This document shows, piece after piece, positions 1 through 64,000 of a DNA stretch of 64,000 bases. This DNA comes from an uncultured Alphaproteobacteria bacterium. GTDB taxonomy: Bacteria > Pseudomonadota > Alphaproteobacteria > Rhizobiales > Aestuariivirgaceae. The notes beneath the pieces were generated by a model. The model was not told where the DNA came from and searched no databases. It saw nothing but the letters and a program-made list of their open reading frames with translations. A program made the position numbers and the translations under genes. Each line of letters starts with the position of its first letter. The stretch's first letter is position 1. The stretch covers positions 173,547 to 237,546 of the forward strand of contig CAVZHN010000015.1 in NCBI GenBank assembly GCA_963775095.1. Reading direction: 5' to 3'.

Positions 1-134
1 CGGTCGTCCAACTGGCTGAGCTGACGCTCGGCGCGGCTCTTAACGAAGAAAGACCGCAACCGGCCCACCAGACCAGAGCTCATCTTCACGCCTTCGTTGC
101 GCACGGCTTCGCGGCCATAGGTAATCGTGGTCAT
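1..134 (-). CDS. DUF1127 (YjiS-like) small protein, runs off the window edge
   Basis: Manual translation MTTITYGREAVRNEGVKMSSGLVGRLRSFFVKSRAERQLSQLDDR; the R-xx-L-xx-LDDR motif is typical of DUF1127; AGGAGA RBS at 141-146. Confidence 0.8.
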   Translation of the reverse strand, partial: MTTITYGREAVRNEGVKMSSGLVGRLRSFFVKSRAERQLSQLDD

Positions 135-199
135 CGTCTTTCTCCTTCAATTCACTGTTGGGTCGCCCCCTCTTGGGTCGATCTTTCAGTCATGCCTTA

Positions 200-214
200 T
201 TGTGCAATGCACAA
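200..214. promoter_or_regulatory. 15-bp dyad TTGTGCAATGCACAA, PhaR-like operator candidate
   Basis: Perfect palindrome around a central A; fits the rhizobial PhaR consensus TGCRNYGCASMA; near-identical copy at 488-502. Confidence 0.45.
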
Positions 215-487
215 GTTCGATCCCGATATAGGGGCAGTTATATTGCAGTGCCAGAGGGCGAACAGCAGCGTTACTATGCAATCAGCGCATAGCTAAATTC
301 ATGTACCGTTAAGGCCTGAATGTCGCACAAGAAACTCAATAAAGCTGTGCAGAAATAGTCAACTACCTGGCAATGTCGGCCAGTATCTTGCCACGCTGCG
401 TGGGGCTGAACCCTAGCCAAATCGCCATGTAATGTCCCAAAAGCGACACTGTTTATGCAAGAATCACATGGAACAGCTGGTAAGAAA

Positions 488-502
488 TTGTGCAACGCAC
501 AA
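488..502. promoter_or_regulatory. Second copy of the dyad, TTGTGCAACGCACAA
   Basis: One mismatch to 200-214; immediately beyond the cspA terminator. Confidence 0.4.
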
Positions 503-529
503 ACAAAATGCCCGGCCAATGGCCGGGCA
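501..529 (-). terminator. Rho-independent terminator of cspA
   Basis: 9-bp stem TGCCCGGCC/GGCCGGGCA with 3-nt loop, followed on the minus strand by TTTTGTTT, about 27 nt after the cspA stop. Confidence 0.8.
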
Positions 530-555
530 CCGAGGTCGTCAGAAGTGGCTAGAAA

Positions 556-765
556 TCAAGCCGCCTGGAGATTGCCGGCCGAGCTCTTGCCCGTGCGCTT
601 GTCGGTTACGATCTCGAAGGAGATCTTCTGGCCTTCCTTCAGCGTGCGCATTCCGGCGCGCTCGACAGCGGAGATATGGACGAACACGTCCTTCTGACCA
701 TTGTCGGGCTGAATGAAACCATAGCCCTTCTGCTCGTTAAACCACTTCACAGTACCCGTATTCAT
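556..765 (-). CDS. cspA: Cold-shock protein
   Basis: 69 aa, [18 protein letters not shown] and [11 protein letters not shown] motifs. Confidence 0.97.
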
Positions 766-1030
766 GGGAAGTCCTTCAGTTGGGTTGTATCAAGACCGGC
801 CCATTTGCTCATCGCGCACACGCCGACCCACGGTCGATCATTGGAGGAGTCTTGCGTGTGGCACCCAACTGGGGAGCCCGCGGCCAATCTTCCGGCCCAA
901 GTGTCGATGGCGCCTATATGACGCACCCCGCCCTTTTTGGCAAGACCCCCGCTGACGGAGCGTCATCAAGCCGTTGCAGTGGCAACCAAAAAGGCGTTCC
1001 ATGGCGCCGCAATTCACTAGGAGGCAATGC

Positions 1031-2542
1031 ATGACCATGATCCGCAATTCCCTCGCAACTTTTGCTCTCGCAACTGCACTTGCCGCCGGCCCGGCCATGG
1101 CAGACACTGTCAACATCACGTTTCTGTTGACCAGCGACATCTACAATTTCGATGCCGACAAATCGGGCCGTGGCGGCTTCGCCCGGCTTAACGCGGTTGT
1201 GAAGGCCGAGCGCGCCAAGGGCGGCAACGTCGTCTACGTCAACGCTGGCGACATGATCTCGCCTTCGCTGCTCTCGGGTTTCGACCAGGGCGCCAACATG
1301 ACAGAACTGTCCAACATCGCCGCACCCGATTTCTTCGTGCCGGGCAATCACGAGTTCGATTTCGGACCCGACATCTTCAAGGCGCGAATGAAAGAACTGA
1401 AGTCAACGCTTCTTGCCGCCAACATGACAACGGCCGGTGGCACGGCGCCGGAAGGCTTTGCCGCTACCAAAGTCATGGAACTGGGGGGTGTTAAAGTGGG
1501 CTTCGTCGGCATCACCGCCGATGACACGCCCGCAGTGTCGAGTCCCGGCCCCGACTACAAGTTCCTGCCTTCCGTCGAAACCGCCATTGCTGCCGCCAAG
1601 GACCTGCGCAAAGCCGGAGCCGAATTGGTCGTGGGCGTGGTACAGACCGACCGCGTGCAGGATCAGCAATTGATCGACAGCCACGCCTTTGACGTGCTGC
1701 TTTCCGGCGACGATCATACCTTTGCCGCTTCCTTCGACGGCCGCACTGCCTTCGCCGAGTCGATGACCGAAGCCATCTACATCACCGCCGTCGACGTCGC
1801 CATCGACGTGCAGGAGAAAGACGGCAAACGCACCATCAGCTGGTTTCCCAACTTCCGGGTGATTGACTCGGCCACCGTGATGCCCGACCCCGAAAGCCAG
1901 AAACTCGTGGACCGCTTCAATGGCGAACTCTCGTCGCAGCTCGACGTGGTGATCGGCAAGACGTCGACCGCCCTCGACAGCCGCAAGGCTTCCGTGCGCA
2001 GCCAGGAAACTGCGATCGGCAACCTGATTGCCGATGCCTCGCGCGCTTCCGTATCAGCCGATATCGCCATCACCAATGGCGGCGGCATCCGCGGCAACAA
2101 GGAATATCCGGCCGGCAGCGATATCACCCGCCGCGACATCTTCACCGAACTGCCCTTCGGCAACAAGACCGTGAAGCTTGAAGTGACCGGCGAGACCATT
2201 TGGGCCGCCCTCGAAAGCGGCCTGAGCGAAGTCGAAAAAGGCGCCGGCCGCTTCCCGCAGGTCTCGGGGTTGGTGATCGAGGCCGACGTGACCAAGCCCG
2301 CGGGCAGCCGCGTCATCTCGGTGATGGTCAATGGCAAACCACTCGACAAGGCCGCCACCTATACCCTCGCCACCAATGACTACATGGCCGGCGGCGGCGA
2401 CGGCTACGTGGTGTTCAAGAGCGCCAAGGTGCTGGTCGAGGCGCTGAACGCCAAGCTCCTGGCCGTCGAGGTCATGGACTACATCGCTGCCAAGAAGGAA
2501 GTGGCTCCGGCCATCGAAGGGCGCATCAAAATCAAGATGTAA
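1031..2542 (+). CDS. Periplasmic bifunctional metallophosphatase / 5'-nucleotidase
   Basis: Signal peptide, AGDMISPS and GNHEFD metallophosphoesterase motifs, C-terminal NGGGIR / LPFGN / GRFPQVSG / NDYMAGGGDGY domain; start chosen at the ATG after GGAGG. Confidence 0.92.
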   Translation: MTMIRNSLATFALATALAAGPAMADTVNITFLLTSDIYNFDADKSGRGGFARLNAVVKAERAKGGNVVYVNAGDMISPSLLSGFDQGANMTELSNIAAPDFFVPGNHEFDFGPDIFKARMKELKSTLLAANMTTAGGTAPEGFAATKVMELGGVKVGFVGITADDTPAVSSPGPDYKFLPSVETAIAAAKDLRKAGAELVVGVVQTDRVQDQQLIDSHAFDVLLSGDDHTFAASFDGRTAFAESMTEAIYITAVDVAIDVQEKDGKRTISWFPNFRVIDSATVMPDPESQKLVDRFNGELSSQLDVVIGKTSTALDSRKASVRSQETAIGNLIADASRASVSADIAITNGGGIRGNKEYPAGSDITRRDIFTELPFGNKTVKLEVTGETIWAALESGLSEVEKGAGRFPQVSGLVIEADVTKPAGSRVISVMVNGKPLDKAATYTLATNDYMAGGGDGYVVFKSAKVLVEALNAKLLAVEVMDYIAAKKEVAPAIEGRIKIKM

Positions 2543-2548
2543 CTTTAG

Positions 2549-2603
2549 CATCCCTCCTCGCTTGGCGGAGAAGGGTGCCTTGCGAAGCAAGGCAGGTGGG
2601 GAC
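2549..2603. repeat. Degenerate rhizobial intergenic palindromic repeat (CCCTCC...GGAGAAGGG / GCGAAGC...GGTGGGG type)
   Basis: Two short hairpins (ccctcctcgc-ggcggagaaggg; tgccttgc-gaa-gcaaggca) in a 73-bp intergenic gap. Confidence 0.4.
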
Positions 2604-2615
2604 TAGAAGGCAAGG

Positions 2616-4409
2616 ATGATCCAGAAAAGAGCCGTCTCCGCCTCACCCCTCGCACTCCTCCGCGCCGAACTGAAGAAGCGCAAACTCGCTGGCTTCATTG
2701 TTCCCCGCCAGGATGAATTCCAGGGCGAATACGTGGCGGCCTATGCCGAACGCCTGAAATGGCTGACCGGTTTTGCCGGCTCATGGGGCATGGCCATCGT
2801 GGCAGCCAAGAAGGCGGCCATCTTTGTCGATGGCCGCTACACCATTCAGGTGCGCCAGCAGGTCAATGTGAAGGACTTCGAACCGCAACACCTGACTGAG
2901 CAACCACCCACTGCCTGGATCGCCAAGACCTTCAAGAAGGGCGATGCCCTCGGATTTGATCCCTGGCTGATGTCCGCCAACGAAACCAAGCGCCTTTCCG
3001 AGGCCTGCGCCAAAGTGGGCGCGAAATTCGTGGCCGTTGCTTCCAACCCTGTCGACGCCGTTTGGCAGGGCCAACCGCAGCGGCCAACGGCCGCCATCAC
3101 CGTACAGCCCACTCAATTCGCCGGTCGTAGTGCCGCTGACAAGCTGAAGGATATGTCAAAGACGATGGCGCCGCACGACGCCGTTGTGCTGACGCAACCG
3201 GATTCGGTCGCCTGGATATTCAACCTGCGTGGCTTCGACGTGCCCTACACGCCGGTGGTTTGCGCCTATGCAATCCTGCACAGGAAGGGCAAGGCAGATC
3301 TGTTCATCGATGCCAGCAAGGTGCCCGAGGATGTGCGCGACCACCTGAAGCGCATCGCCGTCGTGCGAAAGCCTGCGGACATTGCCGCAACACTGAAGGC
3401 ACTCGGCAAGAAGAAGTCTTCAGTGTTGCTTGATCCGGGGTCGGCACCGGAGGCCATTCGCGCCGCGCTGACGAAGTCCGGCGCGAAAATCTTGACGGGC
3501 TCCGACCCCTGCGTGTTGCCCAAGGCCCGCAAGAACAGTGTCGAGCAGGAAGGCGCCCGTGCTGCCCAGCGCCGCGATGGCGCAGCCGTTTCGCGTTTCC
3601 TGCATTGGCTTGAAGGCGAAGCGCCAAAGGGCGCGTTGACTGAAATGAAAGTGGCGGACAAGCTTGAGGCCTTCCGCCAGGAAACCGGCCAGCTCCTCGA
3701 TCTTTCCTTTGACACGATTTCGGCGGCCGGCCCCCATGCGGCGATCCCACATTACAGCGTGTCGCAAGAGTCGAGCCTGCCGCTTGAACTCAACCGAATC
3801 TTCCTTGTCGATTCCGGCGCGCAGTATCAGGATGGCACCACCGACATCACCCGCACGGTGATCGTCGGTCAGCCCACGGATGAAATGTGTGACCGCTTCA
3901 CCCGTGTGCTGAAAGGCATGATCGGCATTTCGCGCCTGCGCTTTCCCAAGGGCACCTGCGGTTCGCAAATTGATGTGCTGGCCAGGCAGCACCTGTGGGC
4001 GGCAAGCCTCGACTATGATCACGGCACCGGCCATGGCGTCGGCTCATATCTGTCGGTGCACGAGGGCCCTGCCCGCATCAACAAGCTGGACCGCACGCCA
4101 CTTGAAGCCGGCATGATCCTCTCCAACGAACCGGGCTACTACAAGCAGGACGATTTCGGCATCCGCATCGAGAACCTCCTGTTGGTCCACGAAGCCAAGG
4201 CGATCGCTGGCGGCGACCGCCCGATGCTGGGCTTCGAAACCCTGACGCTCGCTCCTATTGAGCGCCGCCTGATCAACCGCCACCTGCTGACCAAGGACGA
4301 GGTGATCTGGATCGATGCCTACCACGCCCGCGTGCGCGATGAAGTGGGTAATCTGCTGAACGGCGAGGACCTGGCATGGCTGAAGAAGGTGTGCGCGGCA
4401 ATTGAGTGA
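2616..4409 (+). CDS. Aminopeptidase P family (Xaa-Pro aminopeptidase, M24B)
   Basis: 597 aa; DSGAQYQDGTTDITRT, HGTGHGVGSYLSVHEGP, EPGYY and GIRIEN metal-ligand motifs. Confidence 0.95.
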   Translation: MIQKRAVSASPLALLRAELKKRKLAGFIVPRQDEFQGEYVAAYAERLKWLTGFAGSWGMAIVAAKKAAIFVDGRYTIQVRQQVNVKDFEPQHLTEQPPTAWIAKTFKKGDALGFDPWLMSANETKRLSEACAKVGAKFVAVASNPVDAVWQGQPQRPTAAITVQPTQFAGRSAADKLKDMSKTMAPHDAVVLTQPDSVAWIFNLRGFDVPYTPVVCAYAILHRKGKADLFIDASKVPEDVRDHLKRIAVVRKPADIAATLKALGKKKSSVLLDPGSAPEAIRAALTKSGAKILTGSDPCVLPKARKNSVEQEGARAAQRRDGAAVSRFLHWLEGEAPKGALTEMKVADKLEAFRQETGQLLDLSFDTISAAGPHAAIPHYSVSQESSLPLELNRIFLVDSGAQYQDGTTDITRTVIVGQPTDEMCDRFTRVLKGMIGISRLRFPKGTCGSQIDVLARQHLWAASLDYDHGTGHGVGSYLSVHEGPARINKLDRTPLEAGMILSNEPGYYKQDDFGIRIENLLLVHEAKAIAGGDRPMLGFETLTLAPIERRLINRHLLTKDEVIWIDAYHARVRDEVGNLLNGEDLAWLKKVCAAIE

Positions 4410-4430
4410 AGGCGATGCAATCGATAAGCT

Positions 4431-4521
4431 GGCATCGCTGGGCTTGCTCGGGACCTCATTGATCAATAAGGGCATGTCCTCAGAACCTGACAAGGGTCGC
4501 CGGAACAAGTCCGGCGAAGAC
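4431..4521. repeat. Degenerate REP-like doublet between convergent genes
   Basis: Right arm GGGTCGCCGGAACAAGTCCGGCGAAGAC (4494-4521) and decayed inverted left arm (about 4431-4458), resembling alphaproteobacterial GTCATCGCCGGACTTGATCCGGCGACCC repeats. Confidence 0.5.
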
Positions 4522-4554
4522 AGTTGAGGAGGCTGTGTCGCGCAAGGGCCCTGA

Positions 4555-8332
<3,778 letters not shown>

Positions 8333-8460
8333 GCACCAACTCTATAGCGAACAAAACCAGAATCAAGCCAGAGCAAAGAGGCGCTTCGAGGCCCTGCTGC
8401 GCAGGGCACCTCGGCGTGAGGGGCATCCCCTGAGGCGCGAGCGGCGCGAGCCTCGAAGAG

Positions 8461-9399
8461 TTACAGCGGCTCCAGCGGGTTGAGCGAGCTGAAGGCCCGG
8501 CTGATCCAGCTCGACTGGTTTTCCAGGGGCGCCTGGCCATCGCTCGACACCAGCGTGTAGGCGTCCTTGTACCATTGGCTGTCCGGGAAATTGTGCCCGA
8601 GGACGGCAGCCGCGGTCTGCGCCTCCGAAGTAACTCCCAGCGCCATGTAACCCTCTGCGAGACGATACAGCGCTTCCGGCACCTGTGCCGTGGTCTGGTA
8701 GTCGGTGACGACGGTCTTGAACCGGTTAATACCTGAAAGGTATGAGCCGTGGTTCAGATAATAGCGGCCAACGTCCATTTCCTTGGCAGCGAGGTGATCG
8801 CGGGCCAATTGCGCGCGCTGCGAAGCATCGGCAGCATAGGGACTGTCTGGAAAACGCCGCTGCATTTCTTCGAGGCTTTCCAGGGCTTGCCGCGTGCGCG
8901 TCTGGTCGCGCTGCACATCCTTTATCTGTTCGTAGTTCGACAATGCCACCAGATAATACGCATACGGAGCATCCTTGCCCGCCGGATGCAGCGTGATGTA
9001 GCGGTTGGCGGCATTGATCGAGTCGTCATAGTCGTTGCGCTGATAGAAGGCATAGGCCTGCATGACGATCGATTTCGTAGCCCACTTCGAATAGGGATAC
9101 TGTCGCTCTACTTCGGAAAAGTTCTTGGCCGCCGACTTGTACGACCCCGACTGCAAGTCAGCGAGCCCGCGATTGTAAAGCGTCGCCACCGGATCAGTCT
9201 GATTGGCGGCAATCATTTCCGGCGTAAGCGCATTGCCCTGGGAATCGGTCGTCGCCGTCGCCGCCGATGTTGAGGTTTCGCTACCGCCGTCAAGCAGGTT
9301 GGACATCTTCGAGCAGCCGCCGAGTGCCAGGCAAAAACATGCCATTACACCCAAGGCGCGCAGCCTTTTTGCCTGACCAGCCATTGCCGTTATCAACAC
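8461..9399 (-). CDS. bamD: Outer membrane protein assembly lipoprotein BamD (ComL)
   Basis: Lipobox LALGGC, TPR repeats, FPDSPYA, HLAAKEMDVGRYY, ALYRLAEGYMALG; conserved position before recN; start may be 9384. Confidence 0.95.
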   Translation of the reverse strand: MLITAMAGQAKRLRALGVMACFCLALGGCSKMSNLLDGGSETSTSAATATTDSQGNALTPEMIAANQTDPVATLYNRGLADLQSGSYKSAAKNFSEVERQYPYSKWATKSIVMQAYAFYQRNDYDDSINAANRYITLHPAGKDAPYAYYLVALSNYEQIKDVQRDQTRTRQALESLEEMQRRFPDSPYAADASQRAQLARDHLAAKEMDVGRYYLNHGSYLSGINRFKTVVTDYQTTAQVPEALYRLAEGYMALGVTSEAQTAAAVLGHNFPDSQWYKDAYTLVSSDGQAPLENQSSWISRAFSSLNPLEPL

Positions 9400-9545
9400 C
9401 GAACTACCCTATTCCCACGCCCACGAGTTCACTACCTCATAACAAGAAGGGCGCCAAACCGCCAGCACCCGGGAGTGTGTCGTTTAAGGCGTCAAACCCG
9501 GCGGAAGTGTGACCGCCGGGTTCCTAGATAGAGTTGCAATTTCAA

Positions 9546-11075
9546 TTAGTTGGCTTGGCGCCGCAAGAACGCGGGAATTTCCAGCTGGTCATCGTCATAT
9601 GACGGTTCCGGAGCCGGTTGCGGCGGTTGCATGCGCGGCTGGTGCGCCGGCGCCTGGCGCTGTGGTGCAGCCATCTGCGGCTCGCGCTGCGGCGCAGCCG
9701 CGGTTTCTTCCCGGCGGCCGAGGCCGACCGAAGCAAGGCGCTCGAAAAGCCCCTTCTTCTTGCGCGCCGCATGCTCGGCAATGTTTTCGATGCGGGTCTG
9801 CTGCTCGGCGATCTGGCGCTGGGCAATCGGCGGGAACTCTTCAATGGAAGGAATGCGAGGCGCCATGCGCTGTGCTGCCGGCCGCTGTTGCACCGGAGCG
9901 GTTGCAGCGTGCTCCTCATCGCTGATTTCCTCTTCAGCGGAAACGGTTTGCTGAACCACCGGCTGATGCTGCGCGTTGGCCCGCGCGGCCATCGGCGCGG
10001 GCTTCTTCACCGGAATTGTCTGTTTGCCGGTGAAGCCGAACACCGGGCGGTTGGGGACCTGCACTTCCTCGACAGCTTCGGCCTCGTCGGTCTTCGCGCC
10101 TTTGAGCGCTTCGATCGACAATCCCGTGGCGACGACCGATACGCGCATTGTGCCTTCCAGCGCATCATCGAAGGTCGCACCGAGAATGATATTGGCCTCC
10201 GGATCCACTTCCTCGCGGATGCGGGTTGCCGCTTCATCTACTTCATACAGGGTCAGGTCCGGACCACCGGTGATCGAAATCAGCAGTCCACGAGCGCCGC
10301 GCATCGACACGTCATCAAGAAGCGGATTGGAGATGGCAGCCTCTGCCGCCTCAATGGCCCGCTTTTCACCGGAAGCCTCGCCGGTGCCCATCATCGCCTT
10401 GCCCATCTCGCTCATGATGGCGCGGACGTCCGCAAAGTCGAGATTGATTAATCCTTCCTTGGTCATCAACTCGGTAATCGAAGCGACACCCGAATAGAGT
10501 ACCTGGTCGGCCATCGCGAAGGCCGCCGCGAATGTCGTCTTTTCATTGGCGACGCGAAACAGGTTCTGGTTGGGAATGACGATCAGGGTGTCCACGTGCT
10601 TGGCGAGCAGCTCAATGCCGCGCTCCGCCGTCTGCATGCGCCTGACACCTTCGAAGTGGAACGGTTTGGTGACCACGCCAACTGTCAGAATACCCTGTTC
10701 CTTGGCGGCCCGCGCGATAACCGGCGCTGCCCCCGTGCCCGTGCCGCCGCCCATGCCGGCAGTGATGAAGGCCATATGGGCGCCTGCCAGATGGTCAAGA
10801 ATTTCCGGAAGCGCTTCTTCTGCAGCCGCAGCGCCAATCTGCGGCTGCGAACCCGCACCCAGTCCTTGCGTCAGCGCCGTACCCATCTGCACCCGGCGTT
10901 GCGCCGCGTTCTGGATCAGTGCCTGCGCGTCGGTGTTGGCGACGACGAACTCGACCCCTTCCAGGCGGCTTTCGATCATGTTGTTGACGGCATTGCCGCC
11001 TGCCCCGCCCACCCCAAACACGGTGATTCGCGGCTTGAGATCGGAGAGGTCTGGAACTGAAAGTTTGATTGTCAT
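9546..11075 (-). CDS. ftsZ: Cell division protein FtsZ (long-linker alphaproteobacterial type)
   Basis: [29 protein letters not shown]-terminal [12 protein letters not shown]. Confidence 0.99.
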
Positions 11076-11126
11076 GATTGGCGCCCGGTCGTTGATTTGC
11101 CGCCCTCCATGTTTCTTACCCAAACC

Positions 11127-11142
11127 ATAACAAATGGTTAAC
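11127..11142. promoter_or_regulatory. CtrA-like box upstream of ftsZ
   Basis: ATAA-CAAATGG-TTAAC, one mismatch to TTAA-N7-TTAAC, 52-67 bp upstream of the ftsZ start. Confidence 0.6.
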
Positions 11143-11302
11143 GAGTGCTAACCATGGCGGGGAAAAAGCGAATCAATTTGCTCCGGAACGACTCAAGATT
11201 AACAGCTTTGGGAAACCATGGCGTCGCGCAACGGAAAACGGCAGCAGGGGCCTCCCCCGCTGCCGTCCCCAGGCGCGTCCCCGCAAAGTGCAGGTCCGCC
11301 GC

Positions 11303-12628
11303 TTAGAAGCTCTCCGCGATCCACCGCCCCATTTTTCGCACATAGGAAAGCTGGGCGGCTTCGTTGACCAGTGTCTTCTCCCTGGGCAGCGCATATTGTA
11401 TGTCGGGGTTCAGCCCATGGTTGAGCAGCCCGGCGCACACCGCGAAACCCGCCGCCTGTGCGGCTTCCGGCATGCCGGAAATCAGATTGGGAAGTCCCAT
11501 GCGCACCTGCCGGTCTAGCCAATGGCTGGCAACTTCGCGTACCCCGTTCAATTGCGAGGCGCCGCCCGTCAGCACCACCCGCCGGCCCGCCAAATGCGCA
11601 GCACCGCAGGCTTCAAGCTTATCGCGCAGCATTTCGAATATCTCTTCGACACGCGGCCGGATGATGCCGGTGAGCATCGACTTCGGTACCTTCTGCACCG
11701 TGTCGACGCCACGCTCGCCAAGCAGCGGCACGGCAATGACTTCGCGTTCGTCGATTTGCGAGGCAAGTGCTGAGCCCCACAGGGTCTTCATGCGCTCCGC
11801 ATGGGCAATGGTCGTCGATAACCCGCGGGCGATATCGTTGGTGATATGCTGGCCCCCCAGGGGAATGATATCAGCATGGACCAGGTGGCTCTCGCTGAAG
11901 ATCGCAAAACTGGTGGTGGCGCCACCCATGTCGATCAGCGTGATGCCGAGTGCCCTCTCGTCATCGGCCAGCACCGATTTTGCTGCGGCGTATGGCGCTA
12001 CCACAAATCCTGCCGCCGACAGATGCGCCCGCGAAACCGCCAGCGAAAGATTGTTGAGGTGGGACGGTTCAACCGTCACAACACCAAGGTCAACCCCGAT
12101 CTCCTCGCCATACATGCCGAGCGGTTCTTTGATGCCGCGCACTTCGTCGAGATGGTAGTGAACCGGCGCTAGATGCAGCACAACCCGCCGTCCCGGGTCG
12201 ACGCCTTCAAGTGCCCCGTTTAACACGTTGTCCATATCCCGCGGTGAAACTTGACCGGTCTGGGTCTTGATTTTCGCGCTATGCAGCCGTGATTGCGGGC
12301 GGCCGCCGGATACGTTCACATAGACTTCGCTGATGGTGCGCTGGGCCATGCGCTCGGCCGCATCGACAGCCACTCGGATGGCGCGTTCCGCCTCATCGAC
12401 ATTGACAATGGCCCCGCCACGCACGCCGCGCGACAGTTGATGGCCAAATCCCAGGACCCGAAGGCCATTCTGGTCCTGGCCTTCCGCATTGCGATGTTTC
12501 GGCGGCTGCACTTCGGCAATCAGGCAGCTAATCTTGGTCGAGCCAACGTCAAGCGCCGCGACCACCGCCCCTTTGGGCGCCAGCGGCGCGCGGCCCTGTG
12601 GCCTTCCATGCAAAGGCACTACACCCAT
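11303..12628 (-). CDS. ftsA: Cell division protein FtsA
   Basis: ALDVGSTKISCLI, IDMGGATT, GGQHITNDIA, VLTGGASQL actin-fold motifs. Confidence 0.98.
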   Translation of the reverse strand: MGVVPLHGRPQGRAPLAPKGAVVAALDVGSTKISCLIAEVQPPKHRNAEGQDQNGLRVLGFGHQLSRGVRGGAIVNVDEAERAIRVAVDAAERMAQRTISEVYVNVSGGRPQSRLHSAKIKTQTGQVSPRDMDNVLNGALEGVDPGRRVVLHLAPVHYHLDEVRGIKEPLGMYGEEIGVDLGVVTVEPSHLNNLSLAVSRAHLSAAGFVVAPYAAAKSVLADDERALGITLIDMGGATTSFAIFSESHLVHADIIPLGGQHITNDIARGLSTTIAHAERMKTLWGSALASQIDEREVIAVPLLGERGVDTVQKVPKSMLTGIIRPRVEEIFEMLRDKLEACGAAHLAGRRVVLTGGASQLNGVREVASHWLDRQVRMGLPNLISGMPEAAQAAGFAVCAGLLNHGLNPDIQYALPREKTLVNEAAQLSYVRKMGRWIAESF

Positions 12629-12643
12629 ACCCTACCCCACACA

Positions 12644-13501
12644 CTACTGGGCCTTGAGCTTCTTTGCCCCGCCCGCGCTTTCCTTCACCTCTTCGACTTC
12701 AGCCATGGCAACCGATATGCGGTCCTTTAGCCTCAGGTCGACGGCGGTAATCCCCTTCGAAAACAGCTTTTGGCTGCGGTCGAGTTCGGCGGCCTTTGCC
12801 AGCGCTTCAGCCACCCCCTCTTCCGGCAACAACAGCTTCACCCCATTGTCGAGGTAGAGGGTCCAGCGCCGGTCACCCACCCGTGCCGCCGCCTTCACCT
12901 GCAACATTAGTTCAGGTAAGGCTTCCAGATGGTTAACGAGCTCGGCCGCCGCCAACTGGGCGCCCTCGCCGGAAACCAGGGGCAGTTTGGTCATCAGGCT
13001 GGCCGGCAGCGTGCTCATGGCAGCCCCTGACCGGTCGATCACGTAGTAGTTGGCGCCGCGCTGCCAGACGGCAAACGGTTCACGCTCGACTACTGATATC
13101 TCCAGTTGATTTGGAAAAAGCCGCTGCACCTTGGCAGCCGACACCCAGTCGAGGTTTTCCAGGAGCTGCTTTGCCTCAGTGGCGTCGAAGCCGATCAGCG
13201 AGCCGCCGGGCGAAACGCCGATAGCTTTCAAAACCGTCTCGGCGTCCTGATGCACCAAGCCATCGATCTTGATGTCCTCTGCCGCCATGCCAGTCAGGCC
13301 CGCGAGTTTCCCCGGCAATCGCCCAAATGGGCTGCCGTCATAGTCGAGATAGCCGCCCATGACCACGCCGCGGGCAACCGCTGCGAACAGGAACACGACC
13401 GCCGCCAGGCGGGTCGCGAAGCGCCAACGCAGACGGTTGCCCTGCGACAGAAAATTCTGCAGGCGCCTGCTGTTTCCCGATCTCGTGGAGAAAGTCCTCA
13501 T
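12644..13501 (-). CDS. ftsQ: Cell division protein FtsQ
   Basis: Single TM, POTRA domain (LDWVSAAKVQRLFPNQLEISVVER), RVGDRRW, VDLRLKDR; between ddl and ftsA. Confidence 0.95.
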   Translation of the reverse strand: MRTFSTRSGNSRRLQNFLSQGNRLRWRFATRLAAVVFLFAAVARGVVMGGYLDYDGSPFGRLPGKLAGLTGMAAEDIKIDGLVHQDAETVLKAIGVSPGGSLIGFDATEAKQLLENLDWVSAAKVQRLFPNQLEISVVEREPFAVWQRGANYYVIDRSGAAMSTLPASLMTKLPLVSGEGAQLAAAELVNHLEALPELMLQVKAAARVGDRRWTLYLDNGVKLLLPEEGVAEALAKAAELDRSQKLFSKGITAVDLRLKDRISVAMAEVEEVKESAGGAKKLKAQ

Positions 13502-14451
13502 CTGTTGAGCGACGCGTCGTTGACCATCCAGGTAACCAGGTCCTCGTAGGAATGCCCGGCATGAACAGCGAGTTCCGGTACCAGCGACGTGCCCGTCATC
13601 CCTGGCTGGGTGTTGAGTTCAAGCACGAACAGGCTGTCTTTTTCCGGTCCCGGCGTATCGTTGTAGCGGAAGTCGGTGCGCGAAACGCCGCGGCACCCAA
13701 GCGCCTTGTGGCTGAGGATCGCGTACTGCTGGCACTTGCGGTAGACGTCATTCGGAATATCGGCTGGCAGGATGTGCTGGGAACCGCCTTGCGCGTACTT
13801 CGAGGTGTAGTCGTAGAACGATCCCTTCGACACAATGTCGATGACCCCAAGGGCCACGTCGCCCATCACCGCGCAGGTCAATTCACGGCCAGGAATATAG
13901 CGTTCAACCATGGCTTCATCGCCGAACAGATCGCGCTGCTCGAGAATGATCACCGGCGGGCCATTGGAGGCTTGCGTGACAATATGGACGCCAACGCTCG
14001 ATCCTTCGGCGACCGGCTTTACCACATAGGGCAAGGTCATCGTATGCTGGCTCGCGGCAACTTCCAGGCTGACAACCTTGCTTTCGGCGACCGGGACCCC
14101 GGCCTCTCGCAGGATGGCCTTGGACTTTTCCTTGTGCATCGCCAGCGCCGAAGCCAGCACGCCGGAGTGCGTATAGGGAATCTGCAGGGTTTCAAGCATG
14201 GCCGCGCAGCAGCCGTCTTCGCCCCACTTGCCATGCAGCGCATTGAACGCCACATCCGGCTTAAGATCTTCCAGAATTGAAATGATGCGATCGCGTTTCA
14301 CATCGACCGGTACAACATTAAACCCCGCCCGGCGTAGCGCATTGGCGCAACTCTCACCGGACGAAAGCGATACTTCCCGTTCGGCCGACCAGCCGCCCAT
14401 CAACACGGCAACCGTCGTTTCCGTCGGGATACGGCGTGGGAGTTGGTTCAT
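13498..14451 (-). CDS. ddl: D-alanine--D-alanine ligase
   Basis: [37 protein letters not shown]. Confidence 0.98.
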
Positions 14452-15377
14452 TGCGCCTCCGCCGGCGTGAGGCCGATACGCTTGATCTCCCACTCAAGAT
14501 CAATGCCGAAGGTGTCTTTCACTCTGCGTCGCACGGTTTCACCGAGTTCCTCGATCTGTGTAGCGGTGGCGCCGCCTTCATTGATGAGGAAGTTGCAGTG
14601 TTGTTCCGATACCTTTGCCGGTCCTATGGCAAAGCCGCGCATGCCGGCCTTGTCGATCAGCTGCCATGACTTGTTGCCAGGCGGATTCTTGAAAGTCGAA
14701 CCACCGGTGCGGCTTTTGATTGGCTGTGTCGCCTCGCGGCTCGTGGTGATCTTGTCCATGGCGGCGGCAATCTCCGCGGCATTGCCCGGCCTGCCCTGCA
14801 ACAGGGCCTCGGTGAAGATCAAATCCTCTGGCGCCCCGCAGTGCCTGTAGGTGTAATGCATGTCGGAATTCGTAAGCACGTGGATGTGTCCTGACCGGTC
14901 AACCGCCCGCGCCGCAATCAAAATGTCCTTGGTCTCGCCACCATAGGCCCCACCATTCATCCGCAGCGCGCCGCCGATCGTGCCCGGTATACCTCTCAGA
15001 AAGGTTAACGCATCGATACTGTGTTCCTGCGCCAAACGCGCCACCCGAACATCAAGCGCCGCAGCACCGGCCCGGATGCGCCTTCCCGGCTCTACGCTGA
15101 CGGTGCCGAAACCCTTGCCCAAGCGGATGACCACGCCGGGAATCCCGCCATCGCGCACCAGCAAGTTGGAACCGACGCCAATGACATAAACTGGAATATC
15201 TGCCGGTGTGGCCCTGAGAAACTCCGCAAGGTCGGCCTCGTCGGCTGGCGTGAACAACACTTCCGCCGGCCCGCCGGCCCGGAACCATGTGAGATCGGCA
15301 AGTGGCACATTAGCCTCAAGTCTTCCGCGCACCCGTGGCAGCCGCATCAAAAGACTTTCGCCGTCGATTTTCGCCAT
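14448..15377 (-). CDS. murB: UDP-N-acetylenolpyruvoylglucosamine reductase
   Basis: [50 protein letters not shown]. Confidence 0.98.
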
Positions 15378-16796
15378 CAGGCGCCGGCCTTCTCGTCGCA
15401 GGCAGCAAGCTGGCCGGGCAGCGCATAGGCCCACTGTGAAATGGTGCCGGCACCGAGACAGATAACCACATCACCTGGCTTGGCGAGGCCGTGAACGAGT
15501 GGCGCCAATTGCTCCGGCCCGTCGATCAGATGCACAGCGCGATGGCCGCGCGCCTTCAGGCCTTCGCCGAGAGCCGCGTGCGAAGCGCCTTCAATCGGCG
15601 CTTCGCCAGCCGCGTAAACTGGCGCCAGAATCACCGTGTCGGCGTCGTTGAAACACGAGCAGAACTCGTTGAACAGGCTCGACAGCCGCGTGTAGCGGTG
15701 CGGCTGCATGACGGCGACAACCTTGTTTTTCGTCACCCGCCGGGCCGCACTCAGCACCGCGGCGATCTCCACCGGATGGTGGCCATAGTCGTCGAACACC
15801 GTCACGCCATTGTGCGCACCTGTACGCGTGAACCGGCGCTTGACACCGGTGAAACTCTTGAAGCCGGCACGAATTGTTTCGTCCGAAAGCCCAAGCTCCT
15901 TGGCCACGGCCAGTGCTGCTGTAGAATTCATGGCGTTGTGGTCGCCCGGCATGGCCAGCGTCAGGCCTTCGACATCGTGGGTTTCGCCGTTGCGGCGATT
16001 GGTCAGCCGCACCGCAAAGCGCGTTTCGCCGTCGGCATAGGAAACATCGAGCAGCCGCACATCGGCCTGCGGGCTATGGCCGTAGGTAATCACCCGCCGG
16101 TCTTTAACCTGGCCGATCAATTCCTGTACCACCGGATGATCGATGCACATCACCGCGAATCCGTAGAATGGAATATTCTCCACAAACGCCAGGAAGGCCT
16201 CCTTGGCCTTGTCGAAAGTCCCATAGTGGTCGAGGTGCTCGGGGTCGATATTGGTGACGATCACCACATCCGCCGGCAATTTGACGAAGGTGCCATCCAA
16301 CTCATCGGACTCCACCACCATCCATTCGCCCTTGCCGAGCCGCGCATTGGTGCCATAGGCGTTGATGATGCCGCCATTGATGACCGTGGGGTCAAGCCCG
16401 CCGGCATCAAGAAGGGCTGCCACCAGCGATGTCGTAGTCGTCTTGCCGTGCGTGCCGCCCACCGCCACGCACGACTTGAAGCGCATAAGCTCCGCCAGCA
16501 TTTCGGCGCGGCGCACGATCGGCAGATAGCGATTGCGGGCTTCCACCAGTTCCGGATTGTCGGGCTTCACCGCCGACGACACCACGACCACCGCCGCCTC
16601 GCCGATGTTCGCCGGCCTGGTGGCCAATGTGCACGCTGATGCCACCCTTGCGCAGCCGCGCCACATTGTAGTTGTCGGAGAGGTCCGACCCCTGAACGGT
16701 GTAACCCAGCGTCGCCATGACTTCGGCGATGCCACTCATGCCAATGCCGCCAATGCCGATGAAATGGATTGGCCCTACGTCGCGTGGCAACTTCAT
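15377..16796 (-). CDS. murC: UDP-N-acetylmuramate--L-alanine ligase; one extra base at about 16614 (probable sequencing error)
   Basis: N-terminus [15 protein letters not shown] in ORF 16407-16796 joins [12 protein letters not shown] / DDYGHHP in ORF 15377-16735 if one G is removed from CAGGCCGGCGAAC. Confidence 0.95.
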
Positions 16797-17905
16797 CTGT
16801 GAGACTTCCCTGCTAGGTCTTCGGTAAGATCGGCAAGGCGCTGGGCGGCATCCGGCTTGCCGTGTTTGAGCGCCGCCTGCGCCGCCTGGCGCAATGCCGT
16901 GTCGTCATACCGCAGCCGCGTCAGGAATGCAGCAAATTCAAGCGCATCGAGTTCGCCCTGTGGACGAACCCAGCCAGCTCCCGCGGCCGCGAAACTCTCG
17001 GCATTGCGCAGCTGGTCGTTGTCGAGCGCATGCGGCAGCGGCACCATGATGGCCGGGCGGCCGATAACCCCAAGCTCGGCGATGGTCGAGGCTCCTGAAC
17101 GGCATATCACCAGGTGCGCCGCCGCAATGCGCTTCGGCATGTCCATGAAGAACGGCTGCAGTTCAAATTCAAATCCGTGGCCGGAATAATCCATCCGCAC
17201 CGCATCCAGGTCTTCCGGGCGGCACTGCTGCACTAGCCGGAGCGACTTCAGCACCTCGCGATCCAGCGCCGCGATCACTTTCGGCATGAATTCGGCGAAG
17301 AACCGTGCGCCTTGGCTGCCGCCGAACACCAGGAGATTGAATGGAATGTTCTTGGCCAGGTCCGGATAATCCGCACCGCTTTCGCGCAAAGCAATGTCTC
17401 GCACCGGATTGCCAGTAAACACCAGCTTGTCCCTCGCTGCTTCCGGCAGGCCGATAGGCTTCGGGAATGATGACGCCACCACATCCGCATATTTCGACAG
17501 GAGCCTGTTGGCCCGGCCCATCACCGCATTCTGGTCATGTACGCAAGCCGGAATGCCAAGCCGCGACGCAGCCAGGATCGGCGGGAACGACGGATATCCT
17601 CCGAAGCCAACAACGGCGGCGGGCCGCAGGCGCTTGAGAATGGCGCGCGCCGCAATGTAGCCAGAGAGCAAGCGCCAGGCTCGGCCCGGCAGGCGCAGAG
17701 GATCGCTGAGCGAGAGGGTGGCCGACGGAACAACGTGGGTTTCAGCGGCCGGAAAGCTCTTTCCGTAGTCACGCACCCGCTCGTCGGTCATCAGGTGGAT
17801 GGTGTAACCGCGGCGCACCAGCTCCTCGGCAAGTGCCTGGGCGGGAAACAGATGCCCGCCCGTGCCGCCCGCCGCCAGTACGATGATGTTTGAACTGCTC
17901 GCCAC
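16793..17905 (-). CDS. murG: Undecaprenyldiphospho-muramoylpentapeptide beta-N-acetylglucosaminyltransferase
   Basis: [43 protein letters not shown]; GTG start just after ftsW. Confidence 0.97.
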
Positions 17906-17912
17906 CGCCACC

Positions 17913-19061
17913 TCAGGCCGGAACCGCGCCTGCCAGGAACGCCTTGCCCTTCGCATGCCCGGCGTGCCGCCGCCCGAAGGCAAGGATCAGCCCCATGGCA
18001 AACGCCATGCCGATCAGCGACGAGCCGCCATAGGATATGAACGGCAGCGTCATGCCCTTGGCCGGCAACAGCGAGACATTGACGCCCATGTTGATAATGG
18101 CCTGAAGACCGAAAACCAGAACCAGACCCGACATGGCAAGGGCCGGAAATGGATCGGCTTCGGTCCGGGCCCGCCGCAGCACCCGCAGCACAACGAAGGC
18201 AAACAGCGCCATCAGCGCCAGACAGGCAATGAGCCCGAATTCCTCGCCGACCACCGCAAAGCTGAAGTCGGTGTGAGCGTCAGGCAATATCTGCTTGGCC
18301 TCACCGCCACCCGGCCCTGTTCCCATCAGTCCGCCATTGTGAAACGCCTGCATCGCCGTATCGACCTGGAACGTGTCGCCCTTCTCGGGATCGAGAAATC
18401 GATCGATGCGCGATGCCACATGCGGCACCATGGCATAGGCAGCGGCAACGCCGCCGCCAGCAATGCCGGCCAGCCCAAGCACCACCACCCAGGGAACGCC
18501 GTAGATCAGCAGCATGGAGCCAATGACCAGAATCATCAGCGCCGTCTGTCCGAAATCCGGCTGCAACACCAGAAGCCCGACAAACAGCACCGAGGCGCCG
18601 ATCATCAACCACAACCCCGGGACTTCTGGCCGCCGTGTCTGTTCCGAGAGGAGCCACGCGGCAAGCACGACAAAGCCCGGTTTCGCCAGCTCCGACGGCT
18701 GCAGTCCGATCGGCCCCAGATTGATCCACCGATGGGCGCCCTTGATCTCCGGCCCGAACTTAAGCGCCGCCATCATCAGGATGATGGCCACGAAGAACAG
18801 CCCCACCCCAGCGCGCCGCGCCTGCTTCTGCTCGAGGAACGACATGGTGACAAGCACCGCAACGGCGGGCGCCAGATAGAACAACTGGCTCTTGAAAAAA
18901 TGGAAGCTATCGAGCCCGATGCGTTCGGCAACCGGCGGGCTTGCCGCCATGCTGACCAGCACTCCGGTTGCCATGAGCAGCAGAACAGCGCTCATCAGGC
19001 CCCGGTCCACCGTAAACCACCAGCGCGCCAGAAGCCCGCGATCACTGCGCCCGAGAAGCAT
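17913..19061 (-). CDS. ftsW: Peptidoglycan polymerase / cell division protein FtsW
   Basis: KGAHRWI, LQPSELAKP, QPDFGQT, DAHTDF, GEEFG, LPFISYGGSS SEDS motifs; start 19061 or 19073. Confidence 0.97.
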   Translation of the reverse strand: MLLGRSDRGLLARWWFTVDRGLMSAVLLLMATGVLVSMAASPPVAERIGLDSFHFFKSQLFYLAPAVAVLVTMSFLEQKQARRAGVGLFFVAIILMMAALKFGPEIKGAHRWINLGPIGLQPSELAKPGFVVLAAWLLSEQTRRPEVPGLWLMIGASVLFVGLLVLQPDFGQTALMILVIGSMLLIYGVPWVVVLGLAGIAGGGVAAAYAMVPHVASRIDRFLDPEKGDTFQVDTAMQAFHNGGLMGTGPGGGEAKQILPDAHTDFSFAVVGEEFGLIACLALMALFAFVVLRVLRRARTEADPFPALAMSGLVLVFGLQAIINMGVNVSLLPAKGMTLPFISYGGSSLIGMAFAMGLILAFGRRHAGHAKGKAFLAGAVPA

Positions 19062-20461
19062 CTTGTCCTCCACCGGATATCATTTGCACGTTGGGAAGTG
19101 CCGCGACTGCCTTCACGAAGGCATCGCCCCGCACCTCGAAATTGGGATATTGGTCGAACGACGCGCAGGCCGGCGACAACAGCACGACGGCGCCCTTCCG
19201 AGCCTCGGCCGTGGCATCGCGCGCCGCGGCCAAGACGGCATTTTCCATCGTGCCGCACTTCTCGAATGGGCTGGCGCCAAGTGCCGCCGCGAATTCATCG
19301 CTCGCCTGGCCGATGAGATAGGTCTTGGCGATCTTCGGAAAATATTGCCTCAGCGGCTCGATGCCGCCAGCCTTGGCGATACCGCCGGCGATCCAGTAGA
19401 TTGTGTCAAAGGCGGCAAGTGCCTTTTCGGCGGCATCGGCATTCGTGGCCTTCGAGTCGTTGACGAAGGCAATGCCCTTGACCGTCGCCACTTGCTGCAT
19501 GCGGTGCGCCAGGCCCGGAAAGCTCTTCATGCCCCGCTCGATCTCTTCTACCGAAAGTCCCAATGCGCGCGCCGCGCCATAGGCCATGCAAGCGTTTTGC
19601 CAATTGTGGGCGCCGCGCAGGGCCGGCATCTCGCGAAGGTCGATGCGCGCCACGTCCTTGCCGCCGCGCCGGTCGAACAACACTCCATCCGGGGCACGAA
19701 ATACCCTCAAGCAGCGGCCGCAGGACCGACACCATGCGTGTGTCCACGGCTGACGCGATGCCGGAGGCGATTTCCGCGCTCCACTCATCATCGACGCCGC
19801 ACAGCGCCGTGTCACCCGAGCCCTGCTTCGCAAAAATGCGACTCTTGACCGCCGCATAGTTTTCCATGGTCCCGTGGCGGTCGAGATGGTCCGGCGTAAT
19901 GTTGGTGAGAATGCCGGCGTCCGGATGCAAGCCCGGCATCAGGTCGATCTGGAAGGATGACAGCTCCAGAACATAGATGCGGTCCTTGACCGGCGGCCGC
20001 ATGAGAAACACCGCCGTACCGATGTTGCCGCCAACATCGCAGTCGCGCCCCGCCATCTTGAACAGATGGCCGGTTAGCGCCGTTGTTGTCGACTTGCCGT
20101 TGGTGCCGGTAATCGCCACGATCCTGGCGCCGGACTTTCGAACTTCGCGCCCGAAGACCTCCGTGTCACCGATGATTTCGATGCCCGCATGCCGCGCCTT
20201 TTTCACTGTCCAATGCGGTTCCGGATGGGTGAGCGGCACACCTGGGCTGAGGATCAACGCATCAATGCCCGAGAAATCCATGGCGTGAAGATCGGAGACT
20301 GGCAAACCCGCAGCCCTCGCTTTTTCCACCGATGGCCCCGCATCGTCCCAGCCATGCACCTCAGCACCACCCAGCCGTAGGGCCTCGATCATCGCCGTGC
20401 CGGAGCGCGCCAGTCCAAAGACCGCAACCTTCTTGCCTTTGAAAGTGAAAGCAGGAAACAC
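19042..20461 (-). CDS. murD: UDP-N-acetylmuramoyl-L-alanine--D-glutamate ligase; one extra base at about 19696 (probable sequencing error)
   Basis: FGLARSG, ITGTNGKSTTT, ELSSFQ in ORF 19406-20461; NDSKATN and SPACASFDQY in ORF 19042-19857; frames switch at LEGIS/APDG. Confidence 0.95.
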
Positions 20462-20465
20462 TCCC

Positions 20466-21554
20466 TCACCTCAGCTTCAGCGTCGCCAGGCCCAAGAGCG
20501 CCAGCACCACCGAGATGATCCAGAATCGGATGACAATGGTTGGTTCTTTCCAGCCCTTCTGCTCGAAGTGATGATGCAGCGGCGCCATTGCGAACACCCG
20601 TTTGCCGGTGAGCTTGAACGACACCACCTGAATAATGACGCTCGCCGTCTCCAGCACGAAAAGCCCGCCGATGATGCCGAGCACGATCTCGTGCTTCACC
20701 GCAACGGCGATGGCCCCCAGCGCCCCGCCGAGGGAAAGCGACCCCGTGTCTCCCATGAAGATCATGGCGGGTGGCGCGTTGAACCACAGGAAGCCAAGCC
20801 CCGCTCCCACCACAGCACCACAGATGATCGCCAATTCCCCGGTGCCGCGCACGAAATGCAGCTGCAGATATTCGGCGAAATTGAAATTGCCGACCAGATA
20901 GGCAATGAGCCCGAAGCTTCCCGCCGCGATCATCACCGGAACGATGGCAAGGCCGTCCAGGCCGTCGGTCATGTTCACCGCATTTCCGGCCCCCACAACG
21001 ATCAGCATGCCGACGACGATGAACAGCGAGCCAAACGGAATGAGCAAATCCTTGAAGAACGGCAGGGCCAGCGAACTCGACAGCGGCTTGTCGCCAATCC
21101 ACATGAAACACAACACCGCCATGCCGGCGATCACAAACTCCGCCAGCAACCGGAACCGCCCCGAGAACCCGCGCGTCGTCGACTTGGTGACTTTCAAGAA
21201 GTCGTCATAAAACCCGATGGCGCCGAAACCCAAGGTCACAAACAGCACCGCCCAGACATAAAGATTGCCAAGGTCCGCCCACAGCAGCGTCGCCACCAAT
21301 ATGCCTGACAGGATCATCAGCCCACCCATGGTCGGCGTCCCTTGCTTCTCCACGATATGGCGCTGCGGTCCATCGCTGCGGATAGGTTGGCCCCTGCCCT
21401 GTTTCAGTTTCAAAAGCGAGATGATGCGCGGTCCAAACAGGAACACGAACAGCAGCGCCGTGAGAATGGCCGCACCCGTCCGCGTCGTCGAATAGCGGAA
21501 CACGTTGAGCGGCGAAAATTCGTCGGTCAGGCTGGTGAGCAGGTAAAACAACAT
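20466..21554 (-). CDS. mraY: Phospho-N-acetylmuramoyl-pentapeptide transferase
   Basis: [43 protein letters not shown]. Confidence 0.99.
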
Positions 21555-21557
21555 CGG

Positions 21558-22985
21558 TCAGCTATCCTTCAGCACGGGCGGATGTGCCACGCGAATGGCC
21601 TCGGCCAGCGGCCCCATGCGGCTGCCGAGCGACCCTTTGATCATCACGACATCACCGGCCTGCAGCCCGGCCAGAAGCGGTTTGCGAAGCTCCTCGGAAT
21701 CTCCGCCATAAACACCCTTCCGCGAACCGGGTATCAGCTCCCAGAGGTTCGCCATCAGCGGACCCGCCGCATATAGAACATCGGTGCGGGCCGCGTCTAC
21801 GGCTTCGGCAAGTCCCGCGTGGAGGCCGGGACCGAAATCGCCGAGTTCCAGCATGTCGCCCAAAACCGCAATGCGCCGCCCCCCCTTCTTCGGCTGGGCC
21901 TGCGCCAGCAATGCCAGCGCGGCGCGCATTGAAGTTGGGTTGGCGTTGTAGCTTTCGTCGATCAGCAGAATTTCGCCGCCGTCGGCTGAAAGCCGCTGTT
22001 GCACGCCCCGGCCCTTGGCGGGTTCTGCTGATGCCAGCGCCAGCGCCGCCCGTGCCAGATCGGCACCCGCCATCTTGGCCGCCGCCAGCACCGCCAGCGA
22101 ATTGATCGCCATGTGTTCACCCGGCATGCCAAGCTTGTAGATCAGCTGTTCGCCCAGCACATCGGCAGTGATGCAGCAACAGGCTGGATGCAGCGCCACC
22201 CGCTCGATCCGCACTTCGGCTTTGTCGTGGCGCCCAAACCCGATGATGCTGGCAATGCCGCAAGCCTTCGCCGCCGCCGCCAGTCGGGCGAAATGGGGCG
22301 TATCGCGATTGATAATCGCATGGCCGCCCGCCACCACACCGCTGAATATTTCGGCTTTGGCATCGGCGATCTCGGTGAGCGACTTGAAGTGGCCGAGATG
22401 GCTTTCAGCAATGGTCGTGACGATAGCGATATGTGGCCGCACCATGTCCACCAGTGGCGTGATCTCGCCGGCATGATTCATGCCAATCTCGAAAACTCCA
22501 AACGCCACCTCGCGCCGCATCCGGGCAAGGGTCAGCGGCACCCCCCAATGATTGTTGAAGGAAGCAGCCGAAGCATGTGTCAGTCCCGAGGTCGAAAGCG
22601 CCGTGCGCAGCATCTCCTTGGTGCTGGTCTTGCCGACACTGCCGGTCACCGCAATGATCTGCCCTTTTGAACGTGCCCGCGATGCCCGCCCTATGCGCTC
22701 AAGACCGTTGAGCGGGTCGTCGGACACCACCAGCAACGGCCCAGCCGCCCGCATCTCGTCGCTGGGGCGCGAAACCAGCGCCGCCCCGGCCCCGGTCTTG
22801 AGTGCTGCAGCAGCGAAACTGTGGCCATCGTGCTTCTCGCCCTTGATAGCAACAAAGATGTCGCCAGGCACAATAGCGCGATTGTCGATCGACACCCCAT
22901 TGATGGGTTTAGTGATCGTGCCCTCCAGCGTCGCACCGCTCGCCGCCACGGCCTCGCTTGGGCTCCATAGTGGCTGGTCACTCAT
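21558..22985 (-). CDS. murF: UDP-N-acetylmuramoyl-tripeptide--D-Ala-D-Ala ligase
   Basis: VTGSVGKTSTK, SFNNHWGVPLTL, EIGMNH, DESYNANP, GDMLELG, KGS; start MSDQPLW overlaps the murE stop. Confidence 0.97.
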   Translation of the reverse strand: MSDQPLWSPSEAVAASGATLEGTITKPINGVSIDNRAIVPGDIFVAIKGEKHDGHSFAAAALKTGAGAALVSRPSDEMRAAGPLLVVSDDPLNGLERIGRASRARSKGQIIAVTGSVGKTSTKEMLRTALSTSGLTHASAASFNNHWGVPLTLARMRREVAFGVFEIGMNHAGEITPLVDMVRPHIAIVTTIAESHLGHFKSLTEIADAKAEIFSGVVAGGHAIINRDTPHFARLAAAAKACGIASIIGFGRHDKAEVRIERVALHPACCCITADVLGEQLIYKLGMPGEHMAINSLAVLAAAKMAGADLARAALALASAEPAKGRGVQQRLSADGGEILLIDESYNANPTSMRAALALLAQAQPKKGGRRIAVLGDMLELGDFGPGLHAGLAEAVDAARTDVLYAAGPLMANLWELIPGSRKGVYGGDSEELRKPLLAGLQAGDVVMIKGSLGSRMGPLAEAIRVAHPPVLKDS

Positions 22986-24438
22986 TGTAGGCCTCTCCCC
23001 GCAGCGCCGCTCGCACCGCTTCGTGGTCGCTGAACGGAATGAAAGTCTTGCCGACCTTCTGGCCTTCCTCGTGGCCCTTCCCCGCCACCAGCAAAACGTC
23101 CCCTGGGCGCAAGGCGTCGACAGCAGCGCGAATGGCCCGGGCGCGATTGCCGATTTCCGTGGCCCCGGGGCATCCCGCCATGATCTCGCGGCGTATCGCC
23201 GCCGCATCTTCCGTGCGCGGATTATCATCGGTGACATAAACGGCGTCAGCCAGTCGCTGGGCGATTTCTCCCATGATCGGCCGCTTGCCACGGTCCCGGT
23301 CGCCGCCGCAGCCGAACACCAAATGAAGCTTGTTCTTCACATAGGGCCGCATTGCCGCGATGGCGTTCTCCAGCGCATCGGGCTTGTGTGCATAGTCGAC
23401 GAACACCGAGGCGCCATCCGCCGTCCGGCCCACCAGATCAAGGCGGCCCTTGGCGCCCTTGAGTAATTCAAGCGCATGCATCGCCAGCACTTCTTCGCCA
23501 CCCGTGGCGATGACCAGGCCCGCCGCCACCAGGGCATTGGCAGCCTGGAAATCCCCAACCAGCGGCAGCAGCACCGAATGGCGGCGCGACGGTCCTTGAA
23601 TTTCCAGCCGTTGGCCCAGCCCATCGCGTTCAGCCGCCAGGAGTTTCAGCGCCGTTCCCTCGCGGCCTACGGTGAAAGCCGTGAGCTTGGCCGCCGTGGC
23701 GCGTTTCAAAACTGCATGGCCAGCCGGAGTATCAAGATTGATGACTGCTGGCGCGCCTTTCGGCAGCAACTCTTCGAACAGCCGCATCTTGGCGTCGAAG
23801 TATGCCGTTGGGGTCGGATGATAGTCGAGATGATCGCGCGATATGTTTGTGAACCCTCCAGCCGTCAGCCGCAACCCATCGAGCCTGTACTGATCGAGAC
23901 CATGGCTTGATGCCTCGATCGCAAGATGTTGCACATGATCGCGGTCCAAGTCCGCCACAATCTCGTGCAGGCGAACGGGGTCGGGAGTAGTGTGTTCGAG
24001 TTCTGTGATGCCCGACGGCGAGACGACACCCACAGTGCCAAGGCTCGCCGCCCGAAAGCCCATGGCGGTCCAGATCTCGCGCACGAACGTGGCCACCGAG
24101 GTTTTGCCGCTCGTTCCGGTGACCGCAACGATGGTGTCTGGCTGGTTGCCATGAAACCGTGATGCGGCACGCGCAAAGAGCTGCCGGGGATTGCCGGCAA
24201 TGACCAAAGGCAACTTGCCGGTATCCGCCGCTTGCCCAGCGATGATTGCCGCCGCGCCTGCAGCAATGGCCTGAGGGATGAACTTCGCACCATCAACAGT
24301 CGAACCCGGCAACGCCGCAAAGAGGAATCCTGGCTTCACCGCCCGGCTGTCGGCAGTGAGGCCCGCAATGGCAATCAACTCCGCGCCCTTTGGCAACGGA
24401 GCATCAGCACCAATGAGTTTGGAAAGTGTCTGCGGCAT
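22978..24438 (-). CDS. murE: UDP-N-acetylmuramoyl-dipeptide--diaminopimelate ligase
   Basis: VTGTSGKTS, HTTPDP, EASSHGL, DYAHKPD, FGCGGDRD, DNPR, AGKGHE. Confidence 0.98.
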   Translation of the reverse strand: MPQTLSKLIGADAPLPKGAELIAIAGLTADSRAVKPGFLFAALPGSTVDGAKFIPQAIAAGAAAIIAGQAADTGKLPLVIAGNPRQLFARAASRFHGNQPDTIVAVTGTSGKTSVATFVREIWTAMGFRAASLGTVGVVSPSGITELEHTTPDPVRLHEIVADLDRDHVQHLAIEASSHGLDQYRLDGLRLTAGGFTNISRDHLDYHPTPTAYFDAKMRLFEELLPKGAPAVINLDTPAGHAVLKRATAAKLTAFTVGREGTALKLLAAERDGLGQRLEIQGPSRRHSVLLPLVGDFQAANALVAAGLVIATGGEEVLAMHALELLKGAKGRLDLVGRTADGASVFVDYAHKPDALENAIAAMRPYVKNKLHLVFGCGGDRDRGKRPIMGEIAQRLADAVYVTDDNPRTEDAAAIRREIMAGCPGATEIGNRARAIRAAVDALRPGDVLLVAGKGHEEGQKVGKTFIPFSDHEAVRAALRGEAYNE

Positions 24439-26153
24439 CAGCCCGGCTTCTTCTTCGCCTTGGCGAGCTTTGCAAGTTCTTGCTGGTCTTTGTCCGAGAA
24501 CACCGGCGCCACGCCGAGCATTGGTGCAACGCGCTCAATGATTGCTGCGGCAGTCGGCGTGGCGTTCCAGCCCGATGTACGAAAGCCATAGGTCTCCGGC
24601 AACGGTTGCGGCTCGTCGAGCATCACCATCAGCAGGTACTTGGGACTGTCCATCGGAAAGGCCCCGATGAATGAACACAACACGAAGTCGCCATTGTAGC
24701 GCCCGTTGATCACCTTTTCCGCGGTGCCGGTTTTTCCCCCCACGCGATAACCGATGACATCGGCCTTGCCGGCCGTGCCTTCGGCCACATTGAGGCGGAA
24801 GAGATATCGCATCTTTTCCGACGTCTCGGGTTTCACCACACGCTTGGCCATGGCTTCCGCCGTAGCCTGGTCACGCTTCAGCATGGTGGGCGTCATCAGC
24901 AATCCGCCATTGAGCAGTCCGGCAACCACCGAGGCACCTTGCAACGGCTGCACGGCGAAACCGTGGCCAAAAGCCGCCGTGGCGGTGGCCAGCTTTGACC
25001 AGTGCTGCGGCAGAATCGGCTTGGCGCTTTCGGGAAGCTCGGTTTGCAGCCGATCAAACAGGCCCACGCGGCGCAGGAATTCCTGGTGGCCTTCAAGCCC
25101 CACCTCCAGAGCCATGCGCGCCGTACCAATGTTCGATGAGTGCGTGAAAACCTCCGGCACCGTGAGGATGCGGCGCTGCGCATGAAAATCGCTGATCCTG
25201 GCATTGCCAATCACCAGTTGCGAGCGGGCGTCGTAAGTACGGCTGAGGTCCGTTGTGCCATAGTCGAAGGCCATGGCGAAGGTGATGGCTTTAACGACCG
25301 AACCAAGCTCGTAAACGCCGCTGGTCAACCGGTTCACCTGGTCCGACGTCAGCTTCTTGTCTTCAGCATTAGGGTTGAAATCCGGATACGATGCCATGGC
25401 GATGATTTCGCCCGTAGTGACATCGAGAATCACGCCCGAACCGGCCTTGGCCTTGAACTTGGTGACCGCCTTGCCGAGCTCATCGACCATCGCGAACTGG
25501 GCGCGAATGTCGATCGCCAGTTCGGCGGGTTGCGTCGTAAGGCTGCTGGGTTCGGCAAGCGAAGCGGTATAGAGCGCGCCTTGGTCATCGAGATACTTCT
25601 CGATGCCGGCGATGCCCTTGGTGTCCACGTCCACATATCCCACCGTGTGAGCCGTTAGCCGGCCCATGGGGTAAACCCGGCGTCTCTCGTTTACAAATCC
25701 AATACCTGGTAGGCCGAGATTGTAGACCGCATCGCGCTCCTCCGGCGTAACTTGACGCTTCAGCCACACGAATGCCTTGCCGGGCGCCGTAAGGCGCTTG
25801 CGCAAAACCCTGGAGTCGAGGTCGGGCACAGTTGCGGTCAGCAGTTCCACCGCCTCGTCGACATCGATGATTTTGCGTGGATCGGCATAGAGCGAGGCAA
25901 CCGCCACATCGGTTGCCAGCAGCACGCCGTTACGGTCGATGATGTCCGGGCGCGGCAATCGCGGCTCCGGCACCAGCCGCGCGGTCTCACCGTCGCCGGA
26001 CGATCTGATCAGCGTGAGATTGACCAGTTGTCCGGCAATCGCCGCGAACGCCACGCAGAAGCCGATTGTTATCAGCCGCAGGCGGTTCTGACCGCGAAGT
26101 TTCGCCGGTCTCGTTGTCGTGCTATCGCCTCGGTCTGCCGTCATGCCGCTCAC
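24438..26153 (-). CDS. ftsI: Penicillin-binding protein 3 (septal transpeptidase)
   Basis: DIIDRNG, YELGSVVK (SxxK), HSSN (SxN), GKTGTA (KTG). Confidence 0.96.
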   Translation of the reverse strand: MSGMTADRGDSTTTRPAKLRGQNRLRLITIGFCVAFAAIAGQLVNLTLIRSSGDGETARLVPEPRLPRPDIIDRNGVLLATDVAVASLYADPRKIIDVDEAVELLTATVPDLDSRVLRKRLTAPGKAFVWLKRQVTPEERDAVYNLGLPGIGFVNERRRVYPMGRLTAHTVGYVDVDTKGIAGIEKYLDDQGALYTASLAEPSSLTTQPAELAIDIRAQFAMVDELGKAVTKFKAKAGSGVILDVTTGEIIAMASYPDFNPNAEDKKLTSDQVNRLTSGVYELGSVVKAITFAMAFDYGTTDLSRTYDARSQLVIGNARISDFHAQRRILTVPEVFTHSSNIGTARMALEVGLEGHQEFLRRVGLFDRLQTELPESAKPILPQHWSKLATATAAFGHGFAVQPLQGASVVAGLLNGGLLMTPTMLKRDQATAEAMAKRVVKPETSEKMRYLFRLNVAEGTAGKADVIGYRVGGKTGTAEKVINGRYNGDFVLCSFIGAFPMDSPKYLLMVMLDEPQPLPETYGFRTSGWNATPTAAAIIERVAPMLGVAPVFSDKDQQELAKLAKAKKKPG

Positions 26154-26500
26154 TGCATTTTTTCAAGGATGTCGCCGATCGGATCGCTGCCGTCAGCTTC
26201 GAGCTTGATCTGTTGCTCGGCCGGTACCCGCGCCGCCAGTTCGCCTTCAGGCACAATCTGCGTGGATTTGATGGTCTCGAGTTTCAGGTGTTCCGCCGCC
26301 AGTTTCTGCAGCCGGTCGGGGCGGACCAAGCTGCTCCATTCGGCACGCAGGAATTTGATTTGTTCGCGCTCGCTCGCAATTCCCGCCTCGAAATTGGCAA
26401 TGCTGCGCTCACTGCCGCGGGTCGCGTGTTCCAGTGTGTAGAGCATGAAGCCCGATACCAGAACCACAATGACCATCAGAGCATTGATGAATTTGTGCAT
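26150..26500 (-). CDS. ftsL: Cell division protein FtsL
   Basis: TM plus coiled coil, LRAEWSSLVRPDRLQKLA; between rsmH and ftsI with overlapping start/stop. Confidence 0.9.
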   Translation of the reverse strand: MHKFINALMVIVVLVSGFMLYTLEHATRGSERSIANFEAGIASEREQIKFLRAEWSSLVRPDRLQKLAAEHLKLETIKSTQIVPEGELAARVPAEQQIKLEADGSDPIGDILEKMQ

Positions 26501-27507
26501 CAGTGGGTCCTCCCTCTTGGCAGGGCGAGGCCGATTTCATCGGCAATGGAATCCATTGCTGGTGCTGCCGTGCGGATGCCAGCCCTGAGCTTGGCCGATC
26601 GCGCCCGTGGATTGGCGGCGCATTCCGCTTCGCTCGCCGCCAGGTGGCCCTTGAAAGGCAGAGTGAAACTTGGCTCGACGTGCGGTGGGGAGCCAAGCAC
26701 ATGGCGCGATGCCGAAGGAATGTTGCCACTGCGCGATACGAAGAAGCGTTTGACGATGCGGTCTTCCAGCGAATGGAATGTCACGACGACAAGCCGCCCA
26801 CCCGGCGTCAGCAGCCGTTCGGCCGCATGCAGCGCGGCAACCAGTTCATCGAGTTCGCCATTCACATGGATGCGCAGAGCCTGAAACGTGCGGGTCGCCG
26901 GGTGCGTGCGATCCTGCGGGCGCTGGCGGCCGGTCGCCCGCTCGACCGCCTTGACCAGTTCGAGCGTCGTGGTAATCGGCGCCTCGCCGCGCGCTGCCAC
27001 AATGGCCCGGGCAATGGACCGCGACCGCGGCTCCTCGCCAAAAATGTAGATGATGTCGGCAAGTGTTTCGGCCGGCAGCTTGTTCACAACATCGGCAGCA
27101 CTGGCACCCACTTGCGCCATGCGCATGTCGAGAGGCCCGTCGCGCAGGAACGAGAAGCCGCGCGCCGCTTCATCAAGCTGCATCGACGAAACCCCAATGT
27201 CGAGTACCAGGCCGTCGATGGACACCCCGCCCACCAGTTCCAGCATCTCCGAAAACCGGCCCTCGCGCAGCACCAGCCGTCCACCGGACGAGGCAACCAG
27301 CCCCTGCCCCGCTGCTATCGCCGAAGGATCACGGTCGATGGCGATCACCCGGCAAGTGGCGGCAGCAAGTATGGCGCGCGAATAGCCGCCGGCGCCGAAT
27401 GTTCCATCGACGTAAGTGCCGCCATCACGGGGAACGAGTTGGGCCAGCACTTCGCCCAGCATGACCGGCACATGCGGCATTTCATGATCGGTGTGCAGGC
27501 CAGCCAT
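26500..27507 (-). CDS. rsmH: 16S rRNA m4C1402 methyltransferase
   Basis: [75 protein letters not shown]; start 27507 or 27480. Confidence 0.98.
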
Positions 27508-27535
27508 CGGCGCGGAAAACCAGGGTGAACAAGGC

Positions 27536-27573
27536 GTTAAGATTTGCCTGACAATGCCGCTCAAAATCTTAAC
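27536..27573. promoter_or_regulatory. 10-bp perfect inverted repeat in the dcw promoter region
   Basis: GTTAAGATTT (27536-27545) and AAATCTTAAC (27564-27573), 18-nt spacer; both arms contain TTAAC CtrA-type half-sites. Confidence 0.5.
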
Positions 27574-27615
27574 AATTGGTTTCAAATCCGAGTCATTTCA
27601 ATGCGGAAATGAAGG

Positions 27616-28006
27616 TGCCAGCCGGCCTGTAAGCCGGGTTCTGTTTGGACGGTTTCCCGCCCGCGATGACCATTCATCTGGAACGCCCGTTACCGGACGC
27701 TTCGCGCGACCTACCCGGGCAGCAAGCCGGCTAAAGCCCCGGGCCGAAGCCCATGCCACCCCTATTCGGTCTTGCTCCCGGTGGGGTTTGCCGTGCCGCT
27801 TCCGTTGCCGGCCGCGCGGTGCGCTCTTACCGCACCGTTTCACCCTTGCCGTCGGGATTGCTCCGTCAGGCGGTCTGTTCTCTGTGGCACTTTCCCTGGG
27901 GTCGCCCCCGCCGGACGTTATCCGGCACCGTATAACCGTGGAGCCCGGACTTTCCTCCCCCGCGCCCTTTCGGGACTTGCGGCAGCGGTCATCCGGCCGA
28001 CTGGCA
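27616..28006 (-). ncRNA. rnpB: RNase P RNA (class A)
   Basis: Minus strand has GAGGAAAGTCCGGGCTC near the 5' end and ACAGAACCCGGCTTA near the 3' end; terminal P1 pairing TGCCAGTCGGCCGG / CCGGCTGGCA. Confidence 0.97.
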
Positions 28007-28011
28007 GGGAT

Positions 28012-28040
28012 CAGGTAGGCGCTTCAACACCATCCGTCAA
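28012..28040 (-). promoter_or_regulatory. Sigma70-type promoter of rnpB
   Basis: TTGACG-N17-TACCTG ending about 6 nt before the RNase P 5' end; the -35 overlaps the amidohydrolase stop. Confidence 0.6.
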
Positions 28041-29701
28041 CGTTCGAACACCACCCGGCCATCGCAGATCGTCGCCACCGGCATGACCGCCTCGATGGCC
28101 TCGGCATCAATGGCTTCGAGATTGGCGTCGAGCACCGCCACATCCGCCAGCATGCCGGGCTTCAACACGCCCTTGTTGTCCTCGGAGAATTCCGCATACG
28201 CACCCTCAACCGTGTAGGAGCGGATCGACTGGTCGAGTGTTTGCCGGTGATCGTCTAGTCCCGCCTTCCAGGCTTTCCGCGTCATCGCCGAGTGGATCGA
28301 GCGCAGCGGGTTGATGTCGGATACCGGCCAGTCCGTCGCGAACACCAAGCGCGCACCAGCCCTGCGCAAGGTGTTCCACGCGAAGGCGTAGGGCCAGCGC
28401 CCTTCGCCGATCCGCGACAAATAGGGCTCAAGCGGCAGGCCCTGCGAGCCCGGCGGATGCGGTGGCTGCATCGAAGCGATGACGCCAAGCTCTTTGAAAC
28501 GGCTGATGTCATCCGGATGAATGACTTCGATGTGCTCGACGCGGTGGCGTGAATCGCGGCGTCCATTGGACTTGCGCGCCGCCTCATAGCCATCAAGCAC
28601 GATGCGCACCGCGCCATCGCCAATGGCATGAACGGCGATCTGCAAGCCACGCCGGTCAGCCTCCACCGCCACTTCAGCGAAATGTTCAGGCGTGAAAAGC
28701 GGTTCTCCCTTCCAGCCCGGCCGGTCCGAGTAATCGTCGACCATAACGCCCGTGGCGCTGTCGATCACCCCATCGACGAACAGTTTCACGAAACCCGACC
28801 TGAGCATGTCGGTATTGAAACTGGCAGCCATGGCCTCGGCACGGTCGAGCGCCGAAATGTCCATGAAGTTCTTGAAGTGAAACGGCACCCGGACGCGCGC
28901 CGAAAGTTCACCACCCCGTTGCAAGGCATTGAGCAACTGCAACAAATAGAAATTGCCATCCATGTTGTGAATGGAGGTAATGCCGTGCTTGGCGCAGTGC
29001 GCCAGGCCTTTGCGGATCACGCCGAGATCATGCTCGAAATCCGCCGGTCCGGGATAGGGCTCGGGCTCACCGCCGGTCATCAGGCCAATGCGGTCGCGGC
29101 TGCCACTGGTCTCGAGTGCTCTTACCGGTGCCATCGCTTCGCCTTCGCGCAGTTCGCCCGCCGCCAGCCCGTCGGCGCCCATCACGATCTCATTGCCCGG
29201 CCCCAACTTGCGCCCCTTCAGGATGCCGGCCATGTCCAGCGCCATGGTGTTGGCCCACGCCGTATGATGGTCGGGGGAGAACACCATGATCGGCCGGTCC
29301 TTGACGATGCTGTCGAGGTGATGGCGGCTCAGCGCTTCCTGTTCCGAGATGATGATGTAATCGGCCTGCTCGCCGATCACCAGCCCGTCCCCGGGGTTGT
29401 GCTTGAGATAATCCAGGGTTTTTGCTTTTAGCCCGTCGAAGCCACGAACCCCCGTGAGCTGCAGATGGCTGAGCTCGGCCGCACCCGCGAACAGGTGCAT
29501 ATGGCTTTCGACAATCCCCGGCAGAACAGTGTTGCCGCCGGCATCGATCACGCGCGTCTTCGCGCCCTTCAGGGCGGTCACCTCCTTGGTCCCGCCAACC
29601 GCGATCACCTTGTTGCCGGCAATCGCCAGCCCTTCGGCCCGGGGATTTGTCACATCCATCGTCAGGATAGCGGCGTTGCGAATGATCACGTCGGCGGTCA
29701 T
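28037..29701 (-). CDS. Amidohydrolase family 3 (YtcJ-like) metal-dependent hydrolase
   Basis: PGIVESHMH, KLFVDG, VHAIGD, HRVEHIE, FATDWPV, GVLKPGMLAD. Confidence 0.92.
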   Translation of the reverse strand: MTADVIIRNAAILTMDVTNPRAEGLAIAGNKVIAVGGTKEVTALKGAKTRVIDAGGNTVLPGIVESHMHLFAGAAELSHLQLTGVRGFDGLKAKTLDYLKHNPGDGLVIGEQADYIIISEQEALSRHHLDSIVKDRPIMVFSPDHHTAWANTMALDMAGILKGRKLGPGNEIVMGADGLAAGELREGEAMAPVRALETSGSRDRIGLMTGGEPEPYPGPADFEHDLGVIRKGLAHCAKHGITSIHNMDGNFYLLQLLNALQRGGELSARVRVPFHFKNFMDISALDRAEAMAASFNTDMLRSGFVKLFVDGVIDSATGVMVDDYSDRPGWKGEPLFTPEHFAEVAVEADRRGLQIAVHAIGDGAVRIVLDGYEAARKSNGRRDSRHRVEHIEVIHPDDISRFKELGVIASMQPPHPPGSQGLPLEPYLSRIGEGRWPYAFAWNTLRRAGARLVFATDWPVSDINPLRSIHSAMTRKAWKAGLDDHRQTLDQSIRSYTVEGAYAEFSEDNKGVLKPGMLADVAVLDANLEAIDAEAIEAVMPVATICDGRVVFER

Positions 29702-29800
29702 GGAAGCTTTCCATTTGATGCGTTGCGGCTGGCCAAGTTGTCACTTTCCCTATGAAGCGAGAGAGGTTAGACAGGCCGGAGTTGTGGGGGCCCGATTTCC

Positions 29801-30262
29801 ATGTTCAAATCCATCTTCGGCGGGTTCGCCGTGTGCCTCATTGCTTGTAACACTGCCTCGGCCCAAGAACGCCAGTGGTTTCTCGACTCGACCAGCGAAG
29901 ATGCCTTTCTGGTCTTTGGTGTGCCGGAAACCGATGATACCGGCCTCAGCATCTGGTGCACGATTCAATCCGGCAAGGCAAAAATATTCTTGCCTGAGGC
30001 CTCCGAAAAATTGAAGCCCGATACGCCCGGCACCATGGAACTCGTGGCCGGTGATGTGGCCGTTACAATCACCGGCACCAGTCTTGAAAACCAGGACTCC
30101 GGCGTCAGCAGCCTCGAGGTCGAAATAGAAACCGCCAACCCCATTTTTGCCGCCATGACCAAAGCCGACCGGTTGAAGATCCATGTCGAAGGCGAAGAGC
30201 AGATCATCCCCCTGATCGATGCCGACATCGAAGGCCTTCTGAAACTGTGCAACAAGCCGTAG
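29801..30262 (+). CDS. Exported hypothetical protein
   Basis: 153 aa, Sec signal peptide ending ASA, LVFGVPETDD motif, two Cys; coding-like codon usage. Confidence 0.75.
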   Translation: MFKSIFGGFAVCLIACNTASAQERQWFLDSTSEDAFLVFGVPETDDTGLSIWCTIQSGKAKIFLPEASEKLKPDTPGTMELVAGDVAVTITGTSLENQDSGVSSLEVEIETANPIFAAMTKADRLKIHVEGEEQIIPLIDADIEGLLKLCNKP

Positions 30263-30273
30263 GTGGAAGAGTA

Positions 30274-30447
30274 TCACATAAGGTCACCGCAATTGACAGG
30301 GATGGAGGGGAGGCGCGAGCAACGCTTCACCGCAGATTGGGTAGATAAATGGCGGTACGTCGCACCGCCCGCGCCGCGGATTATGGGCTGGCCGGCCACT
30401 TCGGTACGGAAATCTGGGGATCTGAATTCGGTTTTCACTGGCTTCAT
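30274..30447 (-). CDS. Possible 57-aa small protein downstream of a structured leader
   Basis: Tandem AAGGAGATG-GA-AAGGAGATG upstream/at start; no recognisable domain. Confidence 0.3.
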   Translation of the reverse strand: MKPVKTEFRSPDFRTEVAGQPIIRGAGGATYRHLSTQSAVKRCSRLPSIPVNCGDLM

Positions 30448-30469
30448 CTCCTTTCCATCTCCTTCACCC

Positions 30470-30625
30470 ACTTAAGGGAGGCCCACCAGACACGGGTGGC
30501 CCTGCTGTCCGCCGGCGGCCCCTGGTCTCGGGTGGGTCCGGTCCCACCCTATTCAGGCTCCGCATCCTCACCCCGGCTTTCGACGGCTCTAGAACCGCCC
30601 CTCCGTGGGAGAAGGATGAGCGAGC
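30470..30625 (-). ncRNA. Candidate structured sRNA or leader RNA (unassigned)
   Basis: GC-rich hairpins (GGGTGGG-TCCGGT-CCCACCC at 30530-30549; CCACC/GGTGG at 30483-30499) downstream of a minus-strand TTGACA at 30647-30652. Confidence 0.4.
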
Positions 30626-30726
30626 GCTACCATACTAGGAAACTATTGTCAAGGACTATATTCACGAACCCGTCATGTCTGGGCGGCGAAGAGGTGAGAC
30701 TCGAATCCATCCGGCTGCCCTTTGCT

Positions 30727-31464
30727 CTAAGCCGCCAGCAGCCGGTGCAGTGTGTCGATAGTCGAGCGGTCGGCAACGCCATCGACGCGGGCCTGCCGGA
30801 AGTGGCGCTGGAAGGCCCTCACCACCAATTGCGTGTTTCGGTCGTACCAGCCGCTGATCTCCAATCCATAGCCATAAAGCGCCAGCATTGATTGCAGCGC
30901 CTCAATCGGCTGACCCTTGTCGCCCAACTGGAAAAACTGACCACTGTTAATCGCCGCAGGCGGTGCCCAGTGTCCAACTCCTTCGCGATAGAGCCACGCC
31001 CAATCGAATTTTTCCCCCGGGTCGATCTTGCGCAGCGGCGCCACATCCGAGTGCGCCAGCACGCGGCGCGGCGCGATGGCGTGTCTTGAAGCAATGTCCC
31101 TGCACAGCCTGATGACCGCCTTCATCTGCTCGGCCGGAAAATGCGGATAGCCAAGCGAATGGCCAGGATTGTGAATCTCGATGCCGATGGAGCGCGAGTT
31201 GCTGTCGGTTACTCCTTCCCAGCTCGATTGCCCGGCATGCCAGGCCCGCATCTCCTCCCCGACCATTTGCGTGATGATGCCGTGCTCGTCGACGAGATAG
31301 TGGCATGAAACGCGCGAAGCCGGATTGCACAGCCAGGCGCAGGCCCGCTCAGCCGTCTCCATGCCGGTATAGTGGAGAATCAGCATGTCCGGTGTGCCAG
31401 GCAGCAGGCGCGGTTCGATGGACGGCGCCAGCACGAAACGATGCCCAAGCGGTGAACGGATCAC
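30727..31464 (-). CDS. N-acetylmuramoyl-L-alanine amidase (Amidase_2) with C-terminal peptidoglycan-binding domain
   Basis: ILHYT, VSCHYLV, RAWHAG, SIGIEI, AHSDVAPLRKIDPG, VRAFQRHFR. Confidence 0.95.
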   Translation of the reverse strand: MIRSPLGHRFVLAPSIEPRLLPGTPDMLILHYTGMETAERACAWLCNPASRVSCHYLVDEHGIITQMVGEEMRAWHAGQSSWEGVTDSNSRSIGIEIHNPGHSLGYPHFPAEQMKAVIRLCRDIASRHAIAPRRVLAHSDVAPLRKIDPGEKFDWAWLYREGVGHWAPPAAINSGQFFQLGDKGQPIEALQSMLALYGYGLEISGWYDRNTQLVVRAFQRHFRQARVDGVADRSTIDTLHRLLAA

Positions 31465-32150
31465 GCCATGCGCTCCTGCAGGATTTGCGCGTAGGCTTCG
31501 TTGATTTTTTGCAGGCGCCGGGTCGCCAGATCGATCATTTCCGGAGGAACACCGGCGGCAATGTGTTTGTCCGGGTGGTTGTCGCGCACCAGCTTGCGAT
31601 ACCGCTTCTTGATCTCATCAAGTGAAGCCTCGGGCGAAATCCCGAGTACGGCATAGGCATTGTCGCCTGCACCAGCCACATGACGGGCCCTGATGCGCAT
31701 GAAATCCTGGCGCTCGAACCCGAATATCGCCGCCACCTGTTCCAGGAAGTGCAGTTCGGCGCGGTGCAGGGCATCATCGGCCTTGGCGATATGGAACAAT
31801 CCGTCCAGTACGTCCTCGAGAATTGTCGACTTGGCGTGAAACAGCCGGGCAATTTGCCGGGCATAGGCGTCGTATCCCGCCACATCTTGCTTGGCGAGGT
31901 TGAACACCCGCGCCACCGCCGGCAATTCGCCTTCCGGCACGTGGAAAACCCTCTTGAAGGCTTGAACCTCCACCTCGGTCACCACGCCATCGGCCTTCGC
32001 CATTTTGGCGCCGAGGGCGATCATGCCGATGGTGAAAGCCAGGGATTTTTCGGGAGCTGTGGCCCGCGCACGGCTAATCTGGCTTAGGTACCCCGCAACT
32101 GAGGCCCCAATCGCCGACAGGTTTTCACTGATGCGTTGCCAGATCGACAT
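31461..32150 (-). CDS. TerB-like plus DnaJ domain protein (DjlA-like)
   Basis: ALGAKMAKADG, AKAD..HRAE TerB-like region; J-domain AYAVLG...YRKLVRDNHPD...INEAY. Confidence 0.92.
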   Translation of the reverse strand: MSIWQRISENLSAIGASVAGYLSQISRARATAPEKSLAFTIGMIALGAKMAKADGVVTEVEVQAFKRVFHVPEGELPAVARVFNLAKQDVAGYDAYARQIARLFHAKSTILEDVLDGLFHIAKADDALHRAELHFLEQVAAIFGFERQDFMRIRARHVAGAGDNAYAVLGISPEASLDEIKKRYRKLVRDNHPDKHIAAGVPPEMIDLATRRLQKINEAYAQILQERMA

Positions 32151-32193
32151 GGAAGGTAAAGTCTAGCGGATTCGCGCGCCAGGTGCGAAGGGT

Positions 32194-32523
32194 TCAGCGC
32201 TTGAAATAGTAGCTGAGGTTGAACACCGGCTGGTCAATGTCCAGGTGCTGAGCCAGGCGGCGTTCGATGTGCCATGCTCTTCCCGCCGTCCACACGGTGG
32301 CCCACAACACCGGCAAAGCCCCGAGTGCCATGATCACATACATGGCGGCATCCGGCAGTCCAAAGAGTTTTGAAGCGGCCCACACGGTCGCAACCATGGC
32401 GGCACCCAGCTTGGTGGCCGCCAACATGGTAACCCCTGCCGCCGCCAGAAAGCAGCCGAGGGGGCTGAAAGCCTGGCTGCCGGTCCGAGGGGTTTTGTCT
32501 GGCTTGGTGATTTCCTGTTCCAT
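32194..32523 (-). CDS. Small membrane protein, conserved hypothetical
   Basis: Two hydrophobic helices, GRAWHIERRL motif; start at 32523 or 32532. Confidence 0.7.
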   Translation of the reverse strand: MEQEITKPDKTPRTGSQAFSPLGCFLAAAGVTMLAATKLGAAMVATVWAASKLFGLPDAAMYVIMALGALPVLWATVWTAGRAWHIERRLAQHLDIDQPVFNLSYYFKR

Positions 32524-32566
32524 GGCCGTCATATGCACTTTGGCCAAGCCGATTGCAATATGGCGG

Positions 32567-33206
32567 CTATTTGCAGTATCGCGATCCGCTCCGCCGGTGC
32601 TGCAGGTCAAGGTGCAGGTGGTCCCGGTGGTGGGCGTCGGACCCGGGGCCGAGAACCGTCATGAACGGCCCGCAGGCCTCGGCGCGCACCTGGCGCAGAA
32701 ACTTGCGCTCGTCGCCGCGGCCATTCCAGCCGTCGAGCACCATCACCTTGCGGCCGCTTTCGAGCGTGAAGCCAGCGATATCGATGGCGTTGCCGAATCC
32801 ATGCTCGCTCATCTTGGCGCCGCGCCGGTTGTTGCGTGGCCTGCAGGAGTAGGATGCGGCAACTTCAAATCCGGTAACGCTCTCGCCAAACGCCCGCTTG
32901 AGCCGCCGGCTGTACCGAATTTTCGATCCACTGGTCGAGCGGCGAGGCCATGCCGCACGTCACCGTGGCCGGCTGGCTGAACCGGACGCTGGAGATTTCA
33001 TGAACCAGCCACGGGCTCGGCACCTGGCAGTAACCGTTGCTGACGCGCGACAGCGGTTCCGCCTCGCCGAGTTGCGAGGGCTGCACGTCGCAGCGTTGCG
33101 GCGGCGCCTGCAGGCCTTCAGTCTCGAAGTATTTCTTGTTGCTGGAACAGGCGGCAAGAACGCCGGTTATGGCGGCGACTGCCGCCAGCTGATGGACGAA
33201 ACCCAT
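32567..33206 (-). CDS. Extensin-like family lipoprotein; one extra base at about 32894
   Basis: Lipobox VLAACS; YSCR...SEHGFGNAIDIAGF...VLGPGSDAHHRDHLHLD; two ORFs join on removing one G in GCGGGCG. Confidence 0.88.
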
Positions 33207-33269
33207 ACGCTACACCCCACACTCGGCCGTCGCCCCTCACTAGGCCAACAGGGTTAAAGGATGGTGACT

Positions 33270-33283
33270 TTGACCCTGGTCAA
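33270..33283. promoter_or_regulatory. FNR/FixK-like box upstream of the cytochrome c
   Basis: Perfect dyad TTGAC-CCTG-GTCAA (variant of TTGAT-N4-ATCAA), 49 bp before the ATG at 33332. Confidence 0.55.
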
Positions 33284-33331
33284 GGTGGCAGACAACGCAC
33301 GGGAGGATCATGATCAAAAGGAGATCTCTCC

Positions 33332-33781
33332 ATGCGCCGATTGCCTCTGTTCCTGATCCTCGCCGCCGCCGCACTACTTCTCACGGCCGAGGCCTTGGCC
33401 ACCGAACAGGCCACCACCGGCACCCAAGGCGCCGGGCTGATGACCGAGCTTGGCGCCGCCGATTTTCAGACTTACTGCGCCGCCTGTCACGGCGTTGCCG
33501 CCAAAGGTGACGGAACGGTCGCCGAATTCCTGACCATCCCCGCCCCCGACCTGACCCATCTCACCAAGAACAACGCCGGCATATTCCCGCGCGAGCGTAT
33601 TGCCGAAGTGATCGACGGCCGCGCCGAAGTGAAAGTGCATGGCGCCCGCGACATGCCCGTATGGGGCGACTGGTTCGACACCGAAGCCGCCTACGAGGGC
33701 ATGAGTCACGAAGAGCGCGAAGCGGTCGTCAGCGCACGGATCAACGCTCTGTTGTCGTGGCTCGAAACCATCCAGGAATGA
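33332..33781 (+). CDS. Periplasmic monoheme cytochrome c
   Basis: Signal peptide, CAACHG heme motif, APDLT, HGARDMPVWG with Met ligand. Confidence 0.93.
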   Translation: MRRLPLFLILAAAALLLTAEALATEQATTGTQGAGLMTELGAADFQTYCAACHGVAAKGDGTVAEFLTIPAPDLTHLTKNNAGIFPRERIAEVIDGRAEVKVHGARDMPVWGDWFDTEAAYEGMSHEEREAVVSARINALLSWLETIQE

Positions 33782-34381
33782 TCAGCGGTTGAGTGCCGCC
33801 ACCAGCTGGTTCACGTCGCCCTTGCGTTTGGAAATATAGGACGTGAAAATGCCGCGCTGCAGATAAACCAGCGAGAAGCCCAGAACCTTTGCGTCGGTCA
33901 CCCGGTAGCGGCCGCCGATCCACGCCAGCGTCCACTGCACCGTGTAGGTTTGACCCGATAGCATATAGACCTTTGACGAGATCTTGACCGTCTTGTCTTC
34001 GCCCGCCGTTGCCTCGCCGAGTTCGTATTTGGCGACGCGATACTCCCGCGACTGGTCAGCGAAATACCGCGACATGAACGTGGCGACGCCACCGTAATAG
34101 GACTGGCGCTGGCCCTTGGCGAGTTTCGACTGGTATTGCCCGAGCGAATAGTTGCCGATGCCGGTCACATCGGCATGGCGCATGATGACCCGCCTGAAGC
34201 TCGCCGCGGTTCCCAGGCGGTTGGCTTGCAGCAAGTCTTTCGCAACCTGCCGCATGGCATCCAGCGACGGTTGGTCGGAAGCCCGCGCCACAGGAGCCGC
34301 GGCCAGCATGGCAAGGCCGGTCACAAAGGCGCGGCGGCTGAGCCTATGGAAGTTGTCCGTCATGATTCGCTTGTCCGGCAC
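33782..34381 (-). CDS. MlaC/Ttg2D-family phospholipid-binding periplasmic protein (paralog 1)
   Basis: Twin-arginine signal SRRAFV; ADVTGIGNYSLG, YRVTDAKVLGFSL, F.S.I motifs. Confidence 0.8.
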   Translation of the reverse strand: MPDKRIMTDNFHRLSRRAFVTGLAMLAAAPVARASDQPSLDAMRQVAKDLLQANRLGTAASFRRVIMRHADVTGIGNYSLGQYQSKLAKGQRQSYYGGVATFMSRYFADQSREYRVAKYELGEATAGEDKTVKISSKVYMLSGQTYTVQWTLAWIGGRYRVTDAKVLGFSLVYLQRGIFTSYISKRKGDVNQLVAALNR

Positions 34382-34396
34382 GCCACCATCCCGCCG

Positions 34397-34425
34397 CTAT
34401 AGTTGACACTTTCTTAACGCGTCAA
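34397..34425 (-). promoter_or_regulatory. Internal sigma70-type promoter between the MlaC paralogs
   Basis: TTGACG-N17-CTATAG on the minus strand in the 45-bp gap. Confidence 0.45.
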
Positions 34426-34426
34426 C

Positions 34427-35052
34427 CTACCAGGTTTCCGCCTCGCGGAGTTCCGCGAACAGCGCTTCGAAATCGCCCCGCGACTGCTTCAAGACCTTGT
34501 TGAAACGGTCCTTCATCGAAATCGTCAGCCAGATTCCCTTGAGATTGACGTCACTCACCCGGAAACTGCCGTCCGACGGCAGAAGCCTCCAGCGCACCTG
34601 CTCGCGGCCGCCGCTCCGGCGCTTGATGGCGCTGAGGATGGTGATGAACTTGCCCTGCTTGGCATTCGACATGATCTCCAGATCGGTGCCCCGGAAATCA
34701 TCGACGTAATAGACAAACAGCGCCGCCGAGTAGTTGTTCACCAGCCGGTAGAACTCGTCTTTCTTGCCGGCCGGAAGCTTCGGCGCATAGGTGCCGAGCG
34801 CATAAGTGGCGATGTTCCGCAGGTTGATGTGCCGGTTGAGCAACTCGGCGAACCTGGCGCGCAGCGCATTGCCCTTTTGGCCGCTGTTGGCGAGCGCCAT
34901 CACTTCATCGGCGATGCTCGAAACATAGGCCTCCGCCGGATCAACAGCCGCGCCTGGCGGGTCGGCCGACGCAGTGCCAGGAATGCCATCCCGGAGAATA
35001 AAGTCGTCAGAAATGCGCGCCTGCTCACCTGGCGCAGCACAGTCCCGTTCAT
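34427..35052 (-). CDS. MlaC/Ttg2D-family protein (paralog 2); one base missing at about 34975
   Basis: GGAGG RBS then MNGTVLRQVSRRAFLTTLFSGMAFLA (Tat signal) in one frame, continuing as SADPPGAAVDPAEAY...FRVSDVNLKGIWL in another. Confidence 0.8.
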
Positions 35053-35198
35053 GGTTCCTCCTGGGCGGGCCGATTAAAGGGGGCACCCGCCCGATTTCGG
35101 CGCTGAATACGCCGCGAAACTATGAAGAAAACAAGGCGCTAACGAAAATTTGTAGGGATGTTGCGGCGTCATGGGCATCATAAAGCATTTGAAACTCG

Positions 35199-35216
35199 CA
35201 TAAGGATATGTTTATG
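35199..35216. promoter_or_regulatory. SahR-type palindromic operator overlapping the RBS/start
   Basis: CATAAG-GATATG-TTTATG dyad; extra CATAAAG half-site at 35179-35185. Confidence 0.65.
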
Positions 35217-36223
35217 TGTTTATCGTGGAAGAGCTACTGGCAGGACTTAAGGCGGCGGCGGAAGCGACACGGGTGCGCATTCTCTTTGTGCTGTCCCACG
35301 GCGAATTCAACGTCAGCGAACTCACCCAGGTTCTCGGGCAAAGCCAGCCGCGGGTATCCCGGCACTTGAAATTGATGACCGAAGCCGGCCTCATTTCGCG
35401 CCACAAGGAAGGAAATTGGGTGCTTTTCAGGCTCCGCGAGGATGCCGCTGGCGGCGCCCTGTCGCGCGCCATCGCCGGCCTGTTGTCGGCCCGCGACGCC
35501 ATATTGGCCCGCGATCTCACCAGGCTTGAGGACATACGCGCCGAACGCGCCCGCGCCGCTGCACAATATTTCGCTGCCAATGCAAGCGATTGGGAGAAGA
35601 TCCGCACCCTGCACGTGAAGGAGGAGGATGTTGAGGCTGCGATGGTGGCCATGGCCGGAAACCGGCCGATTTCCCTCCATATCGACCTCGGAACCGGTAC
35701 CGGCAGCCTTATCCGCACCTTTTCCGGCCTCGCCGCCCAAGCGATCGGAATTGACCAAAGCCGCGACATGCTGGCCGTTGCGCGCGCCAATCTGGAACGG
35801 CTGGGGCTCCGCCAGGCCCAGGTGCGCCACGGCGACATCTATGCCCTGCCCTTCGCGGATTCATCTTGTGATTTCATAACGATCCACCAGGTTCTTCACT
35901 ATCTGGATGATCCCGGCCGCGCCCTCCAGGAAGCTGCCCGCCTGCTGCGGCCGGGGGGCCGCCTGCTGATCGCCGACTTTGCTCCCCACGACCTCGAACA
36001 CCTGCGCGCCAGCCACGCCCATCGCCGCCTGGGTATCTCAGCCGAAAGCATGGCGGGATGGCTGCAGCGGGCGGGTGTTGCCCTCACCCGCCACGATGTC
36101 CTGCCGCCGCCCTGGCGCCAGCCCGAGACGGGCCTTACCGTTTCCTTGTGGCTTGCCGAAAAACCCAGCGTTCCCAATACTTTGTCCAGTCAGGCTGCAC
36201 AACAACATGAACTTGCCCGCTGA
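35216..36223 (+). CDS. sahR: ArsR-family HTH fused to SAM-dependent methyltransferase domain (SahR-like regulator)
   Basis: TRVRILFVL, SQPRVSRHLKLM HTH; IDLGTGTG, HQVLHY..DP methyltransferase motifs; directly upstream of metF. Confidence 0.88.
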   Translation: MFIVEELLAGLKAAAEATRVRILFVLSHGEFNVSELTQVLGQSQPRVSRHLKLMTEAGLISRHKEGNWVLFRLREDAAGGALSRAIAGLLSARDAILARDLTRLEDIRAERARAAAQYFAANASDWEKIRTLHVKEEDVEAAMVAMAGNRPISLHIDLGTGTGSLIRTFSGLAAQAIGIDQSRDMLAVARANLERLGLRQAQVRHGDIYALPFADSSCDFITIHQVLHYLDDPGRALQEAARLLRPGGRLLIADFAPHDLEHLRASHAHRRLGISAESMAGWLQRAGVALTRHDVLPPPWRQPETGLTVSLWLAEKPSVPNTLSSQAAQQHELAR

Positions 36224-37093
36224 CGACCCCGGCGACATCACCGTGTCCTTCGAGTTCTTCCCGCCCAAGGGCGGTGAAGCCGAAGCTGGCTTCTGGCGGA
36301 CGATCGCCAAACTCGAAACCGTGGCGCCGCGCTTCGTGTCGGTGACCTATGGCGCCGGCGGCACCACCAGGGACCGGACCCTCGCCACCGTCGCCCGCCT
36401 CGCCAGCGCACACGACGCTGCGCCCCGCCGCCCATTTGACCTGCGTCGGCGCCAGCAAGGACGAAGTCAACACGGTGATCGGCGACTTCAAGAAAGCCGG
36501 TGTAAAACATATACTTGCGCTCCGCGGTGATCCGCCGGGCGGGGTCGGCACACGGTTCACGCCACACCCCGATGGTTATCGCAACGCCGCCGATCTGGTG
36601 CGCGGCATCCGCGATATCGGCGGTTTCGAGATTTCGGTGAGCGCCTATCCCGAGCGCCACCCCGAATCGGTGTCGATCGAGGAGGATCTCGCCTTCATGG
36701 CCGACAAGGCCGAACACGGCGCCACCCGCGCCATTTCGCAGTTCTTCTTCCACAACGCCTTTTTCCTGCGTTTGCGCGACCGCATCATGGCCCGCGGCAT
36801 CGACATCGACCTGGTGCCCGGCATCCTGCCGATCACCAATTTCGCCCAGCGTCAAGGAGTTTGCGGCGAAGTGCGGCGCCCACGTGCCGCCGTCGCTCGC
36901 CCAGCGCTTCGAGGGCCTCGACGCCGAACCCGAAACCCGCAACCTGGTGGCCGCCATGGTGGCCGCCGAACAGGTGGCGGCCTTGCGCCGCGAAGGCGTC
37001 AAGCACTTCCACTTCTACACCCTGAACCGCGCCGACCTCGTCTACGCCATCTGCCGCGTCCTGGGCCTCGGTTCGAGCGCCAAAGCGGCTTGA
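36207..37093 (+). CDS. metF: 5,10-methylenetetrahydrofolate reductase; extra bases at about 36409 and 36846
   Basis: VSFEFFPPK, SVTYGAGG, AHLTC, LALRGDPP, AYPERHPES, ISQFFF, HFYTLNRA spread over three frames. Confidence 0.95.
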
Positions 37094-37242
37094 GCGGAAC
37101 CATCCGCTCCGCCGTCTCATTGGCAATGAATTGGCATCCGTTTTTCCATGCAATCGGCGCGAAAAACCGATGATTTAGGACGTCAAAACCCATGTTTTCG
37201 TATGACACTTGATGCCAAAACATTGAGGATTCTCCCCATTTT

Positions 37243-37260
37243 CGGTGACAGTGCACGAAA
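37243..37260 (-). repeat. Left inverted repeat CGGTGACAGTGCACGAAA
   Basis: Exact reverse complement of the 18-mer at 37940-37957 and 37966-37983. Confidence 0.9.
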
Positions 37261-37342
37261 CTCTAGTGCAATCTCTGGTTTCCGTCTCTCAAACTGCAAT
37301 CAAGAGATGAGCGCCCGGCAGCGACAATTCAGATGAAGGAGG

Positions 37343-37819
37343 TTATGCCTTGCCCAAATGTTTCGGCCAGAATTCCAGGTGTACTGCGGCGGCCTCTTCC
37401 TCAAGTTCCGGGCTCGGGCCAATCACCGTGACAGTGCGCGCGCCAGTTTGCAGCACCATCCGGCTTGGCACATTCAATCCGATCCCGGCGATCTCGCCGA
37501 GCCGCGCTTCGGAGCACGCAAACACCATGCGCCCGATGCCCGACCAGTAGATCGCTCCGGCGCACATCGCGCACGGCTCCGTGCTGGTGTAAAGCGTACA
37601 GTCAGCGAGAACAGCCGTGTCGTAGCGCTTCGCCGCCAGTTTGACCAGGTTCATCTCGGCGTGGTTCGTCATGTCGTGGCCGGTGAAGACGCTGTTTTCG
37701 GCGCGCAGGATGACCGCGCCGTCCTTCACCAGCACCGAGCCAAACGGCTCGTCGCCGTTGGCCATCGCCGATTTCGACAGCGCAATCGCCTCGCGCAAAA
37801 ACGGCTCGTGGTTATCCAT
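37343..37819 (-). CDS. Nucleoside deaminase (cytidine/dCMP deaminase Zn superfamily; guanine-deaminase-like)
   Basis: PFGSVLV, HAEMN, LYTSTEPCAMCAGAIYW. Confidence 0.93.
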   Translation of the reverse strand: MDNHEPFLREAIALSKSAMANGDEPFGSVLVKDGAVILRAENSVFTGHDMTNHAEMNLVKLAAKRYDTAVLADCTLYTSTEPCAMCAGAIYWSGIGRMVFACSEARLGEIAGIGLNVPSRMVLQTGARTVTVIGPSPELEEEAAAVHLEFWPKHLGKA

Positions 37820-37939
37820 CGAAGCCTCCCAACAACTAAAGCGGAATGATCTTGTCCTGAATTGAAGGAATTTCCAAGTGGCAGCAAATCTGGGCTAGGG
37901 TGACAGCGGGCTGCGGCGACAGCACATACAATTGCGGAA

Positions 37940-38027
37940 TTTCGTGCACTGTCACCGTATTCCTGTTTCGTGCACTGTCACCGCAATCCCGTGCACTGTC
38001 ACCGTAACCATTTCGTGCACTTCACGG
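37940..38027 (+). repeat. Tandem array of TTTCGTGCACTGTCACCG units (2 full, 1 near-full, 1 degenerate)
   Basis: Copies at 37940-37957, 37966-37983, 37990-38004 (15-mer core) and 38011-38027 (degenerate), 21-26 bp period. Confidence 0.9.
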
Positions 38028-38101
38028 CACCAGTCACTAATTGCAAGTTGACAAGACGTGACCATTAGTTGTGCTACTGTCTGGCGTCAGGGGAGGGATC
38101 G

Positions 38102-38245
38102 ATGAACAAGATCACCGTCCGGTTCGCAGCTATCTATCAGCTCCTAGGCGCTATTGGTATTGCCGCAAGTTGCGCTTGTTTCATTGACAACAGCTACAAG
38201 CCTGTCATTGGCTATTGGCGCGACATCCTGCTTCTCTCAACTTGA
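38102..38245 (+). CDS. Possible short hydrophobic protein (47 aa) or frameshifted fragment
   Basis: GGGAGG RBS; MNKITVRFAAIYQLLGAIGIAASCACFID... Confidence 0.3.
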   Translation: MNKITVRFAAIYQLLGAIGIAASCACFIDNSYKPVIGYWRDILLLST

Positions 38246-38961
38246 TCATCGTCACCGCCATATTGAGGCAACTCCGTTGGCGCCTCCTGATCTCGGCACA
38301 GTAAACATGGCCTTTCAGGCACCGGGTGCTGATCTCGAAGCCGCTCATGGCTACTCATATTCGGAGTAGGATGACCTGTTCGTTTCCGCAAAGATTGATC
38401 CAATCATGTCGCATCGAGCAGTGTCAACATCCGCTGTGTCATCAGAGCGATCAGTGCATCGACGCTCGAGGTCACAATCACCATCAGACGGTGCGAAGTG
38501 TCATGCTCCATCATCTGCAATTGCAATTCACATCGTGATTCAACACGCAAAGCGCTTGGCCATGCCACGCTCGGCCAGTGTTCCCAGACGGCACAGCAGG
38601 TTTGACCGTGGATGTCGTCAAGGATTCGATGTGCATGCCGCTGAAATTTGCCACCGCTTCTCAGGAACGAATTTTCCCAGCAAGCCTTACTTAGTGCACG
38701 CCCATGGCCTTGGCGGCAATCGCCACCAGTCTCATCGAGGCGCGACTGGATTTCTTCGGTTAGAGCTGCAAGGCGCTTGGAGTTCTCCTGGAGGGACACG
38801 TGATGTCGGTCTTCATGTTGAGTTCCTCTTGCTTGATATCTGCCAAACTGGCTCTCGCCGTCCGCAACGTCATATCAGGCACTGTTTTCACTGGCCGTCA
38901 GTGAAGCGGATCACACTGTTTGCGGCGAGAACGAGTGCGCGGAAGAGCATTGCAACGCCCC

Positions 38962-39594
38962 CTACCCCATGTCGTTCCGCTTCCACACCGGCGCAATCGC
39001 CGGCCGCGACTGACAACCGGTCGTGCAGCGCCTTGAGGTTGGGGTGCCTGACGGCAAGGGCTGCATATCGGGCGCCCAGTTGATCAGCATGGCGGCGTAG
39101 ATGTCGGCGGCGCTGAAGCTTGTCGCCGATGAGATAGCGGTTTGGCCCGAGAACGTCCGCCAGAATGCCGAACTGCATTCATCATGTCCTGCGCCGGCCT
39201 TGGCCTTGATGCCGTCGACGGCTGCGGCGTCGGTGGTGTAGTGCTGCGGATAGAGAGACGGAGATCGGTATTGTAGAGCGCCGTGGCCATGAACACCATC
39301 CAGCGCAGATAGCTGGGCCGCTGCGGCCGCCTTGAAGCCCGGCGCCAGCCCGCTCTCCGGATGAAGGATCGGCGAGATGAATCAGGATCGCCGCACTCTC
39401 GGTCATCACCTGCGCCATCGGGCAACACCAGCGTCGGCACCTGCTTCATCGGGTTCATGGCCCGCGAAGCTTTCCGGCAGATGGCCCTGCGCGTCGCGGT
39501 CAAGCGTGATCATCTCGCATTCAACGCCGCATTCGGCCAGCAGCGCCTCGACGCAAACGTTTCCCGCACCCGGCCTCGCATAGAGTTTGTACAT
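38962..39594 (-). pseudogene. Glutathione S-transferase broken into about six frames
   Basis: Fragments MYKLYARPG, MNPMKQVPTLVLPDG, MTESAAILIHL, YLRWMVFMA, YLIGD..SAADIYAAMLINW, RPAIAPVWKRNDMG*. Confidence 0.75.
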
Positions 39595-39682
39595 TTCACG
39601 TCTCCCTTCATCACAATGTTACAACCCCGTGCCACGCTTTGAGAAGCCCCTTGCAACATCTGCGCAAAAGTGGAAAGCCACG

Positions 39683-40644
39683 ATGATCGCCGGACTTGCA
39701 TACAGATCGCTGATGCCAAAACGCCGAGACCCTGTTGCACCCGCGGGCAAGACCAAGCCCGTGCGCTTCAGCTATTCGACCGCCGACCAGCCGAAACTGC
39801 AGCAAGTGGTGATCCAGGCGATCGAGAAGATCGGCGGCCAGCGCAAGCTGAAGAAACTCTACGTCCAGCACCAGAAGAGCGTGGCGGCCGGCGAGAATTT
39901 CTTTGCCGCAGCCCTTCGCCTGCTGCGCATCACCGTCGAGTTTGATCAATTGGCCCTTGCCCAGACGCCGGCCACGGGGCCGGTGCTGTTCATTTCCAAT
40001 CACCCCTATGGCGTGCTCGACGGCATCACCTTGACCTGGCTTGCCACCAAGGTGCGCCCCGACACCAAGGTGCTGGCCAACGACGTGTTGTGCCAGGCGC
40101 CCGAGGCCCGCGACAACCTGCTGCCGGTGGCCTTCGCGCCCACCCGCGAAGCCCGCGAAACCAATGTGCGCTCGAGGCTTGAAGCGCAGGAGCTGGCTGC
40201 GCGATGGCCACGCCATCGGCATTTTTCCGGGCGGCGGCGTTTCGACCTCCGAGCGGCCCGATGAAGGGCCCGGCTGTTGACCTGCCATGGGCGCCATTCA
40301 CGGCGAAGCTCCTGCGCATGTCGGGCGCTACTGTTGTTCCCGTTTATTTCGTTGGCCAGAACAGCCGGCTGTTTCAACTGGCCAGCCATTTGAGCCTGAC
40401 GCTGCGGCTCTCACTGGTGTTCCGCGAAACCGCCCGCCGCATCGGCAGCAAACTCAAGGTGCGGGTCGGCGCGCCAATTCCCTTCGCCGACATCGCCCAC
40501 ATCGAAGACCGCGGCGAACTGGTGATGGAACTGCGCAAGCGCACCTTCGACCTGGCGCGGCTCGAAGATGTCAAAGACCACCCCGGCAACCTCCACATGC
40601 GCGAAGCCCGCATCAAGGGCGTGAAGCACAAGGATGATCCGTAG
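39683..40644 (+). CDS. Lysophospholipid acyltransferase family protein; indels at about 40188 and 40258
   Basis: SNHPYGVLDG (HxxxxD), IFPGGGV, VVPVYFVGQNSRLFQ, GAPIP. Confidence 0.88.
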
Positions 40645-40705
40645 GCGGACTTATTTCACCGCCACCATGAACAGCCGCGGAAGACAGCACCATGCCATCG
40701 GCCGG

Positions 40706-40792
40706 CTATTCAGGCTGCAACGTTTCGAGACCGGCGTTCTCGAAGCACTCATCGCCGAAGGCCAGATAGTCCTGCGCTGACCAGTCTTTCAT
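40706..40792 (-). pseudogene. 28-aa ORF resembling the N-terminus of trans-aconitate methyltransferase
   Basis: MKDWSAQDYLAFGDE resembles Tam starts (W-S-A-x-x-Y-L-x-F-x-D-E); abuts the DUF1127 stop (TAG-ATG). Confidence 0.35.
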
Positions 40793-40975
40793 CTACCAGC
40801 GGTCACCATTGAACGGCCGGCCGCGCACCCGGTAAAGCCGGGCGCGGACCTCCGCCGGCAGGTTGAGATCGGCCAGGTCGCGCTCGCTCAACGAGCTGAA
40901 TTCAATGCGTGGCACCGGCTTGCTCGTCGAACGAGTCCAGGAATGGGCGAAGGCACGCCACAGGGAGAGTACCAT
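40793..40975 (-). CDS. DUF1127-like small protein
   Basis: LSERDLADLNL motif; divergent from a GcvA-like LysR gene. Confidence 0.7.
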   Translation of the reverse strand: MVLSLWRAFAHSWTRSTSKPVPRIEFSSLSERDLADLNLPAEVRARLYRVRGRPFNGDRW

Positions 40976-41065
40976 GTTAACACCTGTTTCACTTATGGGT
41001 TTGAAAGCGTAAAGGCAATATAGCGCTGAGATTTGTTGATTTCCAACGCAATCCGGCGTAAGAGG

Positions 41066-41082
41066 CATCAATGAATTCGATG
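41066..41082. promoter_or_regulatory. LysR recognition box
   Basis: CATC-N9-GATG dyad containing T-N11-A, just upstream of the LysR gene. Confidence 0.55.
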
Positions 41083-41089
41083 GCTCACC

Positions 41090-41971
41090 ATGCCTGATCT
41101 ACCGCCCCTGGGAGCCGTCCGGGTGTTCGACGCTGTGGCCCGCCACGGCAATTTCACCAGGGCCGCCGCTGAACTGAACATGACCCAATCAGCGGTAAGC
41201 TATCAGATCAGGCTGCTTGAGGACTTCACCGGTGCCCCCCTGTTCACCCGCCAGGCGCGCGGTGTTTCGCTGTCGCCGCGCGGCCGGCAGCTGGCACCGG
41301 TGGTTGCTCAATCCCTCGCCGATCTCCAGCGCGCCTTCCGCGTTGGCCGCGCCGATTCCGAGAATATTCTGGCGATCTCGACCTTTCAGACCATCGCCAA
41401 CTCCTGGCTGGCGCCGCGCATCGGCGGCTTCCAGATTTCCCATCCGGAGATCGCCGTCCGCATCGACGTCTCCGTCGAAATCGTCGATCTCGATGGCGGT
41501 GAATTCGATGCCGCCATTCGCTCCGGCAATGGCCAGTGGCCGGGCGTCACCGCTCACTTCCTGTTTGATCAGAGTTTCACGGCTGTCGCCAGCCCGCTCT
41601 ATCTCACGCGCGCCGGACGCCCGGCCGCTCCCACTGACCTGATGAACCACACGCTGATCGGGCCAAGCGATCCGTGGTGGCCAACCTGGTTTGAAGCGGC
41701 AGGCGTTCCCGGTGTTTCGCTGGCGAAGCGCCAGGGCATCGATGTCGAAACCCAGCACACCGCCGCCCTGGTGGCAACCAGCGGCCACGGCGTGGCGCTG
41801 GTCTCCCGGTCATTGCACCTTGAAGCCCTGCGCGACGGGCGCCTGGTGCAACTGTTTGACGTGACCGCCAACGCCGGCTCCGACTACTACCTCGCCTATG
41901 CGCCGCGCAACGCCAAGGCACGCAAGATCAAGCTGTTCCGCGATTGGGTTCTGGCGGAGGCCAAAGGATAG
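41090..41971 (+). CDS. LysR-family regulator (GcvA-like)
   Basis: LPPLGAVRVFDAVARHGNFTRAAAELNMTQSAVS HTH; WLAPRI, FDAAIRSG..WPG. Confidence 0.95.
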   Translation: MPDLPPLGAVRVFDAVARHGNFTRAAAELNMTQSAVSYQIRLLEDFTGAPLFTRQARGVSLSPRGRQLAPVVAQSLADLQRAFRVGRADSENILAISTFQTIANSWLAPRIGGFQISHPEIAVRIDVSVEIVDLDGGEFDAAIRSGNGQWPGVTAHFLFDQSFTAVASPLYLTRAGRPAAPTDLMNHTLIGPSDPWWPTWFEAAGVPGVSLAKRQGIDVETQHTAALVATSGHGVALVSRSLHLEALRDGRLVQLFDVTANAGSDYYLAYAPRNAKARKIKLFRDWVLAEAKG

Positions 41972-41976
41972 AGCCG

Positions 41977-42867
41977 TCAGGGCAGTGGCGCGGGCTCGCC
42001 GGACTGGGTGCGCAGGTATGCGATCAGATTTGCCCGCTCCGCCTCCGCCTCAATACCCGCGAACTGCATACGCACACCCGGCGCGGTGATCTTGGGCCCC
42101 CACAGGAATGCGTTGAGGTCTTCGTAACTCCACGAACCGCCCCAGTCCTTCAATGCCTCCGAATAGGAGAAATCTTCTGTCGATGCCTTCCGCCGGCTGA
42201 CCAAGCCCCAAAGATTGGGACCCAGTTTACGGCCCTTCTTTGGGTCGATGTGGTGGCAATGCGCACAGTTCTTGTCAAAGACGGCTTTGCCCAAGGTGGC
42301 GTCGGCAGCTCCGAGATTGTCGGAAATTGGCGCCACTTCCGGTGGTGCGGCGCCATGCGCGGCCAAGTAACCGGCAATCTCGTGAAGTCCGATCAATTTC
42401 GCGGCGTGAATGGGCGGCTCGCGATCCTTGTTAAGCGCATTCACCTCCGCCCCCGCGTCGACCAGTGCCTCCACGCATTCGAGGCAGCCACTCTTGGCGG
42501 CCAAGTACAGAGCCGAGTTTGTTGCCAAAGCGGCATTGGGGTCGGCGCCACTGGCCAGCAGCAATTTGACCAGAATGCCGTTTTTGCGTTCGATGGCACC
42601 AAGAAGTGGCGGTCCGGAAGTCTTGGTTGCCAGATTGGCGTCCGCTCCCCGCGCTATCAGCAGTTTGGCGGCTTCCTCCTTGCCACGGCGGGCGGCATAC
42701 CAGAGCGGCGTCGCCCAACCGTCATTCTCGTCAACACCGGCGCCAGCATCAAGCGCCGCTATGATCGCGGCGACGTCCCCATTCTTGGCCGCATCATGAA
42801 TGGGGGCGGCTGCAGCGGGTGAAAACACGACAAAAATCGCGATGAGACAACCGGCACCCCAGCGCAT
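41977..42867 (-). CDS. Exported ankyrin-repeat / class I cytochrome c fusion protein
   Basis: Signal peptide, about five ankyrin repeats (TPLWYAA...LLIARGADAN), C-terminal CAHCH...GPNLWG...APGVRM..G cytochrome c2-like domain. Confidence 0.88.
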   Translation of the reverse strand: MRWGAGCLIAIFVVFSPAAAAPIHDAAKNGDVAAIIAALDAGAGVDENDGWATPLWYAARRGKEEAAKLLIARGADANLATKTSGPPLLGAIERKNGILVKLLLASGADPNAALATNSALYLAAKSGCLECVEALVDAGAEVNALNKDREPPIHAAKLIGLHEIAGYLAAHGAAPPEVAPISDNLGAADATLGKAVFDKNCAHCHHIDPKKGRKLGPNLWGLVSRRKASTEDFSYSEALKDWGGSWSYEDLNAFLWGPKITAPGVRMQFAGIEAEAERANLIAYLRTQSGEPAPLP

Positions 42868-43040
42868 GACAAGCCTCTTTTGCGGGAGAACGGGCATCAA
42901 TCCGAATTTGGCTACGTGCTTTTGAATCCGCACCCTAACCTCCGTTGAACTGGCCATTCTCGTGGTAGGCGTCGATCTGCCATTCGCGCCGGTCGTGGCC
43001 CGCCGATGCGACGTTGCCTTTTCCCCTCACGGTTCCGTCT

Positions 43041-43559
43041 CTAGAACTTGCAGTTTGCGGGCGGATCCAGTTCCCCGCGGAATGATTTTTCTACCGGAGC
43101 GAAGATGACTGTCACGTCCTTGGCGGGTGCTCCGGACTCGTTGCGACCGATGTGCCCGCGGCCGGTATCGACATACCCCTGGCCTTTCCTGACCACCTTT
43201 GGCGTGCACGCCGGATCGCCGTGCTCGTAGAACGTCACTTCGCCTTCAATGACTGTGATGAATACCGGCCCCGGATGCGAATGCCATCCAGTCGAGCTTT
43301 CCGGAGCGTAGTCATGGGTCCGCACGACGATATCAAGTGGGACCTTCGCACTGGCCGCGAACCCCAATTCCGATTGCAGGTCGAAGGCATCGTAGGTTGC
43401 CCGCCCAATGACTGCCGGGGTGACCCCAGCCGCCGGCTCCGCCCGCGCCGCCGTTGCATTGAGGGAGAGGACGAGTGCCCCTAACGCAGACATAAACACG
43501 CCGATACGGCACGCGCTGAAAGATCGCAGAGTCAGGGTGGTGCTCCTGGTCGTTCTCAT
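43041..43559 (-). CDS. Exported cupin-domain protein
   Basis: N-terminal hydrophobic signal; STGWHSHPGPVFITVIEG and H..RN cupin motifs. Confidence 0.85.
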   Translation of the reverse strand: MRTTRSTTLTLRSFSACRIGVFMSALGALVLSLNATAARAEPAAGVTPAVIGRATYDAFDLQSELGFAASAKVPLDIVVRTHDYAPESSTGWHSHPGPVFITVIEGEVTFYEHGDPACTPKVVRKGQGYVDTGRGHIGRNESGAPAKDVTVIFAPVEKSFRGELDPPANCKF

Positions 43560-43647
43560 GATTTTCTCCTTCCAGTCCGCAGCTGCTGAGATTGCTAGGA
43601 AGTGACAGCCGAACTGGATAAACTAGGATGCGCGCGAGGAAGGTGAA

Positions 43648-45324
43648 ATGTCCCGAAAGGCTGCTGAAATTTATCCGAAAACTGCTGAAACGATAGCGTT
43701 GCGCGGTTTTGTCTTCCTGACGGACAGCGGCGTGCTTCAGACCTCTGAAGGGACGAGGGTCGACCTTCGCAGCCAGTCGGCCGAGGTGCTTTCCGCGCTC
43801 GCGGCGCGCCCCGGCGAGATCGTTTCCAAGGAAGCGCTTATGCAGGCGGTCTGGCCGGATACCTTCGTGACCGACGATAGCCTTACCCAATGCATTGCCG
43901 ATATTCGCCGTGCGTTGGGCGACGAGGCGCATATGATCGTGGAGACCTTTCCCAAGCGCGGTTACCGGTTGAATGCCGATCCATCGGACGCGGCCGGCCC
44001 AAACATTACAGCCAGTACCGTACGAACCAGGCTACAATTCTCGCGACGCGGTTTCATTCTTGCTGCCGTCGTTCTCGCCGCGGCAGTGATCGGCGCATAC
44101 TATGGCTCAGAGACATGGCGAGCCGAGCCGGTTCGTTCGAGCGACATGCCGAGGATTGCGGTCCTTCCCTTCGAGGACTTCAGTGCCGGCGTGGATAAGG
44201 GATATCTCAGCGATGCCGTCGCCGAGGGGATCATCACCGAGCTGGCGTGGAGCAAGACTTATGCGGTCATCGCCCGCAACTCGAGCTTCAAGTACCGCGG
44301 CAAACCGGTCGACGCCAGGCAGATTGGCGATGAACTCGGCGTCGACTACCTGCTCGAAGGCAGCCAGCAGAAAATTGGAGACCGGCTGAAAGTGACCGCC
44401 CAGTTGCTGAATGCGCACGACGGATCGCATCTCTGGGCCAACACCTACAACCGCGAGATTGGCGATCTTTTCGTCGTCCAGGAGGAAATCATCCGCACGC
44501 TTGCCGGCCGGGTAGGGCGCAGGATCGAGCGGCCCTTGCCACAGAGCGGCGCAGCCCGGGTCAGCGCGCTTCACTATTACCTGATGGGGTATGCCGTGAT
44601 CCAAAAGGATTTTTCCGCCGGGGGAACCGAGTTGCAACGGCAGTTCAGCCTCAAGGCGATCGAAGCGGATCCGAACTCGCAATTCGGCTATATCGGCCTG
44701 GCACACACCTACCAGAGGGACGCGGCTTTCGGGTGGCATCAGCAGGAACACAGCACTGAGGAGGCACTGAGGCTCGGCGCCGAATACGCCGACAGAGCCA
44801 TCCAGCTCGCTCCGGACGATGCCGAGTCGCATTGGGCCCGCGCCCGCGTGTATAGTGAAGCTGGTGAGATCGAGCAGGCCATTGCGCAGTATGATCAGGC
44901 GATCGCTCTGAATCCCAGCAACTCGGATATCCTCGTCGCCAGTGCGGAACCGCTGGTCTATATTGGCCGTACGGACGAAGCGATCGAACGGATCAAGCAG
45001 GCTATGGGCATCGATCCTTTCTACCCTGACTGGTTCAATTGGCAGATGGGCTGGGCTCTCTACTATAAGAACGATTGCGAGGCTGCGCTGGCGGCGATGC
45101 GGAAAATGTCGAGAATCCAAAAAAGCGCACACCGCACGCTTGCTGTGATCCACGCGTGTCTAGGGAATGTGCCGGAGGCAAGGAAGGCGCTTGCGATTTT
45201 TCTCGAGGACTCGCCGGGCGATTCCATCGGCAAACAACGCAAGCAATGGGAGAAGGTAGACACTGCCCCTGGAGCCCTCGAACGCTGGCTCAACCACATG
45301 CGGATCGCAGGAATGCCGGAGTGA
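43648..45324 (+). CDS. CadC-like winged-helix / TM / TolB-like / TPR membrane-anchored regulator
   Basis: GEIVSKEALMQAVWPDTFVTDDSLTQCIADIRRALG, PRIAVLPFED, VDYLLEGS, TPR repeats. Confidence 0.9.
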   Translation: MSRKAAEIYPKTAETIALRGFVFLTDSGVLQTSEGTRVDLRSQSAEVLSALAARPGEIVSKEALMQAVWPDTFVTDDSLTQCIADIRRALGDEAHMIVETFPKRGYRLNADPSDAAGPNITASTVRTRLQFSRRGFILAAVVLAAAVIGAYYGSETWRAEPVRSSDMPRIAVLPFEDFSAGVDKGYLSDAVAEGIITELAWSKTYAVIARNSSFKYRGKPVDARQIGDELGVDYLLEGSQQKIGDRLKVTAQLLNAHDGSHLWANTYNREIGDLFVVQEEIIRTLAGRVGRRIERPLPQSGAARVSALHYYLMGYAVIQKDFSAGGTELQRQFSLKAIEADPNSQFGYIGLAHTYQRDAAFGWHQQEHSTEEALRLGAEYADRAIQLAPDDAESHWARARVYSEAGEIEQAIAQYDQAIALNPSNSDILVASAEPLVYIGRTDEAIERIKQAMGIDPFYPDWFNWQMGWALYYKNDCEAALAAMRKMSRIQKSAHRTLAVIHACLGNVPEARKALAIFLEDSPGDSIGKQRKQWEKVDTAPGALERWLNHMRIAGMPE

Positions 45325-45478
45325 TGGCCGGCTGGCATGCGTTGTTGGCAGGTAGCGAGATGTCCAGATGCCTCGCCGCCGAGACCGGCAATGCTTACGA
45401 CCTCGCTTACCCCACCGGACACCGCAACACGCCGAAGATCCGGATGTCCCCCAAATGGGCGCTGCCCAAGGCGAAGCG

Positions 45479-46622
45479 CTAAGCCAAATGATCCACCCGC
45501 TGCATGTGCTGGGCAAGGCCCTTCACCTGATTGAGCCAACTTTCAAAGATTTTCTTCTCATGCGGCGCACCGTGTACGCCCGGCTTGAAGTCCTTCTTCA
45601 TCACCGACTCAACCGCGAAGCTCACCGGAATTGAGACGAGCCGCCCCATGGCCGTGCCCTTGGCGTCGCCCCAGGCATCCATGGCCCAGGTTTCATCGAA
45701 CACCGGCTTGCCATCCTTCTCGGCCTTGAGCGACACGAACAGGATGACGCGATCCGGCTCGCCCGGCGCGTAGCTGTTGTCCTTCAGGAATTCGGCGGCC
45801 ATTTCGGCAAGGCGCGCGTCGCCCGAGGGGCCAGACAGCGTTTCGATTTCGCGGAACACCGGCTCCCACGCCTTGGCCCAGCCATTCAAGCGGATGGTGC
45901 CGCGCACGAAGTCCTTCACCTTCCAGTCCTTGCCGAAGTTGTAGTCTTCCATGAACGGGATAGCTGTCGCGGTTGGGATAGACCTCAAAACTTTCGGGCA
46001 CCGGCAGCGGCGCATCGTAGGACGTGATGGCGTTCCACGGCCGATCCGCCTTGAATTCCTTGAAATCGCGCAAGGAGCGCGACGGCGAGCGCAGCGCCTT
46101 CAAGACGCCAACCGGCGCCCACGAGAATTTGTAGCGGAAGGGATTGGCAACCTTCGGCACGCCACCGCAATAGGAGGTGAAGCTCACGACATTGCCGGCG
46201 TCATAGGCCTTCGACGCCTTGTAGCGGCTGACGAGATCATGGGCCATCAGATGGTCGATGCCGGGATCGAGGCCAACTTCATTGACCGAGACGAGGCCCT
46301 TGGACCTGAACTCCGCGTCCAGCGCCTTCATCTCCGGCGCGATGTAGGACGATGACACGAAGTTGGCGCCCCTGGTGAGGCAGGCTTTGGCGATCGCCAC
46401 GTGCTGATCGGCGGGGAGCATGGAAATGGCGATATCGCCCGGCTGCAATGCCGCGGTGAGCGCCTCAAGCGAATAGGCGCGGATGTCTTTCGCCACATCG
46501 CCCACGGCTTTCCTGGCGTTGTCGACGGTGCGGTTCCACACCACCACCTTGTGGCCATTCTCTATGAGCCGCCTCAGCCCCGGGCCCGAGGAAAGGCCGG
46601 TGCCGCACCAATGAATTGTCAT
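45479..46622 (-). CDS. Saccharopine dehydrogenase, NADP-binding (Lys9/SDH-like); extra base at about 45958
   Basis: NEVGLDPGIDH, SYCGGVP, YKFSWAP.GVL, YPNRDS, RGTIRL.GW. Confidence 0.9.
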
Positions 46623-46634
46623 CGCTCGAACTCC

Positions 46635-47684
46635 CTAAAGCTTTGCCGTGTGGCGGTCGAAATCCGCCTTTGCCCGGCCCCACACACCATCATCCAGTTT
46701 GCCGAGTGCCAAGAGCGACGGCAAGAGCTGGGCGGCAAAATCCTCGCTCGCCTCGATGGGAAGGAGCGACGGCAGATTGTCGATGGCCATCACGTCGAGC
46801 GGCGGCGTGCCATGGACGCGCAGCGCCGGATGCTCCCAGTCGGTGACGCGATCATAGACCTTGATGGGCGAGAAATCCGAAGTGGGATCGCAGGCGATGT
46901 CGCCAATGACCGTGAGCTTGCGCATCTGGGTTTTGGCGGCAGCCGGCACGAACACCGGGCAGCCGGGGCTGGCCAGAATGCAGTTGAGGAAGATCTCATG
47001 GTCGAGAATCTCCGGGAACGGTCCTCCACCAGCCGTTTCCGCCATATCCCACCGCGTCGTCTCGACGTTAAGGGCCGCGCACAGGTCGTGCGCCCCGGTG
47101 CCGACCCGGCCGAGCGCGCCGATGATCATGGCCCGCGGCCGCGGCAGGTCGCGGAACTCCGAAGTGAGGCTTTCGACCAGCGCATGCCGGTCCCTGTAGC
47201 GCGCAATCGCCCCGGCAATGGTGCCGCGCTGCTGCGCCGCCCAGCACAGGAGCGAAACCGCAGCACCGGCAAACCCCGCCCAATAGCCGAAGGCGGCAAC
47301 CCGGCGGCCCTGCTCGTTCACCAGATACTCGATGTCATAGAGGGCACCACGACCGGCCTTGAAGCGCTTGAGCAGAATCTGCCCCGAAGGCTGACCCTTG
47401 AAGGCATGGCCGAACATGATGTGGCGATGGATGAGCGGCGTGCCATCCTCGGGCAATTCCTTGAGGCCGAAGATCAGCGCATCCCGGGGCGCCGAGGTCC
47501 AGGAATTTTCGGGCGCGATGGCGCAGCCGGTTTTCCTGTAGCCGTCAATGGCAATGGCCCTGACCGAACTTTCCTCGACCGTCACCGTGATCCCGGCCTT
47601 CATCAGCGCCGCAACGCCGTCGGGCGTCACCCCCACGCGCTCTTCATGGGCCCGCTGCTCGGCCCTGACCCACAGATGTGTCAT
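46635..47684 (-). CDS. Saccharopine dehydrogenase, lysine-forming / lysine-ketoglutarate reductase (Lys1-like)
   Basis: HLWVRAE..AHEER, IFGLKELPE, FGHAFKGQ, LYDIEYL, IGALGRVG, DIACDP, IDNLPSLLP.EAS. Confidence 0.92.
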   Translation of the reverse strand: MTHLWVRAEQRAHEERVGVTPDGVAALMKAGITVTVEESSVRAIAIDGYRKTGCAIAPENSWTSAPRDALIFGLKELPEDGTPLIHRHIMFGHAFKGQPSGQILLKRFKAGRGALYDIEYLVNEQGRRVAAFGYWAGFAGAAVSLLCWAAQQRGTIAGAIARYRDRHALVESLTSEFRDLPRPRAMIIGALGRVGTGAHDLCAALNVETTRWDMAETAGGGPFPEILDHEIFLNCILASPGCPVFVPAAAKTQMRKLTVIGDIACDPTSDFSPIKVYDRVTDWEHPALRVHGTPPLDVMAIDNLPSLLPIEASEDFAAQLLPSLLALGKLDDGVWGRAKADFDRHTAKL

Positions 47685-48300
47685 GATTCGGATCCTGTCT
47701 TACCGTGCCTGCGGATTGCACAACCACGCGGGTGCCGATCTGCACCTGATCGTAGAGGTGCACGATGTCGTAGTTCAACATGCCGAAGCAGCCGTTGGTG
47801 GCCTTCTTGCCCACGAGCTTCGGGTCGTGCGTGCCATGGATGCGGAAAATCGTGTCGACGCCGTTCTGGTAGAGATAGATCGCCCGCGCCCCCATCGGGT
47901 TCTTGGGGCCGCCCGGCATGCCGTTCTTGTATTGCACCATGTCGGGGCGCGCCGCGATATGCTCGGGCGTCGGCGTCCAGATGGGCCACTTCGCCATCTT
48001 GCCGATCTCGGTCACCCCCGTCCACGTTTTGCTGTCATGGCCGACGGCGATGCCATAACGCGTCGCCATGCCATTGCCCTGCACGAGATAGAGAAACCGC
48101 TTCTTAGGGATCACAACGACGGTGCCAGCGGGTTCCGAAGTCTCGAACTTGTCCTCGCGGCGCCGGTATTTGTATTCAACCTTCTTGGCTTCCTTTTCCG
48201 AAACCGGAAACAGCTCAGAGTCCTGCGCGAATGCGGCAGGTGTTCCGGCCAGGGCGGCCAACCCGGTGAGCAGCGAACGGCGGGAAATGAGGACAGTCAT
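47644..48300 (-). CDS. L,D-transpeptidase (ErfK/SrfK, YkuD domain), Tat-exported
   Basis: SRRSLL signal; GGPKNPMGARA, RIHGT, ATNGCFGM. Confidence 0.93.
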   Translation of the reverse strand: MTVLISRRSLLTGLAALAGTPAAFAQDSELFPVSEKEAKKVEYKYRRREDKFETSEPAGTVVVIPKKRFLYLVQGNGMATRYGIAVGHDSKTWTGVTEIGKMAKWPIWTPTPEHIAARPDMVQYKNGMPGGPKNPMGARAIYLYQNGVDTIFRIHGTHDPKLVGKKATNGCFGMLNYDIVHLYDQVQIGTRVVVQSAGTVRQDPNHDTSVGQGRAAGP

Positions 48301-48389
48301 ATGAGTCTCCGGATGGGCAATGGCGGGATGATACCGGAGACGGGAGCGGCGCGCAAATCCGCTCGGCGACTGCCCCACTCCCCGATACT

Positions 48390-48484
48390 GTCATCCCGGC
48401 GCAAGCCGGGACCCACTGACAATTTTTCAATGGGGCAGCGCTTGCTGAACGGGCTCACTGGGTCCCGGCTTTCGCCGGGATGAC
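48390..48484. repeat. REP/RIME-like inverted doublet
   Basis: GTCATCCCGGCGCAAGCCGGGACCCA (48390-48415) and TGGGTCCCGGCTTTCGCCGGGATGAC (48459-48484). Confidence 0.9.
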
Positions 48485-48528
48485 GGTTGTTGGGAAGCGT
48501 TACTCAGCGTCTTTCGCGTACTTTCGCC

Positions 48529-48690
48529 TCATTCTCCTGCGACATTTCCACAAACGACTTCTCCTGTCAGCAACTTGCGCAATTCCGGCAAATCACGCGG
48601 CGGCGCTTCCAGGGCGAGTTGAAACCGCTCCCACTGTTCGGCGTTCAGGTAGATCACCCGTTTTTCTTCAAATTCCGTTGCGTCATCCAT
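48529..48690 (-). CDS. DUF1778 (TacA-like) antitoxin C-terminal-only protein or fragment, 53 aa
   Basis: Manual translation MDDATEFEEKRVIYLNAEQWERFQLALEAPPRDLPELRKLL...; below the ORF-track cutoff. Confidence 0.6.
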   Translation of the reverse strand: MDDATEFEEKRVIYLNAEQWERFQLALEAPPRDLPELRKLLTGEVVCGNVAGE

Positions 48691-48701
48691 GGCCAAACGT
48701 T

Positions 48702-49063
48702 ATGACACAGGAACAAGAACGCGTCGAGACGGCCTCAATGCAAGCTTCTCCAACATACCACCGTTGGCTCCGCCAACATCTTCGCCGACATCGGCCTTCC
48801 CAATGCCGAGGAGCATCTGATCAAGGCGCAGCTGGTGGTGAAGATCGACACTCTGATGAAAGCCCGCAAACTCAAGCAGTGCTGACGCCGCCAAGCTGTT
48901 TGGCGTCAAGCAACCCGACATCTCTAAGATGCTGCACGGCGATTTCCGCCAATTCTCCGTCGAACGCCTGATGCGGTTTCTGGTGGCGCTTGGGCAGGAT
49001 GTGGAGATTGTGGTGAAGCCACAGAAGGTGAAGGGAGAGGCGGCGGCGCTAAGGGTAGCGTGA
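48702..49063 (+). CDS. XRE/HigA-like HTH antitoxin; indels at about 48755 and 48880
   Basis: GSANIFADIGLPNAEEHLIKAQL...AAKLFGVKQPDISKML.G.FRQFSVERLMRFLVALGQDVEIVV. Confidence 0.85.
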
Positions 49064-49178
49064 TGAATTATGAGACACACAAGGCAACATTGCCGATGAA
49101 GAGTTCCCCAGCATGCCCCATGCGGTTCAGGTGCGGCAAGCGGAATTTATTCGCGCTAAATTACCGAAGGGTTAACTC

Positions 49179-49930
49179 ATGACTAAAGGCAGTATCCACG
49201 AAAAACTTCCCAGACGTCGTAAAGGATCTTGCCCAAGCACTATCAGAACAGCAACGAAGTGGCAAACCGTATGTGGTTTCTCTGTTTTGGCATCACTATC
49301 CTTGTGATCGCAAATCTCAATCCAGCTAGAAATAGCAACTCGATTGACTTTCTGGGTGTAACACTGACACAAGAGATTCATCTGGCAGCAGCAATAGCAC
49401 TGTTGCTCGAACTTCGCCATTCTATGGCTAGCGAAGGCTCGAATCACAACGTTTAAATTGGGACGACATATCGCGAACTTGTTGATCCGCAAGGTACTCA
49501 ACGAGTCTGAACACATACTAGCCAATTCTACTTCAATGAAAGCTGCTGCGTTCTATCTGCTAAAGTCAAACTACAGCCGAATTCACCCAATATTCCACCA
49601 CATCGATCCGGACGGAAGTCAAAGCCGCTACACGCTAATTAGAGGCTCATAGACATTGCATACTCTGCTGTTCCATCGGGTAGCGAATAATACTCTCAGT
49701 GCATAATGGTTAACTGGCTTATCTAAACAGCGCCAATGGCGGTCCAGTGAATGGGTGACTGTGGTGTTACTAGGCAATTACAGGACTGTTTTCCGCTTTT
49801 CAACGTGCGTCCTCTGTTACTACGCATTAGTACGGACTCGATCTTCCGGAAACTTGAAGGCCTATCACACGAGTTTGACAATGACTTCCTGTTACTTGCG
49901 AATTGCTGGCACTTGGGCATTTCGCTTCCC
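49179..49930 (+). pseudogene. AT-richer foreign segment with a broken putative membrane-protein gene
   Basis: Visible drop in GC; short hydrophobic ORF pieces (49229-49456, 49458-49652) that appear to continue across frames. Confidence 0.4.
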
Positions 49931-51588
49931 TCACCGCGCAAACTGCTTGTACTTGATCCGCTTCGGCATCACGCTGTCTTCGCCCAGCCTGCGCTTCTTG
50001 TCTTCCTCGTAGTCCTGGAAATTCCCTTCAAACCATTCGACGTGGCTGTCGCCTTCGAAGGCCAGAATGTGCGTCGCCAATCGGTCCAGGAACATGCGGT
50101 CGTGGCTGATGATGACGGCGCAGCCGGCGAAATCTTCGAACGCCTCTTCGAGCGCCGCCAGGGTTTCGGTGTCGAGGTCGTTGGTCGGTTCGTCTAACAG
50201 CAAGACATTGGCACCGCTCTTCAGCATCTTGGCCAAGTGCACGCGATTGCGCTGGCCGCCCGACAGCGTGCCGACCTTCTGCTGCTGGTCGCCGCCCTTG
50301 AAATTGAAGGCGCCGGTATAGGCGCGGGAGTTCATCTCGCGCTTGCCGAGATAGAGCACGTCGTTGCCGCCGGAAATCTCCTGCCACACCGTCTTGTCGG
50401 GATCGAGCGAGTCGCGGCTTTGGTCGACGTAGCCCATCTGCACGCTCTCGCCGAACGAGATGGTGCCCGCGTCGGGAAGCTCCACACCCGTCAGCATACG
50501 GAACAATGTGGTTTTGCCCGCGCCATTGGGCCCGATGATGCCGACGATACCGCCGGGCGGCAGCTTGAAACTGAGATCGTCGATCAGCAGCCGGTCGCCA
50601 TAGGCCTTGCTCAGGCCCTCGACGGTGATGACATTGTCGCCCAAGCGCTCGCCCGGCGGAATGATGATCTGCGCCGTCGTTGACTTGAGGCGCTCGTCAT
50701 TGGCCTTGATCAGTTCGTCATAGGCCTTGAAGCGCGCCTTGGACTTGGCCTGCCGCGCCTTGGGCGATGAAGCGATCCACTCGCTCTCGCGCTCGATGAC
50801 TTTCTGCCGTGCTGCGTCCTCGCGCGATTCCTGGGAAAAACGCTTGGCCTTGGCCTTGAGATAGGCGGAATAATTGCCCTCGTAGGGAATGCCGCGGCCA
50901 CGGTCGAGTTCCAGAATCCAGCCCGTCACATTGTCGAGGAAGTAGCGGTCGTGGGTAACGATGAGAATCGAACCCGGATAATCGCGCAAGTGATGTTCAA
51001 GCCAGTTCACCGATTTCGGCGTCCGAGATGGTTGGTCGGCTCGTCGAGCAGCAGGAGATCGGGTTTGCGCAGCAGAAGCTGGGTGAGCGCTACCCGGCGC
51101 TTTTCGCCGCCCGACAGATTGTCGATTGACGCATCCCCCGGCGGGCAGCGCATGGCGTCCATCGCCTGCTCCACCTGGGCCTCGAGGTCCCACAGGTTCT
51201 GGGCGTCGATCACGTCCTGGAGCTTCGCCGCCTTGTCGGCGTTCTCCTCATTGTAGTCCATCATCAGCGCGTTGTAGTCGTCGAGGATCGCCTTCTTGGC
51301 GGCGACCCCTTCCATGACGTTGCCCATGACATCGAGTGCGGGATCAAGCTCCGGCTCCTGCTGCAGGTAGCCGCAGGTCGCACCTTCGGCGAGCCACGCC
51401 TCGCCGTTCCATTCCGTGTCGAGCCCCGCCATGATGCGCAGCAACGTCGACTTGCCCGAGCCGTTGGGGCCCAACACACCGATCTTGGCGTCCGGGTAGA
51501 ACGACAGGTGGATATTCTCAAGAACCTTTTTGCCACCGGCATAGGCCTTGGTGAGGCCTTGCATGTGATAGATGAACTGGCGCGCCAT
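49931..51588 (-). CDS. ettA: Energy-dependent translational throttle ABC-F protein; extra bases at about 51015 and 51024
   Basis: MARQFIYHM, two ABC domains (GPNGSGKS / LSGGEKRR; GPNGAGKT / LSGGQRNR), HLDAES restored by removing two bases, [16 protein letters not shown]. Confidence 0.96.
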
Positions 51589-51625
51589 TGCGGGAAATCC
51601 TGTGCGAAATGTTTCGGGCGGGCTT

Positions 51626-52462
51626 CTAGCCCGCCCGTTTCACAAGGGCAATGCCGTTACGAGTGCTCCCCGGCCGAGCCGGCCTGTGCTGTTCCTCGGC
51701 CATGATCTTCTTCTGGTATCGGCCCTGCACGATATCGACGATGAGCAGCGCTCCCACCACGAAGTAGAACGTGGTTTTGGCCATCGGTTCCACCGGGAAA
51801 CCGAAGAACGCGAGATGCGCGATGTGGCCGCCTTCGGCCAGCAGCATGACGCCCACCAGCAGCAGCACGAACAGGCCAAGCACCTCATACATCCGGTTCT
51901 TCTGCAGGAAGGCCGCCACGTGTTCGGCCAGCGCCACCATGAGAATGCCGGAGAGCACGATGGCCGTGGCCATGACGATGAAGTTGTTGGTGAGCGCCAC
52001 CGCCGACAACACCGTGTCGAACGAAAACACGATGTTCATCACCATGATCCAGAACAGGGCGCGGGCGACGGTGGAATGTTTCGGCCCCGACCCCTCCTCA
52101 TGCTCAAGATCGTGCACCGCCAGCATGTGGAAGATTTCCTTGAGTGCGGTGTGAATGAGAAATGCCCCGCCCGCCAGCACGATCAGGCTGTGGCCGCTGA
52201 CGCTGGCCTCAAACACCGGCAGGTGCACGCTGAACAGCGGCGACTGGAAGGCGCTGATCAATTGCAGCACCACGAACAGCAGCGCGATGCGCAGCAGGAT
52301 GGCGAAGATCATGCCGACGCGGCGCACATATTTCTGCTGCGCCGGGGCGACCTTCTTCGCCTCGATGGAAATATAGAGAAGATTGTCGAAACCCAGCACC
52401 GTTTCCAGCGCCGTGAGGACCATCAGGGTGAAGAGATTCTCGATTGTGAAGAGGTCGGTCAT
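51626..52462 (-). CDS. TerC-family integral membrane protein
   Basis: LETVLGFDNLLYI, FSFDTVLSAV, LLLVGVMLLAEG. Confidence 0.93.
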   Translation of the reverse strand: MTDLFTIENLFTLMVLTALETVLGFDNLLYISIEAKKVAPAQQKYVRRVGMIFAILLRIALLFVVLQLISAFQSPLFSVHLPVFEASVSGHSLIVLAGGAFLIHTALKEIFHMLAVHDLEHEEGSGPKHSTVARALFWIMVMNIVFSFDTVLSAVALTNNFIVMATAIVLSGILMVALAEHVAAFLQKNRMYEVLGLFVLLLVGVMLLAEGGHIAHLAFFGFPVEPMAKTTFYFVVGALLIVDIVQGRYQKKIMAEEQHRPARPGSTRNGIALVKRAG

Positions 52463-52956
52463 GATTCTGGCGGATTAGCGCCCTTTCGCTCCATAAACAA
52501 CCACAACGCGACAGCGCCGGTACAGACCGCGGCGACCGCCAGCGCCACGGCGATGCCTCCGGTCTCCGGGCTGACCGGCAACATGCCGGTGAGCCCGGCG
52601 AATAGCATCACGCAACTGGCGGTCACGAACACCGCCACCAGCGCCGCCAGCTTGATCCCGGTTCCGCTTGACCGGCTCATCGTCACCACGCTCCACAATG
52701 CCGCCGCCAGAAACGGCGGGCCGCCGACCACCGCCACGGTGGTCAGGGTCACATAGGCGCCATCCATGCTGCCGAGAAAGAACAGACTGCAGCCGCCAGT
52801 GAACAGGGCGGTAAGGATGGCCGCTGCTGCGCCCAATACGCGAAGTCCCGAATGCCGGGGCTTGCCCTCGCCTGCCCGCCGCCGTTCGTGGCGCTCGAGC
52901 AGCCACCACAGCACGGCGATGAGCAGCAGCGGGCCAAGGAAGACAATGCTATACAT
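52459..52956 (-). CDS. Membrane protein with internal LFTGGC motif (paralog 3)
   Basis: 165 aa, about five hydrophobic segments, Cys56 in ILTALFTGGC; overlaps both neighbours. Confidence 0.8.
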   Translation of the reverse strand: MYSIVFLGPLLLIAVLWWLLERHERRRAGEGKPRHSGLRVLGAAAAILTALFTGGCSLFFLGSMDGAYVTLTTVAVVGGPPFLAAALWSVVTMSRSSGTGIKLAALVAVFVTASCVMLFAGLTGMLPVSPETGGIAVALAVAAVCTGAVALWLFMERKGANPPES

Positions 52957-53201
52957 CAGGGCTTCGCCTCCGGTTCCGCCTTTGCCTTGCGTTTTTCGCG
53001 GTCAATCCGCCACCCCTTGCGCAGCATGAACCAGCCCGCCACCAGCGGCAGCACGCCGAAGGGCAGCCAGACGCCCAGCATCAATCCCGGCTCCTCCACC
53101 AGCACTTCCACGCCATTGTACACTGTTGCCAGAAACACCAGCGTGCAGCCGCCGCCGAACAGCATCAGCAGCGCCCCCAGGATCATGAGCAGCACGTGCA
53201 T
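52956..53201 (-). CDS. Small membrane protein with LFGGGC motif (paralog 2)
   Basis: 81 aa, hydrophobic leader ending in Cys19, further TM, basic tail. Confidence 0.8.
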   Translation of the reverse strand: MHVLLMILGALLMLFGGGCTLVFLATVYNGVEVLVEEPGLMLGVWLPFGVLPLVAGWFMLRKGWRIDREKRKAKAEPEAKP

Positions 53202-53564
53202 CTAGAGGTTTCGCCAGTAAACGAAGGTGAAGGCCCCCTTGAGGGCGAAAAGCAGGACCGGCAAGCCGATGAGCAGGAAATCCTCGGTGTTGTTGAGGCC
53301 GACCTGGGCGATCAGTGGCAGCGACATCGCCACGACCAGGGCATCGAGGATGACCAGGGTGAGGAAAGCGCCCTTCCGCACCTTCATCTTCCCCCACAGG
53401 GCGCCGATCACCACCACGTTGAGAAGCGCCAGCCCGCCGGGGATAACGGCGAGCGGCGCCGCGAAAATCGCACCCCCGATGCCGCTGCCCGCGAAAATCG
53501 TCAGCGCGCAGCCACCAGCGAACAGCACGATGATGGCGCACAGGATGGTGAGAAGGATTTTCAT
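53202..53564 (-). CDS. Small membrane protein with LFAGGC motif (paralog 1)
   Basis: 120 aa, MK plus hydrophobic leader ending in Cys19, further TM segments; ATGA overlap with the radical SAM stop. Confidence 0.8.
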   Translation of the reverse strand: MKILLTILCAIIVLFAGGCALTIFAGSGIGGAIFAAPLAVIPGGLALLNVVVIGALWGKMKVRKGAFLTLVILDALVVAMSLPLIAQVGLNNTEDFLLIGLPVLLFALKGAFTFVYWRNL

Positions 53565-54973
53565 GCCGCGCCCTTCGACCGCGCCATGCGCTTGCGTGCC
53601 GCTTCGTCGCGGTAGAACAGGTTGTAGGTTTCGAACGGAATGATCTGCCCCGCCGGTGTCACGAAATGGATGCAGGACCGCTTGACGCGGCTCAAACAGA
53701 AATTATGCGCGTCCATGAACTCGACGATGGCAATGCGGAAGATGTTTTCATAACCGAAACCCTCCGGCACCGGCACTTCCGGCAGGCAGCACAGGAGCGC
53801 GTTGAGCTTTTCCGGATTGTTGCATTCCGCCGTGGCCAGCGAGAAGAAATTGAGCACCTGCTTGTGCAGGTCCGGGAACTTCTCGAAGGTGATGGCGTTG
53901 GGCAGCGCCTCTACCAGCATGTCTTTCGGAAAGAACGAAGTGATCGGCGCGATCCTGTCGCCCTTCCGCAGCGCATAGCCGATGGCGATCGATTCCGGAT
54001 TGCACGGCAAGGGAATGATGTCGCCCTCGCCGAACGGGGTTTTCGCTGCGATGATCTTGCGGCGAATGTCGGAGAGCACGATGCGGTCGGTGCCCGGGTC
54101 GAAATTCTCGTTCCGCCCCGCATCCTGGATCGGCTGGAAGGTGATGCCGCGCACGCATTTCCATTGGAGCGCATAGTTGATGATGTCGCCCAACTCGTCG
54201 TCATTCACCCCGGCCTTCACCACGACAACCAGCGTTGTCGAAATCGATTCCCGTTCAAGGGCTTCCAGCGCTTCCCTGCGAATCCGCGTGAGGTCGGCGC
54301 CGCGCAAGGTCTTGTGAACCGAAGCCCTTAGCGAGTCGAATTGCAGGTAGACTTCAAAACCCGGAGTCAAAGTCTTGAGCTGACTCACGAATTCCGGGTC
54401 CTGGGCGATGCGGATGCCGTTGGTGTTGAGCATCAAATGCCGTATCGGCCGGGCCTTGGCGGCTTTCAGAATGTCGATGATCTGCGGATGAATGGTCGGC
54501 TCGCCACCGGAAATTTGCAAAAGGTCAGGCTCGCCCTCGCTGGCCACCAGCGCATCCATCATGCGCTCGATTTCGGCCAAGGGCCGGTGCGCCGTGTGGG
54601 CCGTCGAACTGCCGGCAAAACACACCGGGCACGTCAGGTTGCAGGCCTCGTTGATGTCGATGAGGGCGAGGCAGGAATGCTGTTCATGGTCCGGGCACAG
54701 CCCGCAATCATAGGGACAGCCCTCCTCGGTACGGGTCTGCGGCGCCAGAGGCCGGTCGCCGGGCTTCAGGTAGTCGTGGCACAACTTGTAGTAGTTGATG
54801 TCGGTCGAAACCAGGCTCTTCTCCACACCATGGGTGCGGCAGCGCTTCTGGTACCACACCTTGCCGTCGTCGAAGATGATCTTGGCCGGAACCAGCGCCA
54901 GGCACTGCGAGCACAGTGACGTCGTTTGCCCATAGAACACATAGGGCGCGATCTTACGGATGGGGGCGTTCAC
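53561..54973 (-). CDS. Radical SAM protein, Tes/GDGT-MAS (MJ0619)-like family
   Basis: CSQC...CRTH, CPYDCGLCPDH, CNLTCPVCFA (CxxxCxxC), SGGEPT, NTNG, YLQFD, C-terminal CC and RSCIH. Confidence 0.88.
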   Translation of the reverse strand: MNAPIRKIAPYVFYGQTTSLCSQCLALVPAKIIFDDGKVWYQKRCRTHGVEKSLVSTDINYYKLCHDYLKPGDRPLAPQTRTEEGCPYDCGLCPDHEQHSCLALIDINEACNLTCPVCFAGSSTAHTAHRPLAEIERMMDALVASEGEPDLLQISGGEPTIHPQIIDILKAAKARPIRHLMLNTNGIRIAQDPEFVSQLKTLTPGFEVYLQFDSLRASVHKTLRGADLTRIRREALEALERESISTTLVVVVKAGVNDDELGDIINYALQWKCVRGITFQPIQDAGRNENFDPGTDRIVLSDIRRKIIAAKTPFGEGDIIPLPCNPESIAIGYALRKGDRIAPITSFFPKDMLVEALPNAITFEKFPDLHKQVLNFFSLATAECNNPEKLNALLCCLPEVPVPEGFGYENIFRIAIVEFMDAHNFCLSRVKRSCIHFVTPAGQIIPFETYNLFYRDEAARKRMARSKGAA

Positions 54974-55667
54974 GGGGTCCTCCGATCATCGCAACCGAAT
55001 AAATCACGAGTCCCGCGCAAATGAAATGGAAGAGATTGAAGGGCCCGAGAACCGTGCCATAGGGCTTGAGGAATTCCCACAGGAAGCGCTGGGCGCCGTA
55101 GTAACCGGCCAGCAGATAGAAGCCGTTGCTCATGAAGAATCGCTGCCGGCGGCCAAGCATGATGAGAGAAAAAACCAGGAACGCCGCCATGGCGAAGCTT
55201 TCATAAAGCTGCACCGGATGGCGGGGAATGCCATCGCCGAAATCATAGCCCCACGGAAGCGCGGTGGCGATGCCGTGGGTCTGGTCGTCGAGCCCTGACA
55301 GGAAGCAACCCCAGCGGCCTACCATCACGCTTGTCGCAAACGCCGGCACGAAAATAAGCCCCGTCGACCCTTTGATGCCGGAATACCGCTTAAAGACTTC
55401 GATTGCCACAATCGCCCCGGCCAGCGCCCCCACGATACTGCGGCCCACACCCGGCGCACCCGTGAGCCACAGGTTGAGGCTCCCTGCCCCGAACCCGCCA
55501 GCCACCGCCCCAAGGATCAGCGCCAAGGCGTAGGCATAGCCTGCGCTTTCAATCCGTGCTGAAGCTTCCGCCAGCCGCCAGCGATAGGCGGCAAATGTCA
55601 TGGCCATCGCTGCCGCCGCCGAAAACAGATCAAAGAGTGTGTGGACGATCATGACAACAGGTATCAC
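54954..55667 (-). CDS. Divergent prolipoprotein diacylglyceryl transferase (Lgt) family protein
   Basis: GRWGCF, LPWG, RHPVQLYES, RFLWEF; GRSIVGAL replaces the canonical GMSFHGG. Confidence 0.88.
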   Translation of the reverse strand: MIPVVMIVHTLFDLFSAAAAMAMTFAAYRWRLAEASARIESAGYAYALALILGAVAGGFGAGSLNLWLTGAPGVGRSIVGALAGAIVAIEVFKRYSGIKGSTGLIFVPAFATSVMVGRWGCFLSGLDDQTHGIATALPWGYDFGDGIPRHPVQLYESFAMAAFLVFSLIMLGRRQRFFMSNGFYLLAGYYGAQRFLWEFLKPYGTVLGPFNLFHFICAGLVIYSVAMIGGPRERPHP

Positions 55668-55739
55668 GGCGAAGACAAATGGCGTTACCGGATTCCCGAG
55701 AAACGATAGCGCGATTGAGACAGATTAGTCGCCGGTTTT

Positions 55740-55755
55740 TTAATGGTATTTTATC
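55740..55755. promoter_or_regulatory. CtrA-like box in the divergent lgt-like / GGDEF-EAL promoter
   Basis: TTAA-TGGTATT-TTATC, one mismatch to TTAA-N7-TTAAC. Confidence 0.45.
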
Positions 55756-55792
55756 GTGCCCTCGTCAAAACTGCCCGAAAGAGGCGTCTTGA

Positions 55793-57943
55793 ATGCTTAG
55801 ACTCGACAGCTGGAAGTTCCTGCTTATCGTGGCGCTGCCGCTGGCGGTCGCGACTTTGGCGGTCAGCATCTTCACCTTTGACCTCATGTCGCGCGTGACG
55901 ACTGGCGCCAACCAGGCGGATCACGAAAAGACCCAGCAGATCGTGTTGTCGGCACTAAACGCCGCCCAGCAGCAGATTGCCAATATGGCCACCGATAACT
56001 CCTACTGGGACGACGCCGTCCGCCAGTTTTATGCAAAAGACCTCGACGAAGACTGGGTAGCCGAAAGCTATGGGGTGCCCACCGAAGATGGCGTGAACTA
56101 TCACCTGATGCTGCTGGTCGATAGGGCAATGCCTGAAGCAGTGACCGGATACCGCGCCGGCGAGCAATTTCGTCCCAATCTCAGTACTTATTTCAAATCC
56201 GGCCTGCTTGGCTTGATCGCACCATTGCCGTCCAACCTGGTTGATCACGCTTCCCGCGGGGCCCTGATGCAGACCGCCGACGGAATTGCCGTGGTTGCGG
56301 CCGCGCCGATCGTGCCCACCTCCGAAGACGTCAAGGTCGAAGCGAAGGAAGCCCGCTACCTCGTCTTTGCCCGTTTCCTGAACGAAGACGTGCTCCGGCA
56401 GATCGGCGACCAATATGTGCTCCAGGATCTGAAGCTGCTGCCCCTCGAGGAAGCCCCTTCCGGCGCCACTCTCCTGCAAGGTTTCGACGGCCAGCCGGTG
56501 GCCGCCGTCGCCTGGAAGGAGAGCCGGCCGGGCGACGCCGCATTTCGCTCGGTATCGCTGCTGGCGGTGGTGGCGCTCGGCATTCTCGCCGCTGTCATGT
56601 TCGGTATCGGACTTCTGTGCTGGCGGCTCTTCCGCGACATTGGCAGGAGGGAGCGCACGTCCCGCCACGCGGCACTCCACGACAACCTGACCGGCCTGCC
56701 CAATCGCGCCGGGCTGGTGCAGCATCTGCATGCGAAACTTGCAGAAGGAAACGAACTTGCCCTGGCATTCGCCGACCTCGACGGCTTCAAGGAGGTCAAC
56801 GATACCTACGATCACGAGACCGGCGACACTCTCATCCGCGCCGTGGCCGAAGGCATGCGCTATCTGGGAACCGGCGACGCCTTTGTTGCCCGGCTTGGCG
56901 GCGACGAATTCGTCGCTGTATTCACTGGCCAGGCCGCAGACACCCAGGTCGAGAAGTTCTCGTCAAACCTGATTTCATTGCTGCACACTCCATTCGACCT
57001 CGATGGCCGCCACGCTGCGGTCGGTGTCAGCATTGGAATCGCCCATGCAGGCACCGGGTTGACGGTTACCGAAGTCATGCGGCGGTCCGATGTCGCCATG
57101 TATGAGGCAAAGCGCCTCGGCAAGAACCGCGCGGTGGTCTACGAGCCAGCCATAGACAGCGCGCGGATTGCCAGTGCGGACATTGCCAGACACTTGAAGC
57201 AATTCATCGGCGACGGGACGATGGCCATCGCCTATCAGCCTATCGTATCCTCGGAGACCGGGCAAATCGTCGCCGTCGAAGCCCTGGCGCGCTGGCCAGC
57301 CGGTTTGCAGCCCACCGTGACACCCGACCGGTTTGTTGCCGTTGCCGAATCAAGCGGCCTCATTGATGAACTCGGCGAGGCCATCCTGCGCCGCGCCTGC
57401 ACCGATGCCGCGGGTTGGGGTGAGTTGCGGCTCAGTGTAAACGTTTCGCCGGTCCAGCTCCGCGACCCGGATTTCGTGACGCGGGTGCTCAAGGTCCTTG
57501 GCCAAACCGGCTTCAGCCCTGAGCGCCTCGAACTTGAAGTTACCGAAAGCGTGGTTCTTGACGACTTCGAGCGGACCCGCCGGCAATTTGCCGCCTTGCA
57601 CGCCGCCGGCATCGCCATTGCTCTCGACGACTTCGGAACCGGTTTCTCGAGCATCGGCTACTTGCGCAAACTGCAGTTCGACAGAATCAAGATCGACCGC
57701 TCCATCACCTCGAAAATACTGAGCAGCGTGACCGAACAGCAGATCGTCCAGGGTACGGTCCTGATGGCCTCGGCACTAACCGCCAGCGTCACCGCCGAAG
57801 GCGTGGAGCAGCGCGCCTCGATACAGATACTGCGGCTTGCCGGTTGCCGCGAGCTACAGGGCTTTTATTTCCACAAGCCGATGACGGCGCAAATGATCGG
57901 CATGTTGCTGAGCGCACCGCAGACGGCAGCGTTGGCAGGCTAG
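55793..57943 (+). CDS. Membrane-bound CHASE4-GGDEF-EAL c-di-GMP enzyme
   Basis: TM, DNSYWDDA periplasmic domain, TM, HDNLTGLPNR, DLDGFKEVND, RLGGDEF, VEALARW, DDFGTGFSS, EGVE, QGFYF. Confidence 0.95.
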   Translation: MLRLDSWKFLLIVALPLAVATLAVSIFTFDLMSRVTTGANQADHEKTQQIVLSALNAAQQQIANMATDNSYWDDAVRQFYAKDLDEDWVAESYGVPTEDGVNYHLMLLVDRAMPEAVTGYRAGEQFRPNLSTYFKSGLLGLIAPLPSNLVDHASRGALMQTADGIAVVAAAPIVPTSEDVKVEAKEARYLVFARFLNEDVLRQIGDQYVLQDLKLLPLEEAPSGATLLQGFDGQPVAAVAWKESRPGDAAFRSVSLLAVVALGILAAVMFGIGLLCWRLFRDIGRRERTSRHAALHDNLTGLPNRAGLVQHLHAKLAEGNELALAFADLDGFKEVNDTYDHETGDTLIRAVAEGMRYLGTGDAFVARLGGDEFVAVFTGQAADTQVEKFSSNLISLLHTPFDLDGRHAAVGVSIGIAHAGTGLTVTEVMRRSDVAMYEAKRLGKNRAVVYEPAIDSARIASADIARHLKQFIGDGTMAIAYQPIVSSETGQIVAVEALARWPAGLQPTVTPDRFVAVAESSGLIDELGEAILRRACTDAAGWGELRLSVNVSPVQLRDPDFVTRVLKVLGQTGFSPERLELEVTESVVLDDFERTRRQFAALHAAGIAIALDDFGTGFSSIGYLRKLQFDRIKIDRSITSKILSSVTEQQIVQGTVLMASALTASVTAEGVEQRASIQILRLAGCRELQGFYFHKPMTAQMIGMLLSAPQTAALAG

Positions 57944-57986
57944 CAGCATCTGGCCGGCGTCTCAGGGAGACAGCGGCGCACCGCAG

Positions 57987-60101
57987 CTATTCCTGATGGT
58001 CCAGGGCTTCCTTGATGATCTTGTGCAGATCTTCCCGGCGGTAGGGTTTCATGATGATGAACCCCTCGCGGAACCGCGGCTCTTCCTGGTGCACCATGGC
58101 GCCCTTGGGATAGCCGGAAGTGTGGACGATCTTCAGCCCCGGCCGCATCGAGCGCGCCGCCTGCGCCAGGTCGAAACCATTCATGCCGCCTGGCATGACA
58201 ACGTCCGAGAACATGAGATCGACATCGGGGTTTTCCTGCAGCCTGGCCAGCGCCTGCAGGCCGTCCTCCGCCTCGATCACTTCATAGCCGAAATCCGTGA
58301 GGAAGCCGCAGGCCACGGCCCGCACCGCTTCCTGGTCCTCGACCACCAAGAGCTTGGGCGCCGTCTTCACCGGCAAGGTGAGCGGCGGAGCTTCTTCGAT
58401 GACGGCGGGTTCTGGCGGTAGCGCCGCAACCTCTTCCACCGTCGGCTCAGCTACCGCCGGCATCTCCTCGCCGGCCGCAAACTGGCGCGGCAGATACATC
58501 TTGATGGCCGTGCCGTGGCCGACTTCCGAATAGACGCTGATATGGCCGCCCGACTGCTTGATGAAACCATAGACCATGGCAAGCCCGAGCCCCGAGCCCT
58601 TGCCCGTTTCCTTGGTGGTGAAGAACGGCTGAAAGACTTTCTCCAGCACTTCGGGAGGAATGCCGGTGCCAGTGTCCGAAACCGCCACCATGACATAATG
58701 GCCGGGTTCAACTTCGGGATGCCGCTCGGCATAGGCCTGGTCAAGATAAACAGGCTGCGTCTCGATGGTGAGATGCCCGCCTCTCGGCATGGCGTCACGG
58801 GCATTGATGCACAGATTGAGCACCGCCGACTCGAGCTGCGAAGCGTCGATGATGGCCTTGGGCTCGCCCGCCATGGCATCGACCTTGAGTTCGATGGTTT
58901 CGCCGATGGTGCGCGACAGAAGCGGCGATAGGCCCTTGACCAGATCGTTGATCCGAACCTCGCTGGGCTCCAGCGCCTGCTTGCGGGCGAACGCCAGCAT
59001 TTGCCGCGTCAGGTCGGAGCCCTTGCGCGCCGCATCGATCGCTTCGCCGAGGCGGCGCATGCCGCGCTCGTCGCCATCGATTTTTCCTTCCAGCAGCTGC
59101 AGATTGCCGATCACCACGGTCAGAAGATTGTTGAAATCATGCGCCAGGCCGCCGGTCAGTTGGCCGATGGCTTCCATCTTCTGGGCCTGTTGCAAATTGC
59201 GCTGCGACTGCAGTTTCTCGGTATTGTCAAGGACCTGAACGGTCAATTGCTCGATCTCGCCGTGCTCGTTGCGCACCAGCGCGACCGTTGTCGAACAGCT
59301 GATGGGCTTGCCGTCGGGCAACACAAACCGCAGGTCCTGATAGAAGTTCACCAGCGAGCCCTGAATGAGTTCGCCCACTCCCTTGAGGAAAGCCTGCCGG
59401 TCTTCCCGGTACAGGAGTTCGTCGAACGCCTGAAGGCCGGCTTCCGGCCTGCGCCTTAGCATGGTCCAGAACGCCTGGTTGGCCACCGCGATTTCGCCGG
59501 TGGGGGCGACCAGCGCCATGCCATGCGCCGCTTCCTCGAAGGCGCTCTTGAACCGCCGGTCATCGACCACCGTAACCGCCTGCTCGACCTTGATCGATAC
59601 CGGTTCGGTCAGCACGCAGACCGAGCGCTCGATGCGGCCCTTGTCGCCGCGATAGGCATTCATCGACAGGAGGATTTGCGCCGGCGCTCCATCCTTGCGC
59701 ATGATGGTGAAAACTTCGTCGCGGCATTGGCCGCTCTGCAGATAGGCCGGCATCACCTTCTGCACCAGCCGCGCCCGCAATTCCGGTGCCAGAAGTTCCG
59801 TGAACATGCGGCCTTCGACGTCCGAAAGCTGATACCCCAGCGCCCGCGACCACTGGCTGTTGACCGATGTGATGCGGCCCGACCCATCCATGGCATGCAT
59901 CAGCACCGGCATGTTGTGCAGCAATTGCTCGTAGACCTTGCCGTTCTGATCCGGGAAGAACGGAAGATAGGCCGCGTGCGTCACCGCCGGTCTTTCGATC
60001 TTCCACGTTGGGGCAGACTGGCGCAACTCATCCCAACCCTGGAATGGTTCGGCAAGATTGCTGGTCTTCATCGGCGATGTCATAAAATTGGCCTTTGGCA
60101 A
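57987..60101 (-). CDS. Cytoplasmic PAS-PAS hybrid histidine kinase with C-terminal receiver
   Basis: Two PAS/PAC domains, AHDFNNLL H-box, NLCINARDAM, DTGTG, GSGLGL, receiver VVEDQ...SDVVMPG; start may be 60083 or 60071. Confidence 0.94.
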   Translation of the reverse strand: MPKANFMTSPMKTSNLAEPFQGWDELRQSAPTWKIERPAVTHAAYLPFFPDQNGKVYEQLLHNMPVLMHAMDGSGRITSVNSQWSRALGYQLSDVEGRMFTELLAPELRARLVQKVMPAYLQSGQCRDEVFTIMRKDGAPAQILLSMNAYRGDKGRIERSVCVLTEPVSIKVEQAVTVVDDRRFKSAFEEAAHGMALVAPTGEIAVANQAFWTMLRRRPEAGLQAFDELLYREDRQAFLKGVGELIQGSLVNFYQDLRFVLPDGKPISCSTTVALVRNEHGEIEQLTVQVLDNTEKLQSQRNLQQAQKMEAIGQLTGGLAHDFNNLLTVVIGNLQLLEGKIDGDERGMRRLGEAIDAARKGSDLTRQMLAFARKQALEPSEVRINDLVKGLSPLLSRTIGETIELKVDAMAGEPKAIIDASQLESAVLNLCINARDAMPRGGHLTIETQPVYLDQAYAERHPEVEPGHYVMVAVSDTGTGIPPEVLEKVFQPFFTTKETGKGSGLGLAMVYGFIKQSGGHISVYSEVGHGTAIKMYLPRQFAAGEEMPAVAEPTVEEVAALPPEPAVIEEAPPLTLPVKTAPKLLVVEDQEAVRAVACGFLTDFGYEVIEAEDGLQALARLQENPDVDLMFSDVVMPGGMNGFDLAQAARSMRPGLKIVHTSGYPKGAMVHQEEPRFREGFIIMKPYRREDLHKIIKEALDHQE

Positions 60102-60203
60102 AACTCCGCCTTAACCTATCGGCGTCGCGGTTAATGGAGCCTTGCTGGCGATCATGACTCTGTGCCCGCCGCAAAAATTGATTGGCAACCTCTGAACCTA
60201 TGG

Positions 60204-60219
60204 TTAACCGCCGGTTAAC
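60204..60219. promoter_or_regulatory. Perfect CtrA box upstream of the hybrid kinase
   Basis: TTAA-CCGCCGG-TTAAC, matching on both strands (GTTAACCGCCGGTTAAC); further half-sites at 60111-60134. Confidence 0.7.
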
Positions 60220-62216
60220 GGCTGGCGTTGCCGAGGTGCGGCCGGCCGATGGCTTCCGCCGTCACCCGCGCTCCGAGAAGGCCGTCGTCGCCGCTGGCAT
60301 CCGGCAAGTGGTGAAGTTCCTCCGATAGCGCCACCTGCACGTGGTCCGCACCCATCGCCTCCACCCCGGCCCGCGCCAAGGCTTGCGACTGGCTGCGGGC
60401 CGCGGCCAGCGCCTGGCTGCCGCTGGTGAAGACGGCCACGCCGTCCGGACCATGAACGCGGAACAAGCCGCTGCCGTCGCCCTCGACATTGATCGTCACG
60501 GCATGGGCGACCACGCCGGTTGCCGCACCCACCGCATTGGCCACGTCGAAGAAGGGCGGATAGACGATGTCGCAGCCCAGCCGCTTTCCCACTTCGCCAT
60601 AGAAAACCTTGACCGGCCCACCCACCGCCACAACCGGCAGCGAAGGCGTGAGCCCCACTTGCACCAGGCCGAGTTGGCCGGTGCCCGAACACACCGCATC
60701 GGCCAGCGGATGACCCGAGAAGCTCTGGCCAAAAGCTGCATCCAGAATGACCCGGCAGGTCTTGGCCACCGTCTCGCTCCACACCGCGCGGCAGAAGCTT
60801 TCGGCCCGTGCCGCGTCCGCCGCCCGCATGTCGCGGAACCGCGCCAACAGCCGCGCCGCCAGCATGGCGCCCTCGGCATTCCAATTGTCCTGCAGGCCAA
60901 GCACATGCGCCGCGTCGGATGGCGTGAAGGCGCCAACCTGCACCAGCCCCTTGCGCCGGAGAGAGGCGATGGCCCGTTGCGCCGCCGATGACACCGCGAT
61001 CTTGCGCATCGCCACCGGCCGCTCGCCAACCAACGCCAGAACTTCCGCTTCCCGTGCCGTGAGTTCCGATTTCAGTGGCGCAGCTGATCCGAAGGGCCGC
61101 AGCACGAAGCGGCCATGCAACGAGCCGCCGTCGGTGTCGGCAAGATCGGCTTCCAGCAGGCTGATGGTTTCCGGATAACGCGCCGCCAGCAGCGAAATCG
61201 GCGCCGCTTTCTGGGTGCCCACCTCGATCTTGCCATTGAGTCCGACAATGATTTCGCTATCGCCGCCAAGCCCGATGGTCTTGACGTCGATGGCCTTCAC
61301 CATGGTGCGCCAGCCGCCGACTTCGGCACCTTCTTCGGCAACCCGCGGGCGTCCGTGTTGCAGAATGCCGAGATCCGTGGTGGTGCCGCCCATGTCGGAC
61401 ATGATGAAATCCGTGGCGCCCGAAAGCCAAGCCGCCCCGACCAGACTGGCCGCCGGGCCCGACAGCACCGTCTCGATCGGCCTGAGCGCCACGCGCTCCG
61501 CCAGCGCCAGCGTGCCGTCGCCTTTGACCACCATCAGCGGGCAATCGATATTGAGTTCCGCCATCGACCGGCGCACCGCCTGGATCAGCATGGAAATGCG
61601 CGAGATGAGCCTGGCATTGAGCACCGCCGTGAGCGCCCGGCGCGGCGCATCAAGCGCCGATGTCAGTTCCGTCGACAGCGTTACCGGCTTGCCGGTCTCC
61701 TCGGCAATGATGTCTCGCGCCCGGTGTTCATGCGCCGGGTTTCTGACCGCGAAGGCCGAGGCGATGGCAAAGGCATCGCTGGTCATCGCTTTCACGGCAG
61801 CTCGCAGGGCCGATTCGTCCAAGCGCCATGACAGCGTCGCCATTGTGATCATGCCCGCCGCCGATCAAGGCGACCGGCATGCCCGGAAACGCCTTGGCAA
61901 GGCCGACGCGATCCGCCATCGCCTGATCGAAACCGATGAGTACCGCGCCCACTTGCGAGCCATGGCCTTCGACCACTGCATTGGTGGCGAGCGTTGTCGA
62001 CACCGACACCAGCGAGATATCCTGTGGCCGGAGCCCGGCCGGCAGTTTGCCGATGGCCGCCGTGATCGCGTCGGTGACGCCAATCGCCAGATCGCCCTTG
62101 GTGGTCAGCGCCTTGGCCGAAGCAATGACCTGGTGATTGGCGGCGTTGATTACCGCCGCGTCGGTATAGGTGCCGCCGGTATCGACGCCGATGAGATAGC
62201 TGGGTTTAGCGTTCAT
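60215..62216 (-). CDS. Hydantoinase/oxoprolinase family protein (A-subunit-like); extra base at about 61820
   Basis: IGVDTGGTYTDA, STTLATNAVVEG, SGPAASLVGA, DMGGTTTD, GLGGDS, VANAVGAA. Confidence 0.92.
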
Positions 62217-64000
62217 TTCGTGAGGGCTGCGGCTTCTGCGGCGGCGATGGCTGTCATGTTGACCACGCCGCGCGACGTGACCGACGGCGTGAGAATGTGG
62301 GCGGGCTTGGCCGTGCCGAGCAGAATGGGCCCCACCGGCAAGGCGTCGCCAAAGACCTTTAGCATCTGATAGGCGATGTTGGCCGATGAAAGATCGGGCA
62401 TGACCAGCAAATTTGCCTCACCCTTCAAGGTCGAAGCCGGCAGTTTGCGGGCCCGCACCGCTTCCAGGAGTGCGGTATCGGCCTGCATCTCGCCATCGAT
62501 TTCGAGCTGCGGCGCGGCCTTGCGCACCAGTCCCAGCGCTTTGCGCATTTTGACGGAGGCCGGCGTATCGAAATCGCCGAAGTCCGAATGCGTGACCAGC
62601 GCCACCTTGGCGTTGAGGCCGAACCGTTCGACATGCCTGGCGCACAGCATCACCGTTTCGGCAATGGCTTCCGCCGTCGGGTCGGGCTGCACATGCGTAT
62701 CGGTCAGGAAATGCACGCCCCGCGTGGTGATCATCAGGCTCATGGCGGCGAGTTCATGCACCCCATCGGCAAGCCCGACGATGTCGCGGATATGCCGGAG
62801 CTTGGCGCGGTAACGGCCTTCAAGCCCACAGATCATCGCGTCGGCCTCGCCCCTTCGCAGCGCCAGCGCGGCGATCACCGTGTTCGAGGTGCGCACCACG
62901 GTGCGCGCCGCTTCCGGCGTGATGCCCCGCCGCCCCGCCGCTTCCACATAGCTTGCCACATAGCCGCGGTAGCGCGGATCGTCTTCGGGATTGACCAGCT
63001 CAAAATCTTTTCCTAGCCGCAGCGAAAGCCCGAACCGCTTGATGCGCGCTTCGACCACGTTTGGCCGCCCGATGAGAATGGGAATGGCGGTTCCCTCTTC
63101 CAGAACAACCTGGGCCGCCCGCAACACGCGCTCGTCTTCGCCATCGGCATAGATCACCCGCTGCGGCGACTTGCGGGCCACGGCGAAAATCTGCCGCATG
63201 ATGAAACCCGACCGGAACACAAAGCGCTGCAGTTTTTCGGCATAGGCTTCAAGATTGGCGATGGGCCGCATTGCAACGCCGCTGTCGATGGCCGCCTTGG
63301 CGACGGCCGGCGCCACCCGCAGGATGAGGCGCGGATCGAAGGGCGATGGAATGAGAGAGTTGCGCCCGAACAGCCGCGCCTCGTCGCCATAGGCCCGCGC
63401 CGCAACGTCGGACGGCGCTTCGCGCGCCAGCCCGGCAATGGCCATCACCGCAGCGCGTTTCATCTCTTCGTTGATAGTCGAAGCGCCAACGTCGAGCGCG
63501 CCCCGGAAGATATAGGGAAAGCACAGAACGTTGTTCACCTGATTGGGATAGTCCGACCGCCCGGTGCAGATCATCACATCGTCACGCGTCGCCAGCGCCT
63601 CTTCCGGCATGATTTCCGGTGACGGGTTGGCAAGCGCCAGAACCAACGGGTCTTTCGCCATGCGCTTCAGCATGTCGGGTTTCAAAACGCCGCCAGCCGA
63701 AAGGCCGAGGAACACATCGGCCTCGCCAATCACTTCGCCAAGGCTGCGCGACGTGGTATCCTGGGCATAGACCGCTTTCCACCGGTCCATGAGCTTTTCC
63801 CGGCTCTTGTAGACAACGCCCTCAAGATCGCAGACCCAGATATTTTCGCGTTTGGCGCCAAGGCTGACCAGCTGGTTGAGGCAGGCCAGCGCCGCGGCCC
63901 CCGCCCCCGAAGCGACGATCTTGATCTTGGCAATGTCTTTGCCGGCCAGCGTCAGCCCATTGATGACCGCGGCGCCGACGATCACCGCCGTGCCATGCTG
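62213..64000 (-). CDS. maeB: NADP-dependent malic enzyme with phosphotransacetylase-like domain, 5' part outside the window
   Basis: QHGTA.IVGAA, SGAGAAA, LANPSPE, GRSDYPNQVNNVLCFP, YADGEDERVL, DGEMQAD, GPILLG. Confidence 0.96.
   Translation of the reverse strand, partial: QHGTAVIVGAAVINGLTLAGKDIAKIKIVASGAGAAALACLNQLVSLGAKRENIWVCDLEGVVYKSREKLMDRWKAVYAQDTTSRSLGEVIGEADVFLGLSAGGVLKPDMLKRMAKDPLVLALANPSPEIMPEEALATRDDVMICTGRSDYPNQVNNVLCFPYIFRGALDVGASTINEEMKRAAVMAIAGLAREAPSDVAARAYGDEARLFGRNSLIPSPFDPRLILRVAPAVAKAAIDSGVAMRPIANLEAYAEKLQRFVFRSGFIMRQIFAVARKSPQRVIYADGEDERVLRAAQVVLEEGTAIPILIGRPNVVEARIKRFGLSLRLGKDFELVNPEDDPRYRGYVASYVEAAGRRGITPEAARTVVRTSNTVIAALALRRGEADAMICGLEGRYRAKLRHIRDIVGLADGVHELAAMSLMITTRGVHFLTDTHVQPDPTAEAIAETVMLCARHVERFGLNAKVALVTHSDFGDFDTPASVKMRKALGLVRKAAPQLEIDGEMQADTALLEAVRARKLPASTLKGEANLLVMPDLSSANIAYQMLKVFGDALPVGPILLGTAKPAHILTPSVTSRGVVNMTAIAAAEAAALTK

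Follow-up and report, generated by a model that had tools for sequence, protein, structure and literature searches.

An 18-bp repeat on either side of a deaminase gene in an uncultured member of the Hyphomicrobiales and its likeness to the terminal inverted repeats of Y1 transposase genes

Repeats and genes between metF and GST

The DNA analyzed here, hereafter the window, is a 64-kb stretch from an uncultured member of the Hyphomicrobiales, to which Aestuariivirga MAGs show about 72–73% identity. A bacterial class A RNase P RNA is encoded at 27614–28004 on the minus strand (285.7 bits) and speaks for a chromosomal origin. GC content is 0.48 at 49001–50000, against about 0.61 elsewhere in the window. 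The convergent genes metF and GST enclose a lineage-specific variable segment (37096–38952, not assigned to a strand) that holds the repeats under study, a deaminase gene and about 0.9 kb of other DNA. Its limits were set by comparison with one related locus, L047 (ArsR-MTase 82% identical at the amino acid level), as L046 stops within metF and L130 begins within GST. Synteny between L047 and the window stops at 37095 and restarts at 38953, the gene order in L047 being MlaC-ArsR/MTase-metF-(PfkB, GPI/cupin)-GST-acyltransferase; no remnants of PfkB or of the cupin gene were detected in the window. Gene ends, and not the repeats, thus delimit the variable segment. Its distal part (38028–38952, about 0.9 kb, GC about 54%) has no counterpart in L047. 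The ORFs of this part gave no Pfam match and none of them is convincing, and a plasmid search with 38020–38960 gave no match.

When the window was scanned for the 18-mer TTTCGTGCACTGTCACCG, exact copies were located on the plus strand at 37940–37957 and 37966–37983, and an inverted exact copy on the minus strand at 37243–37260. A copy with two mismatches occupies 37987–38004 (plus strand), and a fourth array copy at 38010–38027 is truncated and mutated (TTTCGTGCACT-TCACGG). The chance expectation for the window is 0.07 matches, and five matches were reached in none of 100 shuffles. Tandem Repeats Finder reports the array as 37940–38025, with a period of 26 and 3.7 copies. In the extended consensus the 18-mer is part of a unit of about 25 bp, GAG-18mer-TAAT, to which we refer as an arm. 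A position weight matrix (PWM) for arms, built solely from other genomes and expected to give 0.3 hits above 6 bits per window, places right-type arms on the plus strand at 37937–37961 (R1, 41.8 bits), 37963–37987 (R2, 35.8 bits) and 37984–38008 (R3, 27.6 bits). Together with the truncated R4 (38010–38027, plus strand) they form an array spanning 37937–38027, with start-to-start spacings of 26, 21 and 24 nt. Substitutions distinguish the array units, as do their spacers (TATTCCTG, CAA and TAACCA), and hence they are not identical stutter units.

The inverted copy belongs to a solitary left-type arm (37239–37263, minus strand; 38.1 bits), the core of which, at 37243–37260, reads CGGTGACAGTGCACGAAA on the plus strand and is an exact match. 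Its inner flank, CACGAAACTCT, is of the type found in dispersed doublets, and it does not have the ATTGAC leader of the full transposase units described below. A vestigial right arm beside it (AGTGCAATCTCTGG, 9 of 15 consensus matches) was considered too weak to be claimed. A second, degenerate left-type arm was found by the PWM at 37910–37934 (minus strand), 3 nt from R1; it scores 9.8 bits, the null maximum in 30 shuffles being 9.5. The array is therefore not partnerless, and from their sequence this arm and R1 read as the inverted partners of a decayed doublet. The remnant GGTGACAG (37897–37906, minus strand) is a weak candidate for a further left-type arm, identified by sequence reading and the inverted-repeat pairs I5/I13. 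It adjoins the end of the deaminase leader and scores below the PWM threshold; in an X9 contig, from a deaminase relative at about 88% identity, the sequence beyond 37890 has CACGGTGACAGCAATGG at this junction.

The solitary arm and the array face outward around the deaminase gene, with an inner distance of 689 bp. Their inner flanks (left arm versus R1) stop being complementary after about 21 nt, and upon folding, none of the window's arm copies gave a significant hairpin (z = 0.1 to −1.1). Within the 64 kb, arms are confined to the deaminase locus; an arm-like site at 58660–58684 (minus strand, 9.5 bits), located inside a 704-aa ORF, was treated as a chance match.

The deaminase module (37313–37890, minus strand) comprises a coding sequence at 37343–37819 and a conserved leader of about 70 nt (37820–37890). 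The coding sequence is 158 aa long, and no other intact gene is found between the array and the inverted copy. The deaminase matches PF00383 (E = 5.9e-25), has a CDA fold and is guanine-deaminase-like, the nearest solved structure being the Bacillus subtilis guanine deaminase (E = 4e-24). The closest homologues (88–92% amino acid identity) are from Rhizobium spp. and metagenome contigs; an exact-protein look-up returned no record, and the leader has no Rfam match. At the DNA level the module is roughly 88% identical to Rhizobium; 84–88% identity to five other loci (L043, L044, L045, L128 and L129) is limited to about 37313–37890 (about 550–580 bp), while the adjacent metF region is only 65–68% identical to Rhizobium/Sinorhizobium. 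This difference between module and flank indicates that the deaminase was acquired horizontally. Six unrelated neighbourhoods, one of them on the R. leguminosarum chromosome, contain the module, and its identity pattern points to a recent horizontal spread. Around the module in the five other neighbourhoods, arms were found in none. The linkage of arm and deaminase is kept in relatives with 88–97% identity; the arrangement is thus old and stable.

No Y1 transposase gene or remnant was detected in the 64-kb window with 18 members of the transposase clade described below as tblastn queries (best E = 0.08). At the locus, Rfam gave no match at the gathering or E-value threshold, and a promoter/terminator scan gave no signal above chance. 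Neither the array nor the motif matched a plasmid or viral sequence, the scan of viral contigs for the 18-mer giving no hit; the sole match of a literature search with the sequence string was an unrelated human primer. The original prediction had described an 18-bp inverted repeat around a deaminase gene, an about fourfold array, a single gene between the repeats and no transposase in the window. All of these descriptions agree with the data: the copies at 37243–37260 (minus strand) and at 37940 and 37966 (plus strand) are exact, the array at 37940–38027 consists of two exact, one doubly mismatched and one truncated copy, the gene at 37343–37819 is a PF00383 deaminase, and the tblastn search was negative.

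The repeat family and its Y1 transposase partner

The exact 18-mer was searched in one genome per species and found in 42 loci. About 30 of these loci are from Bradyrhizobium, Afipia and other Xanthobacteraceae/Hyphomicrobiales; by our own estimate, from the length of the 18-mer and the size of the collection, about 17 hits over all taxa are expected by chance. In most species representatives the exact 18-mer is present once or twice. Arm copies are extragenic and lie in unrelated intergenic sites. Convergent pairs are frequent, in the order CGGTGACAGTGCACGAAA, then 12 or about 40–65 nt, then TTTCGTGCACTGTCACCG. These doublets are 48–100 bp long, and their variable interiors define several subfamilies. 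Two typical doublets fold stably (L018, z = −11.0; L006, z = −5.6). By reading, the only palindrome of the arm itself is its GTGCAC core and no GTAG is present; hairpins need two arms. No consistent target-site duplication was seen when the arm flanks, which are not direct repeats, were inspected by eye.

Among 149 arms in 115 loci, 20% are in convergent doublets, 19% in same-strand arrays with a spacing of 26–50 nt, and 63% lack a partner in the vicinity. Several arrays stand beside a Y1 gene: three arms each in L054, L065 and L068, four upstream and two downstream in L059, two and two in L072 and L073, and others. Where the arms of a pair lie far apart in other genomes, the DNA between them is mostly non-coding, and arm-bounded cargo was not found among 122 related loci.

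At the outer end of the arms, tandem micro-duplications that include a few flanking bases were observed (CCGTAATT twice or CTGTCACCATAACTCCT twice, for example), with CGTAATnn units. They occur in L012, L013, L019, L035, L037, L042, L054, L055, L065, L072 and L075, and may be the footprint of transposase cut-and-join or of hairpin-induced slippage. Doublets are also found at orthologous sites. One set lies near tenA, with the motif upstream of the gene (L005, L006, L014, L026, L031, L035 and L036), and a second set lies beside an unknown protein (L007, L018, L020, L021, L033, L034 and L039). At both sites near-exact arms are kept in seven species each, and this retention suggests that the arms are under constraint or else decay very slowly.

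A Pfam scan of 92 neighbouring ORFs identified a Y1_Tnp domain in two, at L016 and L022. At L022 an exact arm lies 3 nt past the Y1 stop codon. Flanking arms were then compared among 80 relatives of the L022 protein from metagenomes. Of the 34 loci with at least 46% identity, about 20 have a minus arm whose end is exactly 40 bp upstream of the ATG, and in about 20 of these 34 a plus arm lies 8–74 bp downstream of the gene; none of the 10 homologues with 43% identity or less has an arm. In the full units the upstream arm adjoins a sequence resembling ATTGAC(−35)...TAGATT(−10), and the inner distance from arm to arm is about 700–730 bp. At L059 and L065 the ORF enters the arm and ends ...S-A-L-S-P-stop on AGTGCACTGTCACCGTAA. 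The original prediction had linked such an ending with HUH/Y1 REP-associated-type transposases; the Y1 relatives bracketed by the motif and these two ORFs are in line with it. It had also proposed looking for copies that flank Y1 genes or other cargo, and only the former were found (cargo in 0 of the 122 loci).

The proteins of this Y1 clade are about 215 aa long, with a C-terminal extension of about 75 aa. They share the motif PGLPHHVTQRGNG, and both the HUH motif (MPNH[IV]H) and the tyrosine motif (YRYVxLNPVRA) are intact. Two members score 64.8 and 77.5 bits (E = 1e-18 to 1e-22) against NF047646, the NCBIfam equivalog model for RAYT, the cutoff of which is 80 bits. No solved structure matches the clade by sequence. 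With bbt5382 of Bradyrhizobium BTAi1 the clade shares 70% identity (E = 2e-107). In Di Nocera et al. [quoted passage not shown]

The two Y1 genes recovered by the Pfam scan have peculiarities of their own. At L022 (5044–5694) the catalytic tyrosine is replaced by histidine (FRHILLAPVRAGLV versus YRYVxLNPVRA) and there is no upstream arm; this is probably an inactivated copy or a contig error. The gene at L016 (1650–2310), from an Afipia MAG, is a classic RAYT (203 bits) with inverted GTAG REPs (GTAGGATGGGTT...AACCCATC), and the arm-like sequence TTACGGTGACAGAGCTC directly adjoins one of these REPs, which means that two Y1-repeat systems coexist and touch there. The L016 RAYT was rejected as partner of the arms, since the repeats on both its sides are GTAG REPs of its own, one of which the arm-like copy does no more than adjoin.

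Origin of the arrangement around the deaminase gene

Taking these data together, we are highly confident that the repeats are arms of the TIRYT type, i.e., terminal inverted repeats. The gene family and the TIRtron architecture are already known, having been described in 2013. The 18-mer TTTCGTGCACTGTCACCG would be the conserved core of an arm of about 25 bp (...GAG-TTTCGTGCACTGTCACCG-TAAT) recognised by a RAYT-like HUH/Y1 clade of the Hyphomicrobiales. By analogy with REPIN/RAYT and IS200/IS605, doublets would be non-autonomous elements that the Y1 enzyme spreads in trans, presumably via single-strand cut-and-join; by analogy with IS608, the outer TTAC/GTAA may be a cleavage or target site. 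Tandem arms and CGTAATnn micro-duplications could result from repeated action, or from hairpin-induced slippage, at the outer end.

As for the copies in the window, we favour, as a fairly probable reading, that they are decayed, transposase-less remnants in a variable segment that also received the deaminase gene. The remnants would be a solitary arm and a cluster of one or two degenerate left arms, three full right arms and one truncated right arm, the array having arisen by the local arm reiteration typical of the family. The deaminase would have arrived horizontally, as a gene-plus-leader module, between the two arm sites. It is probably not cargo, and most likely came to be bracketed only because arms accumulated in a variable spot. 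If so, the window is clarified: decayed repeats in a cluster account for what looked like an iteron array, and the deaminase gene was transferred independently. Three points are awkward for this reading. Outward arms and an inner distance of 689 bp, close to that of full units, are unexpected if the two sites are unrelated; as arms occur only at the deaminase locus in 64 kb, a local hot spot has to be assumed for arms to have arrived twice independently within 700 bp; and the arm-deaminase arrangement is old and stable, which obscures how it arose. Because of the orientation and distance of the arms, readings in which the sites are the two ends of one element keep a low probability; the comparative evidence supports neither of those considered next.

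According to the first of them, proposed in the original prediction, the deaminase lies within a non-autonomous element that runs from the left arm to the right arm or arms and is mobilised in trans by a Y1 enzyme; in a variant, the gene may have inserted into the loop of a doublet. Single-strand transposition of the IS200/IS605 type can in principle carry any DNA located between the ends. The outward orientation of the arms is correct, 689 bp resembles the full units, the entire 37096–38952 segment is lineage-specific, and the arm-gene linkage is retained in several relatives. However, the module is armless in its five other contexts, arm-bounded cargo was seen in 0 of 122 related loci, and R1 has a nearer partner (37910–37934) than the solitary arm, with which its inner flank is complementary for only about 21 nt; the window copies, moreover, do not form significant hairpins. 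The replaced segment itself is not arm-bounded. At the metF-downstream locus of L047, where the original prediction had proposed looking for an empty site, the boundaries are 37096 and 38952, not the arms, and PfkB and cupin genes are found instead. We therefore regard a deaminase cassette mobilised in this way as unlikely, and the claim that the gene is mobile cargo is not supported, given the five armless contexts, the boundaries and the missing cargo elsewhere. It is likewise unlikely that the locus is a TIRtron-shaped unit with the deaminase in the place of Y1, that is, a cargo-carrying, non-autonomous REPIN-like element mobile in trans; if true, it would be the first such system with a passenger gene. 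Should arms be shown to carry passenger genes, REPIN/RAYT biology would reach beyond hairpins, selfish or domesticated, and include the mobilisation of genes.

The second reading starts from a full Y1 unit in which illegitimate recombination swapped the transposase for the deaminase module and left the ends in place. The arm-to-arm distance of 689 bp (about 700–730 bp in full units) fits, and so does the layout with a single arm at one end and a tandem array at the other, for which L054, L059, L065 and L068 are parallels. Against it, no leftover Y1 coding sequence was detected by tblastn in the window (best E = 0.08), the ATTGAC...TAGATT leader seen 40 bp inside the arms of full units is absent, and the flank of the solitary arm (CACGAAACTCT) is of the doublet type. 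Such a replacement is in our opinion quite improbable.

A functional protein-binding array, i.e., iterons or an operator acting in replication, in partition, or in the regulation of the deaminase or of a divergent small ORF, is very unlikely. It is true that three to four direct repeats, spaced by about two helical turns, lie upstream of the deaminase, and arms are probably bound by protein, to judge from the arm that abuts the Y1 promoter-like sequence in full units. Yet RNase P RNA and metF mark the surroundings as chromosomal, rep and par genes are absent, the deaminase retains its own leader, armless, in five other contexts, and the family is scattered over unrelated intergenic sites. The term "iteron-like" used in the original prediction describes only the shape of the array, tandem arms being a trait of the repeat family.

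The accuracy of the assembly was also considered. Several genes of the window are split by frameshifts: metF (36205–37093), GST (38965–39594), an acyltransferase gene (39587–40644) and the region 45479–46622. Contigs of related ENA samples (L043, L044, L047 and L130) show the same split-gene pattern. In metF, a short-read relative is without one base at 36848 and one at 36902, so that the splits are probably indels of the long-read assembly and not pseudogenes. The stretch that the original prediction called decayed thus owes this appearance at least partly to assembly indels (metF 36848 and 36902). The repeats themselves are present in short-read data. Contigs from X1 and X2 carry the left arm at 100% identity, X4 has the order metF, arm, deaminase and also covers the first right arm and its flank, and the arm-to-deaminase link is found in X6 (97%) and X10 (93%). 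Arm-spacer-arm pairs from other contexts are present in short-read contigs of four metagenomes (X5, X7, X13 and X14). As tandem arms are common in the family and pairs are found in these four metagenomes, the window array is typical and unlikely to be an assembly artefact; its copy number rests on the assembly, no short-read contig from the same locus having been found that spans the whole array. That the array is a stutter of the long-read assembly, for which the indel-type errors in the window and the missing spanning contig could speak, is highly improbable in view of the substitutions and spacers that vary between units, the first arm and flank in X4, the arm pairs of other contexts in X5, X7, X13 and X14, and the arm arrays beside Y1 genes in JGI metagenome contigs.

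Comparison with known systems

To our knowledge, RAYT-like and TIRYT systems have received little study outside the Gammaproteobacteria. The arm family offers a clean account of one alphaproteobacterial clade, with an arm of about 25 bp, a 40-bp spacing to the start codon and promoter-like sequence. The spacing and reiteration of arms, the CGTAATnn micro-duplications and the doublets conserved in Bradyrhizobium are testable hints on how the enzyme binds and cuts.

The array resembles plasmid iterons in its direct repeats of about 18–22 bp, spacing of about 21–26 bp, AT-richer neighbour and distant inverted copy. Plasmid iterons were rejected, as there is no rep gene, the location is chromosomal, and the motif is dispersed and brackets a transposase gene. 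The doublets, short and non-coding, with TIRs and several subfamilies with different interiors, are reminiscent of MITEs derived from DDE insertion sequences; this assignment was likewise discarded, given that no consistent target-site duplication was seen and that the partner gene is Y1 and not DDE.

With IS200/IS605 elements (IS608, PATEs) the system shares an HUH/Y1 enzyme and TTAC/GTAA at the outer side of the arms, TTAC being both the target and the left cleavage site of IS608. IS200/IS605 ends differ in that they are subterminal hairpins without long TIRs, and the arm system has neither multiple identical gene copies nor TnpB.

The likeness to REPIN-RAYT systems (Bertels & Rainey 2011, PMC3116915; Bertels et al. 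2017, PMC5581495; Nunvar 2010; Ton-Hoang 2012) lies in the dispersed extragenic inverted-repeat doublets with long hairpins, in the one HUH/Y1 gene that these repeats flank, and in some copies being found at orthologous sites across species. Unlike a REP, the arm is not palindromic and has no 5′ GTAG tag, the Y1 clade scores 65–78 bits, below the 80-bit cutoff of NF047646, and carries the C-terminal extension of about 75 aa. Copy number appears low for the arm family, against tens to hundreds of copies per genome for REPIN-RAYT. A strict REPIN-RAYT assignment was rejected, since the GTAG-tagged palindrome is missing and the bit scores are too low, although doublets do fold into stable hairpins.

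The closest likeness is to TIRtrons. The window locus itself is not a complete unit, since a PF00383 deaminase and not Y1 lies between the arms, and its host is an uncultured member of the Hyphomicrobiales whereas that of bbt5382 is a Bradyrhizobium. With TIRtrons as described (PMC3733652), the system has in common a Y1 gene flanked by inverted arms at a fixed arm-gene distance, arms that are long TIRs and not themselves GTAG hairpins, and further copies present as singles, dimers and clusters; the clade groups with bbt5382, ccr1445 and mlo6832. Compared with the TIR motif given there, GGGGWSAS, the arm sequence GGTGACAG matches at seven of eight positions, with T at position 3.

Follow-up and report, generated by a model that had tools for sequence, protein, structure and literature searches.

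Genes and flanking features of the locus

Within the window (the whole stretch of DNA analysed, 64,000 nucleotides), the minus strand carries six translationally coupled open reading frames from position 55667 to 51626. Their coordinates and overlapping or abutting junctions, which read from the sequence as a 20-nt overlap, ATGA, TAG followed directly by ATG, TGATG and ATGA, are as the original prediction had described them, and the family assignments made there were likewise borne out. The first gene (54954-55667) encodes an Lgt-like, seven-TM membrane enzyme of 237 aa from a GTG start, or 232 aa from an alternative ATG at 55652, the latter being the public gene call P0286; it matches PF01790 (LGT) with an E-value of 2e-16, and public annotations name it “prolipoprotein diacylglyceryl transferase.” The second (53561-54973) encodes a radical SAM protein of the Tes/GDGT-MAS family (470 aa) with PF23545 (Zn_ribbon_HMPTM) and PF04055 (Radical_SAM) domains, for which TrsS and Tes are the best NCBIfam models. 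Three small hydrophobic paralogs follow, sharing the motif LF[AGT]GGC[AST]L. Small membrane protein 1 (53202-53564; 120 aa, about four TM segments) carries Cys19 (codon 53510-53508) in VLFAGGCAL, 16 uncharged residues after Lys2; protein 2 (52956-53201; 81 aa, two TM segments) carries Cys19 (codon 53147-53145) in MLFGGGCTL; and protein 3 (52459-52956; 165 aa, about five TM segments) carries Cys56 (codon 52791-52789) in ALFTGGCSL, with an Arg-rich loop 16 uncharged residues ahead of it. The last gene (51626-52462) encodes a TerC-family membrane protein of 278 aa (PF03741, E 3e-38).

The TerC stop codon is enclosed by a minus-strand hairpin at 51616-51636 (MFE -26.9 kcal/mol, z -6.3 against shuffles), which has no U-tract after it and is a candidate terminator marking the end of the transcription unit. 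At the other end, a divergent intergenic region of 125 nt (55668-55792) separates the Lgt-like gene from a plus-strand GGDEF-EAL gene (55793-57943) and presumably holds the promoter of the operon. Searches of this region gave neither a riboswitch nor any other Rfam family, and no convincing sigma-70 site on its minus strand.

Conservation of a three-component module

Genome loci, 81 in number, were collected by way of the radical SAM motifs only. In 61 of these the Lgt-like gene immediately precedes the radical SAM gene, usually overlapping its start, and in 15 it is elsewhere on the same strand (2 directly downstream and 13 in other positions); one locus lacks an Lgt-like gene and four are cut by contig ends. 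The pairing is thus present at 76 of 77 testable loci, in hosts from at least eight phyla that include Alpha-, Beta- and Gammaproteobacteria, Bacteroidota, Bacillota, Cyanobacteria, Acidobacteriota, Planctomycetota and Gemmatimonadota. Independent support for the link between the two enzymes comes from two natural fusions, P0139 (733 aa) and P0234 (671 aa), in which LGT, Zn_ribbon_HMPTM and Radical_SAM domains occupy a single polypeptide. RNA-seq assemblies from two cyanobacterium-like organisms join the radical SAM gene and the small ORF on one contig.

The small hydrophobic ORFs begin at or near the radical SAM stop codon and number one to four per locus, often as two to four tandem copies. 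Under strict criteria, 121 of 162 pooled loci carry 156 non-identical Cys sites, leaving about a quarter of loci with no detected small Cys ORF by the same criteria. At each site a single Cys follows a Lys or Arg at a constant distance of 15-22 uncharged residues, and in about 90% of cases position -2 holds a small residue. A lipobox-like Cys in a hydrophobic context is about 31 times commoner within 1 kb past the radical SAM gene than in flanks farther off. The filter for the Cys motif was drawn up after inspection of the data. Because the pairing recurs at 76 of 77 loci and the lipobox-like Cys is enriched to this degree, the arrangement lies far beyond chance, and the prediction that homologous loci would keep both the Lgt paralog and small Cys proteins survives this comparison. 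The residue at -1 is often Leu, Ile or Val, so the motif is not a canonical lipobox. The “GGC” motif noted earlier for these proteins is present in all three paralogs of the window, but is a local form of a broader Cys motif whose -2 position holds a small residue. The most frequent subtype has its Cys 3-16 residues from the C-terminal end; all three window paralogs are of the “hairpin” (LFxGGC) subtype. Radical SAM clade A accompanies hairpin-type and clade B C-terminal-type small proteins, and the parts of the module have therefore been inherited together. Homologs of small protein 1 (37-88% identity) occupy the same position in relatives, and homologs of small protein 3 occur at four loci (L002, L003, L004 and L007).

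TerC, in contrast, which the original prediction had counted as a member of the unit, adjoins the module at only 3 of 82 loci, namely in the window and at L001 and L002; it is missing beside the module at the other 79 and in every other phylum, and is not among the conserved neighbor clusters. It is a lineage-specific neighbor in the closest relatives and lies outside the conserved module. The conserved unit thus has three components: the Lgt-like gene, the radical SAM gene and the genes for small Cys membrane proteins. Among curated families and the papers within reach, none was found that describes a module of such composition, in agreement with the earlier statement that no characterized system of this kind was known.

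Relationship to known enzymes

The nearest characterized relative of the first protein is E. coli Lgt (5AZB/5AZC), with which it shares the Pfam family and the 7-TM fold. A profile of 18 members of the Lgt-like family matches 5AZB with an E-value of 1.4e-16, and this structure is the sole credible PDB match of an AF2 model of the Lgt-like protein (pLDDT 84.9), whose predicted fold is that of Lgt. Mutation of R143, Y235, R239, E243 or R246 is not tolerated in Lgt (Mao et al., 2016). Judged by alignment, the catalytic Arg/Tyr/Glu network is retained: the counterparts of R143, Y235, R239, E243 and E202 are invariant or nearly so, Lys stands at the position of R246, and the GRxG signature Arg, the RHPxQLYE motif and the Y-x3-R-x3-E-x2-[KR]-P network are held in common. 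However, the Lgt-like protein scores only 30 bits on TIGR00544, far under the equivalog cut-off of 118.9; the TM4-TM5 head domain is about half as long; and His103, part of the HGGL acceptor site in Lgt, is absent, with Asn146 replaced by an invariant Cys, so that its chemistry or acceptor may differ from that of Lgt. It is, moreover, always paired or fused with the radical SAM enzyme. The presumed acceptors resemble those of Lgt: a positive anchor is followed by a hydrophobic stretch, at whose end a Cys comes after small residues. However, they would be miniproteins, polytopic or C-tail in type, that are dedicated to the module and encoded with it, whereas the acceptors of Lgt are secreted proteins whose signal peptides can be cleaved; the small residue is at -2 and not at -1. 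Neither an LspA nor an Lnt gene was found among the conserved neighbors of the module.

The radical SAM enzyme is homologous to Tes/GDGT-MAS (M. jannaschii MJ0619, 7TOL/7TOM). Its match to 7TOL (E-value 5e-66) takes in the rubredoxin-like domain, the domain of the N-terminal cluster, the radical SAM core and the final ~50 residues. Its rubredoxin-like Zn-ribbon, N-terminal 4Fe-4S site and radical SAM core are followed by a divergent C-terminal domain, and C21/C24/C45/H48, C86/C90/C93, C111/C115/C118, C324 and C434 are invariant. The GDGT-MAS motifs CX2CX20CX2H, CX3CX2C plus His, and CX3CX2C are identical, and three of the four Tes metal sites are kept. However, the Tes score, 284 bits, falls short of the cut-off (450), the middle part of the C-terminal domain cannot be aligned, and C438, M439 and C470, which lie around the radical-capturing C-terminal cluster of Tes, align to Ile, Val and Glu, being replaced by family-specific invariant Cys324, Cys396 and Cys434. 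Since the ligands of this cluster, by which Tes captures the lipid radical, are not retained, tail-to-tail coupling of the plain Tes kind is less secure than the original prediction assumed. Tes also has neither an Lgt nor a peptide partner, and the hosts of the module are bacteria not known for making biphytanyl lipids. Mss, of Thermotoga and Thermoanaerobacter, is a radical SAM enzyme by which bacterial acyl tails are joined tail-to-tail, as the original prediction envisaged; however, it is only remotely related to Tes and comes from anaerobes, and no Lgt or small-protein partner has been reported for it.

The best-scoring curated model is TrsS (NF045646), reportedly a radical SAM (seleno)protein. 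The window protein scores 304 bits and, with orthologs from other phyla, 304-332 bits over the full length, under the cut-off of 490, as do ten other representatives of the wider family, the comparison being by score only. The neighbor of TrsS listed in a review table is a small selenoprotein, TsoA, with an “LULAXC” motif, and its resemblance to the Cys motif of the small proteins may be taken as no more than a lead.

A proposed model of lipid-to-protein joining and its alternatives

Taken as a whole, the sequence comparisons suggest a model, tentative and rated at a little short of an even chance, in which the Lgt-like and radical SAM enzymes act on dedicated small-protein substrates by lipidating the Cys and then tailoring the lipid by radical chemistry. 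The conserved Cys is predicted to lie near the outer-leaflet end of a TM segment, after a cytoplasmic Lys/Arg anchor, and this predicted placement is the geometry of an Lgt acceptor; the earlier proposal that this Cys is an Lgt acceptor agrees with its position, the modification itself being a prediction. The Lgt-family transferase would move a glycerolipid moiety, in the simplest donor reaction diacylglyceryl from phosphatidylglycerol, to the Cys of one to four small membrane proteins, forming with them a private enzyme-substrate pair orthogonal to the housekeeping Lgt. The cytoplasmic radical SAM enzyme, which may work in physical contact with the Lgt-like protein, as where the two are fused, could apply 5'-deoxyadenosyl radical chemistry to an unactivated alkyl-chain carbon of the protein-bound or donor lipid. 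The outcome may be a cross-link, either C-C or, via a cluster of the radical SAM enzyme, C-S, and the end state a small membrane protein covalently stapled to a tailored lipid. In the window, the module would be co-transcribed with TerC, itself outside the module. The linkage across at least eight phyla points to an undescribed form of lipid-to-protein joining, by which the long-unexplained bacterial “Tes homologs” gain a testable job. Counted against the model are the position of the Cys and Lgt active site at the outer leaflet while the radical SAM enzyme is necessarily cytoplasmic; the Leu/Ile/Val at -1, the changes at His103 and Asn146 and the loss of the Tes C-terminal ligands; the loci with no small Cys ORF or no adjacent Lgt-like gene; and the finding that bacterial Tes homologs do not track membrane-spanning lipid production (Sahonero-Canavesi 2022).

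It is also conceivable, though unlikely, that the two enzymes make a modified free lipid (a cross-linked, macrocyclic or thio-linked glycerolipid, for example), with the small proteins serving not as substrates but as regulators, or as membrane scaffolds or anchors keeping the cytoplasmic radical SAM enzyme at its Lgt-like partner. Lipids are the substrates of the Tes family, GDGT-MAS being known to bind lipid tails, activate their terminal carbon and carry bacterial phospholipids when purified from E. coli; the fusions make both enzymes one working unit, the His proposed to bind the lipobox peptide is missing, and some loci have no detectable small ORF. However, structural subunits are rarely present as two to four tandem, fast-diverging copies that are invariant only in one Cys at a fixed depth, the small ORF stays by the radical SAM gene even where no Lgt-like gene is adjacent, and the lack of correlation between bacterial Tes homologs and known membrane-spanning lipids bears on this scenario as well. 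Direct modification of the small proteins as RiPP-like precursors is similarly doubtful. In that case the radical SAM enzyme would form a thioether at the Cys sulfur, or C-C links between Leu/Val/Ile methyls (compare the isopropyl end of phytanyl), with the Lgt-like protein adding a lipid or acting as a membrane docking or processing partner, and C-terminal-type precursors possibly yielding a short lipopeptide. An enzyme gene followed by multiple short, hypervariable Cys ORFs is the typical order of clusters for sactipeptide, ranthipeptide and similar maturases, no partner is tied more closely to the radical SAM gene than the small ORF, the altered C-terminal cluster ligands could leave a site for a substrate thiolate, and the nearness of the Cys to the C-terminus in the commonest subtype would suit such a precursor. 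Against this, no SPASM/twitch domain, leader or RiPP recognition element was detected, peptide-maturase matches are weak and confined to the radical SAM core, the “precursors” are integral membrane proteins with a lipid transferase as partner, the predicted topology places the Cys close to the outer leaflet and away from the cytoplasmic enzyme, and the neighborhood has no conserved protease or exporter.

Compared with these, a six-gene operon with a functional TerC, for instance one joining metal- or tellurite-type homeostasis to thiol-bearing membrane proteins, is very unlikely: TerC is coupled to small protein 3 in the window (ATGA) and also follows the module at L001 and L002, but there an intergenic gap precedes it and ettA follows it, as ettA does in the window, which fits plain local synteny, and TerC is missing beside the module at 79 of 82 loci. 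It is extremely improbable that the locus is nothing special, that is, a housekeeping lgt beside unrelated genes, with the small ORFs as chance frames in GC-rich DNA. The public annotation of the first gene would suit this reading, and long spurious ORFs are common at 61% GC; however, the score on the Lgt equivalog and the missing His103 speak against a housekeeping Lgt, the pairing, the fusions and the small ORFs are found again in AT-rich Bacteroidota, Bacillota and Cyanobacteria, and public data have the small ORFs called as genes and show them to be conserved.

Gene order and linkage across bacteria

The run lies on the minus strand between 55667 and 51626, and the original prediction of its layout was borne out, as the ORF table returns six minus-strand ORFs of the lengths first given and reading of the minus strand returns the same overlapping or abutting junctions. 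The stop codon of the Lgt-like gene (54954-55667) falls 20 nt within the radical SAM gene (53561-54973), which has an ATGA in common with the gene for small protein 1 (53202-53564); the TAG of the latter is followed at once by the ATG of small protein 2 (52956-53201), a TGATG is common to small proteins 2 and 3 (52459-52956), and a further shared ATGA leads into terC (51626-52462). The Lgt, radical SAM and TerC families also held up against Pfam and NCBIfam, TerC matching PF03741 at 132 bits (E 3e-38), and the three small proteins align on LF[AGT]GGC[AST]L. By sequence, the radical SAM protein is nearest to homologs of Aestuariivirga and further Hyphomicrobiales (76-95% identity), which assigns the window to an alphaproteobacterium of this group. 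The TerC stop codon lies inside a strong hairpin (-26.9 kcal/mol, z -6.3), no convincing promoter site was seen on the minus strand ahead of the Lgt-like gene, and the search for riboswitch control of TerC or the operon gave no Rfam match in 49000-58000, even at E < 1. No canonical lgt was found within the 64-kb window.

For comparison across genomes, the radical SAM enzyme was aligned with representatives at 35-85% identity and two conserved peptides were used to scan one genome per GTDB species, a retrieval that is blind to the adjoining genes. At least 498 stretches encoding a relative were recovered; the best 80 of these, at 49-80% identity to the window enzyme, derive from Alpha-, Beta- and Gammaproteobacteria, Bacteroidota, Bacillota, Cyanobacteria, Acidobacteriota, Planctomycetota and Gemmatimonadota. 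Neighbors were counted by ORF calling and phmmer with the six window proteins. The Lgt-like gene stands directly upstream of the radical SAM gene on the same strand in 61 of 81 loci, usually overlapping it by 8-29 nt, directly downstream in 2 and elsewhere on the same strand in 13; its position is hidden by a contig end in 4, and in one locus, that of Fischerella (L062), it was not found. The predicted co-occurrence of the two genes is therefore confirmed, with the pair adjoining or on the same strand in 76 of 81 loci and the partner missing from one. The inclusion of TerC did not survive, as the gene lies beside the module in only 3 of 82 loci, namely the window and two close relatives. Homologs of the window small proteins are detectable by sequence in the five closest loci only, and de novo clustering of all neighbors gave no further broadly conserved gene. 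The Aestuariivirga litoralis locus carries two ORFs missing from the window (8319-8696 and 9552-10004), a 125-aa His-rich membrane ORF with a weak COX1 match before the Lgt-like gene and a 150-aa membrane ORF lacking the Cys motif between the Lgt-like and radical SAM genes.

The linkage extends to gene fusion. Two proteins from the representative search, P0139 (733 aa) and P0234 (671 aa), carry an N-terminal LGT domain, matched full-length by PF01790, followed by Zn-ribbon and radical SAM domains. Lgt reportedly has its C-terminus in the cytoplasm; if so, the radical SAM domain of the fusions would be cytoplasmic too and lie against the inner face of the transferase. A metagenome search with P0139 retrieved 80 loci, all with separate genes and none with a true fusion; this set is biased toward the presence of Lgt and was used for the small-ORF test alone.

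No RNA runs contained the window, the matching runs being DNA metagenomes in which it has a low share. At the Fischerella locus, four transcriptome assemblies from two related organisms each yield one contig over 7939-9755, which comprises the radical SAM gene and a small ORF at about 91% identity, and the homology ends at both borders of this two-gene cassette (7939 and 9755). Such contigs fit co-transcription of the two genes, a weak indication given that transcriptome contigs can contain DNA. In Fischerella PCC 9431 itself no Lgt-like gene lies within 8 kb, and the cassette of radical SAM gene and small protein seems to occupy differing contexts among related cyanobacteria.

The surroundings of the run offer several separate observations. 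Divergent from the operon is a gene for a GGDEF-EAL membrane protein (55793-57943, plus strand), followed on the opposite strand by a PAS-histidine kinase-receiver hybrid (57987-60101, minus strand); no link of either neighbor with the module is seen in other loci. Just downstream of TerC, ettA (ABC-F; 49931-51588, minus strand) is split into two overlapping frames of 193 and 420 aa near 51015-51030, where comparison with the intact EttA of A. litoralis points to one additional G and one additional A, each a single-base insertion, both falling in a stretch of about 12 nt. The break marks either a pseudogene or an assembly indel error, and in the latter case other frames of the window may hold errors too. 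The interval 49100-49930 contains only short, unconvincing ORFs, and GC content falls to 0.53 over 48001-50000, compared with 0.60-0.65 elsewhere. The sole Rfam family above its gathering score in the window is a bacterial RNase P RNA of class A (27614-28004, minus strand, 285.7 bits), and no tRNA genes were found in the 64 kb.

Small membrane proteins with a single cysteine

When every plus-strand ORF starting near the radical SAM stop codon was listed for each locus, a short hydrophobic ORF was seen to follow the radical SAM gene in almost every one, often through an ATGA overlap and often in 2-4 tandem copies. These miniproteins are too divergent across phyla to cluster, and all have one cysteine in much the same context: LFAGGC in the Aestuariivirga clade, LLLPG[LI]C[AS]L in Bradyrhizobium and other Alphaproteobacteria, ISLGICG with another 3-7 residues before the chain ends in Flavobacteriia, LIG[VF]S[VT]CS in Chitinophagia, LLNA[AS]C[FY]G in Bacillota and LLNG[AGS]C[FYW] in Cyanobacteria. 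Neither the window copies nor five copies from other phyla belong to a curated family in Pfam or NCBIfam. An initial ORF-based screen missed many of them in GC-rich genomes, because the first in-frame start there sits far upstream, and was replaced by a scan centered on the cysteine. Over the first kb past the radical SAM gene, a lipobox-like cysteine in a hydrophobic window has a density of 0.97 per kb, as against 0.032 per kb in the distant flanks (both strands), an enrichment of 31-fold. With the scan, 69 of 82 genome loci show such a site, as do, in a second set, 59 of 75 evaluable metagenome loci (12 of them with no Lgt-like gene detected on the available fragment) and, pooled under strict criteria, 121 of 162 loci with 156 non-identical sites. 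The exact fractions are soft, as the motif filters were picked after inspection of the data; this softness does not extend to the 31-fold enrichment or to the replication in the second set. The expectation that homologous loci would also encode small cysteine proteins thus stands.

The geometry of the site resembles that of a signal peptide with its lipobox. An uncharged stretch of 15-22 residues (modes 16 and 19-20) separates the cysteine from the last preceding charged residue, which is nearly always Lys or Arg within a net-positive segment; position -2 is a small residue ([GAS]) in about 90% of sites, and Ala, Val, Ile or Leu are frequent at -1. Architecturally there are two types, one with the cysteine 3-16 residues from the C-terminus (105 sites) and a hairpin type with the cysteine in a transmembrane segment and at least one more segment after it (49 sites). 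With one exception, the hairpin type accompanies the clade of radical SAM enzymes most similar to that of the window (at least 58% identity) and the C-terminal type the other clade (49-54%). By the positive-inside rule, the helix bearing the cysteine is predicted in all types to begin on the cytoplasmic side, with the cysteine toward its outer-leaflet end. A division of the Lgt-like proteins into sub-types by N-terminal length, to be set against small-protein type, was dropped on account of unreliable ORF starts.

Eight loci, in Acidobacteriota (L041, L076, L078), Planctomycetota (L059, L073) and Bacillota (L044, L056, L069), have no detectable Cys miniprotein within 1.3 kb downstream; both enzyme genes are present there, the Lgt-like gene sometimes kilobases away. 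In those lineages the gene for the miniprotein may be located at another site, or the module may do without it. A flavobacterial locus (L047) encodes tandem miniproteins at 2976-3182 and 3217-3426, one with Phe in place of Cys (SLGIFGALM) and the second retaining the cysteine; the Phe copy may be decaying or regulatory.

The Lgt-like and radical SAM enzymes

The Lgt-like protein matches PF01790 at 60.3 bits (cut-off 24.9, E 2e-16) over profile positions 75-238 of 240. Against the Lgt equivalog TIGR00544, however, it reaches 29.9 bits, below the cut-off of 118.9, and its orthologs from other phyla score 30-45 bits; annotations of this clade as "prolipoprotein diacylglyceryl transferase" are over-calls. 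Direct phmmer of the protein against the PDB gave no match, so that a family profile was needed, and the profile of 18 Lgt-like proteins finds E. coli Lgt (5AZB) at E 1.4e-16. In the alignment from that search, with conservation taken across the 18 sequences, R143, Y235 and R239 of E. coli Lgt correspond to invariant R118, Y190 and R194, E202 (of RHPxQLYE) and E243 to E156 and E198, each conserved in at least 90%, and R246 to K201, a Lys instead of Arg at the same level. N146 of the signature motif is replaced by an invariant cysteine, C121, and H103 of HGGL falls on a Gly in the motif G[KR][ST]IVGALLGG, the His not being conserved. In E. coli Lgt, R143, Y235, R239, E243, R246 and H103 are intolerant to mutation, and H103 with HGGL has been proposed as the site of peptide (lipobox) binding (Mao et al., 2016). 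The essential network R143/Y235/R239/E243/R246 is accordingly kept in the family, with Lys for R246, and His103 and Asn146 are both lost. On our reading of the alignment, the phospholipid-activating centre would be retained and the acceptor side rebuilt. The acceptor of Lgt itself is a lipobox Cys, to which it moves diacylglyceryl from phosphatidylglycerol; the co-encoded miniproteins present a lipobox-like Cys, though with [GAS] at -2 and often with a bulky -1 residue. The AF2 model (pLDDT 84.9, pTM 0.83) has 5AZB as its top Foldseek match in the PDB, with probability 1.00 and TM-scores of 0.50/0.43, all others being at or below 0.11 probability. As modeled, the protein has the seven-transmembrane Lgt fold, and its shorter arms and head account for the moderate TM-score; the head domain, situated between TM4 and TM5, has about half the length of that in E. 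coli Lgt. Wherever both motifs are found, the spacing from G[KR][ST]IVG to GRxGC is exactly 42 residues, the mark of a rigid core despite overall identities of 25-30% between phyla.

The radical SAM enzyme combines Zn_ribbon_HMPTM and Radical_SAM domains (Pfam) and matches GDGT-MAS (7TOL) at E 5e-66. Its best curated NCBIfam models are TrsS (304 bits, cut-off 490) and Tes (NF045702; 283.7 bits, cut-off 450), the latter covering only profile positions 1-293 of 486 in its best stretch. TrsS (NF045646) is a narrow selenoprotein equivalog, and its cut-off is reached neither by the window enzyme nor by any of ten family representatives. Invariant among 13 diverse sequences are C21/C24/C45/H48, C86/C90/C93 with H96/H99, and C111/C115/C118, which preserve the metal-site motifs of Tes/GDGT-MAS, namely the rubredoxin-like CX2CX20CX2H, the [4Fe-4S]N motif CX3CX2C with His, and the radical SAM CX3CX2C (Lloyd et al., 2022, also used to derive the 7TOL numbering offset). 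In Tes, a C-terminal domain holds a [4Fe-4S]C cluster with a labile Met439, and it is this cluster that takes up the first lipid radical. When aligned to 7TOL by phmmer, the sequences pair C438/M439 with I416/V417 of the window enzyme and C470 with E448, and C456 is kept as C434; the Tes-type C-terminal cluster site thus appears not to be kept, on a ligand assignment in Tes that is itself deduced. Cys324, Cys396 and Cys434 are conserved cysteines particular to the window enzyme's family. An AF2 model from a shallow alignment (pLDDT 60.7, C-terminal domain below 50) was too poor for the fold search or for cluster geometry, and these three cysteines were accordingly not placed.

Candidate chemistry and its alternatives

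The comparisons establish that the three genes are linked, that two of them occur fused, that catalytic residues have been retained and at what depth in the membrane the cysteine lies. Beyond this, a scheme for the chemistry may be set out, and we regard it as quite possible, if somewhat short of probable. The Lgt-like enzyme would transfer a glycerolipid onto the miniprotein cysteine, and the Tes-like enzyme, bound to the transferase, would then activate an unactivated alkyl carbon of the bound lipid or of a donor lipid, giving a cross-link. In essence this is the original prediction of lipidation and coupling, with TerC left out. Our reserve stems from the cytoplasmic siting of the radical SAM enzyme as against a lipid in the outer leaflet, from the role of Cys121 and from the replacement of the Tes C-terminal cluster. 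It is rather unlikely that the pathway acts on lipids alone with the miniproteins as scaffolds, as tandem, fast-diverging copies with a single invariant cysteine resemble substrates more than subunits. Direct, RiPP-like modification of the miniproteins appears similarly improbable: a classical peptide maturase is disfavored by the position of the cysteine at the outer leaflet and by the domain content of the enzyme, since no SPASM Pfam domain was found in a search for a SPASM/twitch domain after the radical SAM core, and NCBIfam maturase models match that core only, at 27-45 bits against cut-offs of 250-650.

A more specific form of the lipidation and cross-linking scheme is doubtful, if conceivable. 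A private Lgt paralog would S-lipidate the intramembrane cysteine, after which the Tes-like enzyme, docked on the cytoplasmic face of the paralog, would forge a C-C or C-S bond at an unactivated chain end, yielding protein-anchored macrocyclic or membrane-spanning lipids that covalently staple protein to lipid across the bilayer. Were this the case, it would amount to a widespread post-translational system that has so far escaped notice, and would be the real function of most bacterial "Tes homologs", so far seen as candidates for brGDGT synthesis. Should the broader scheme of lipidation followed by cross-linking be true, protein lipidation would gain a new class, Tes-type C(sp3) activation would be seen for the first time on a substrate bound to protein, and the Lgt family, an antibiotic target, would have a second branch dedicated to its own substrates.

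The Tes discovery papers considered the role of the bacterial homologs unknown (Zeng, 2022; Lloyd et al., 2022), and the homologs do not track the producers of membrane-spanning lipids (Sahonero-Canavesi, 2022), so that three independent papers have left open the function of hundreds of bacterial Tes/GDGT-MAS homologs. Their proposal as brGDGT synthases matters for palaeoclimate proxies, and metagenomic homologs should not be taken as markers of tetraether production. The tie of the present clade to an Lgt paralog, even within one polypeptide, and to single-Cys miniproteins opens the question of function to cheap experiment. The original prediction that no characterized system has this composition agrees with full-text literature searches for Lgt with radical SAM or Tes, which found no paper on the pairing, and with Pfam (2025) and NCBIfam release 20, in which the module proteins pass no model beyond generic domains and the miniproteins none at all. 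The enzymes belong to known superfamilies; the system of Lgt paralog, Tes-like radical SAM enzyme and Cys miniproteins, whose function we infer, is without a described counterpart and is present in at least hundreds of species. In the wider Tes/HMPTM radical SAM family, P0278 (861 aa) and P0271 (688 aa) are fused to a MobA-like NTP transferase with HD domains, or to DUF5714, and several unrelated pathways appear to have taken up this family.

Follow-up and report, generated by a model that had tools for sequence, protein, structure and literature searches.

Genes at the locus

The window, i.e., the whole 64-kb stretch of DNA that was analyzed, carries on its minus strand a compact run of genes encoding an Lgt-family paralog, a radical SAM enzyme, three small membrane proteins (sA, sB and sC) and a TerC-family protein, which are given below in the order of transcription together with the codons of the three Cys residues at the center of this work.

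54954-55667, minus strand: Lgt-family paralog, 237 amino acids; predicted 7-TM, N-out/C-in membrane transferase; PF01790
53561-54973, minus strand: Tes/GDGT-MAS-like radical SAM enzyme, 470 amino acids, soluble; Radical_SAM and Zn_ribbon_HMPTM domains
53202-53564, minus strand: sA, G-x-C family member, 120 amino acids; four predicted TM helices, MK n-region, Cys19
53508-53510, minus strand: TGC codon of sA Cys19, the family-invariant Cys
52956-53201, minus strand: sB, G-x-C family member, 81 amino acids; simple helical hairpin with a basic C-terminal tail, Cys19
53145-53147, minus strand: TGC codon of sB Cys19, the family-invariant Cys
52459-52956, minus strand: sC, G-x-C family member, 165 amino acids; extra N-terminal helix, basic loop, hairpin with Cys56, C-terminal extension
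52789-52791, minus strand: TGC codon of sC Cys56, the family-invariant Cys
51626-52462, minus strand: TerC-family membrane protein; PF03741, E 2.6e-38

The stop codon of the radical SAM gene and the start of sA overlap as ATGA, the start of sB abuts the stop of sA, one base is common to sB and sC, and the stop of sC overlaps the start of terC, again as ATGA. sA, sB and sC are real genes and tandem paralogs. A sequence-only reading of this DNA had described them as three tandem open reading frames sharing an LF(A/G/T)GGC motif, and its coordinates, quoted strings and Cys positions (Cys19, Cys19 and Cys56) all proved correct. Indeed, in a six-frame translation of the window, LF[AGT]GGC has exactly three matches, one in each of these proteins, for a chance expectation of 0.005 per window (mean of 200 mononucleotide shuffles). 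The paralogs had been called otherwise dissimilar and hydrophobic beyond the Cys, and both statements hold: sA and sB align over residues 1-25 only (E 5e-6), sA and sC show weak similarity around the motif (E 0.011), the comparison of sB with sC gave no significant similarity, and all three sequences stay hydrophobic after the Cys.

Regarding the individual proteins, sA has 15 database homologs (88-37% identity), every one annotated as hypothetical, and also matches the HMM of the family described below. The AF2 model of sB is a hairpin formed by helices 2-29 and 38-75 (pLDDT 72). The C-terminal extension of sC (~60 residues) is lineage-specific; its orthologs are about 100-115 amino acids long and have in common the extra helix, the basic loop and the motif. 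No internal repeat or duplication was detected in sC.

The G-x-C family

The three proteins belong to a large, widespread family of small, unannotated membrane hairpin proteins (1083 representatives at 50% identity), which we designate G-x-C. Its alignment columns have a mean identity of only 15%, the Cys and the Gly at position -2 being the sole conserved positions. Conservation of the Cys among homologs, on which the sequence-only reading had staked its proposal, is borne out: the residue is kept in 145 of 146 representatives, it is the sole invariant column in an alignment of 56 locus-derived members (A2), and in an alignment of 52 database homologs (A4) the sole invariant columns are G17 and C19 (sB is the first sequence in both). 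Among members taken from the loci, position -2 is Gly in 108 of 114, and position -1 is G (74), L (23) or A (9) in most. A locus has one to six such genes, among which G, L, T, S or A can coexist at -1, and in 96 of the 146 representatives the motif reads GLC, with Leu at -1.

The family core is predicted to be an N-in/C-in helical hairpin of the inner membrane, with G-x-C in the first helix some 16-19 uncharged residues past a cytoplasmic anchor. Indeed, the Cys follows the last charged residue at a tightly kept distance of 16-19 residues, and the net charge changes from +1.3 ahead of the Cys to -1.1 in the loop and back to +1.5 in the tail. Together, this spacing and charge bias would place the Cys in the outer (periplasmic) leaflet. 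The sequence-only reading had raised burial in mid-membrane. The Cys maps to the periplasmic half, but a median of 10 uncharged residues follow it, a greater depth than classical signal peptides have. The sB model puts it within a continuous helix, ~63% along the hydrophobic stretch, which is likewise deeper than a classical lipobox Cys. The second helix carries a heptad of near-invariant glycines (G49, G56 and G63 in alignment A4). Family members are 68-204 amino acids long and consist of TM helices only, without an exported soluble domain.

No curated family in Pfam or NCBIfam matches these proteins above threshold, weak matches being scattered over holin-X, STM3941 and others. For instance, sB scores 15.7 bits against PF07332 (Phage_holin_3_6), for which the cutoff is 28.4, and 8 of 56 members match this profile at E <= 0.01, all of them below the Pfam gathering threshold.

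A radical SAM enzyme related to tetraether synthases

The radical SAM enzyme matches Radical_SAM (PF04055, E 4.7e-21), Zn_ribbon_HMPTM (PF23545, E 7e-18) and Fer4_12. Its scores against the NCBIfam equivalogs TrsS (304 bits, cutoff 490) and Tes (283.7 bits, cutoff 450) stay below both cutoffs; TrsS is a related but distinct family. The best solved structure is that of GDGT-MAS (7TOL, E 4.9e-66), with ~40% identity over the aligned core. The radical SAM CxxxCxxC motif, the N-terminal Zn-ribbon and the auxiliary-cluster Cys residues are all present, and the motifs C111/C115/C118 and C86/C90/C93/C101 align to 7TOL. Altogether, at least 99% of 72 relatives keep each of 15 Cys residues, i.e., those at positions 21, 24, 45, 86, 90, 93, 101, 111, 115, 118, 273, 324, 395, 396 and 434. 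A Pfam search found no RRE or SPASM peptide-binding domain in this enzyme, which fits a lipid rather than a peptide substrate.

An Lgt-family paralog with a conserved donor side

The Lgt paralog, whose database gene call begins at residue 6 (window position 55652), matches PF01790 with an E-value of 2.3e-16 and 60.3 bits against a cutoff of 24.9, residues 67-228 corresponding to profile positions 75-238 of 240. It scores 29.9 bits against TIGR00544 (cutoff 118.9) and is far below cutoff for the other NCBIfam lgt equivalogs as well. A single-sequence search against the PDB found nothing, and a profile of the paralog matches E. coli Lgt (5AZB) with an E-value of 1.6e-3.

In E. coli Lgt, the active site faces the periplasm, below the level of the interface, residues R143, Y235, R239 and E243 are essential, and the HGGL motif, whose H103 is essential too, has been proposed as the lipobox-binding site (PMC4728403). 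The first four correspond to R118, Y190, R194 and E198 of the paralog and are invariant in 24 diverse and 30 close homologs. H103 is not conserved, aligning to a variable V/L/I/E/A position, and N146 aligns to the invariant Cys121, in a stretch of the profile alignment that is weak alone (6.2 bits) yet lies inside the Pfam match. A donor-side network that is kept and an HGGL motif that is lost are what a new acceptor motif would predict.

The AF2 model of the paralog (pLDDT 81.7, pTM 0.83) has seven long helices with a charge distribution that fits N-out/C-in. Foldseek returned no PDB match at E <= 0.001 for this model, 5AZB being outside the top 50. The invariant residues (R118, C121, D128, R149-H150, Y190, R194, E198 and K201) would lie, judging from the model, at the periplasmic helix ends and in an acidic loop. 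Charge bias and helix assignment suggest that they share the periplasmic side with the Cys of the G-x-C proteins.

A conserved three-component cassette

The sequence-only reading had placed the three small genes next to an Lgt paralog, and both this PF01790 protein (E 2e-16) and the Tes-like radical SAM enzyme do adjoin them. The association reaches far beyond the window: the G-x-C family is the third component of a conserved cassette with an Lgt-family transferase and a Tes-like radical SAM enzyme. Among 80 loci from different species, the Lgt paralog adjoins the radical SAM gene in essentially all, and a G-x-C open reading frame, often overlapping the radical SAM stop codon, follows the latter in all but two of the loci with downstream sequence. 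These two (L046 and L071) have the enzyme pair and no detectable small open reading frame. A motif-only test, independent of the family HMM, detected the small gene in 60 of 76 downstream regions, compared with 2 of 76 reverse frames and 10 of 964 other windows. Conversely, searches starting from three database small proteins recovered each time the PF01790 and Zn_ribbon_HMPTM/Radical_SAM genes. The family is tied to both enzymes in this direction and in that of the profile search around Tes-like genes that had been suggested.

The related loci are found in Alphaproteobacteria, Planctomycetota and Binatia. In Planctomycetota the gene order differs (radical SAM, small gene, lgt-like), with the trio still together. 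TerC lies downstream only in Hyphomicrobiales relatives and is a lineage-specific neighbor outside the conserved core; ABC-F, histidine kinase, DUF1289/MOSC and thioredoxin genes likewise show lineage-specific synteny. Clustering of the neighbors across loci yielded no further conserved cassette gene, and no lysis, toxin-antitoxin or defense genes are conserved near the trio. A known defense system was considered and set aside, PADLOC having returned only a generic radical SAM similarity to viperins.

Several cultured strains carry the cassette, i.e., Caulobacter sp. BK020, Brevundimonas sp. FT23042, Reyranella soli NBRC 108950, Dongia sedimenti R-7, Roseovarius conchicola and Alitabrizicola rongguiensis. 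The runs that hold the region itself are DNA metagenomes only (freshwater sediment and drinking water) and offered no transcripts. No description of the cassette turned up in a literature search that paired Lgt with radical SAM enzymes, tetraethers or Tes homologs.

Proposed function and alternative explanations

With one to six copies per locus, 15% column identity and only the Cys and the Gly at -2 conserved, the small proteins behave like clients. We propose that they are dedicated Cys acceptors of the Lgt paralog and that the radical SAM enzyme tailors the lipid, a reading drawn from sequence to which we give about an even chance of being right. The sequence-only reading had likewise taken them for substrates of that enzyme, as unusual polytopic lipoproteins, an interpretation that the analysis supports in part. 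The Lgt paralog would transfer a glycerolipid moiety from a phosphatidylglycerol-type donor to the Cys thiol in the periplasmic leaflet, and the cytoplasmic Tes-like enzyme would tailor the lipid tails by radical carbon–carbon coupling, a step that could precede the transfer, with the donor lipid as substrate, or follow it, with the lipid already on the protein. This would yield a small proteolipid whose lipid is unusual, for instance macrocyclic or membrane-spanning. Since the radical SAM enzyme is cytoplasmic and the Cys is placed in the outer leaflet, the coupling of the two enzymatic steps is speculative. The data establish the genes, the family with its invariant Cys, the three-way linkage and, in the Lgt paralog, the kept donor-side residues and the lost acceptor motif; that a lipid is bound covalently, which lipid this would be, how the steps are ordered, whether LspA cleaves and what physiological role results all belong to what we infer.

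Several features of the system speak against this proposal. With H103 lost and N146 replaced by Cys, the Lgt paralog could have a different acceptor or a different chemistry. The Cys is deeper than a classical lipobox Cys, Foldseek did not retrieve an Lgt structure, and loci L046 and L071 have the enzymes and no detectable small gene.

Among the other explanations, an unlikely one casts the small proteins as non-covalent partners (scaffolds, membrane adaptors or regulators) in a lipid-only pathway, in which the two enzymes make or remodel a free membrane lipid (e.g., membrane-spanning or macrocyclic) and the Cys is structural or redox-active. Bacterial Tes homologs are generally assumed to make membrane-spanning lipids (PMC8941075), the loss of H103 is compatible with a non-protein acceptor, the glycine heptad of the second helix suggests a helix-packing interface, and the Cys is fairly deep in its helix. 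However, archaeal Tes functions without such partners in a heterologous host, and a fixed subunit would not be expected in one to six divergent copies in which only Gly and Cys are conserved. Moreover, the cytoplasm-exposed parts able to touch a soluble radical SAM enzyme are short and unconserved, and a lone invariant Cys in the leaflet of an Lgt-type active site is most simply a nucleophile.

It is rather improbable that the small proteins are modified, as RiPP precursors are, by the radical SAM enzyme itself, which could for example link the Cys sulfur through a thioether to a carbon of a lipid tail or to another residue, with the Lgt paralog in an accessory role. Short, tandem and divergent genes directly 3' of a radical SAM gene, whose stop codon the next start codon often overlaps, do resemble a precursor-maturase layout, and the mechanism proposed for Tes has a carbon–sulfur bonded intermediate on the auxiliary cluster (PMC13459092). 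Against this stand the absence of any RRE or SPASM match and the resemblance of the enzyme, over its aligned core, to one that couples lipid tails; the positive-inside rule, which puts the Cys in the outer leaflet, away from the cytoplasmic enzyme; the lack of a conserved protease or exporter in the cassette; and the universally linked Lgt paralog, which would be left unexplained.

A third possibility, which we deem very unlikely, is that the small proteins are ordinary lipoproteins of the housekeeping Lgt/LspA/Lnt pathway, the neighboring Lgt paralog being incidental to their maturation. Like lipoproteins, the family has an invariant candidate acceptor Cys. The sequence-only reading had further argued from a BamD with an LGGC lipobox in the same window, and this gene is indeed present:

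8461-9384, minus strand: BamD/YfiO, PF13525 (E 2e-53), with a signal peptide ending in CFCLALGGC

The core of a PROSITE-type lipoprotein pattern, scored separately from the full rule, is matched by all three window proteins, and the full rule by sA alone. sB has no K/R in its first 7 residues, and the Cys of sC is at position 56 behind an extra TM helix, whereas an N-terminal signal peptide would have it at ~15-35. The motif does not, however, hold up as a canonical lipobox, i.e., L/V/I at -3, A/S/T/V/I at -2, G/A/S at -1 and C at +1, for which PMC12462473 gives G, A or S at -1. In the window it has G at -1 and -2 and A, G or T at -3, with the Leu/Phe pair displaced to -4/-5. Family-wide it is G-x-C with Leu mostly at -1, and the core pattern is matched by 33 of 260 members (13%) and the full rule by 9 of 260; the likeness to the LGGC of BamD is therefore peculiar to this clade. 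Instead of a polar exported mature domain after the Cys, the family is hydrophobic there, and the linkage to the Lgt paralog is nearly obligate. As for the non-N-terminal lipobox assigned to sC, the internal place behind an extra helix and a basic loop is kept in its orthologs, the members of the sC type.

Finally, it is hardly credible that the small membrane proteins act independently of the enzyme pair, as holin-like, toxin-like or stress peptides, and merely travel with it, a notion to which the sub-threshold PF07332 matches and the commonness of hairpins with basic tails lend something, but which leaves the near-obligate cross-phylum linkage and the invariant Cys unexplained and finds neither conserved lysis, toxin-antitoxin or defense genes nearby nor a PADLOC system.

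Significance

If the small proteins are indeed acceptors, the cassette would represent a second Lgt-type system for protein lipidation, distinct in acceptor motif and clients, and the first link of tetraether-synthase-type radical chemistry to a protein-bound lipid. In its most ambitious form, which we put forward tentatively and with more doubt than confidence, the proposal is that of a protein-lipidation pathway new to the literature and present in hundreds of mostly aerobic species: the Lgt paralog would lipidate an intramembrane Cys through a G-x-C motif unreadable to the housekeeping machinery, and the radical SAM enzyme would join the tails, yielding a protein-bound macrocyclic or membrane-spanning lipid. 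Many "bacterial Tes homologs" counted as brGDGT markers would then have a different function, and the clade obligately coupled to an Lgt paralog and Cys proteins may need to be excluded from counts of brGDGT producers. The proposal gives a concrete, testable function to more than 1000 unannotated small proteins and to the many genes (at least 3228 clusters) that bear the annotation "prolipoprotein diacylglyceryl transferase", and the cultured carriers make direct testing possible.

Comparison with known systems

A close parallel is the bacterial lipoprotein pathway, in which Lgt acts on lipobox prolipoproteins before LspA and Lnt. As in that pathway, a PF01790 enzyme keeps the R143/Y235/R239/E243 network, the predicted site of action is the periplasmic leaflet, and in the candidate acceptors a cytoplasmic anchor, basic or N-terminal, leads into a hydrophobic helix of 16-19 residues and on to an invariant Cys after small residues. 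In contrast to the lipobox [LVI][ASTVI][GAS]C, the motif is G-x-C, with Leu common at -1, and unlike prolipoproteins, the small proteins are hydrophobic after the Cys, have no exported domain and can carry the Cys behind an extra TM helix. Compared with Lgt, the paralog has neither H103 of HGGL nor the periplasmic head domain, and its counterpart of N146 is a Cys. The cassette includes no dedicated signal peptidase or N-acyltransferase, its obligate partner gene being that of the radical SAM enzyme.

With Tes/GDGT-MAS (MJ0619; 7TOL), the radical SAM enzyme shares the N-terminal Zn-ribbon, the auxiliary-cluster motif GCPYDCGLCP, the radical SAM motif CxxxCxxC and the C-terminal motif FMDAxNF...CIH. 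It differs in scoring below the Tes and TrsS equivalog cutoffs and in its central residues 325-409, which do not align. Bacterial Tes homologs have been proposed for brGDGT synthesis and used as genomic indicators of producers in Proteobacteria and Planctomycetes (PMC8941075). The hosts of the cassette are ester-lipid bacteria, and, unlike Tes as described, the enzyme is consistently paired with an Lgt paralog and G-x-C proteins.

RiPP clusters that combine a radical SAM maturase with multiple precursor genes resemble the cassette in having short, divergent genes with a single conserved motif, here one to six in tandem, next to the radical SAM gene. The cassette differs from them by the absence of RRE/SPASM, leader/core organization, protease and exporter and by a radical SAM enzyme of a lipid-modifying family, and unlike RiPP precursors, the small proteins are integral membrane hairpins.

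For the MYXO-CTERM-type sorting signals, which also have an invariant Cys, an "Lgt-like acyltransferase" has been postulated (PMC11980579). In both cases an invariant Cys stands beside a TM helix and a basic tail in a non-canonical context, and Lgt-type lipidation is proposed. The MYXO-CTERM signals, however, tag the C-terminus of large secreted proteins, are cut by a protease of their own and have an inverted topology, with no cognate transferase identified, whereas the G-x-C proteins are tiny, lie entirely within the membrane and have a dedicated Lgt paralog encoded next to them.

Gene Row and Motif in the Window

A tightly packed row of minus-strand genes, in which adjacent stops and starts abut or overlap, runs from an Lgt-like gene through to a TerC gene:

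54954-55667, minus strand: Lgt-like gene (237 aa)
53561-54973, minus strand: radical SAM gene (470 aa)
53202-53564, minus strand: small ORF sA (120 aa)
52956-53201, minus strand: small ORF sB (81 aa)
52459-52956, minus strand: small ORF sC (165 aa)
51626-52462, minus strand: TerC gene

The sequence-only reading had described the small ORFs as three membrane paralogs sharing a lipobox-like motif and had proposed them as substrates of the adjacent Lgt paralogue. The observation itself is confirmed, the three ORFs and the quoted peptides being correct, with the motif Cys at residue 19 in sA, 19 in sB and 56 in sC. Six-frame translation of the 64-kb window yields three instances of LF[AGT]GGC, all within sA, sB or sC, against an average of 0.005 in shuffled sequence. 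As had been stated, the proteins are otherwise dissimilar and scarcely alignable beyond the motif: sA matches sB over 25 residues (E 5e-6) and sC at E 0.011, and pairwise alignment gave no match between sB and sC. The comparison with BamD also holds, the ORF at 8461-9384 (minus strand) being YfiO/BamD (E 2e-53), with the signal peptide MAGQAKRLRALGVMACFCLALGGC and the lipobox LALGGC, confirming GGC as the end of a true lipobox in this organism.

Regarding the neighbouring genes, the TerC-family gene starts on the sC stop codon, and its position 3' of the small genes is conserved only in Hyphomicrobiales relatives (loci L001-L016), some of which have two TerC-like genes. The EttA-like ABC-F ATPase gene (49931-51588, minus strand) is split into overlapping ORFs (51007-51588 and 49931-51193). 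An intact 551-aa orthologue in locus L001 matches the first of these through residue 188 and the second from about residue 191, which points to a frameshift near 51020, either a pseudogene or an assembly error. Between this gene and the ORF at 47644-48378, a low-GC patch (48500-50000; 0.48-0.55 vs about 0.60-0.67 around it) holds short ORFs only and could represent an inserted island or an intergenic one.

A Widespread Three-Part Cassette

The small proteins belong to a real, large, widespread and unannotated family. The 15 database homologues of sA (88% to 37% identity) are all labelled "hypothetical", no Pfam or NCBIfam model covers these proteins, and a profile search of 1.84 billion representatives retrieved 1083 family members at E <= 1e-3, the best 150 of them being 68-204 aa long.

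A scan with the radical SAM protein, using one genome per species, gave at least 591 relatives. The best 80 loci were kept and span Hyphomicrobiales, Planctomycetota, Binatia, Rhodobacterales, Reyranella, Dongia, Micropepsaceae and Caulobacterales, the closest to the window being Aestuariivirga (Hyphomicrobiales, 84-87%). The radical SAM gene is flanked by an Lgt-like gene in essentially all of them. The sequence-only reading had suggested a profile search for the motif near Tes-like genes. A family HMM derived from ORFs bearing the motif detected one or more small ORFs directly 3' of the radical SAM gene in 72/80 loci, usually overlapping its stop, and a relaxed six-frame scan added members in nearly all the others. 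Only loci L046 and L071, which carry the Lgt-like/radical SAM pair, gave no G-x-C ORF by either search in the available flanks; in L046, the contig has just 108 nt ahead of the Lgt-like gene. Independently of the HMM, the forward frames were searched, over the 450 nt that follow the radical SAM stop, for a G-x-C preceded by 12 uncharged residues, which was present in 60/76 loci vs 2/76 in reverse frames and 10/964 control windows. Conversely, three database small proteins picked for their long contigs all lie directly after PF01790 and Zn_ribbon_HMPTM/Radical_SAM genes, in 1-4 tandem copies.

Three components make up the cassette: a transferase of the Lgt type, a radical SAM enzyme of the Tes type, and small hairpin proteins with the invariant G-x-C, in one to six copies. 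In two Planctomycetota loci (L019, L022) the order is radical SAM, small gene, Lgt-like instead of the usual Lgt-like, radical SAM, small genes, and the trio therefore survives rearrangement. No further gene is conserved around the trio across the loci. In two Micropepsaceae-like loci (L081, 2027-6064; L083, 398-5497), DUF1289 and MOSC-domain genes precede the cassette in the same direction, and L083 has a PF05875 ceramidase-family gene as well. The cassette in these contigs includes four tandem small genes, with an autotransporter after it. DUF1289/MOSC genes recur in only 2 of the 80 loci.

The Motif and Its Place in the Membrane

Among 56 locus-derived members (15% mean column identity), Cys is the sole invariant column and Gly(-2) is conserved in at least 90%. 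A second, independent collection of 52 database homologues has G17 and C19 as its only invariant columns; G9, L11, G49, G56 and G63 are near-invariant, the last three forming a heptad on helix 2. Loss of the Cys among homologues had been named as grounds for abandoning the proposal; it is kept in 145/146 best representatives. The exception, P0270 (SGLASVALF), has Ala there and might represent a degenerate paralogue from a multi-copy locus.

Around the Cys the sequences follow L(-8) x x L(-5) [F/L](-4) [S/A/T/C/G](-3) G(-2) [G/L/A](-1) C [S/T/A/G/V] L. At -1 the window's clade has Gly, but Leu predominates across the family (GLC 96, GGC 25, GAC 14 and GTC 5 among the 146 best representatives), and a single locus may mix G, L, T, S and A there. 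The canonical lipobox has G, A or S at -1 (PMC12462473). A PROSITE-style lipoprotein pattern matched at the family Cys in 33/260 database members for its core and in 9/260 for the full rule. The family motif is thus no lipobox as ordinarily understood, and the resemblance to BamD's LGGC is confined to the window's clade.

In 114 members, the uncharged stretch from the last charged residue (or the N-terminus) to the Cys is of tightly held length, with a median of 16.5 residues (interquartile range 16-19), whereas that past the Cys varies more freely, with a median of 10 (8-15). Ahead of the Cys the net charge is +1.3; it is -1.1 in the next loop and +1.5 in the tail, which implies an N-in, loop-out, C-in topology. 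Together with the AlphaFold model of sB, a helical hairpin (H2-29 and H38-75, pLDDT 72), this profile places the Cys in the periplasmic half of helix 1. Its distance to the cytoplasmic anchor is estimated to be about that in a lipoprotein signal peptide. The sequences and the medium-confidence model suggest a Cys somewhat deeper than that of lipoproteins, as it is followed by more hydrophobic sequence.

The internal motif noted for the third paralog, behind an additional N-out helix and a loop rich in basic charge, is kept in sC orthologues. The window's sC is also ~60 aa longer than these (about 100-115 aa, ending ...WWLAMRRK); the extension (52459-52640) has two additional predicted TM helices and no detectable similarity to the hairpin part.

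The Two Enzymes

The Lgt paralogue matches Pfam LGT (PF01790) at 60 bits (cutoff 24.9) and stays far under all of the NCBIfam lgt equivalog cutoffs. A profile built from 24 diverse members matches E. coli Lgt (5AZB, E 1.6e-3), R143, Y235, R239, E243 and R246 corresponding to the invariant R118, Y190, R194, E198 and K201, and RHPSQLYE to an equally invariant RHPVQLYE. In E. coli this residue set forms a buried network that surrounds the diacylglycerol moiety of phosphatidylglycerol and in which mutation is not tolerated, and the essential H103 of the HGGL motif is a proposed lipobox-binding site (PMC4728403). In a stretch whose alignment is weak alone but lies inside the Pfam match, H103 aligns to a variable hydrophobic position and N146 of the signature GRLGNFING to an invariant Cys121 (GRWGCF). 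The periplasmic head domain is absent. The donor side is therefore kept and the acceptor side changed. Cys121 adds a second invariant thiol to the presumed active site and might join the client Cys in a covalent or disulfide intermediate. The AF2 model (seven long helices, pLDDT 81.7, pTM 0.83) and the charge distribution put all invariant polar residues at periplasmic helix ends or in an acidic periplasmic loop, so that they probably share the periplasmic side with the family Cys, as judged from charge bias and helix assignment. The E. coli active-site patch is described as below interface level (PMC4728403). Foldseek with this model did not retrieve Lgt, a result that we regard as uninformative.

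The radical SAM protein has Radical_SAM and Zn_ribbon_HMPTM domains. Among NCBIfam models it scores highest with TrsS (304 bits, cutoff 490), followed by tetraether synthase Tes (284 bits, cutoff 450), and its best solved relative is GDGT-MAS (PDB 7TOL, E 4.9e-66), aligned across the zinc ribbon, GCPYDCGLCP, CxxxCxxC and the C-terminal FMDAxNF...CIH. On these scores it is a Tes homologue and not an equivalog. Each of 15 cysteines recurs in at least 99% of 72 relatives, a set compatible with several Fe-S clusters and a mononuclear site, as reported for the GDGT-MAS structure.

Proposed Mechanism

The best explanation, in which we place about even confidence, is that the small proteins are Cys acceptors of the Lgt paralogue, with the radical SAM enzyme coupling lipid tails. 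The Lgt paralogue would S-alkylate the client Cys with a glycerolipid from a phosphatidylglycerol-type donor, and the cytoplasmic, Tes-like enzyme would couple carbons of the tails, either on the inner-leaflet donor lipid ahead of transfer, which would avoid a topological problem, or on lipid already bound to the protein. Copy number that varies, strong divergence everywhere but at two residues, and the range of residues accepted at -1 fit clients better than subunits. Pfam finds no RRE or SPASM domain in the radical SAM enzyme, which argues for a lipid rather than a peptide substrate.

That the small proteins are instead non-covalent partners of a lipid-only pathway seems unlikely to us, and direct modification of their Cys by the radical SAM enzyme is less likely still. 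Housekeeping lipoproteins are a very improbable reading of proteins whose motif departs from the usual lipobox and which lack several defining features of that class, and we give the least credence of all to unrelated small membrane proteins.

Relation to Known Systems

Papers on Tes mention homologues in Acidobacteria and "various Proteobacteria" that might make brGDGTs, and nothing further (PMC8941075); a 2026 review covering radical SAM enzymes that modify lipids makes no mention of Lgt or of lipoproteins (PMC13459092). In the literature we found no description combining an Lgt-type transferase and a Tes-type radical SAM enzyme. Both widespread and unannotated, the cassette can be tested directly in cultured carriers, and it bears on the use of Tes homologues as indicators of biomarker producers. 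In its proposed working it most resembles Lgt-dependent lipoprotein formation, although it lacks several defining features of both canonical lipoproteins and bona fide Lgt. Conceptually, it comes closest to the "Lgt-like acyltransferase" that has been postulated for MYXO-CTERM proteins (PMC11980579).

Follow-up and report, generated by a model that had tools for sequence, protein, structure and literature searches.

We report that a radical SAM protein (rSAM) encoded by an uncultured alphaproteobacterium is a member of the MJ0619/Tes/GDGT-MAS radical SAM superfamily, in which it appears to have kept three of the four metal sites of GDGT-MAS and to have lost the ligands of the fourth, the C-terminal cluster. 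Its gene lies in a stretch of DNA of 64,000 nucleotides that was analyzed as a whole (the window), where gene order and overlaps show it as the middle gene of a conserved, seemingly translationally coupled cassette, between a gene for an Lgt-like membrane protein and genes for small Cys-containing membrane proteins. The ligand loss, together with this Lgt-like/Cys-peptide cassette, points to lipid or lipoprotein modification rather than to tetraether synthesis. The explanation that we favor, with a probability of about 0.55, is that this protein is a derived Tes-superfamily rSAM working in a lipid or lipoprotein modification system, and is not a tetraether synthase.

The rSAM contains the Pfam domain Zn_ribbon_HMPTM (PF23545; E 7e-18, 64.3 bits for a gathering cut-off of 27) followed by Radical_SAM (PF04055; E 5e-21, 76.1 bits for a gathering cut-off of 29.5), the succession that marks the MJ0619-like superfamily (InterPro IPR034474). 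GDGT-MAS itself (7tol_A) matches it in phmmer with an E value of 4.9e-66. Using Foldseek, we found that the predicted structure aligns over its full length with 7tom (TMq 0.77, 488 columns, E 8e-29) and 7tol (TMq 0.74, about 490 columns, E 1e-28), in a model of modest quality that was built from an 11-sequence alignment (pLDDT 63.7, pTM 0.72, and pLDDT below 50 in every metal-binding region); the next-best PDB matches have a TM below 0.4. The superfamily membership put forward in the first-pass annotation is borne out, also by the superposition on GDGT-MAS that it had suggested as a check. All the motifs that it had listed are present in the ORF (Table 1), C86-PYD-C90-GL-C93-PD-H96 being encoded by codons 54718-54686, and the motif set is far beyond chance expectation. 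It had named grouping with the MoaA, PqqE and SPASM maturases as speaking against its proposal, and the protein is not one of these. MoaA membership was rejected at 60.4 bits for a cut-off of 284, SPASM maturases at only 27-45 bits for cut-offs of 250-650, and PqqE at an E value of only 0.71 for the PDB protein; SkfB and MoaA overlay the rSAM on the RS core only, with a TM below 0.4. No SPASM, twitch or RRE domain was detected in the window rSAM.

Table 1. Genes of the cassette and sites of the rSAM in the window (positions are those of the window)
Feature	Position	Strand	Description
Lgt-like integral membrane protein	54954..55667	minus	237 aa; Pfam LGT
Tes/GDGT-MAS-family radical SAM gene	53561..54973	minus	470 aa; GTG start, TGA stop
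Rubredoxin-like site C21-x2-C24-x20-C45-x2-H48	54830..54913	minus	same spacing as GDGT-MAS C9X2C12X20C33X2H36
N-terminal auxiliary [4Fe-4S] motif C86-x3-C90-x2-C93-x2-H96, with H99 and C101	54671..54718	minus	aligned with GDGT-MAS
Radical SAM cluster motif C111-x3-C115-x2-C118 (C111-NLT-C115-PV-C118)	54620..54643	minus	from Pfam, alignment and orthologues
C324 (PLPCNP)	54002..54004	minus	first of the alternative C-terminal Cys set; invariant in orthologues
C395-C396 (LLCCLP)	53786..53791	minus	extra loop compared with archaeal Tes; invariant in orthologues
S433-C434-I-H436	53666..53677	minus	S433 at the position of Tes C455; C434 and H436 invariant
Small membrane ORF 1	53202..53564	minus	120 aa; G-G-C19 in TM1, Cys codon 53508-53510
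Small membrane ORF 2	52956..53201	minus	81 aa; G-G-C19, Cys codon 53145-53147; abuts ORF 1
Small membrane ORF 3	52459..52956	minus	165 aa; G-G-C56, Cys codon 52789-52791; overlaps ORF 2 by 1 nt
TerC-family membrane protein	51626..52462	minus	Pfam TerC, E 3e-38; start overlaps ORF 3 by 4 nt

We compared the metal sites with those of GDGT-MAS residue by residue. The rubredoxin-like residues C21, C24, C45 and H48 are kept in 81-82 of the 82 orthologues, and C86, C90, C93 and H96, which align with C73, C77, C80 and H83 of GDGT-MAS, are kept in all 82. H99 and C101 are family-specific and invariant, the position of C101 being occupied by I, V, L or M in archaeal Tes. In this alignment, the predicted sites of the SAM-cleaving [4Fe-4S], of the rubredoxin-like Fe and of the N-terminal auxiliary [4Fe-4S] are all retained. 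At the C-terminal cluster, [4Fe-4S]C, the Tes positions C338, M439, C455 and C470, of which the three Cys were taken as ligands from their invariance in archaea and not from coordinates, align with S328, V417, S433 and E448, such that all four presumed ligands are lost. Position 433 is occupied by S, T or A in the 82 orthologues, with no Cys among them, and position 448 by D or E in every case; the position of Tes Tyr459 is F437 in the window rSAM. In Tes, the lipid radical is captured by the sulfide of this C-terminal cluster. The four-site Tes layout claimed in the first-pass annotation is therefore found residue for residue at the rubredoxin-like, N-terminal and RS sites and breaks down at the C-terminal cluster, where the auxiliary Cys fall at positions other than those of the Tes ligands, an outcome that the annotation had itself named as speaking against its proposal. 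The C-terminal Cys that it had pointed out, SCIH included, are present, and they are not the cluster ligands of GDGT-MAS. They form an alternative set with H436 and D/E448 that adjoins the old Tes ligand positions: C324, C395, C396, C434 and H436 are invariant in 82/82 orthologues, and archaeal Tes has S, F or V at the position of C324 and a gap at that of C395-C396. C273 is also among the new invariant residues of the subfamily. Of 77 family representatives, 53 have both C324 and C434, and 37 of these carry at least two Cys in the 380-405 loop, compared with 7 of the 24 others.

The best-scoring NCBIfam model for the window rSAM is TrsS (NF045646), at 304 bits for a cut-off of 490, and the Tes equivalog (NF045702) gives 283.7 bits, in two stretches, for a cut-off of 450; 10 family representatives likewise score under both cut-offs. 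In an NJ tree without bootstrap support, the window clade is monophyletic and the most distant from archaeal Tes, and family representatives with an intact Tes ligand triad group elsewhere. These results suggest that the window rSAM is part of a bacterial subfamily of its own, derived and separate from both Tes and TrsS. Orthologues with at least 50% identity occur in Proteobacteria, Bacillota, Bacteroidota, Cyanobacteria and others, at least eight phyla, and the family is thus not alphaproteobacterial; bacterial Tes homologues, proteobacterial ones included, were already in the literature (PMC8941075, PMC9433317). Carriers of the subfamily include Bradyrhizobium, Bacillaceae and Flavobacteriia and, judging by the named genera, are mostly aerobes. 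A scan among GTDB species genomes yielded more than 490 relatives, and the family of the Lgt-like partner comprises more than 6,000 clusters.

At 74 of 82 loci, in at least eight phyla, the rSAM is immediately preceded by an Lgt-like ORF of the same strand that abuts or overlaps it, and five of the eight loci without such an ORF have no upstream flank. In the window, the stop of the Lgt-like gene overlaps the GTG start of the rSAM by 20 nt; translation of the Lgt-like gene may really begin at the ATG of M6. A single polypeptide with LGT, Zn_ribbon_HMPTM and Radical_SAM is found in two cases (P0244 and P0339), each from one contig only. A reverse look-up starting from Lgt-like proteins returned the order LGT, rSAM and two 67-aa genes, the small genes being annotated independently in public records. 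The partner in the window matches Pfam LGT (E 2e-16, 60.3 bits for a cut-off of 24.9) and does not reach the NCBIfam lgt equivalog TIGR00544 (29.9 bits for 118.9), and a profile of 55 Lgt-like orthologues matches E. coli Lgt (5azb) with an E value of 3.8e-11. In this profile alignment, R143, H196, Y235, R239 and E243 of E. coli Lgt correspond to R118, H150, Y190, R194 and E198 of the partner. R118 and R194 are invariant in the 55 orthologues and align with GR143LGNF and FR239IIVEF of 5azb, in which R143 and R239 are essential residues of the enzyme. The position of Lgt N146 is an invariant Cys (C121) in the partner, H103 aligns with a hydrophobic residue and E151 is out of register; given that these three residues are absent in register, true diacylglyceryl transfer by the partner is uncertain. 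The AF2 model of the partner has seven helices (pLDDT 85.7), and when this confident model was compared with the PDB by Foldseek, nothing matched significantly and 5azb was absent from the list, so that the kinship to Lgt rests on sequence profiles.

Downstream of the rSAM, we found 84 small transmembrane ORFs with a G-x-C-type Cys motif at 57 of the 82 loci, one to three after each rSAM, and none at the other 25. Of their starts, 83 lie between -300 and +900 nt relative to the rSAM stop, in the same orientation; in other places, and on the other strand, the background amounts to 0-3 per bin of 300 nt. These ORFs were recovered solely by position and motif analysis, and BLAST clustering of the neighbors across loci gave no conserved partner except the Lgt-like gene. 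The encoded proteins are very hydrophobic and of 60-165 aa, with the Cys, in Alphaproteobacteria, in the first of several helices. About 16-20 hydrophobic residues separate the G-x-C from a preceding charged stretch, much as the lipobox Cys is placed in the signal peptide of a lipoprotein. In the window, the rSAM stop and the ATG of small ORF 1 overlap by 4 nt, and homologues of this ORF occupy the same position at loci L001 and L003-L005. The cassette thus reads Lgt-like seven-helix protein, rSAM and one to three small membrane proteins, with junctions that, in the window, overlap or abut. A promoter and terminator scan gave no excess over shuffled expectation, and a search of RNA-seq runs for the locus returned only metagenomic DNA runs, with 5-25% of the k-mers, and no transcripts. 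The TerC gene at the end of the series is probably co-transcribed with the cassette in the window and also adjoins it in A. litoralis; because this adjacency is lineage-specific and TerC is absent from the neighbors conserved across loci, we do not consider it as core to the cassette. No protease or transporter is conserved near the rSAM across the 82 loci. At one related subfamily locus, ArsP, Sulf_transp and ICMT are found beside the rSAM and LGT genes, and at another DsbD_TM and a methyltransferase.

We propose that the Lgt-like protein, in which both of the essential Arg of Lgt are kept, would bind a phosphatidylglycerol-type lipid and would either present it to the rSAM or move its diacylglyceryl group onto the cysteine of G-x-C. 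The cytoplasmic rSAM, fused in some organisms to the C terminus of the Lgt-like protein, would abstract a hydrogen from an unactivated carbon of a hydrophobic substrate, and the reaction would be finished at the new four-Cys site, yielding a modified lipid or a lipid-protein conjugate and no tetraether. Action of the rSAM on acyl chains is plausible, and gains from the indirect support that the Lgt-like partner, absent from the first-pass annotation, gives. It counts against this scheme that, by homology, the Lgt active site and the Cys of G-x-C should be at the periplasmic leaflet and the rSAM in the cytoplasm. In a more specific version, which we regard as doubtful, the cassette would be a so far unrecognized, cross-phylum protein-lipidation system, in which the Lgt paralogue S-lipidates the Cys of G-x-C in dedicated small membrane peptides and the rSAM then cross-links or cyclizes the lipid tails or links the peptide with a carbon of the lipid; if true, lipopeptide or lipoprotein anchors of a new, covalently modified class would result.

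The rSAM might instead, along the lines of the first-pass annotation, be a functional analogue of Tes, coupling the termini of two acyl chains by a C(sp3)-C(sp3) bond to make membrane-spanning or macrocyclic diacyl lipids, which we consider rather unlikely. The cluster that, in Tes, stores the lipid radical as a C-S adduct has each of its three Cys ligands replaced here, none of the 82 orthologues has a Cys at 433 or 448, the Tyr459 conserved in archaea is a Phe, the Tes equivalog cut-off is missed, and the bacterial homologues that show the Tes ligand pattern belong to other clades. The carriers, moreover, include Bradyrhizobium, Bacillaceae and Flavobacteriia, for which we know of no production of membrane-spanning lipids. 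Such a role would nevertheless fit the full-length GDGT-MAS architecture with three of the four metal sites, as well as the phospholipid-handling fold of the Lgt-like partner. GDGT-MAS binds E. coli phospholipids, and its M439A variant retains activity, so that the labile Met ligand is dispensable; Tyr459 is fully conserved across 1000 archaeal homologues (PMC9433317). For bacterial Tes homologues, a role in the synthesis of brGDGTs or membrane-spanning lipids has been put forward (PMC8941075), but up to 2025 production of such lipids was confirmed for none of them (PMC11868695).

We also considered a RiPP-like maturase, in which the rSAM would modify the small ORF peptides directly, with, for instance, a thioether or another kind of cross-link formed at the Cys, the Lgt-like protein being a scaffold, export or immunity factor. 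The one to three tandem small ORFs, with a single Cys motif each and right after the rSAM, do resemble RiPP precursors, and the four-Cys site could carry a thiolate-binding auxiliary cluster, as in sactisynthases. This role is nonetheless improbable, as SPASM, twitch and RRE domains were not detected (SPASM scores of 27-45 bits), the neighborhood has no conserved protease or transporter, and the small proteins are very hydrophobic and transmembrane, at 60-165 aa; it would also leave unexplained the pairing and fusion with a phospholipid-transferase homologue.

A cassette for metal or metalloid handling, with organometal(loid) or selenium chemistry in place of lipid modification, is very unlikely: the (seleno)protein TrsS is the best NCBIfam model, TerC is translationally coupled in the window, and ArsP/Sulf_transp/ICMT and DsbD_TM/methyltransferase occur at single related loci, but the TrsS cut-off is missed (304 for 490 bits), TerC and ArsP are not conserved over the 82 loci, and the Lgt-like protein and small membrane ORFs are the only universal partners. 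Pterin C-methylation is hardly credible: the JGI name 7,8-dihydro-6-hydroxymethylpterin (HMPT) dimethyltransferase, borne by many homologues, close ones included, and in line with the Pfam domain name HMPTM, was dropped as a legacy annotation inherited from the old assignment of MJ0619, the conserved partners are membrane proteins and not pterin enzymes, and the family is found in Bacillota, Bacteroidota and Cyanobacteria, where we know of no methanopterin pathway. MJ0619 has since been shown to be a tetraether/macrocyclic archaeol synthase (PMC9433317).

Study of the cassette may reveal new radical lipid or lipoprotein chemistry. To our knowledge, Tes/GDGT-MAS is the sole enzyme shown to join lipid tails by C(sp3)-C(sp3) bonds via an Fe-S-bound intermediate, and the role of the many bacterial Tes homologues bears on how brGDGT paleoclimate proxies are read. 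With the catalytic cluster ligands gone, it is too simple to class a large bacterial clade among the tetraether or brGDGT synthases. What is new here is the upstream pairing or fusion with an Lgt-like protein and the small G-x-C membrane ORFs downstream of the rSAM; a literature search for a pairing of Lgt with radical SAM, or for "lipo-invert," returned nothing relevant. The analysis yields a cassette of three defined genes, a candidate for its substrate and a group of four Cys. Carriers such as Bradyrhizobium, Sphingomonas, Flavobacteriia and Bacillaceae have cultured members, some of them genetically tractable.

Among known systems, GDGT-MAS/Tes (M. jannaschii MJ0619, 7TOL/7TOM) shares with the window rSAM a full-length identity of about 30-33%, the four-domain architecture, and the CX2CX20CX2H, CX3CX2CX2H, RS CX3CX2C and GGEPT SAM motifs. 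In contrast, the Tes residues C338/M439/C455/C470/Y459 are S/V/S/E/F in the window rSAM, which has invariant C324, CC395/396, C434, C101 and C273 of its own and, unlike archaeal Tes, is bacterial and coupled to an Lgt-like gene and G-x-C membrane peptides. Zeng et al. (2022, PMC8941075) proposed a part in brGDGT synthesis for bacterial Tes homologues that are, like the window rSAM, uncharacterized members of the same superfamily; the window rSAM falls in a clade without the ligand triad, whereas triad-keeping homologues fall elsewhere, and we assume that the acidobacterial brGDGT candidates keep the triad. TrsS (NF045646), for which the literature that we searched held no functional description, aligns with the window rSAM end to end (residues 16-455 with 2-434 of the 441 model positions), but the window rSAM, unlike this (seleno)protein, has no in-frame UGA. 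Mss of Thermotoga and Thermoanaerobacter, compared here by its description, is a bacterial radical SAM protein acting on fatty-acyl tails; it is found in anaerobes and, according to its authors, is only remotely related to Tes (PMC13159169). Finally, E. coli Lgt (5AZB) and the partner have in common Pfam LGT, a seven-helix body (predicted in the partner) and the RHPxQLYE signature; the partner, at 237 aa compared with 291 aa, is much shorter in the segment of the periplasmic head domain and, unlike Lgt, is paired with an rSAM.

The radical SAM gene (rSAM) opens with GTG and closes with TGA, and its start is called correctly, since close relatives share the N-terminus MNAPxRK. All of the motifs that the first-pass annotation had described in this ORF were found where it had placed them: C21-x2-C24 ... 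C45-x2-H48, C86PYDC90GLC93PDH96, C111NLTC115PVC118 and S433-C434-I-H436. In the encoded protein Pfam recognises an N-terminal HMPTM zinc ribbon (E 7e-18) and, after it, Radical_SAM (E 5e-21), and among solved structures its sole strong match is the tetraether-lipid synthase (Tes, or GDGT-MAS) of M. jannaschii, 7tol_A (E 4.9e-66), with SPASM/twitch enzymes and PqqE at noise level only. An AlphaFold model of moderate quality (pLDDT 63.7, pTM 0.72), in which the metal loops are poorly defined, superposes over its full length on 7TOM/7TOL (TMq 0.77/0.74, about 490 columns, E 1e-28). Together, these matches bear out the proposed membership of the MJ0619/Tes/GDGT-MAS superfamily. A placement among the MoaA/PqqE/SPASM maturases is ruled out by the structure-sequence matches and the superposition, because GDGT-MAS matches the protein over its full length, whereas SkfB, MoaA and viperin superpose on the RS core alone (TM <0.4).

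GDGT-MAS has four metal sites, namely a rubredoxin-like Fe site (C9X2C12X20C33X2H36), the [4Fe-4S]N cluster (ligands C73, C77, C80 and a His), the RS cluster, and the [4Fe-4S]C cluster with a labile Met439, at which the lipid radical was captured as a C-S adduct (Lloyd et al., PMC9433317). We mapped these ligands by pairwise alignment and in a 93-sequence alignment including MJ0619 and nine other archaeal Tes. The expectation that the auxiliary Cys align with Tes ligands holds for the N-terminal sites and fails at the C terminus: the first three sites are exactly kept (C21/C24/C45/H48, C86/C90/C93/H96 and C111/C115/C118), whereas C338, M439, C455 and C470, invariant in archaeal Tes, align with S328, V417, S433 and E448. 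Their invariance suggests that C338, C455 and C470 are the three Cys ligands of the Tes [4Fe-4S]C cluster, with M439 as its Met. Tyr459 of Tes, reported as completely conserved (PMC9433317), is F437 in the window protein. In 82 orthologues from many phyla, position 433 is S, T or A and never Cys (0/82), and position 448 holds D or E throughout (82/82). C324, C395, C396, C434 and H436 are invariant (82/82), as are C101 and H99, and C273 is found in 79/82. C324 lies four residues and C434 one residue from the old Tes ligand positions, while C395 and C396 sit within a loop missing from archaeal Tes.

A census of C-terminal Cys patterns in 77 full-length family representatives gave 26 with the Tes triad, C324/C434 and at least two loop Cys, 14 with the triad and C324/C434 without loop Cys, 10 with the triad only and no loop Cys, 11 with C324/C434 and loop Cys but lacking the triad (the window type together with a CxC variant), and 16 with other combinations. 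From these sequences we infer two C-terminal Cys sites in the family: Tes would have kept the first, the window clade the second alone, and many bacterial members both. In a neighbor-joining tree without bootstraps, archaeal Tes stand at one end, followed by bacteria with the Tes pattern and then a five-Cys grade; the window clade is monophyletic (21 representatives) and lies at the far end, beside the CxC group. The window protein scores best against two NCBIfam models, with 304 bits for TrsS (cut-off 490) and 284 bits for Tes (cut-off 450), and reaches neither cut-off; ten representatives from different ligand groups likewise fall below both cut-offs. Judged by its sequence, the window protein is a member of the superfamily but no Tes equivalog. 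Two representatives with the Tes ligand pattern carry further domains: P0383 (861 aa) has a MobA-like NTP transferase and an HD domain before the Tes-like rSAM, and P0376 (688 aa) has DUF5714 after it.

The closest named relatives, from Aestuariivirga and other Hyphomicrobiales, share 80-86% identity with the window protein, and freshwater sediment metagenomes hold k-mers of the window. An exhaustive representative search returned 673 clusters (50% identity) at E <1e-30, and at least 492 relatives were confirmed in GTDB species genomes. The view of an alphaproteobacterial enzyme gave way here, as orthologue loci occur in many phyla. The best 80 of these at least 492 (49-87% identity) include Alphaproteobacteria (Bradyrhizobium, Rhodoplanes, Sphingomonas, Phenylobacterium, Dongia), Beta-/Gammaproteobacteria (Massilia, Oleiagrimonas), Bacillota (Heyndrickxia, Niallia, Paenibacillus, Cohnella, Fictibacillus), Bacteroidota (Winogradskyella, Olleya, Aequorivita, Chitinophaga, Lewinella), Cyanobacteria (Fischerella), and MAGs of Acidobacteriota, Planctomycetota, Gemmatimonadota and Actinomycetota.

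Features of the window
Feature	Position	Strand	Details
RNase P class A RNA, bacterial	27614-28004	-	286 bits, full-length model; sole Rfam match in window
ABC-F (EttA-like) ATPase gene	49931-51588	-	two overlapping ORFs, different frames
ABC-F ORF part	49931-51193	-	420 aa
ABC-F ORF part	51007-51588	-	193 aa
Small hydrophobic ORF	52459-52956		165 aa; after rSAM
Small hydrophobic ORF	52956-53201		81 aa; after rSAM
Small hydrophobic ORF	53202-53564		120 aa; after rSAM
rSAM	53561-54973	-	470 aa
Lgt-like gene	54954-55667	-	directly upstream of rSAM; 20-nt overlap with rSAM start
GGDEF/EAL-type signalling protein (by motifs)	55793-57943	+	upstream side of cassette; separate transcription unit
Hybrid histidine kinase with PAS-like regions	57987-60101	-	upstream side of cassette; separate transcription unit

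The Lgt-like gene encodes an LGT-family membrane protein (Pfam 60 bits, cut-off 24.9) that falls far below the lgt equivalog cut-offs. At 74/82 loci such an ORF lies directly upstream of the rSAM on the same strand; five of the other eight have less than 700 nt of upstream flank, and only L053, L069 and L073 have a full flank yet no Lgt-like ORF in it. The gene lies downstream of the rSAM in L007 (7514-8305), L008 (7433-8554) and L067 (9286-9852), on contigs assigned by binning to Planctomycetota or 'Kuenenia'; the L007 and L008 binning may be wrong, since their proteins share 75-76% identity with the alphaproteobacterial window protein. The Lgt-like gene and the rSAM overlap in the window and most loci, unlike in Aestuariivirga litoralis (L001), where an extra 150-188 aa membrane ORF (7552-8004, +) lies between them. 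Two representatives, P0244 (window clade) and P0339, on one contig each, join LGT, Zn_ribbon_HMPTM and Radical_SAM in one polypeptide. A reverse look-up from the Lgt-like proteins, whose family exceeds 6,000 clusters (90% identity), most of which bear the name 'prolipoprotein diacylglyceryl transferase (family protein)', found two flavobacterial chromosomes with the order LGT, rSAM and two 67-aa genes, all called by public annotation. A profile of 55 orthologues matches E. coli Lgt 5AZB (E 3.8e-11), and in this alignment R143, H196, Y235, R239 and E243 are retained, an invariant Cys (GRxGC) stands in place of N146, and H103 and E151 are out of register. AF2 modelled the Lgt-like protein confidently, with seven helices, yet Foldseek did not retrieve 5AZB with this model.

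In the window a TerC gene comes after the three small ORFs, the junctions from the rSAM through to TerC overlap by 1-4 nt or abut, and each small ORF carries LF[AGT]GGC[ATS]L within a predicted transmembrane helix. Of the 82 loci, 57 have one to three small transmembrane ORFs bearing a [small]-x-C motif, 84 in all. Their starts cluster at the rSAM stop (31, 35, 13 and 4 in 300-nt bins from -300 to +900, same strand), while the same filter gives 0-3 starts in other bins and on the opposite strand. Gly occupies position -2 of the Cys in 64/84, and an uncharged hydrophobic run, with a median length of 16 residues (IQR 16-20), separates the last charged residue from the Cys. Bacteroidota, Bacillota and Cyanobacteria have the Cys 3-16 residues from the C terminus (e.g. 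...KKAAKVLFIIAVVYVIISLGICGALMAGF), and Alphaproteobacteria have it within the first of several helices. These small proteins were assigned to no Pfam or NCBIfam family. One flavobacterial ORF (L049, 7587-7793) hit NF058595 at noise level, which is not significant (E 0.53, 10.6 bits, cut-off 37); the name of this model, 'lipo-invert putative C-terminal anchoring domain', suggests that NCBI curators recognise some C-terminal lipid-anchor signal, and we found no paper using the term 'lipo-invert'.

Among the loci compared, no neighbour is conserved across lineages beyond the Lgt-like gene and the small membrane ORFs. A five-Cys subfamily locus has the order small transmembrane ORF (ending ...AGVVCY), rSAM, LGT and ArsP, so the association reaches beyond the window clade. 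Of two five-Cys loci with both C-terminal Cys sets, L082 has DsbD_TM and a class I methyltransferase beside the rSAM, and L084 has LGT, an ArsP permease and a Sulf_transp/ICMT protein there, which suggests functional diversification within the family.

Elsewhere in the window, the ABC-F gene is split, whether by a frameshift, by decay to a pseudogene or by a sequencing error; the syntenic A. litoralis gene (L001, 10812-12467) encodes one protein of 551 aa that has two ABC_tran domains. The GC content of 48001-50000 is 0.53, against about 0.61 elsewhere, and the stretch from about 48.5 to 49.9 kb holds no long ORF and no Rfam match at the gathering threshold.

The three-part cassette of Lgt-like gene, rSAM and small membrane ORFs is observed in both composition and statistics. 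The rSAM would still generate a 5'-deoxyadenosyl radical and, judging by the GDGT-MAS homology and the membrane partners, would attack an unactivated carbon of a hydrophobic substrate. Two-step C-C coupling of the Tes type is doubtful for the window enzyme, since its sequence has lost the ligands of the radical-storing cluster. A phosphatidylglycerol-type lipid is the probable ligand of the Lgt-like partner, with the G-x-C cysteine as a plausible acceptor. Homology would place the Lgt site and this Cys at the periplasmic leaflet and the rSAM in the cytoplasm, which poses a topological problem.

Bacterial Tes homologues are known from the 456 sequences, proteobacterial ones included, of Zeng et al. 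(PMC8941075) and from the similarity network of Lloyd et al. (PMC9433317). As of 2025 none was confirmed to make membrane-spanning lipids (PMC11868695), and a 2026 review adds only Mss (PMC13459092). Our literature search found no paper tying the rSAM family to Lgt-like genes or small Cys peptides. While they differ from a canonical lipobox in the often bulky residue at position -1, the small ORFs resemble a lipoprotein signal peptide with its lipobox, in that a charged stretch leads into a hydrophobic run, which is followed by small residues and a Cys.
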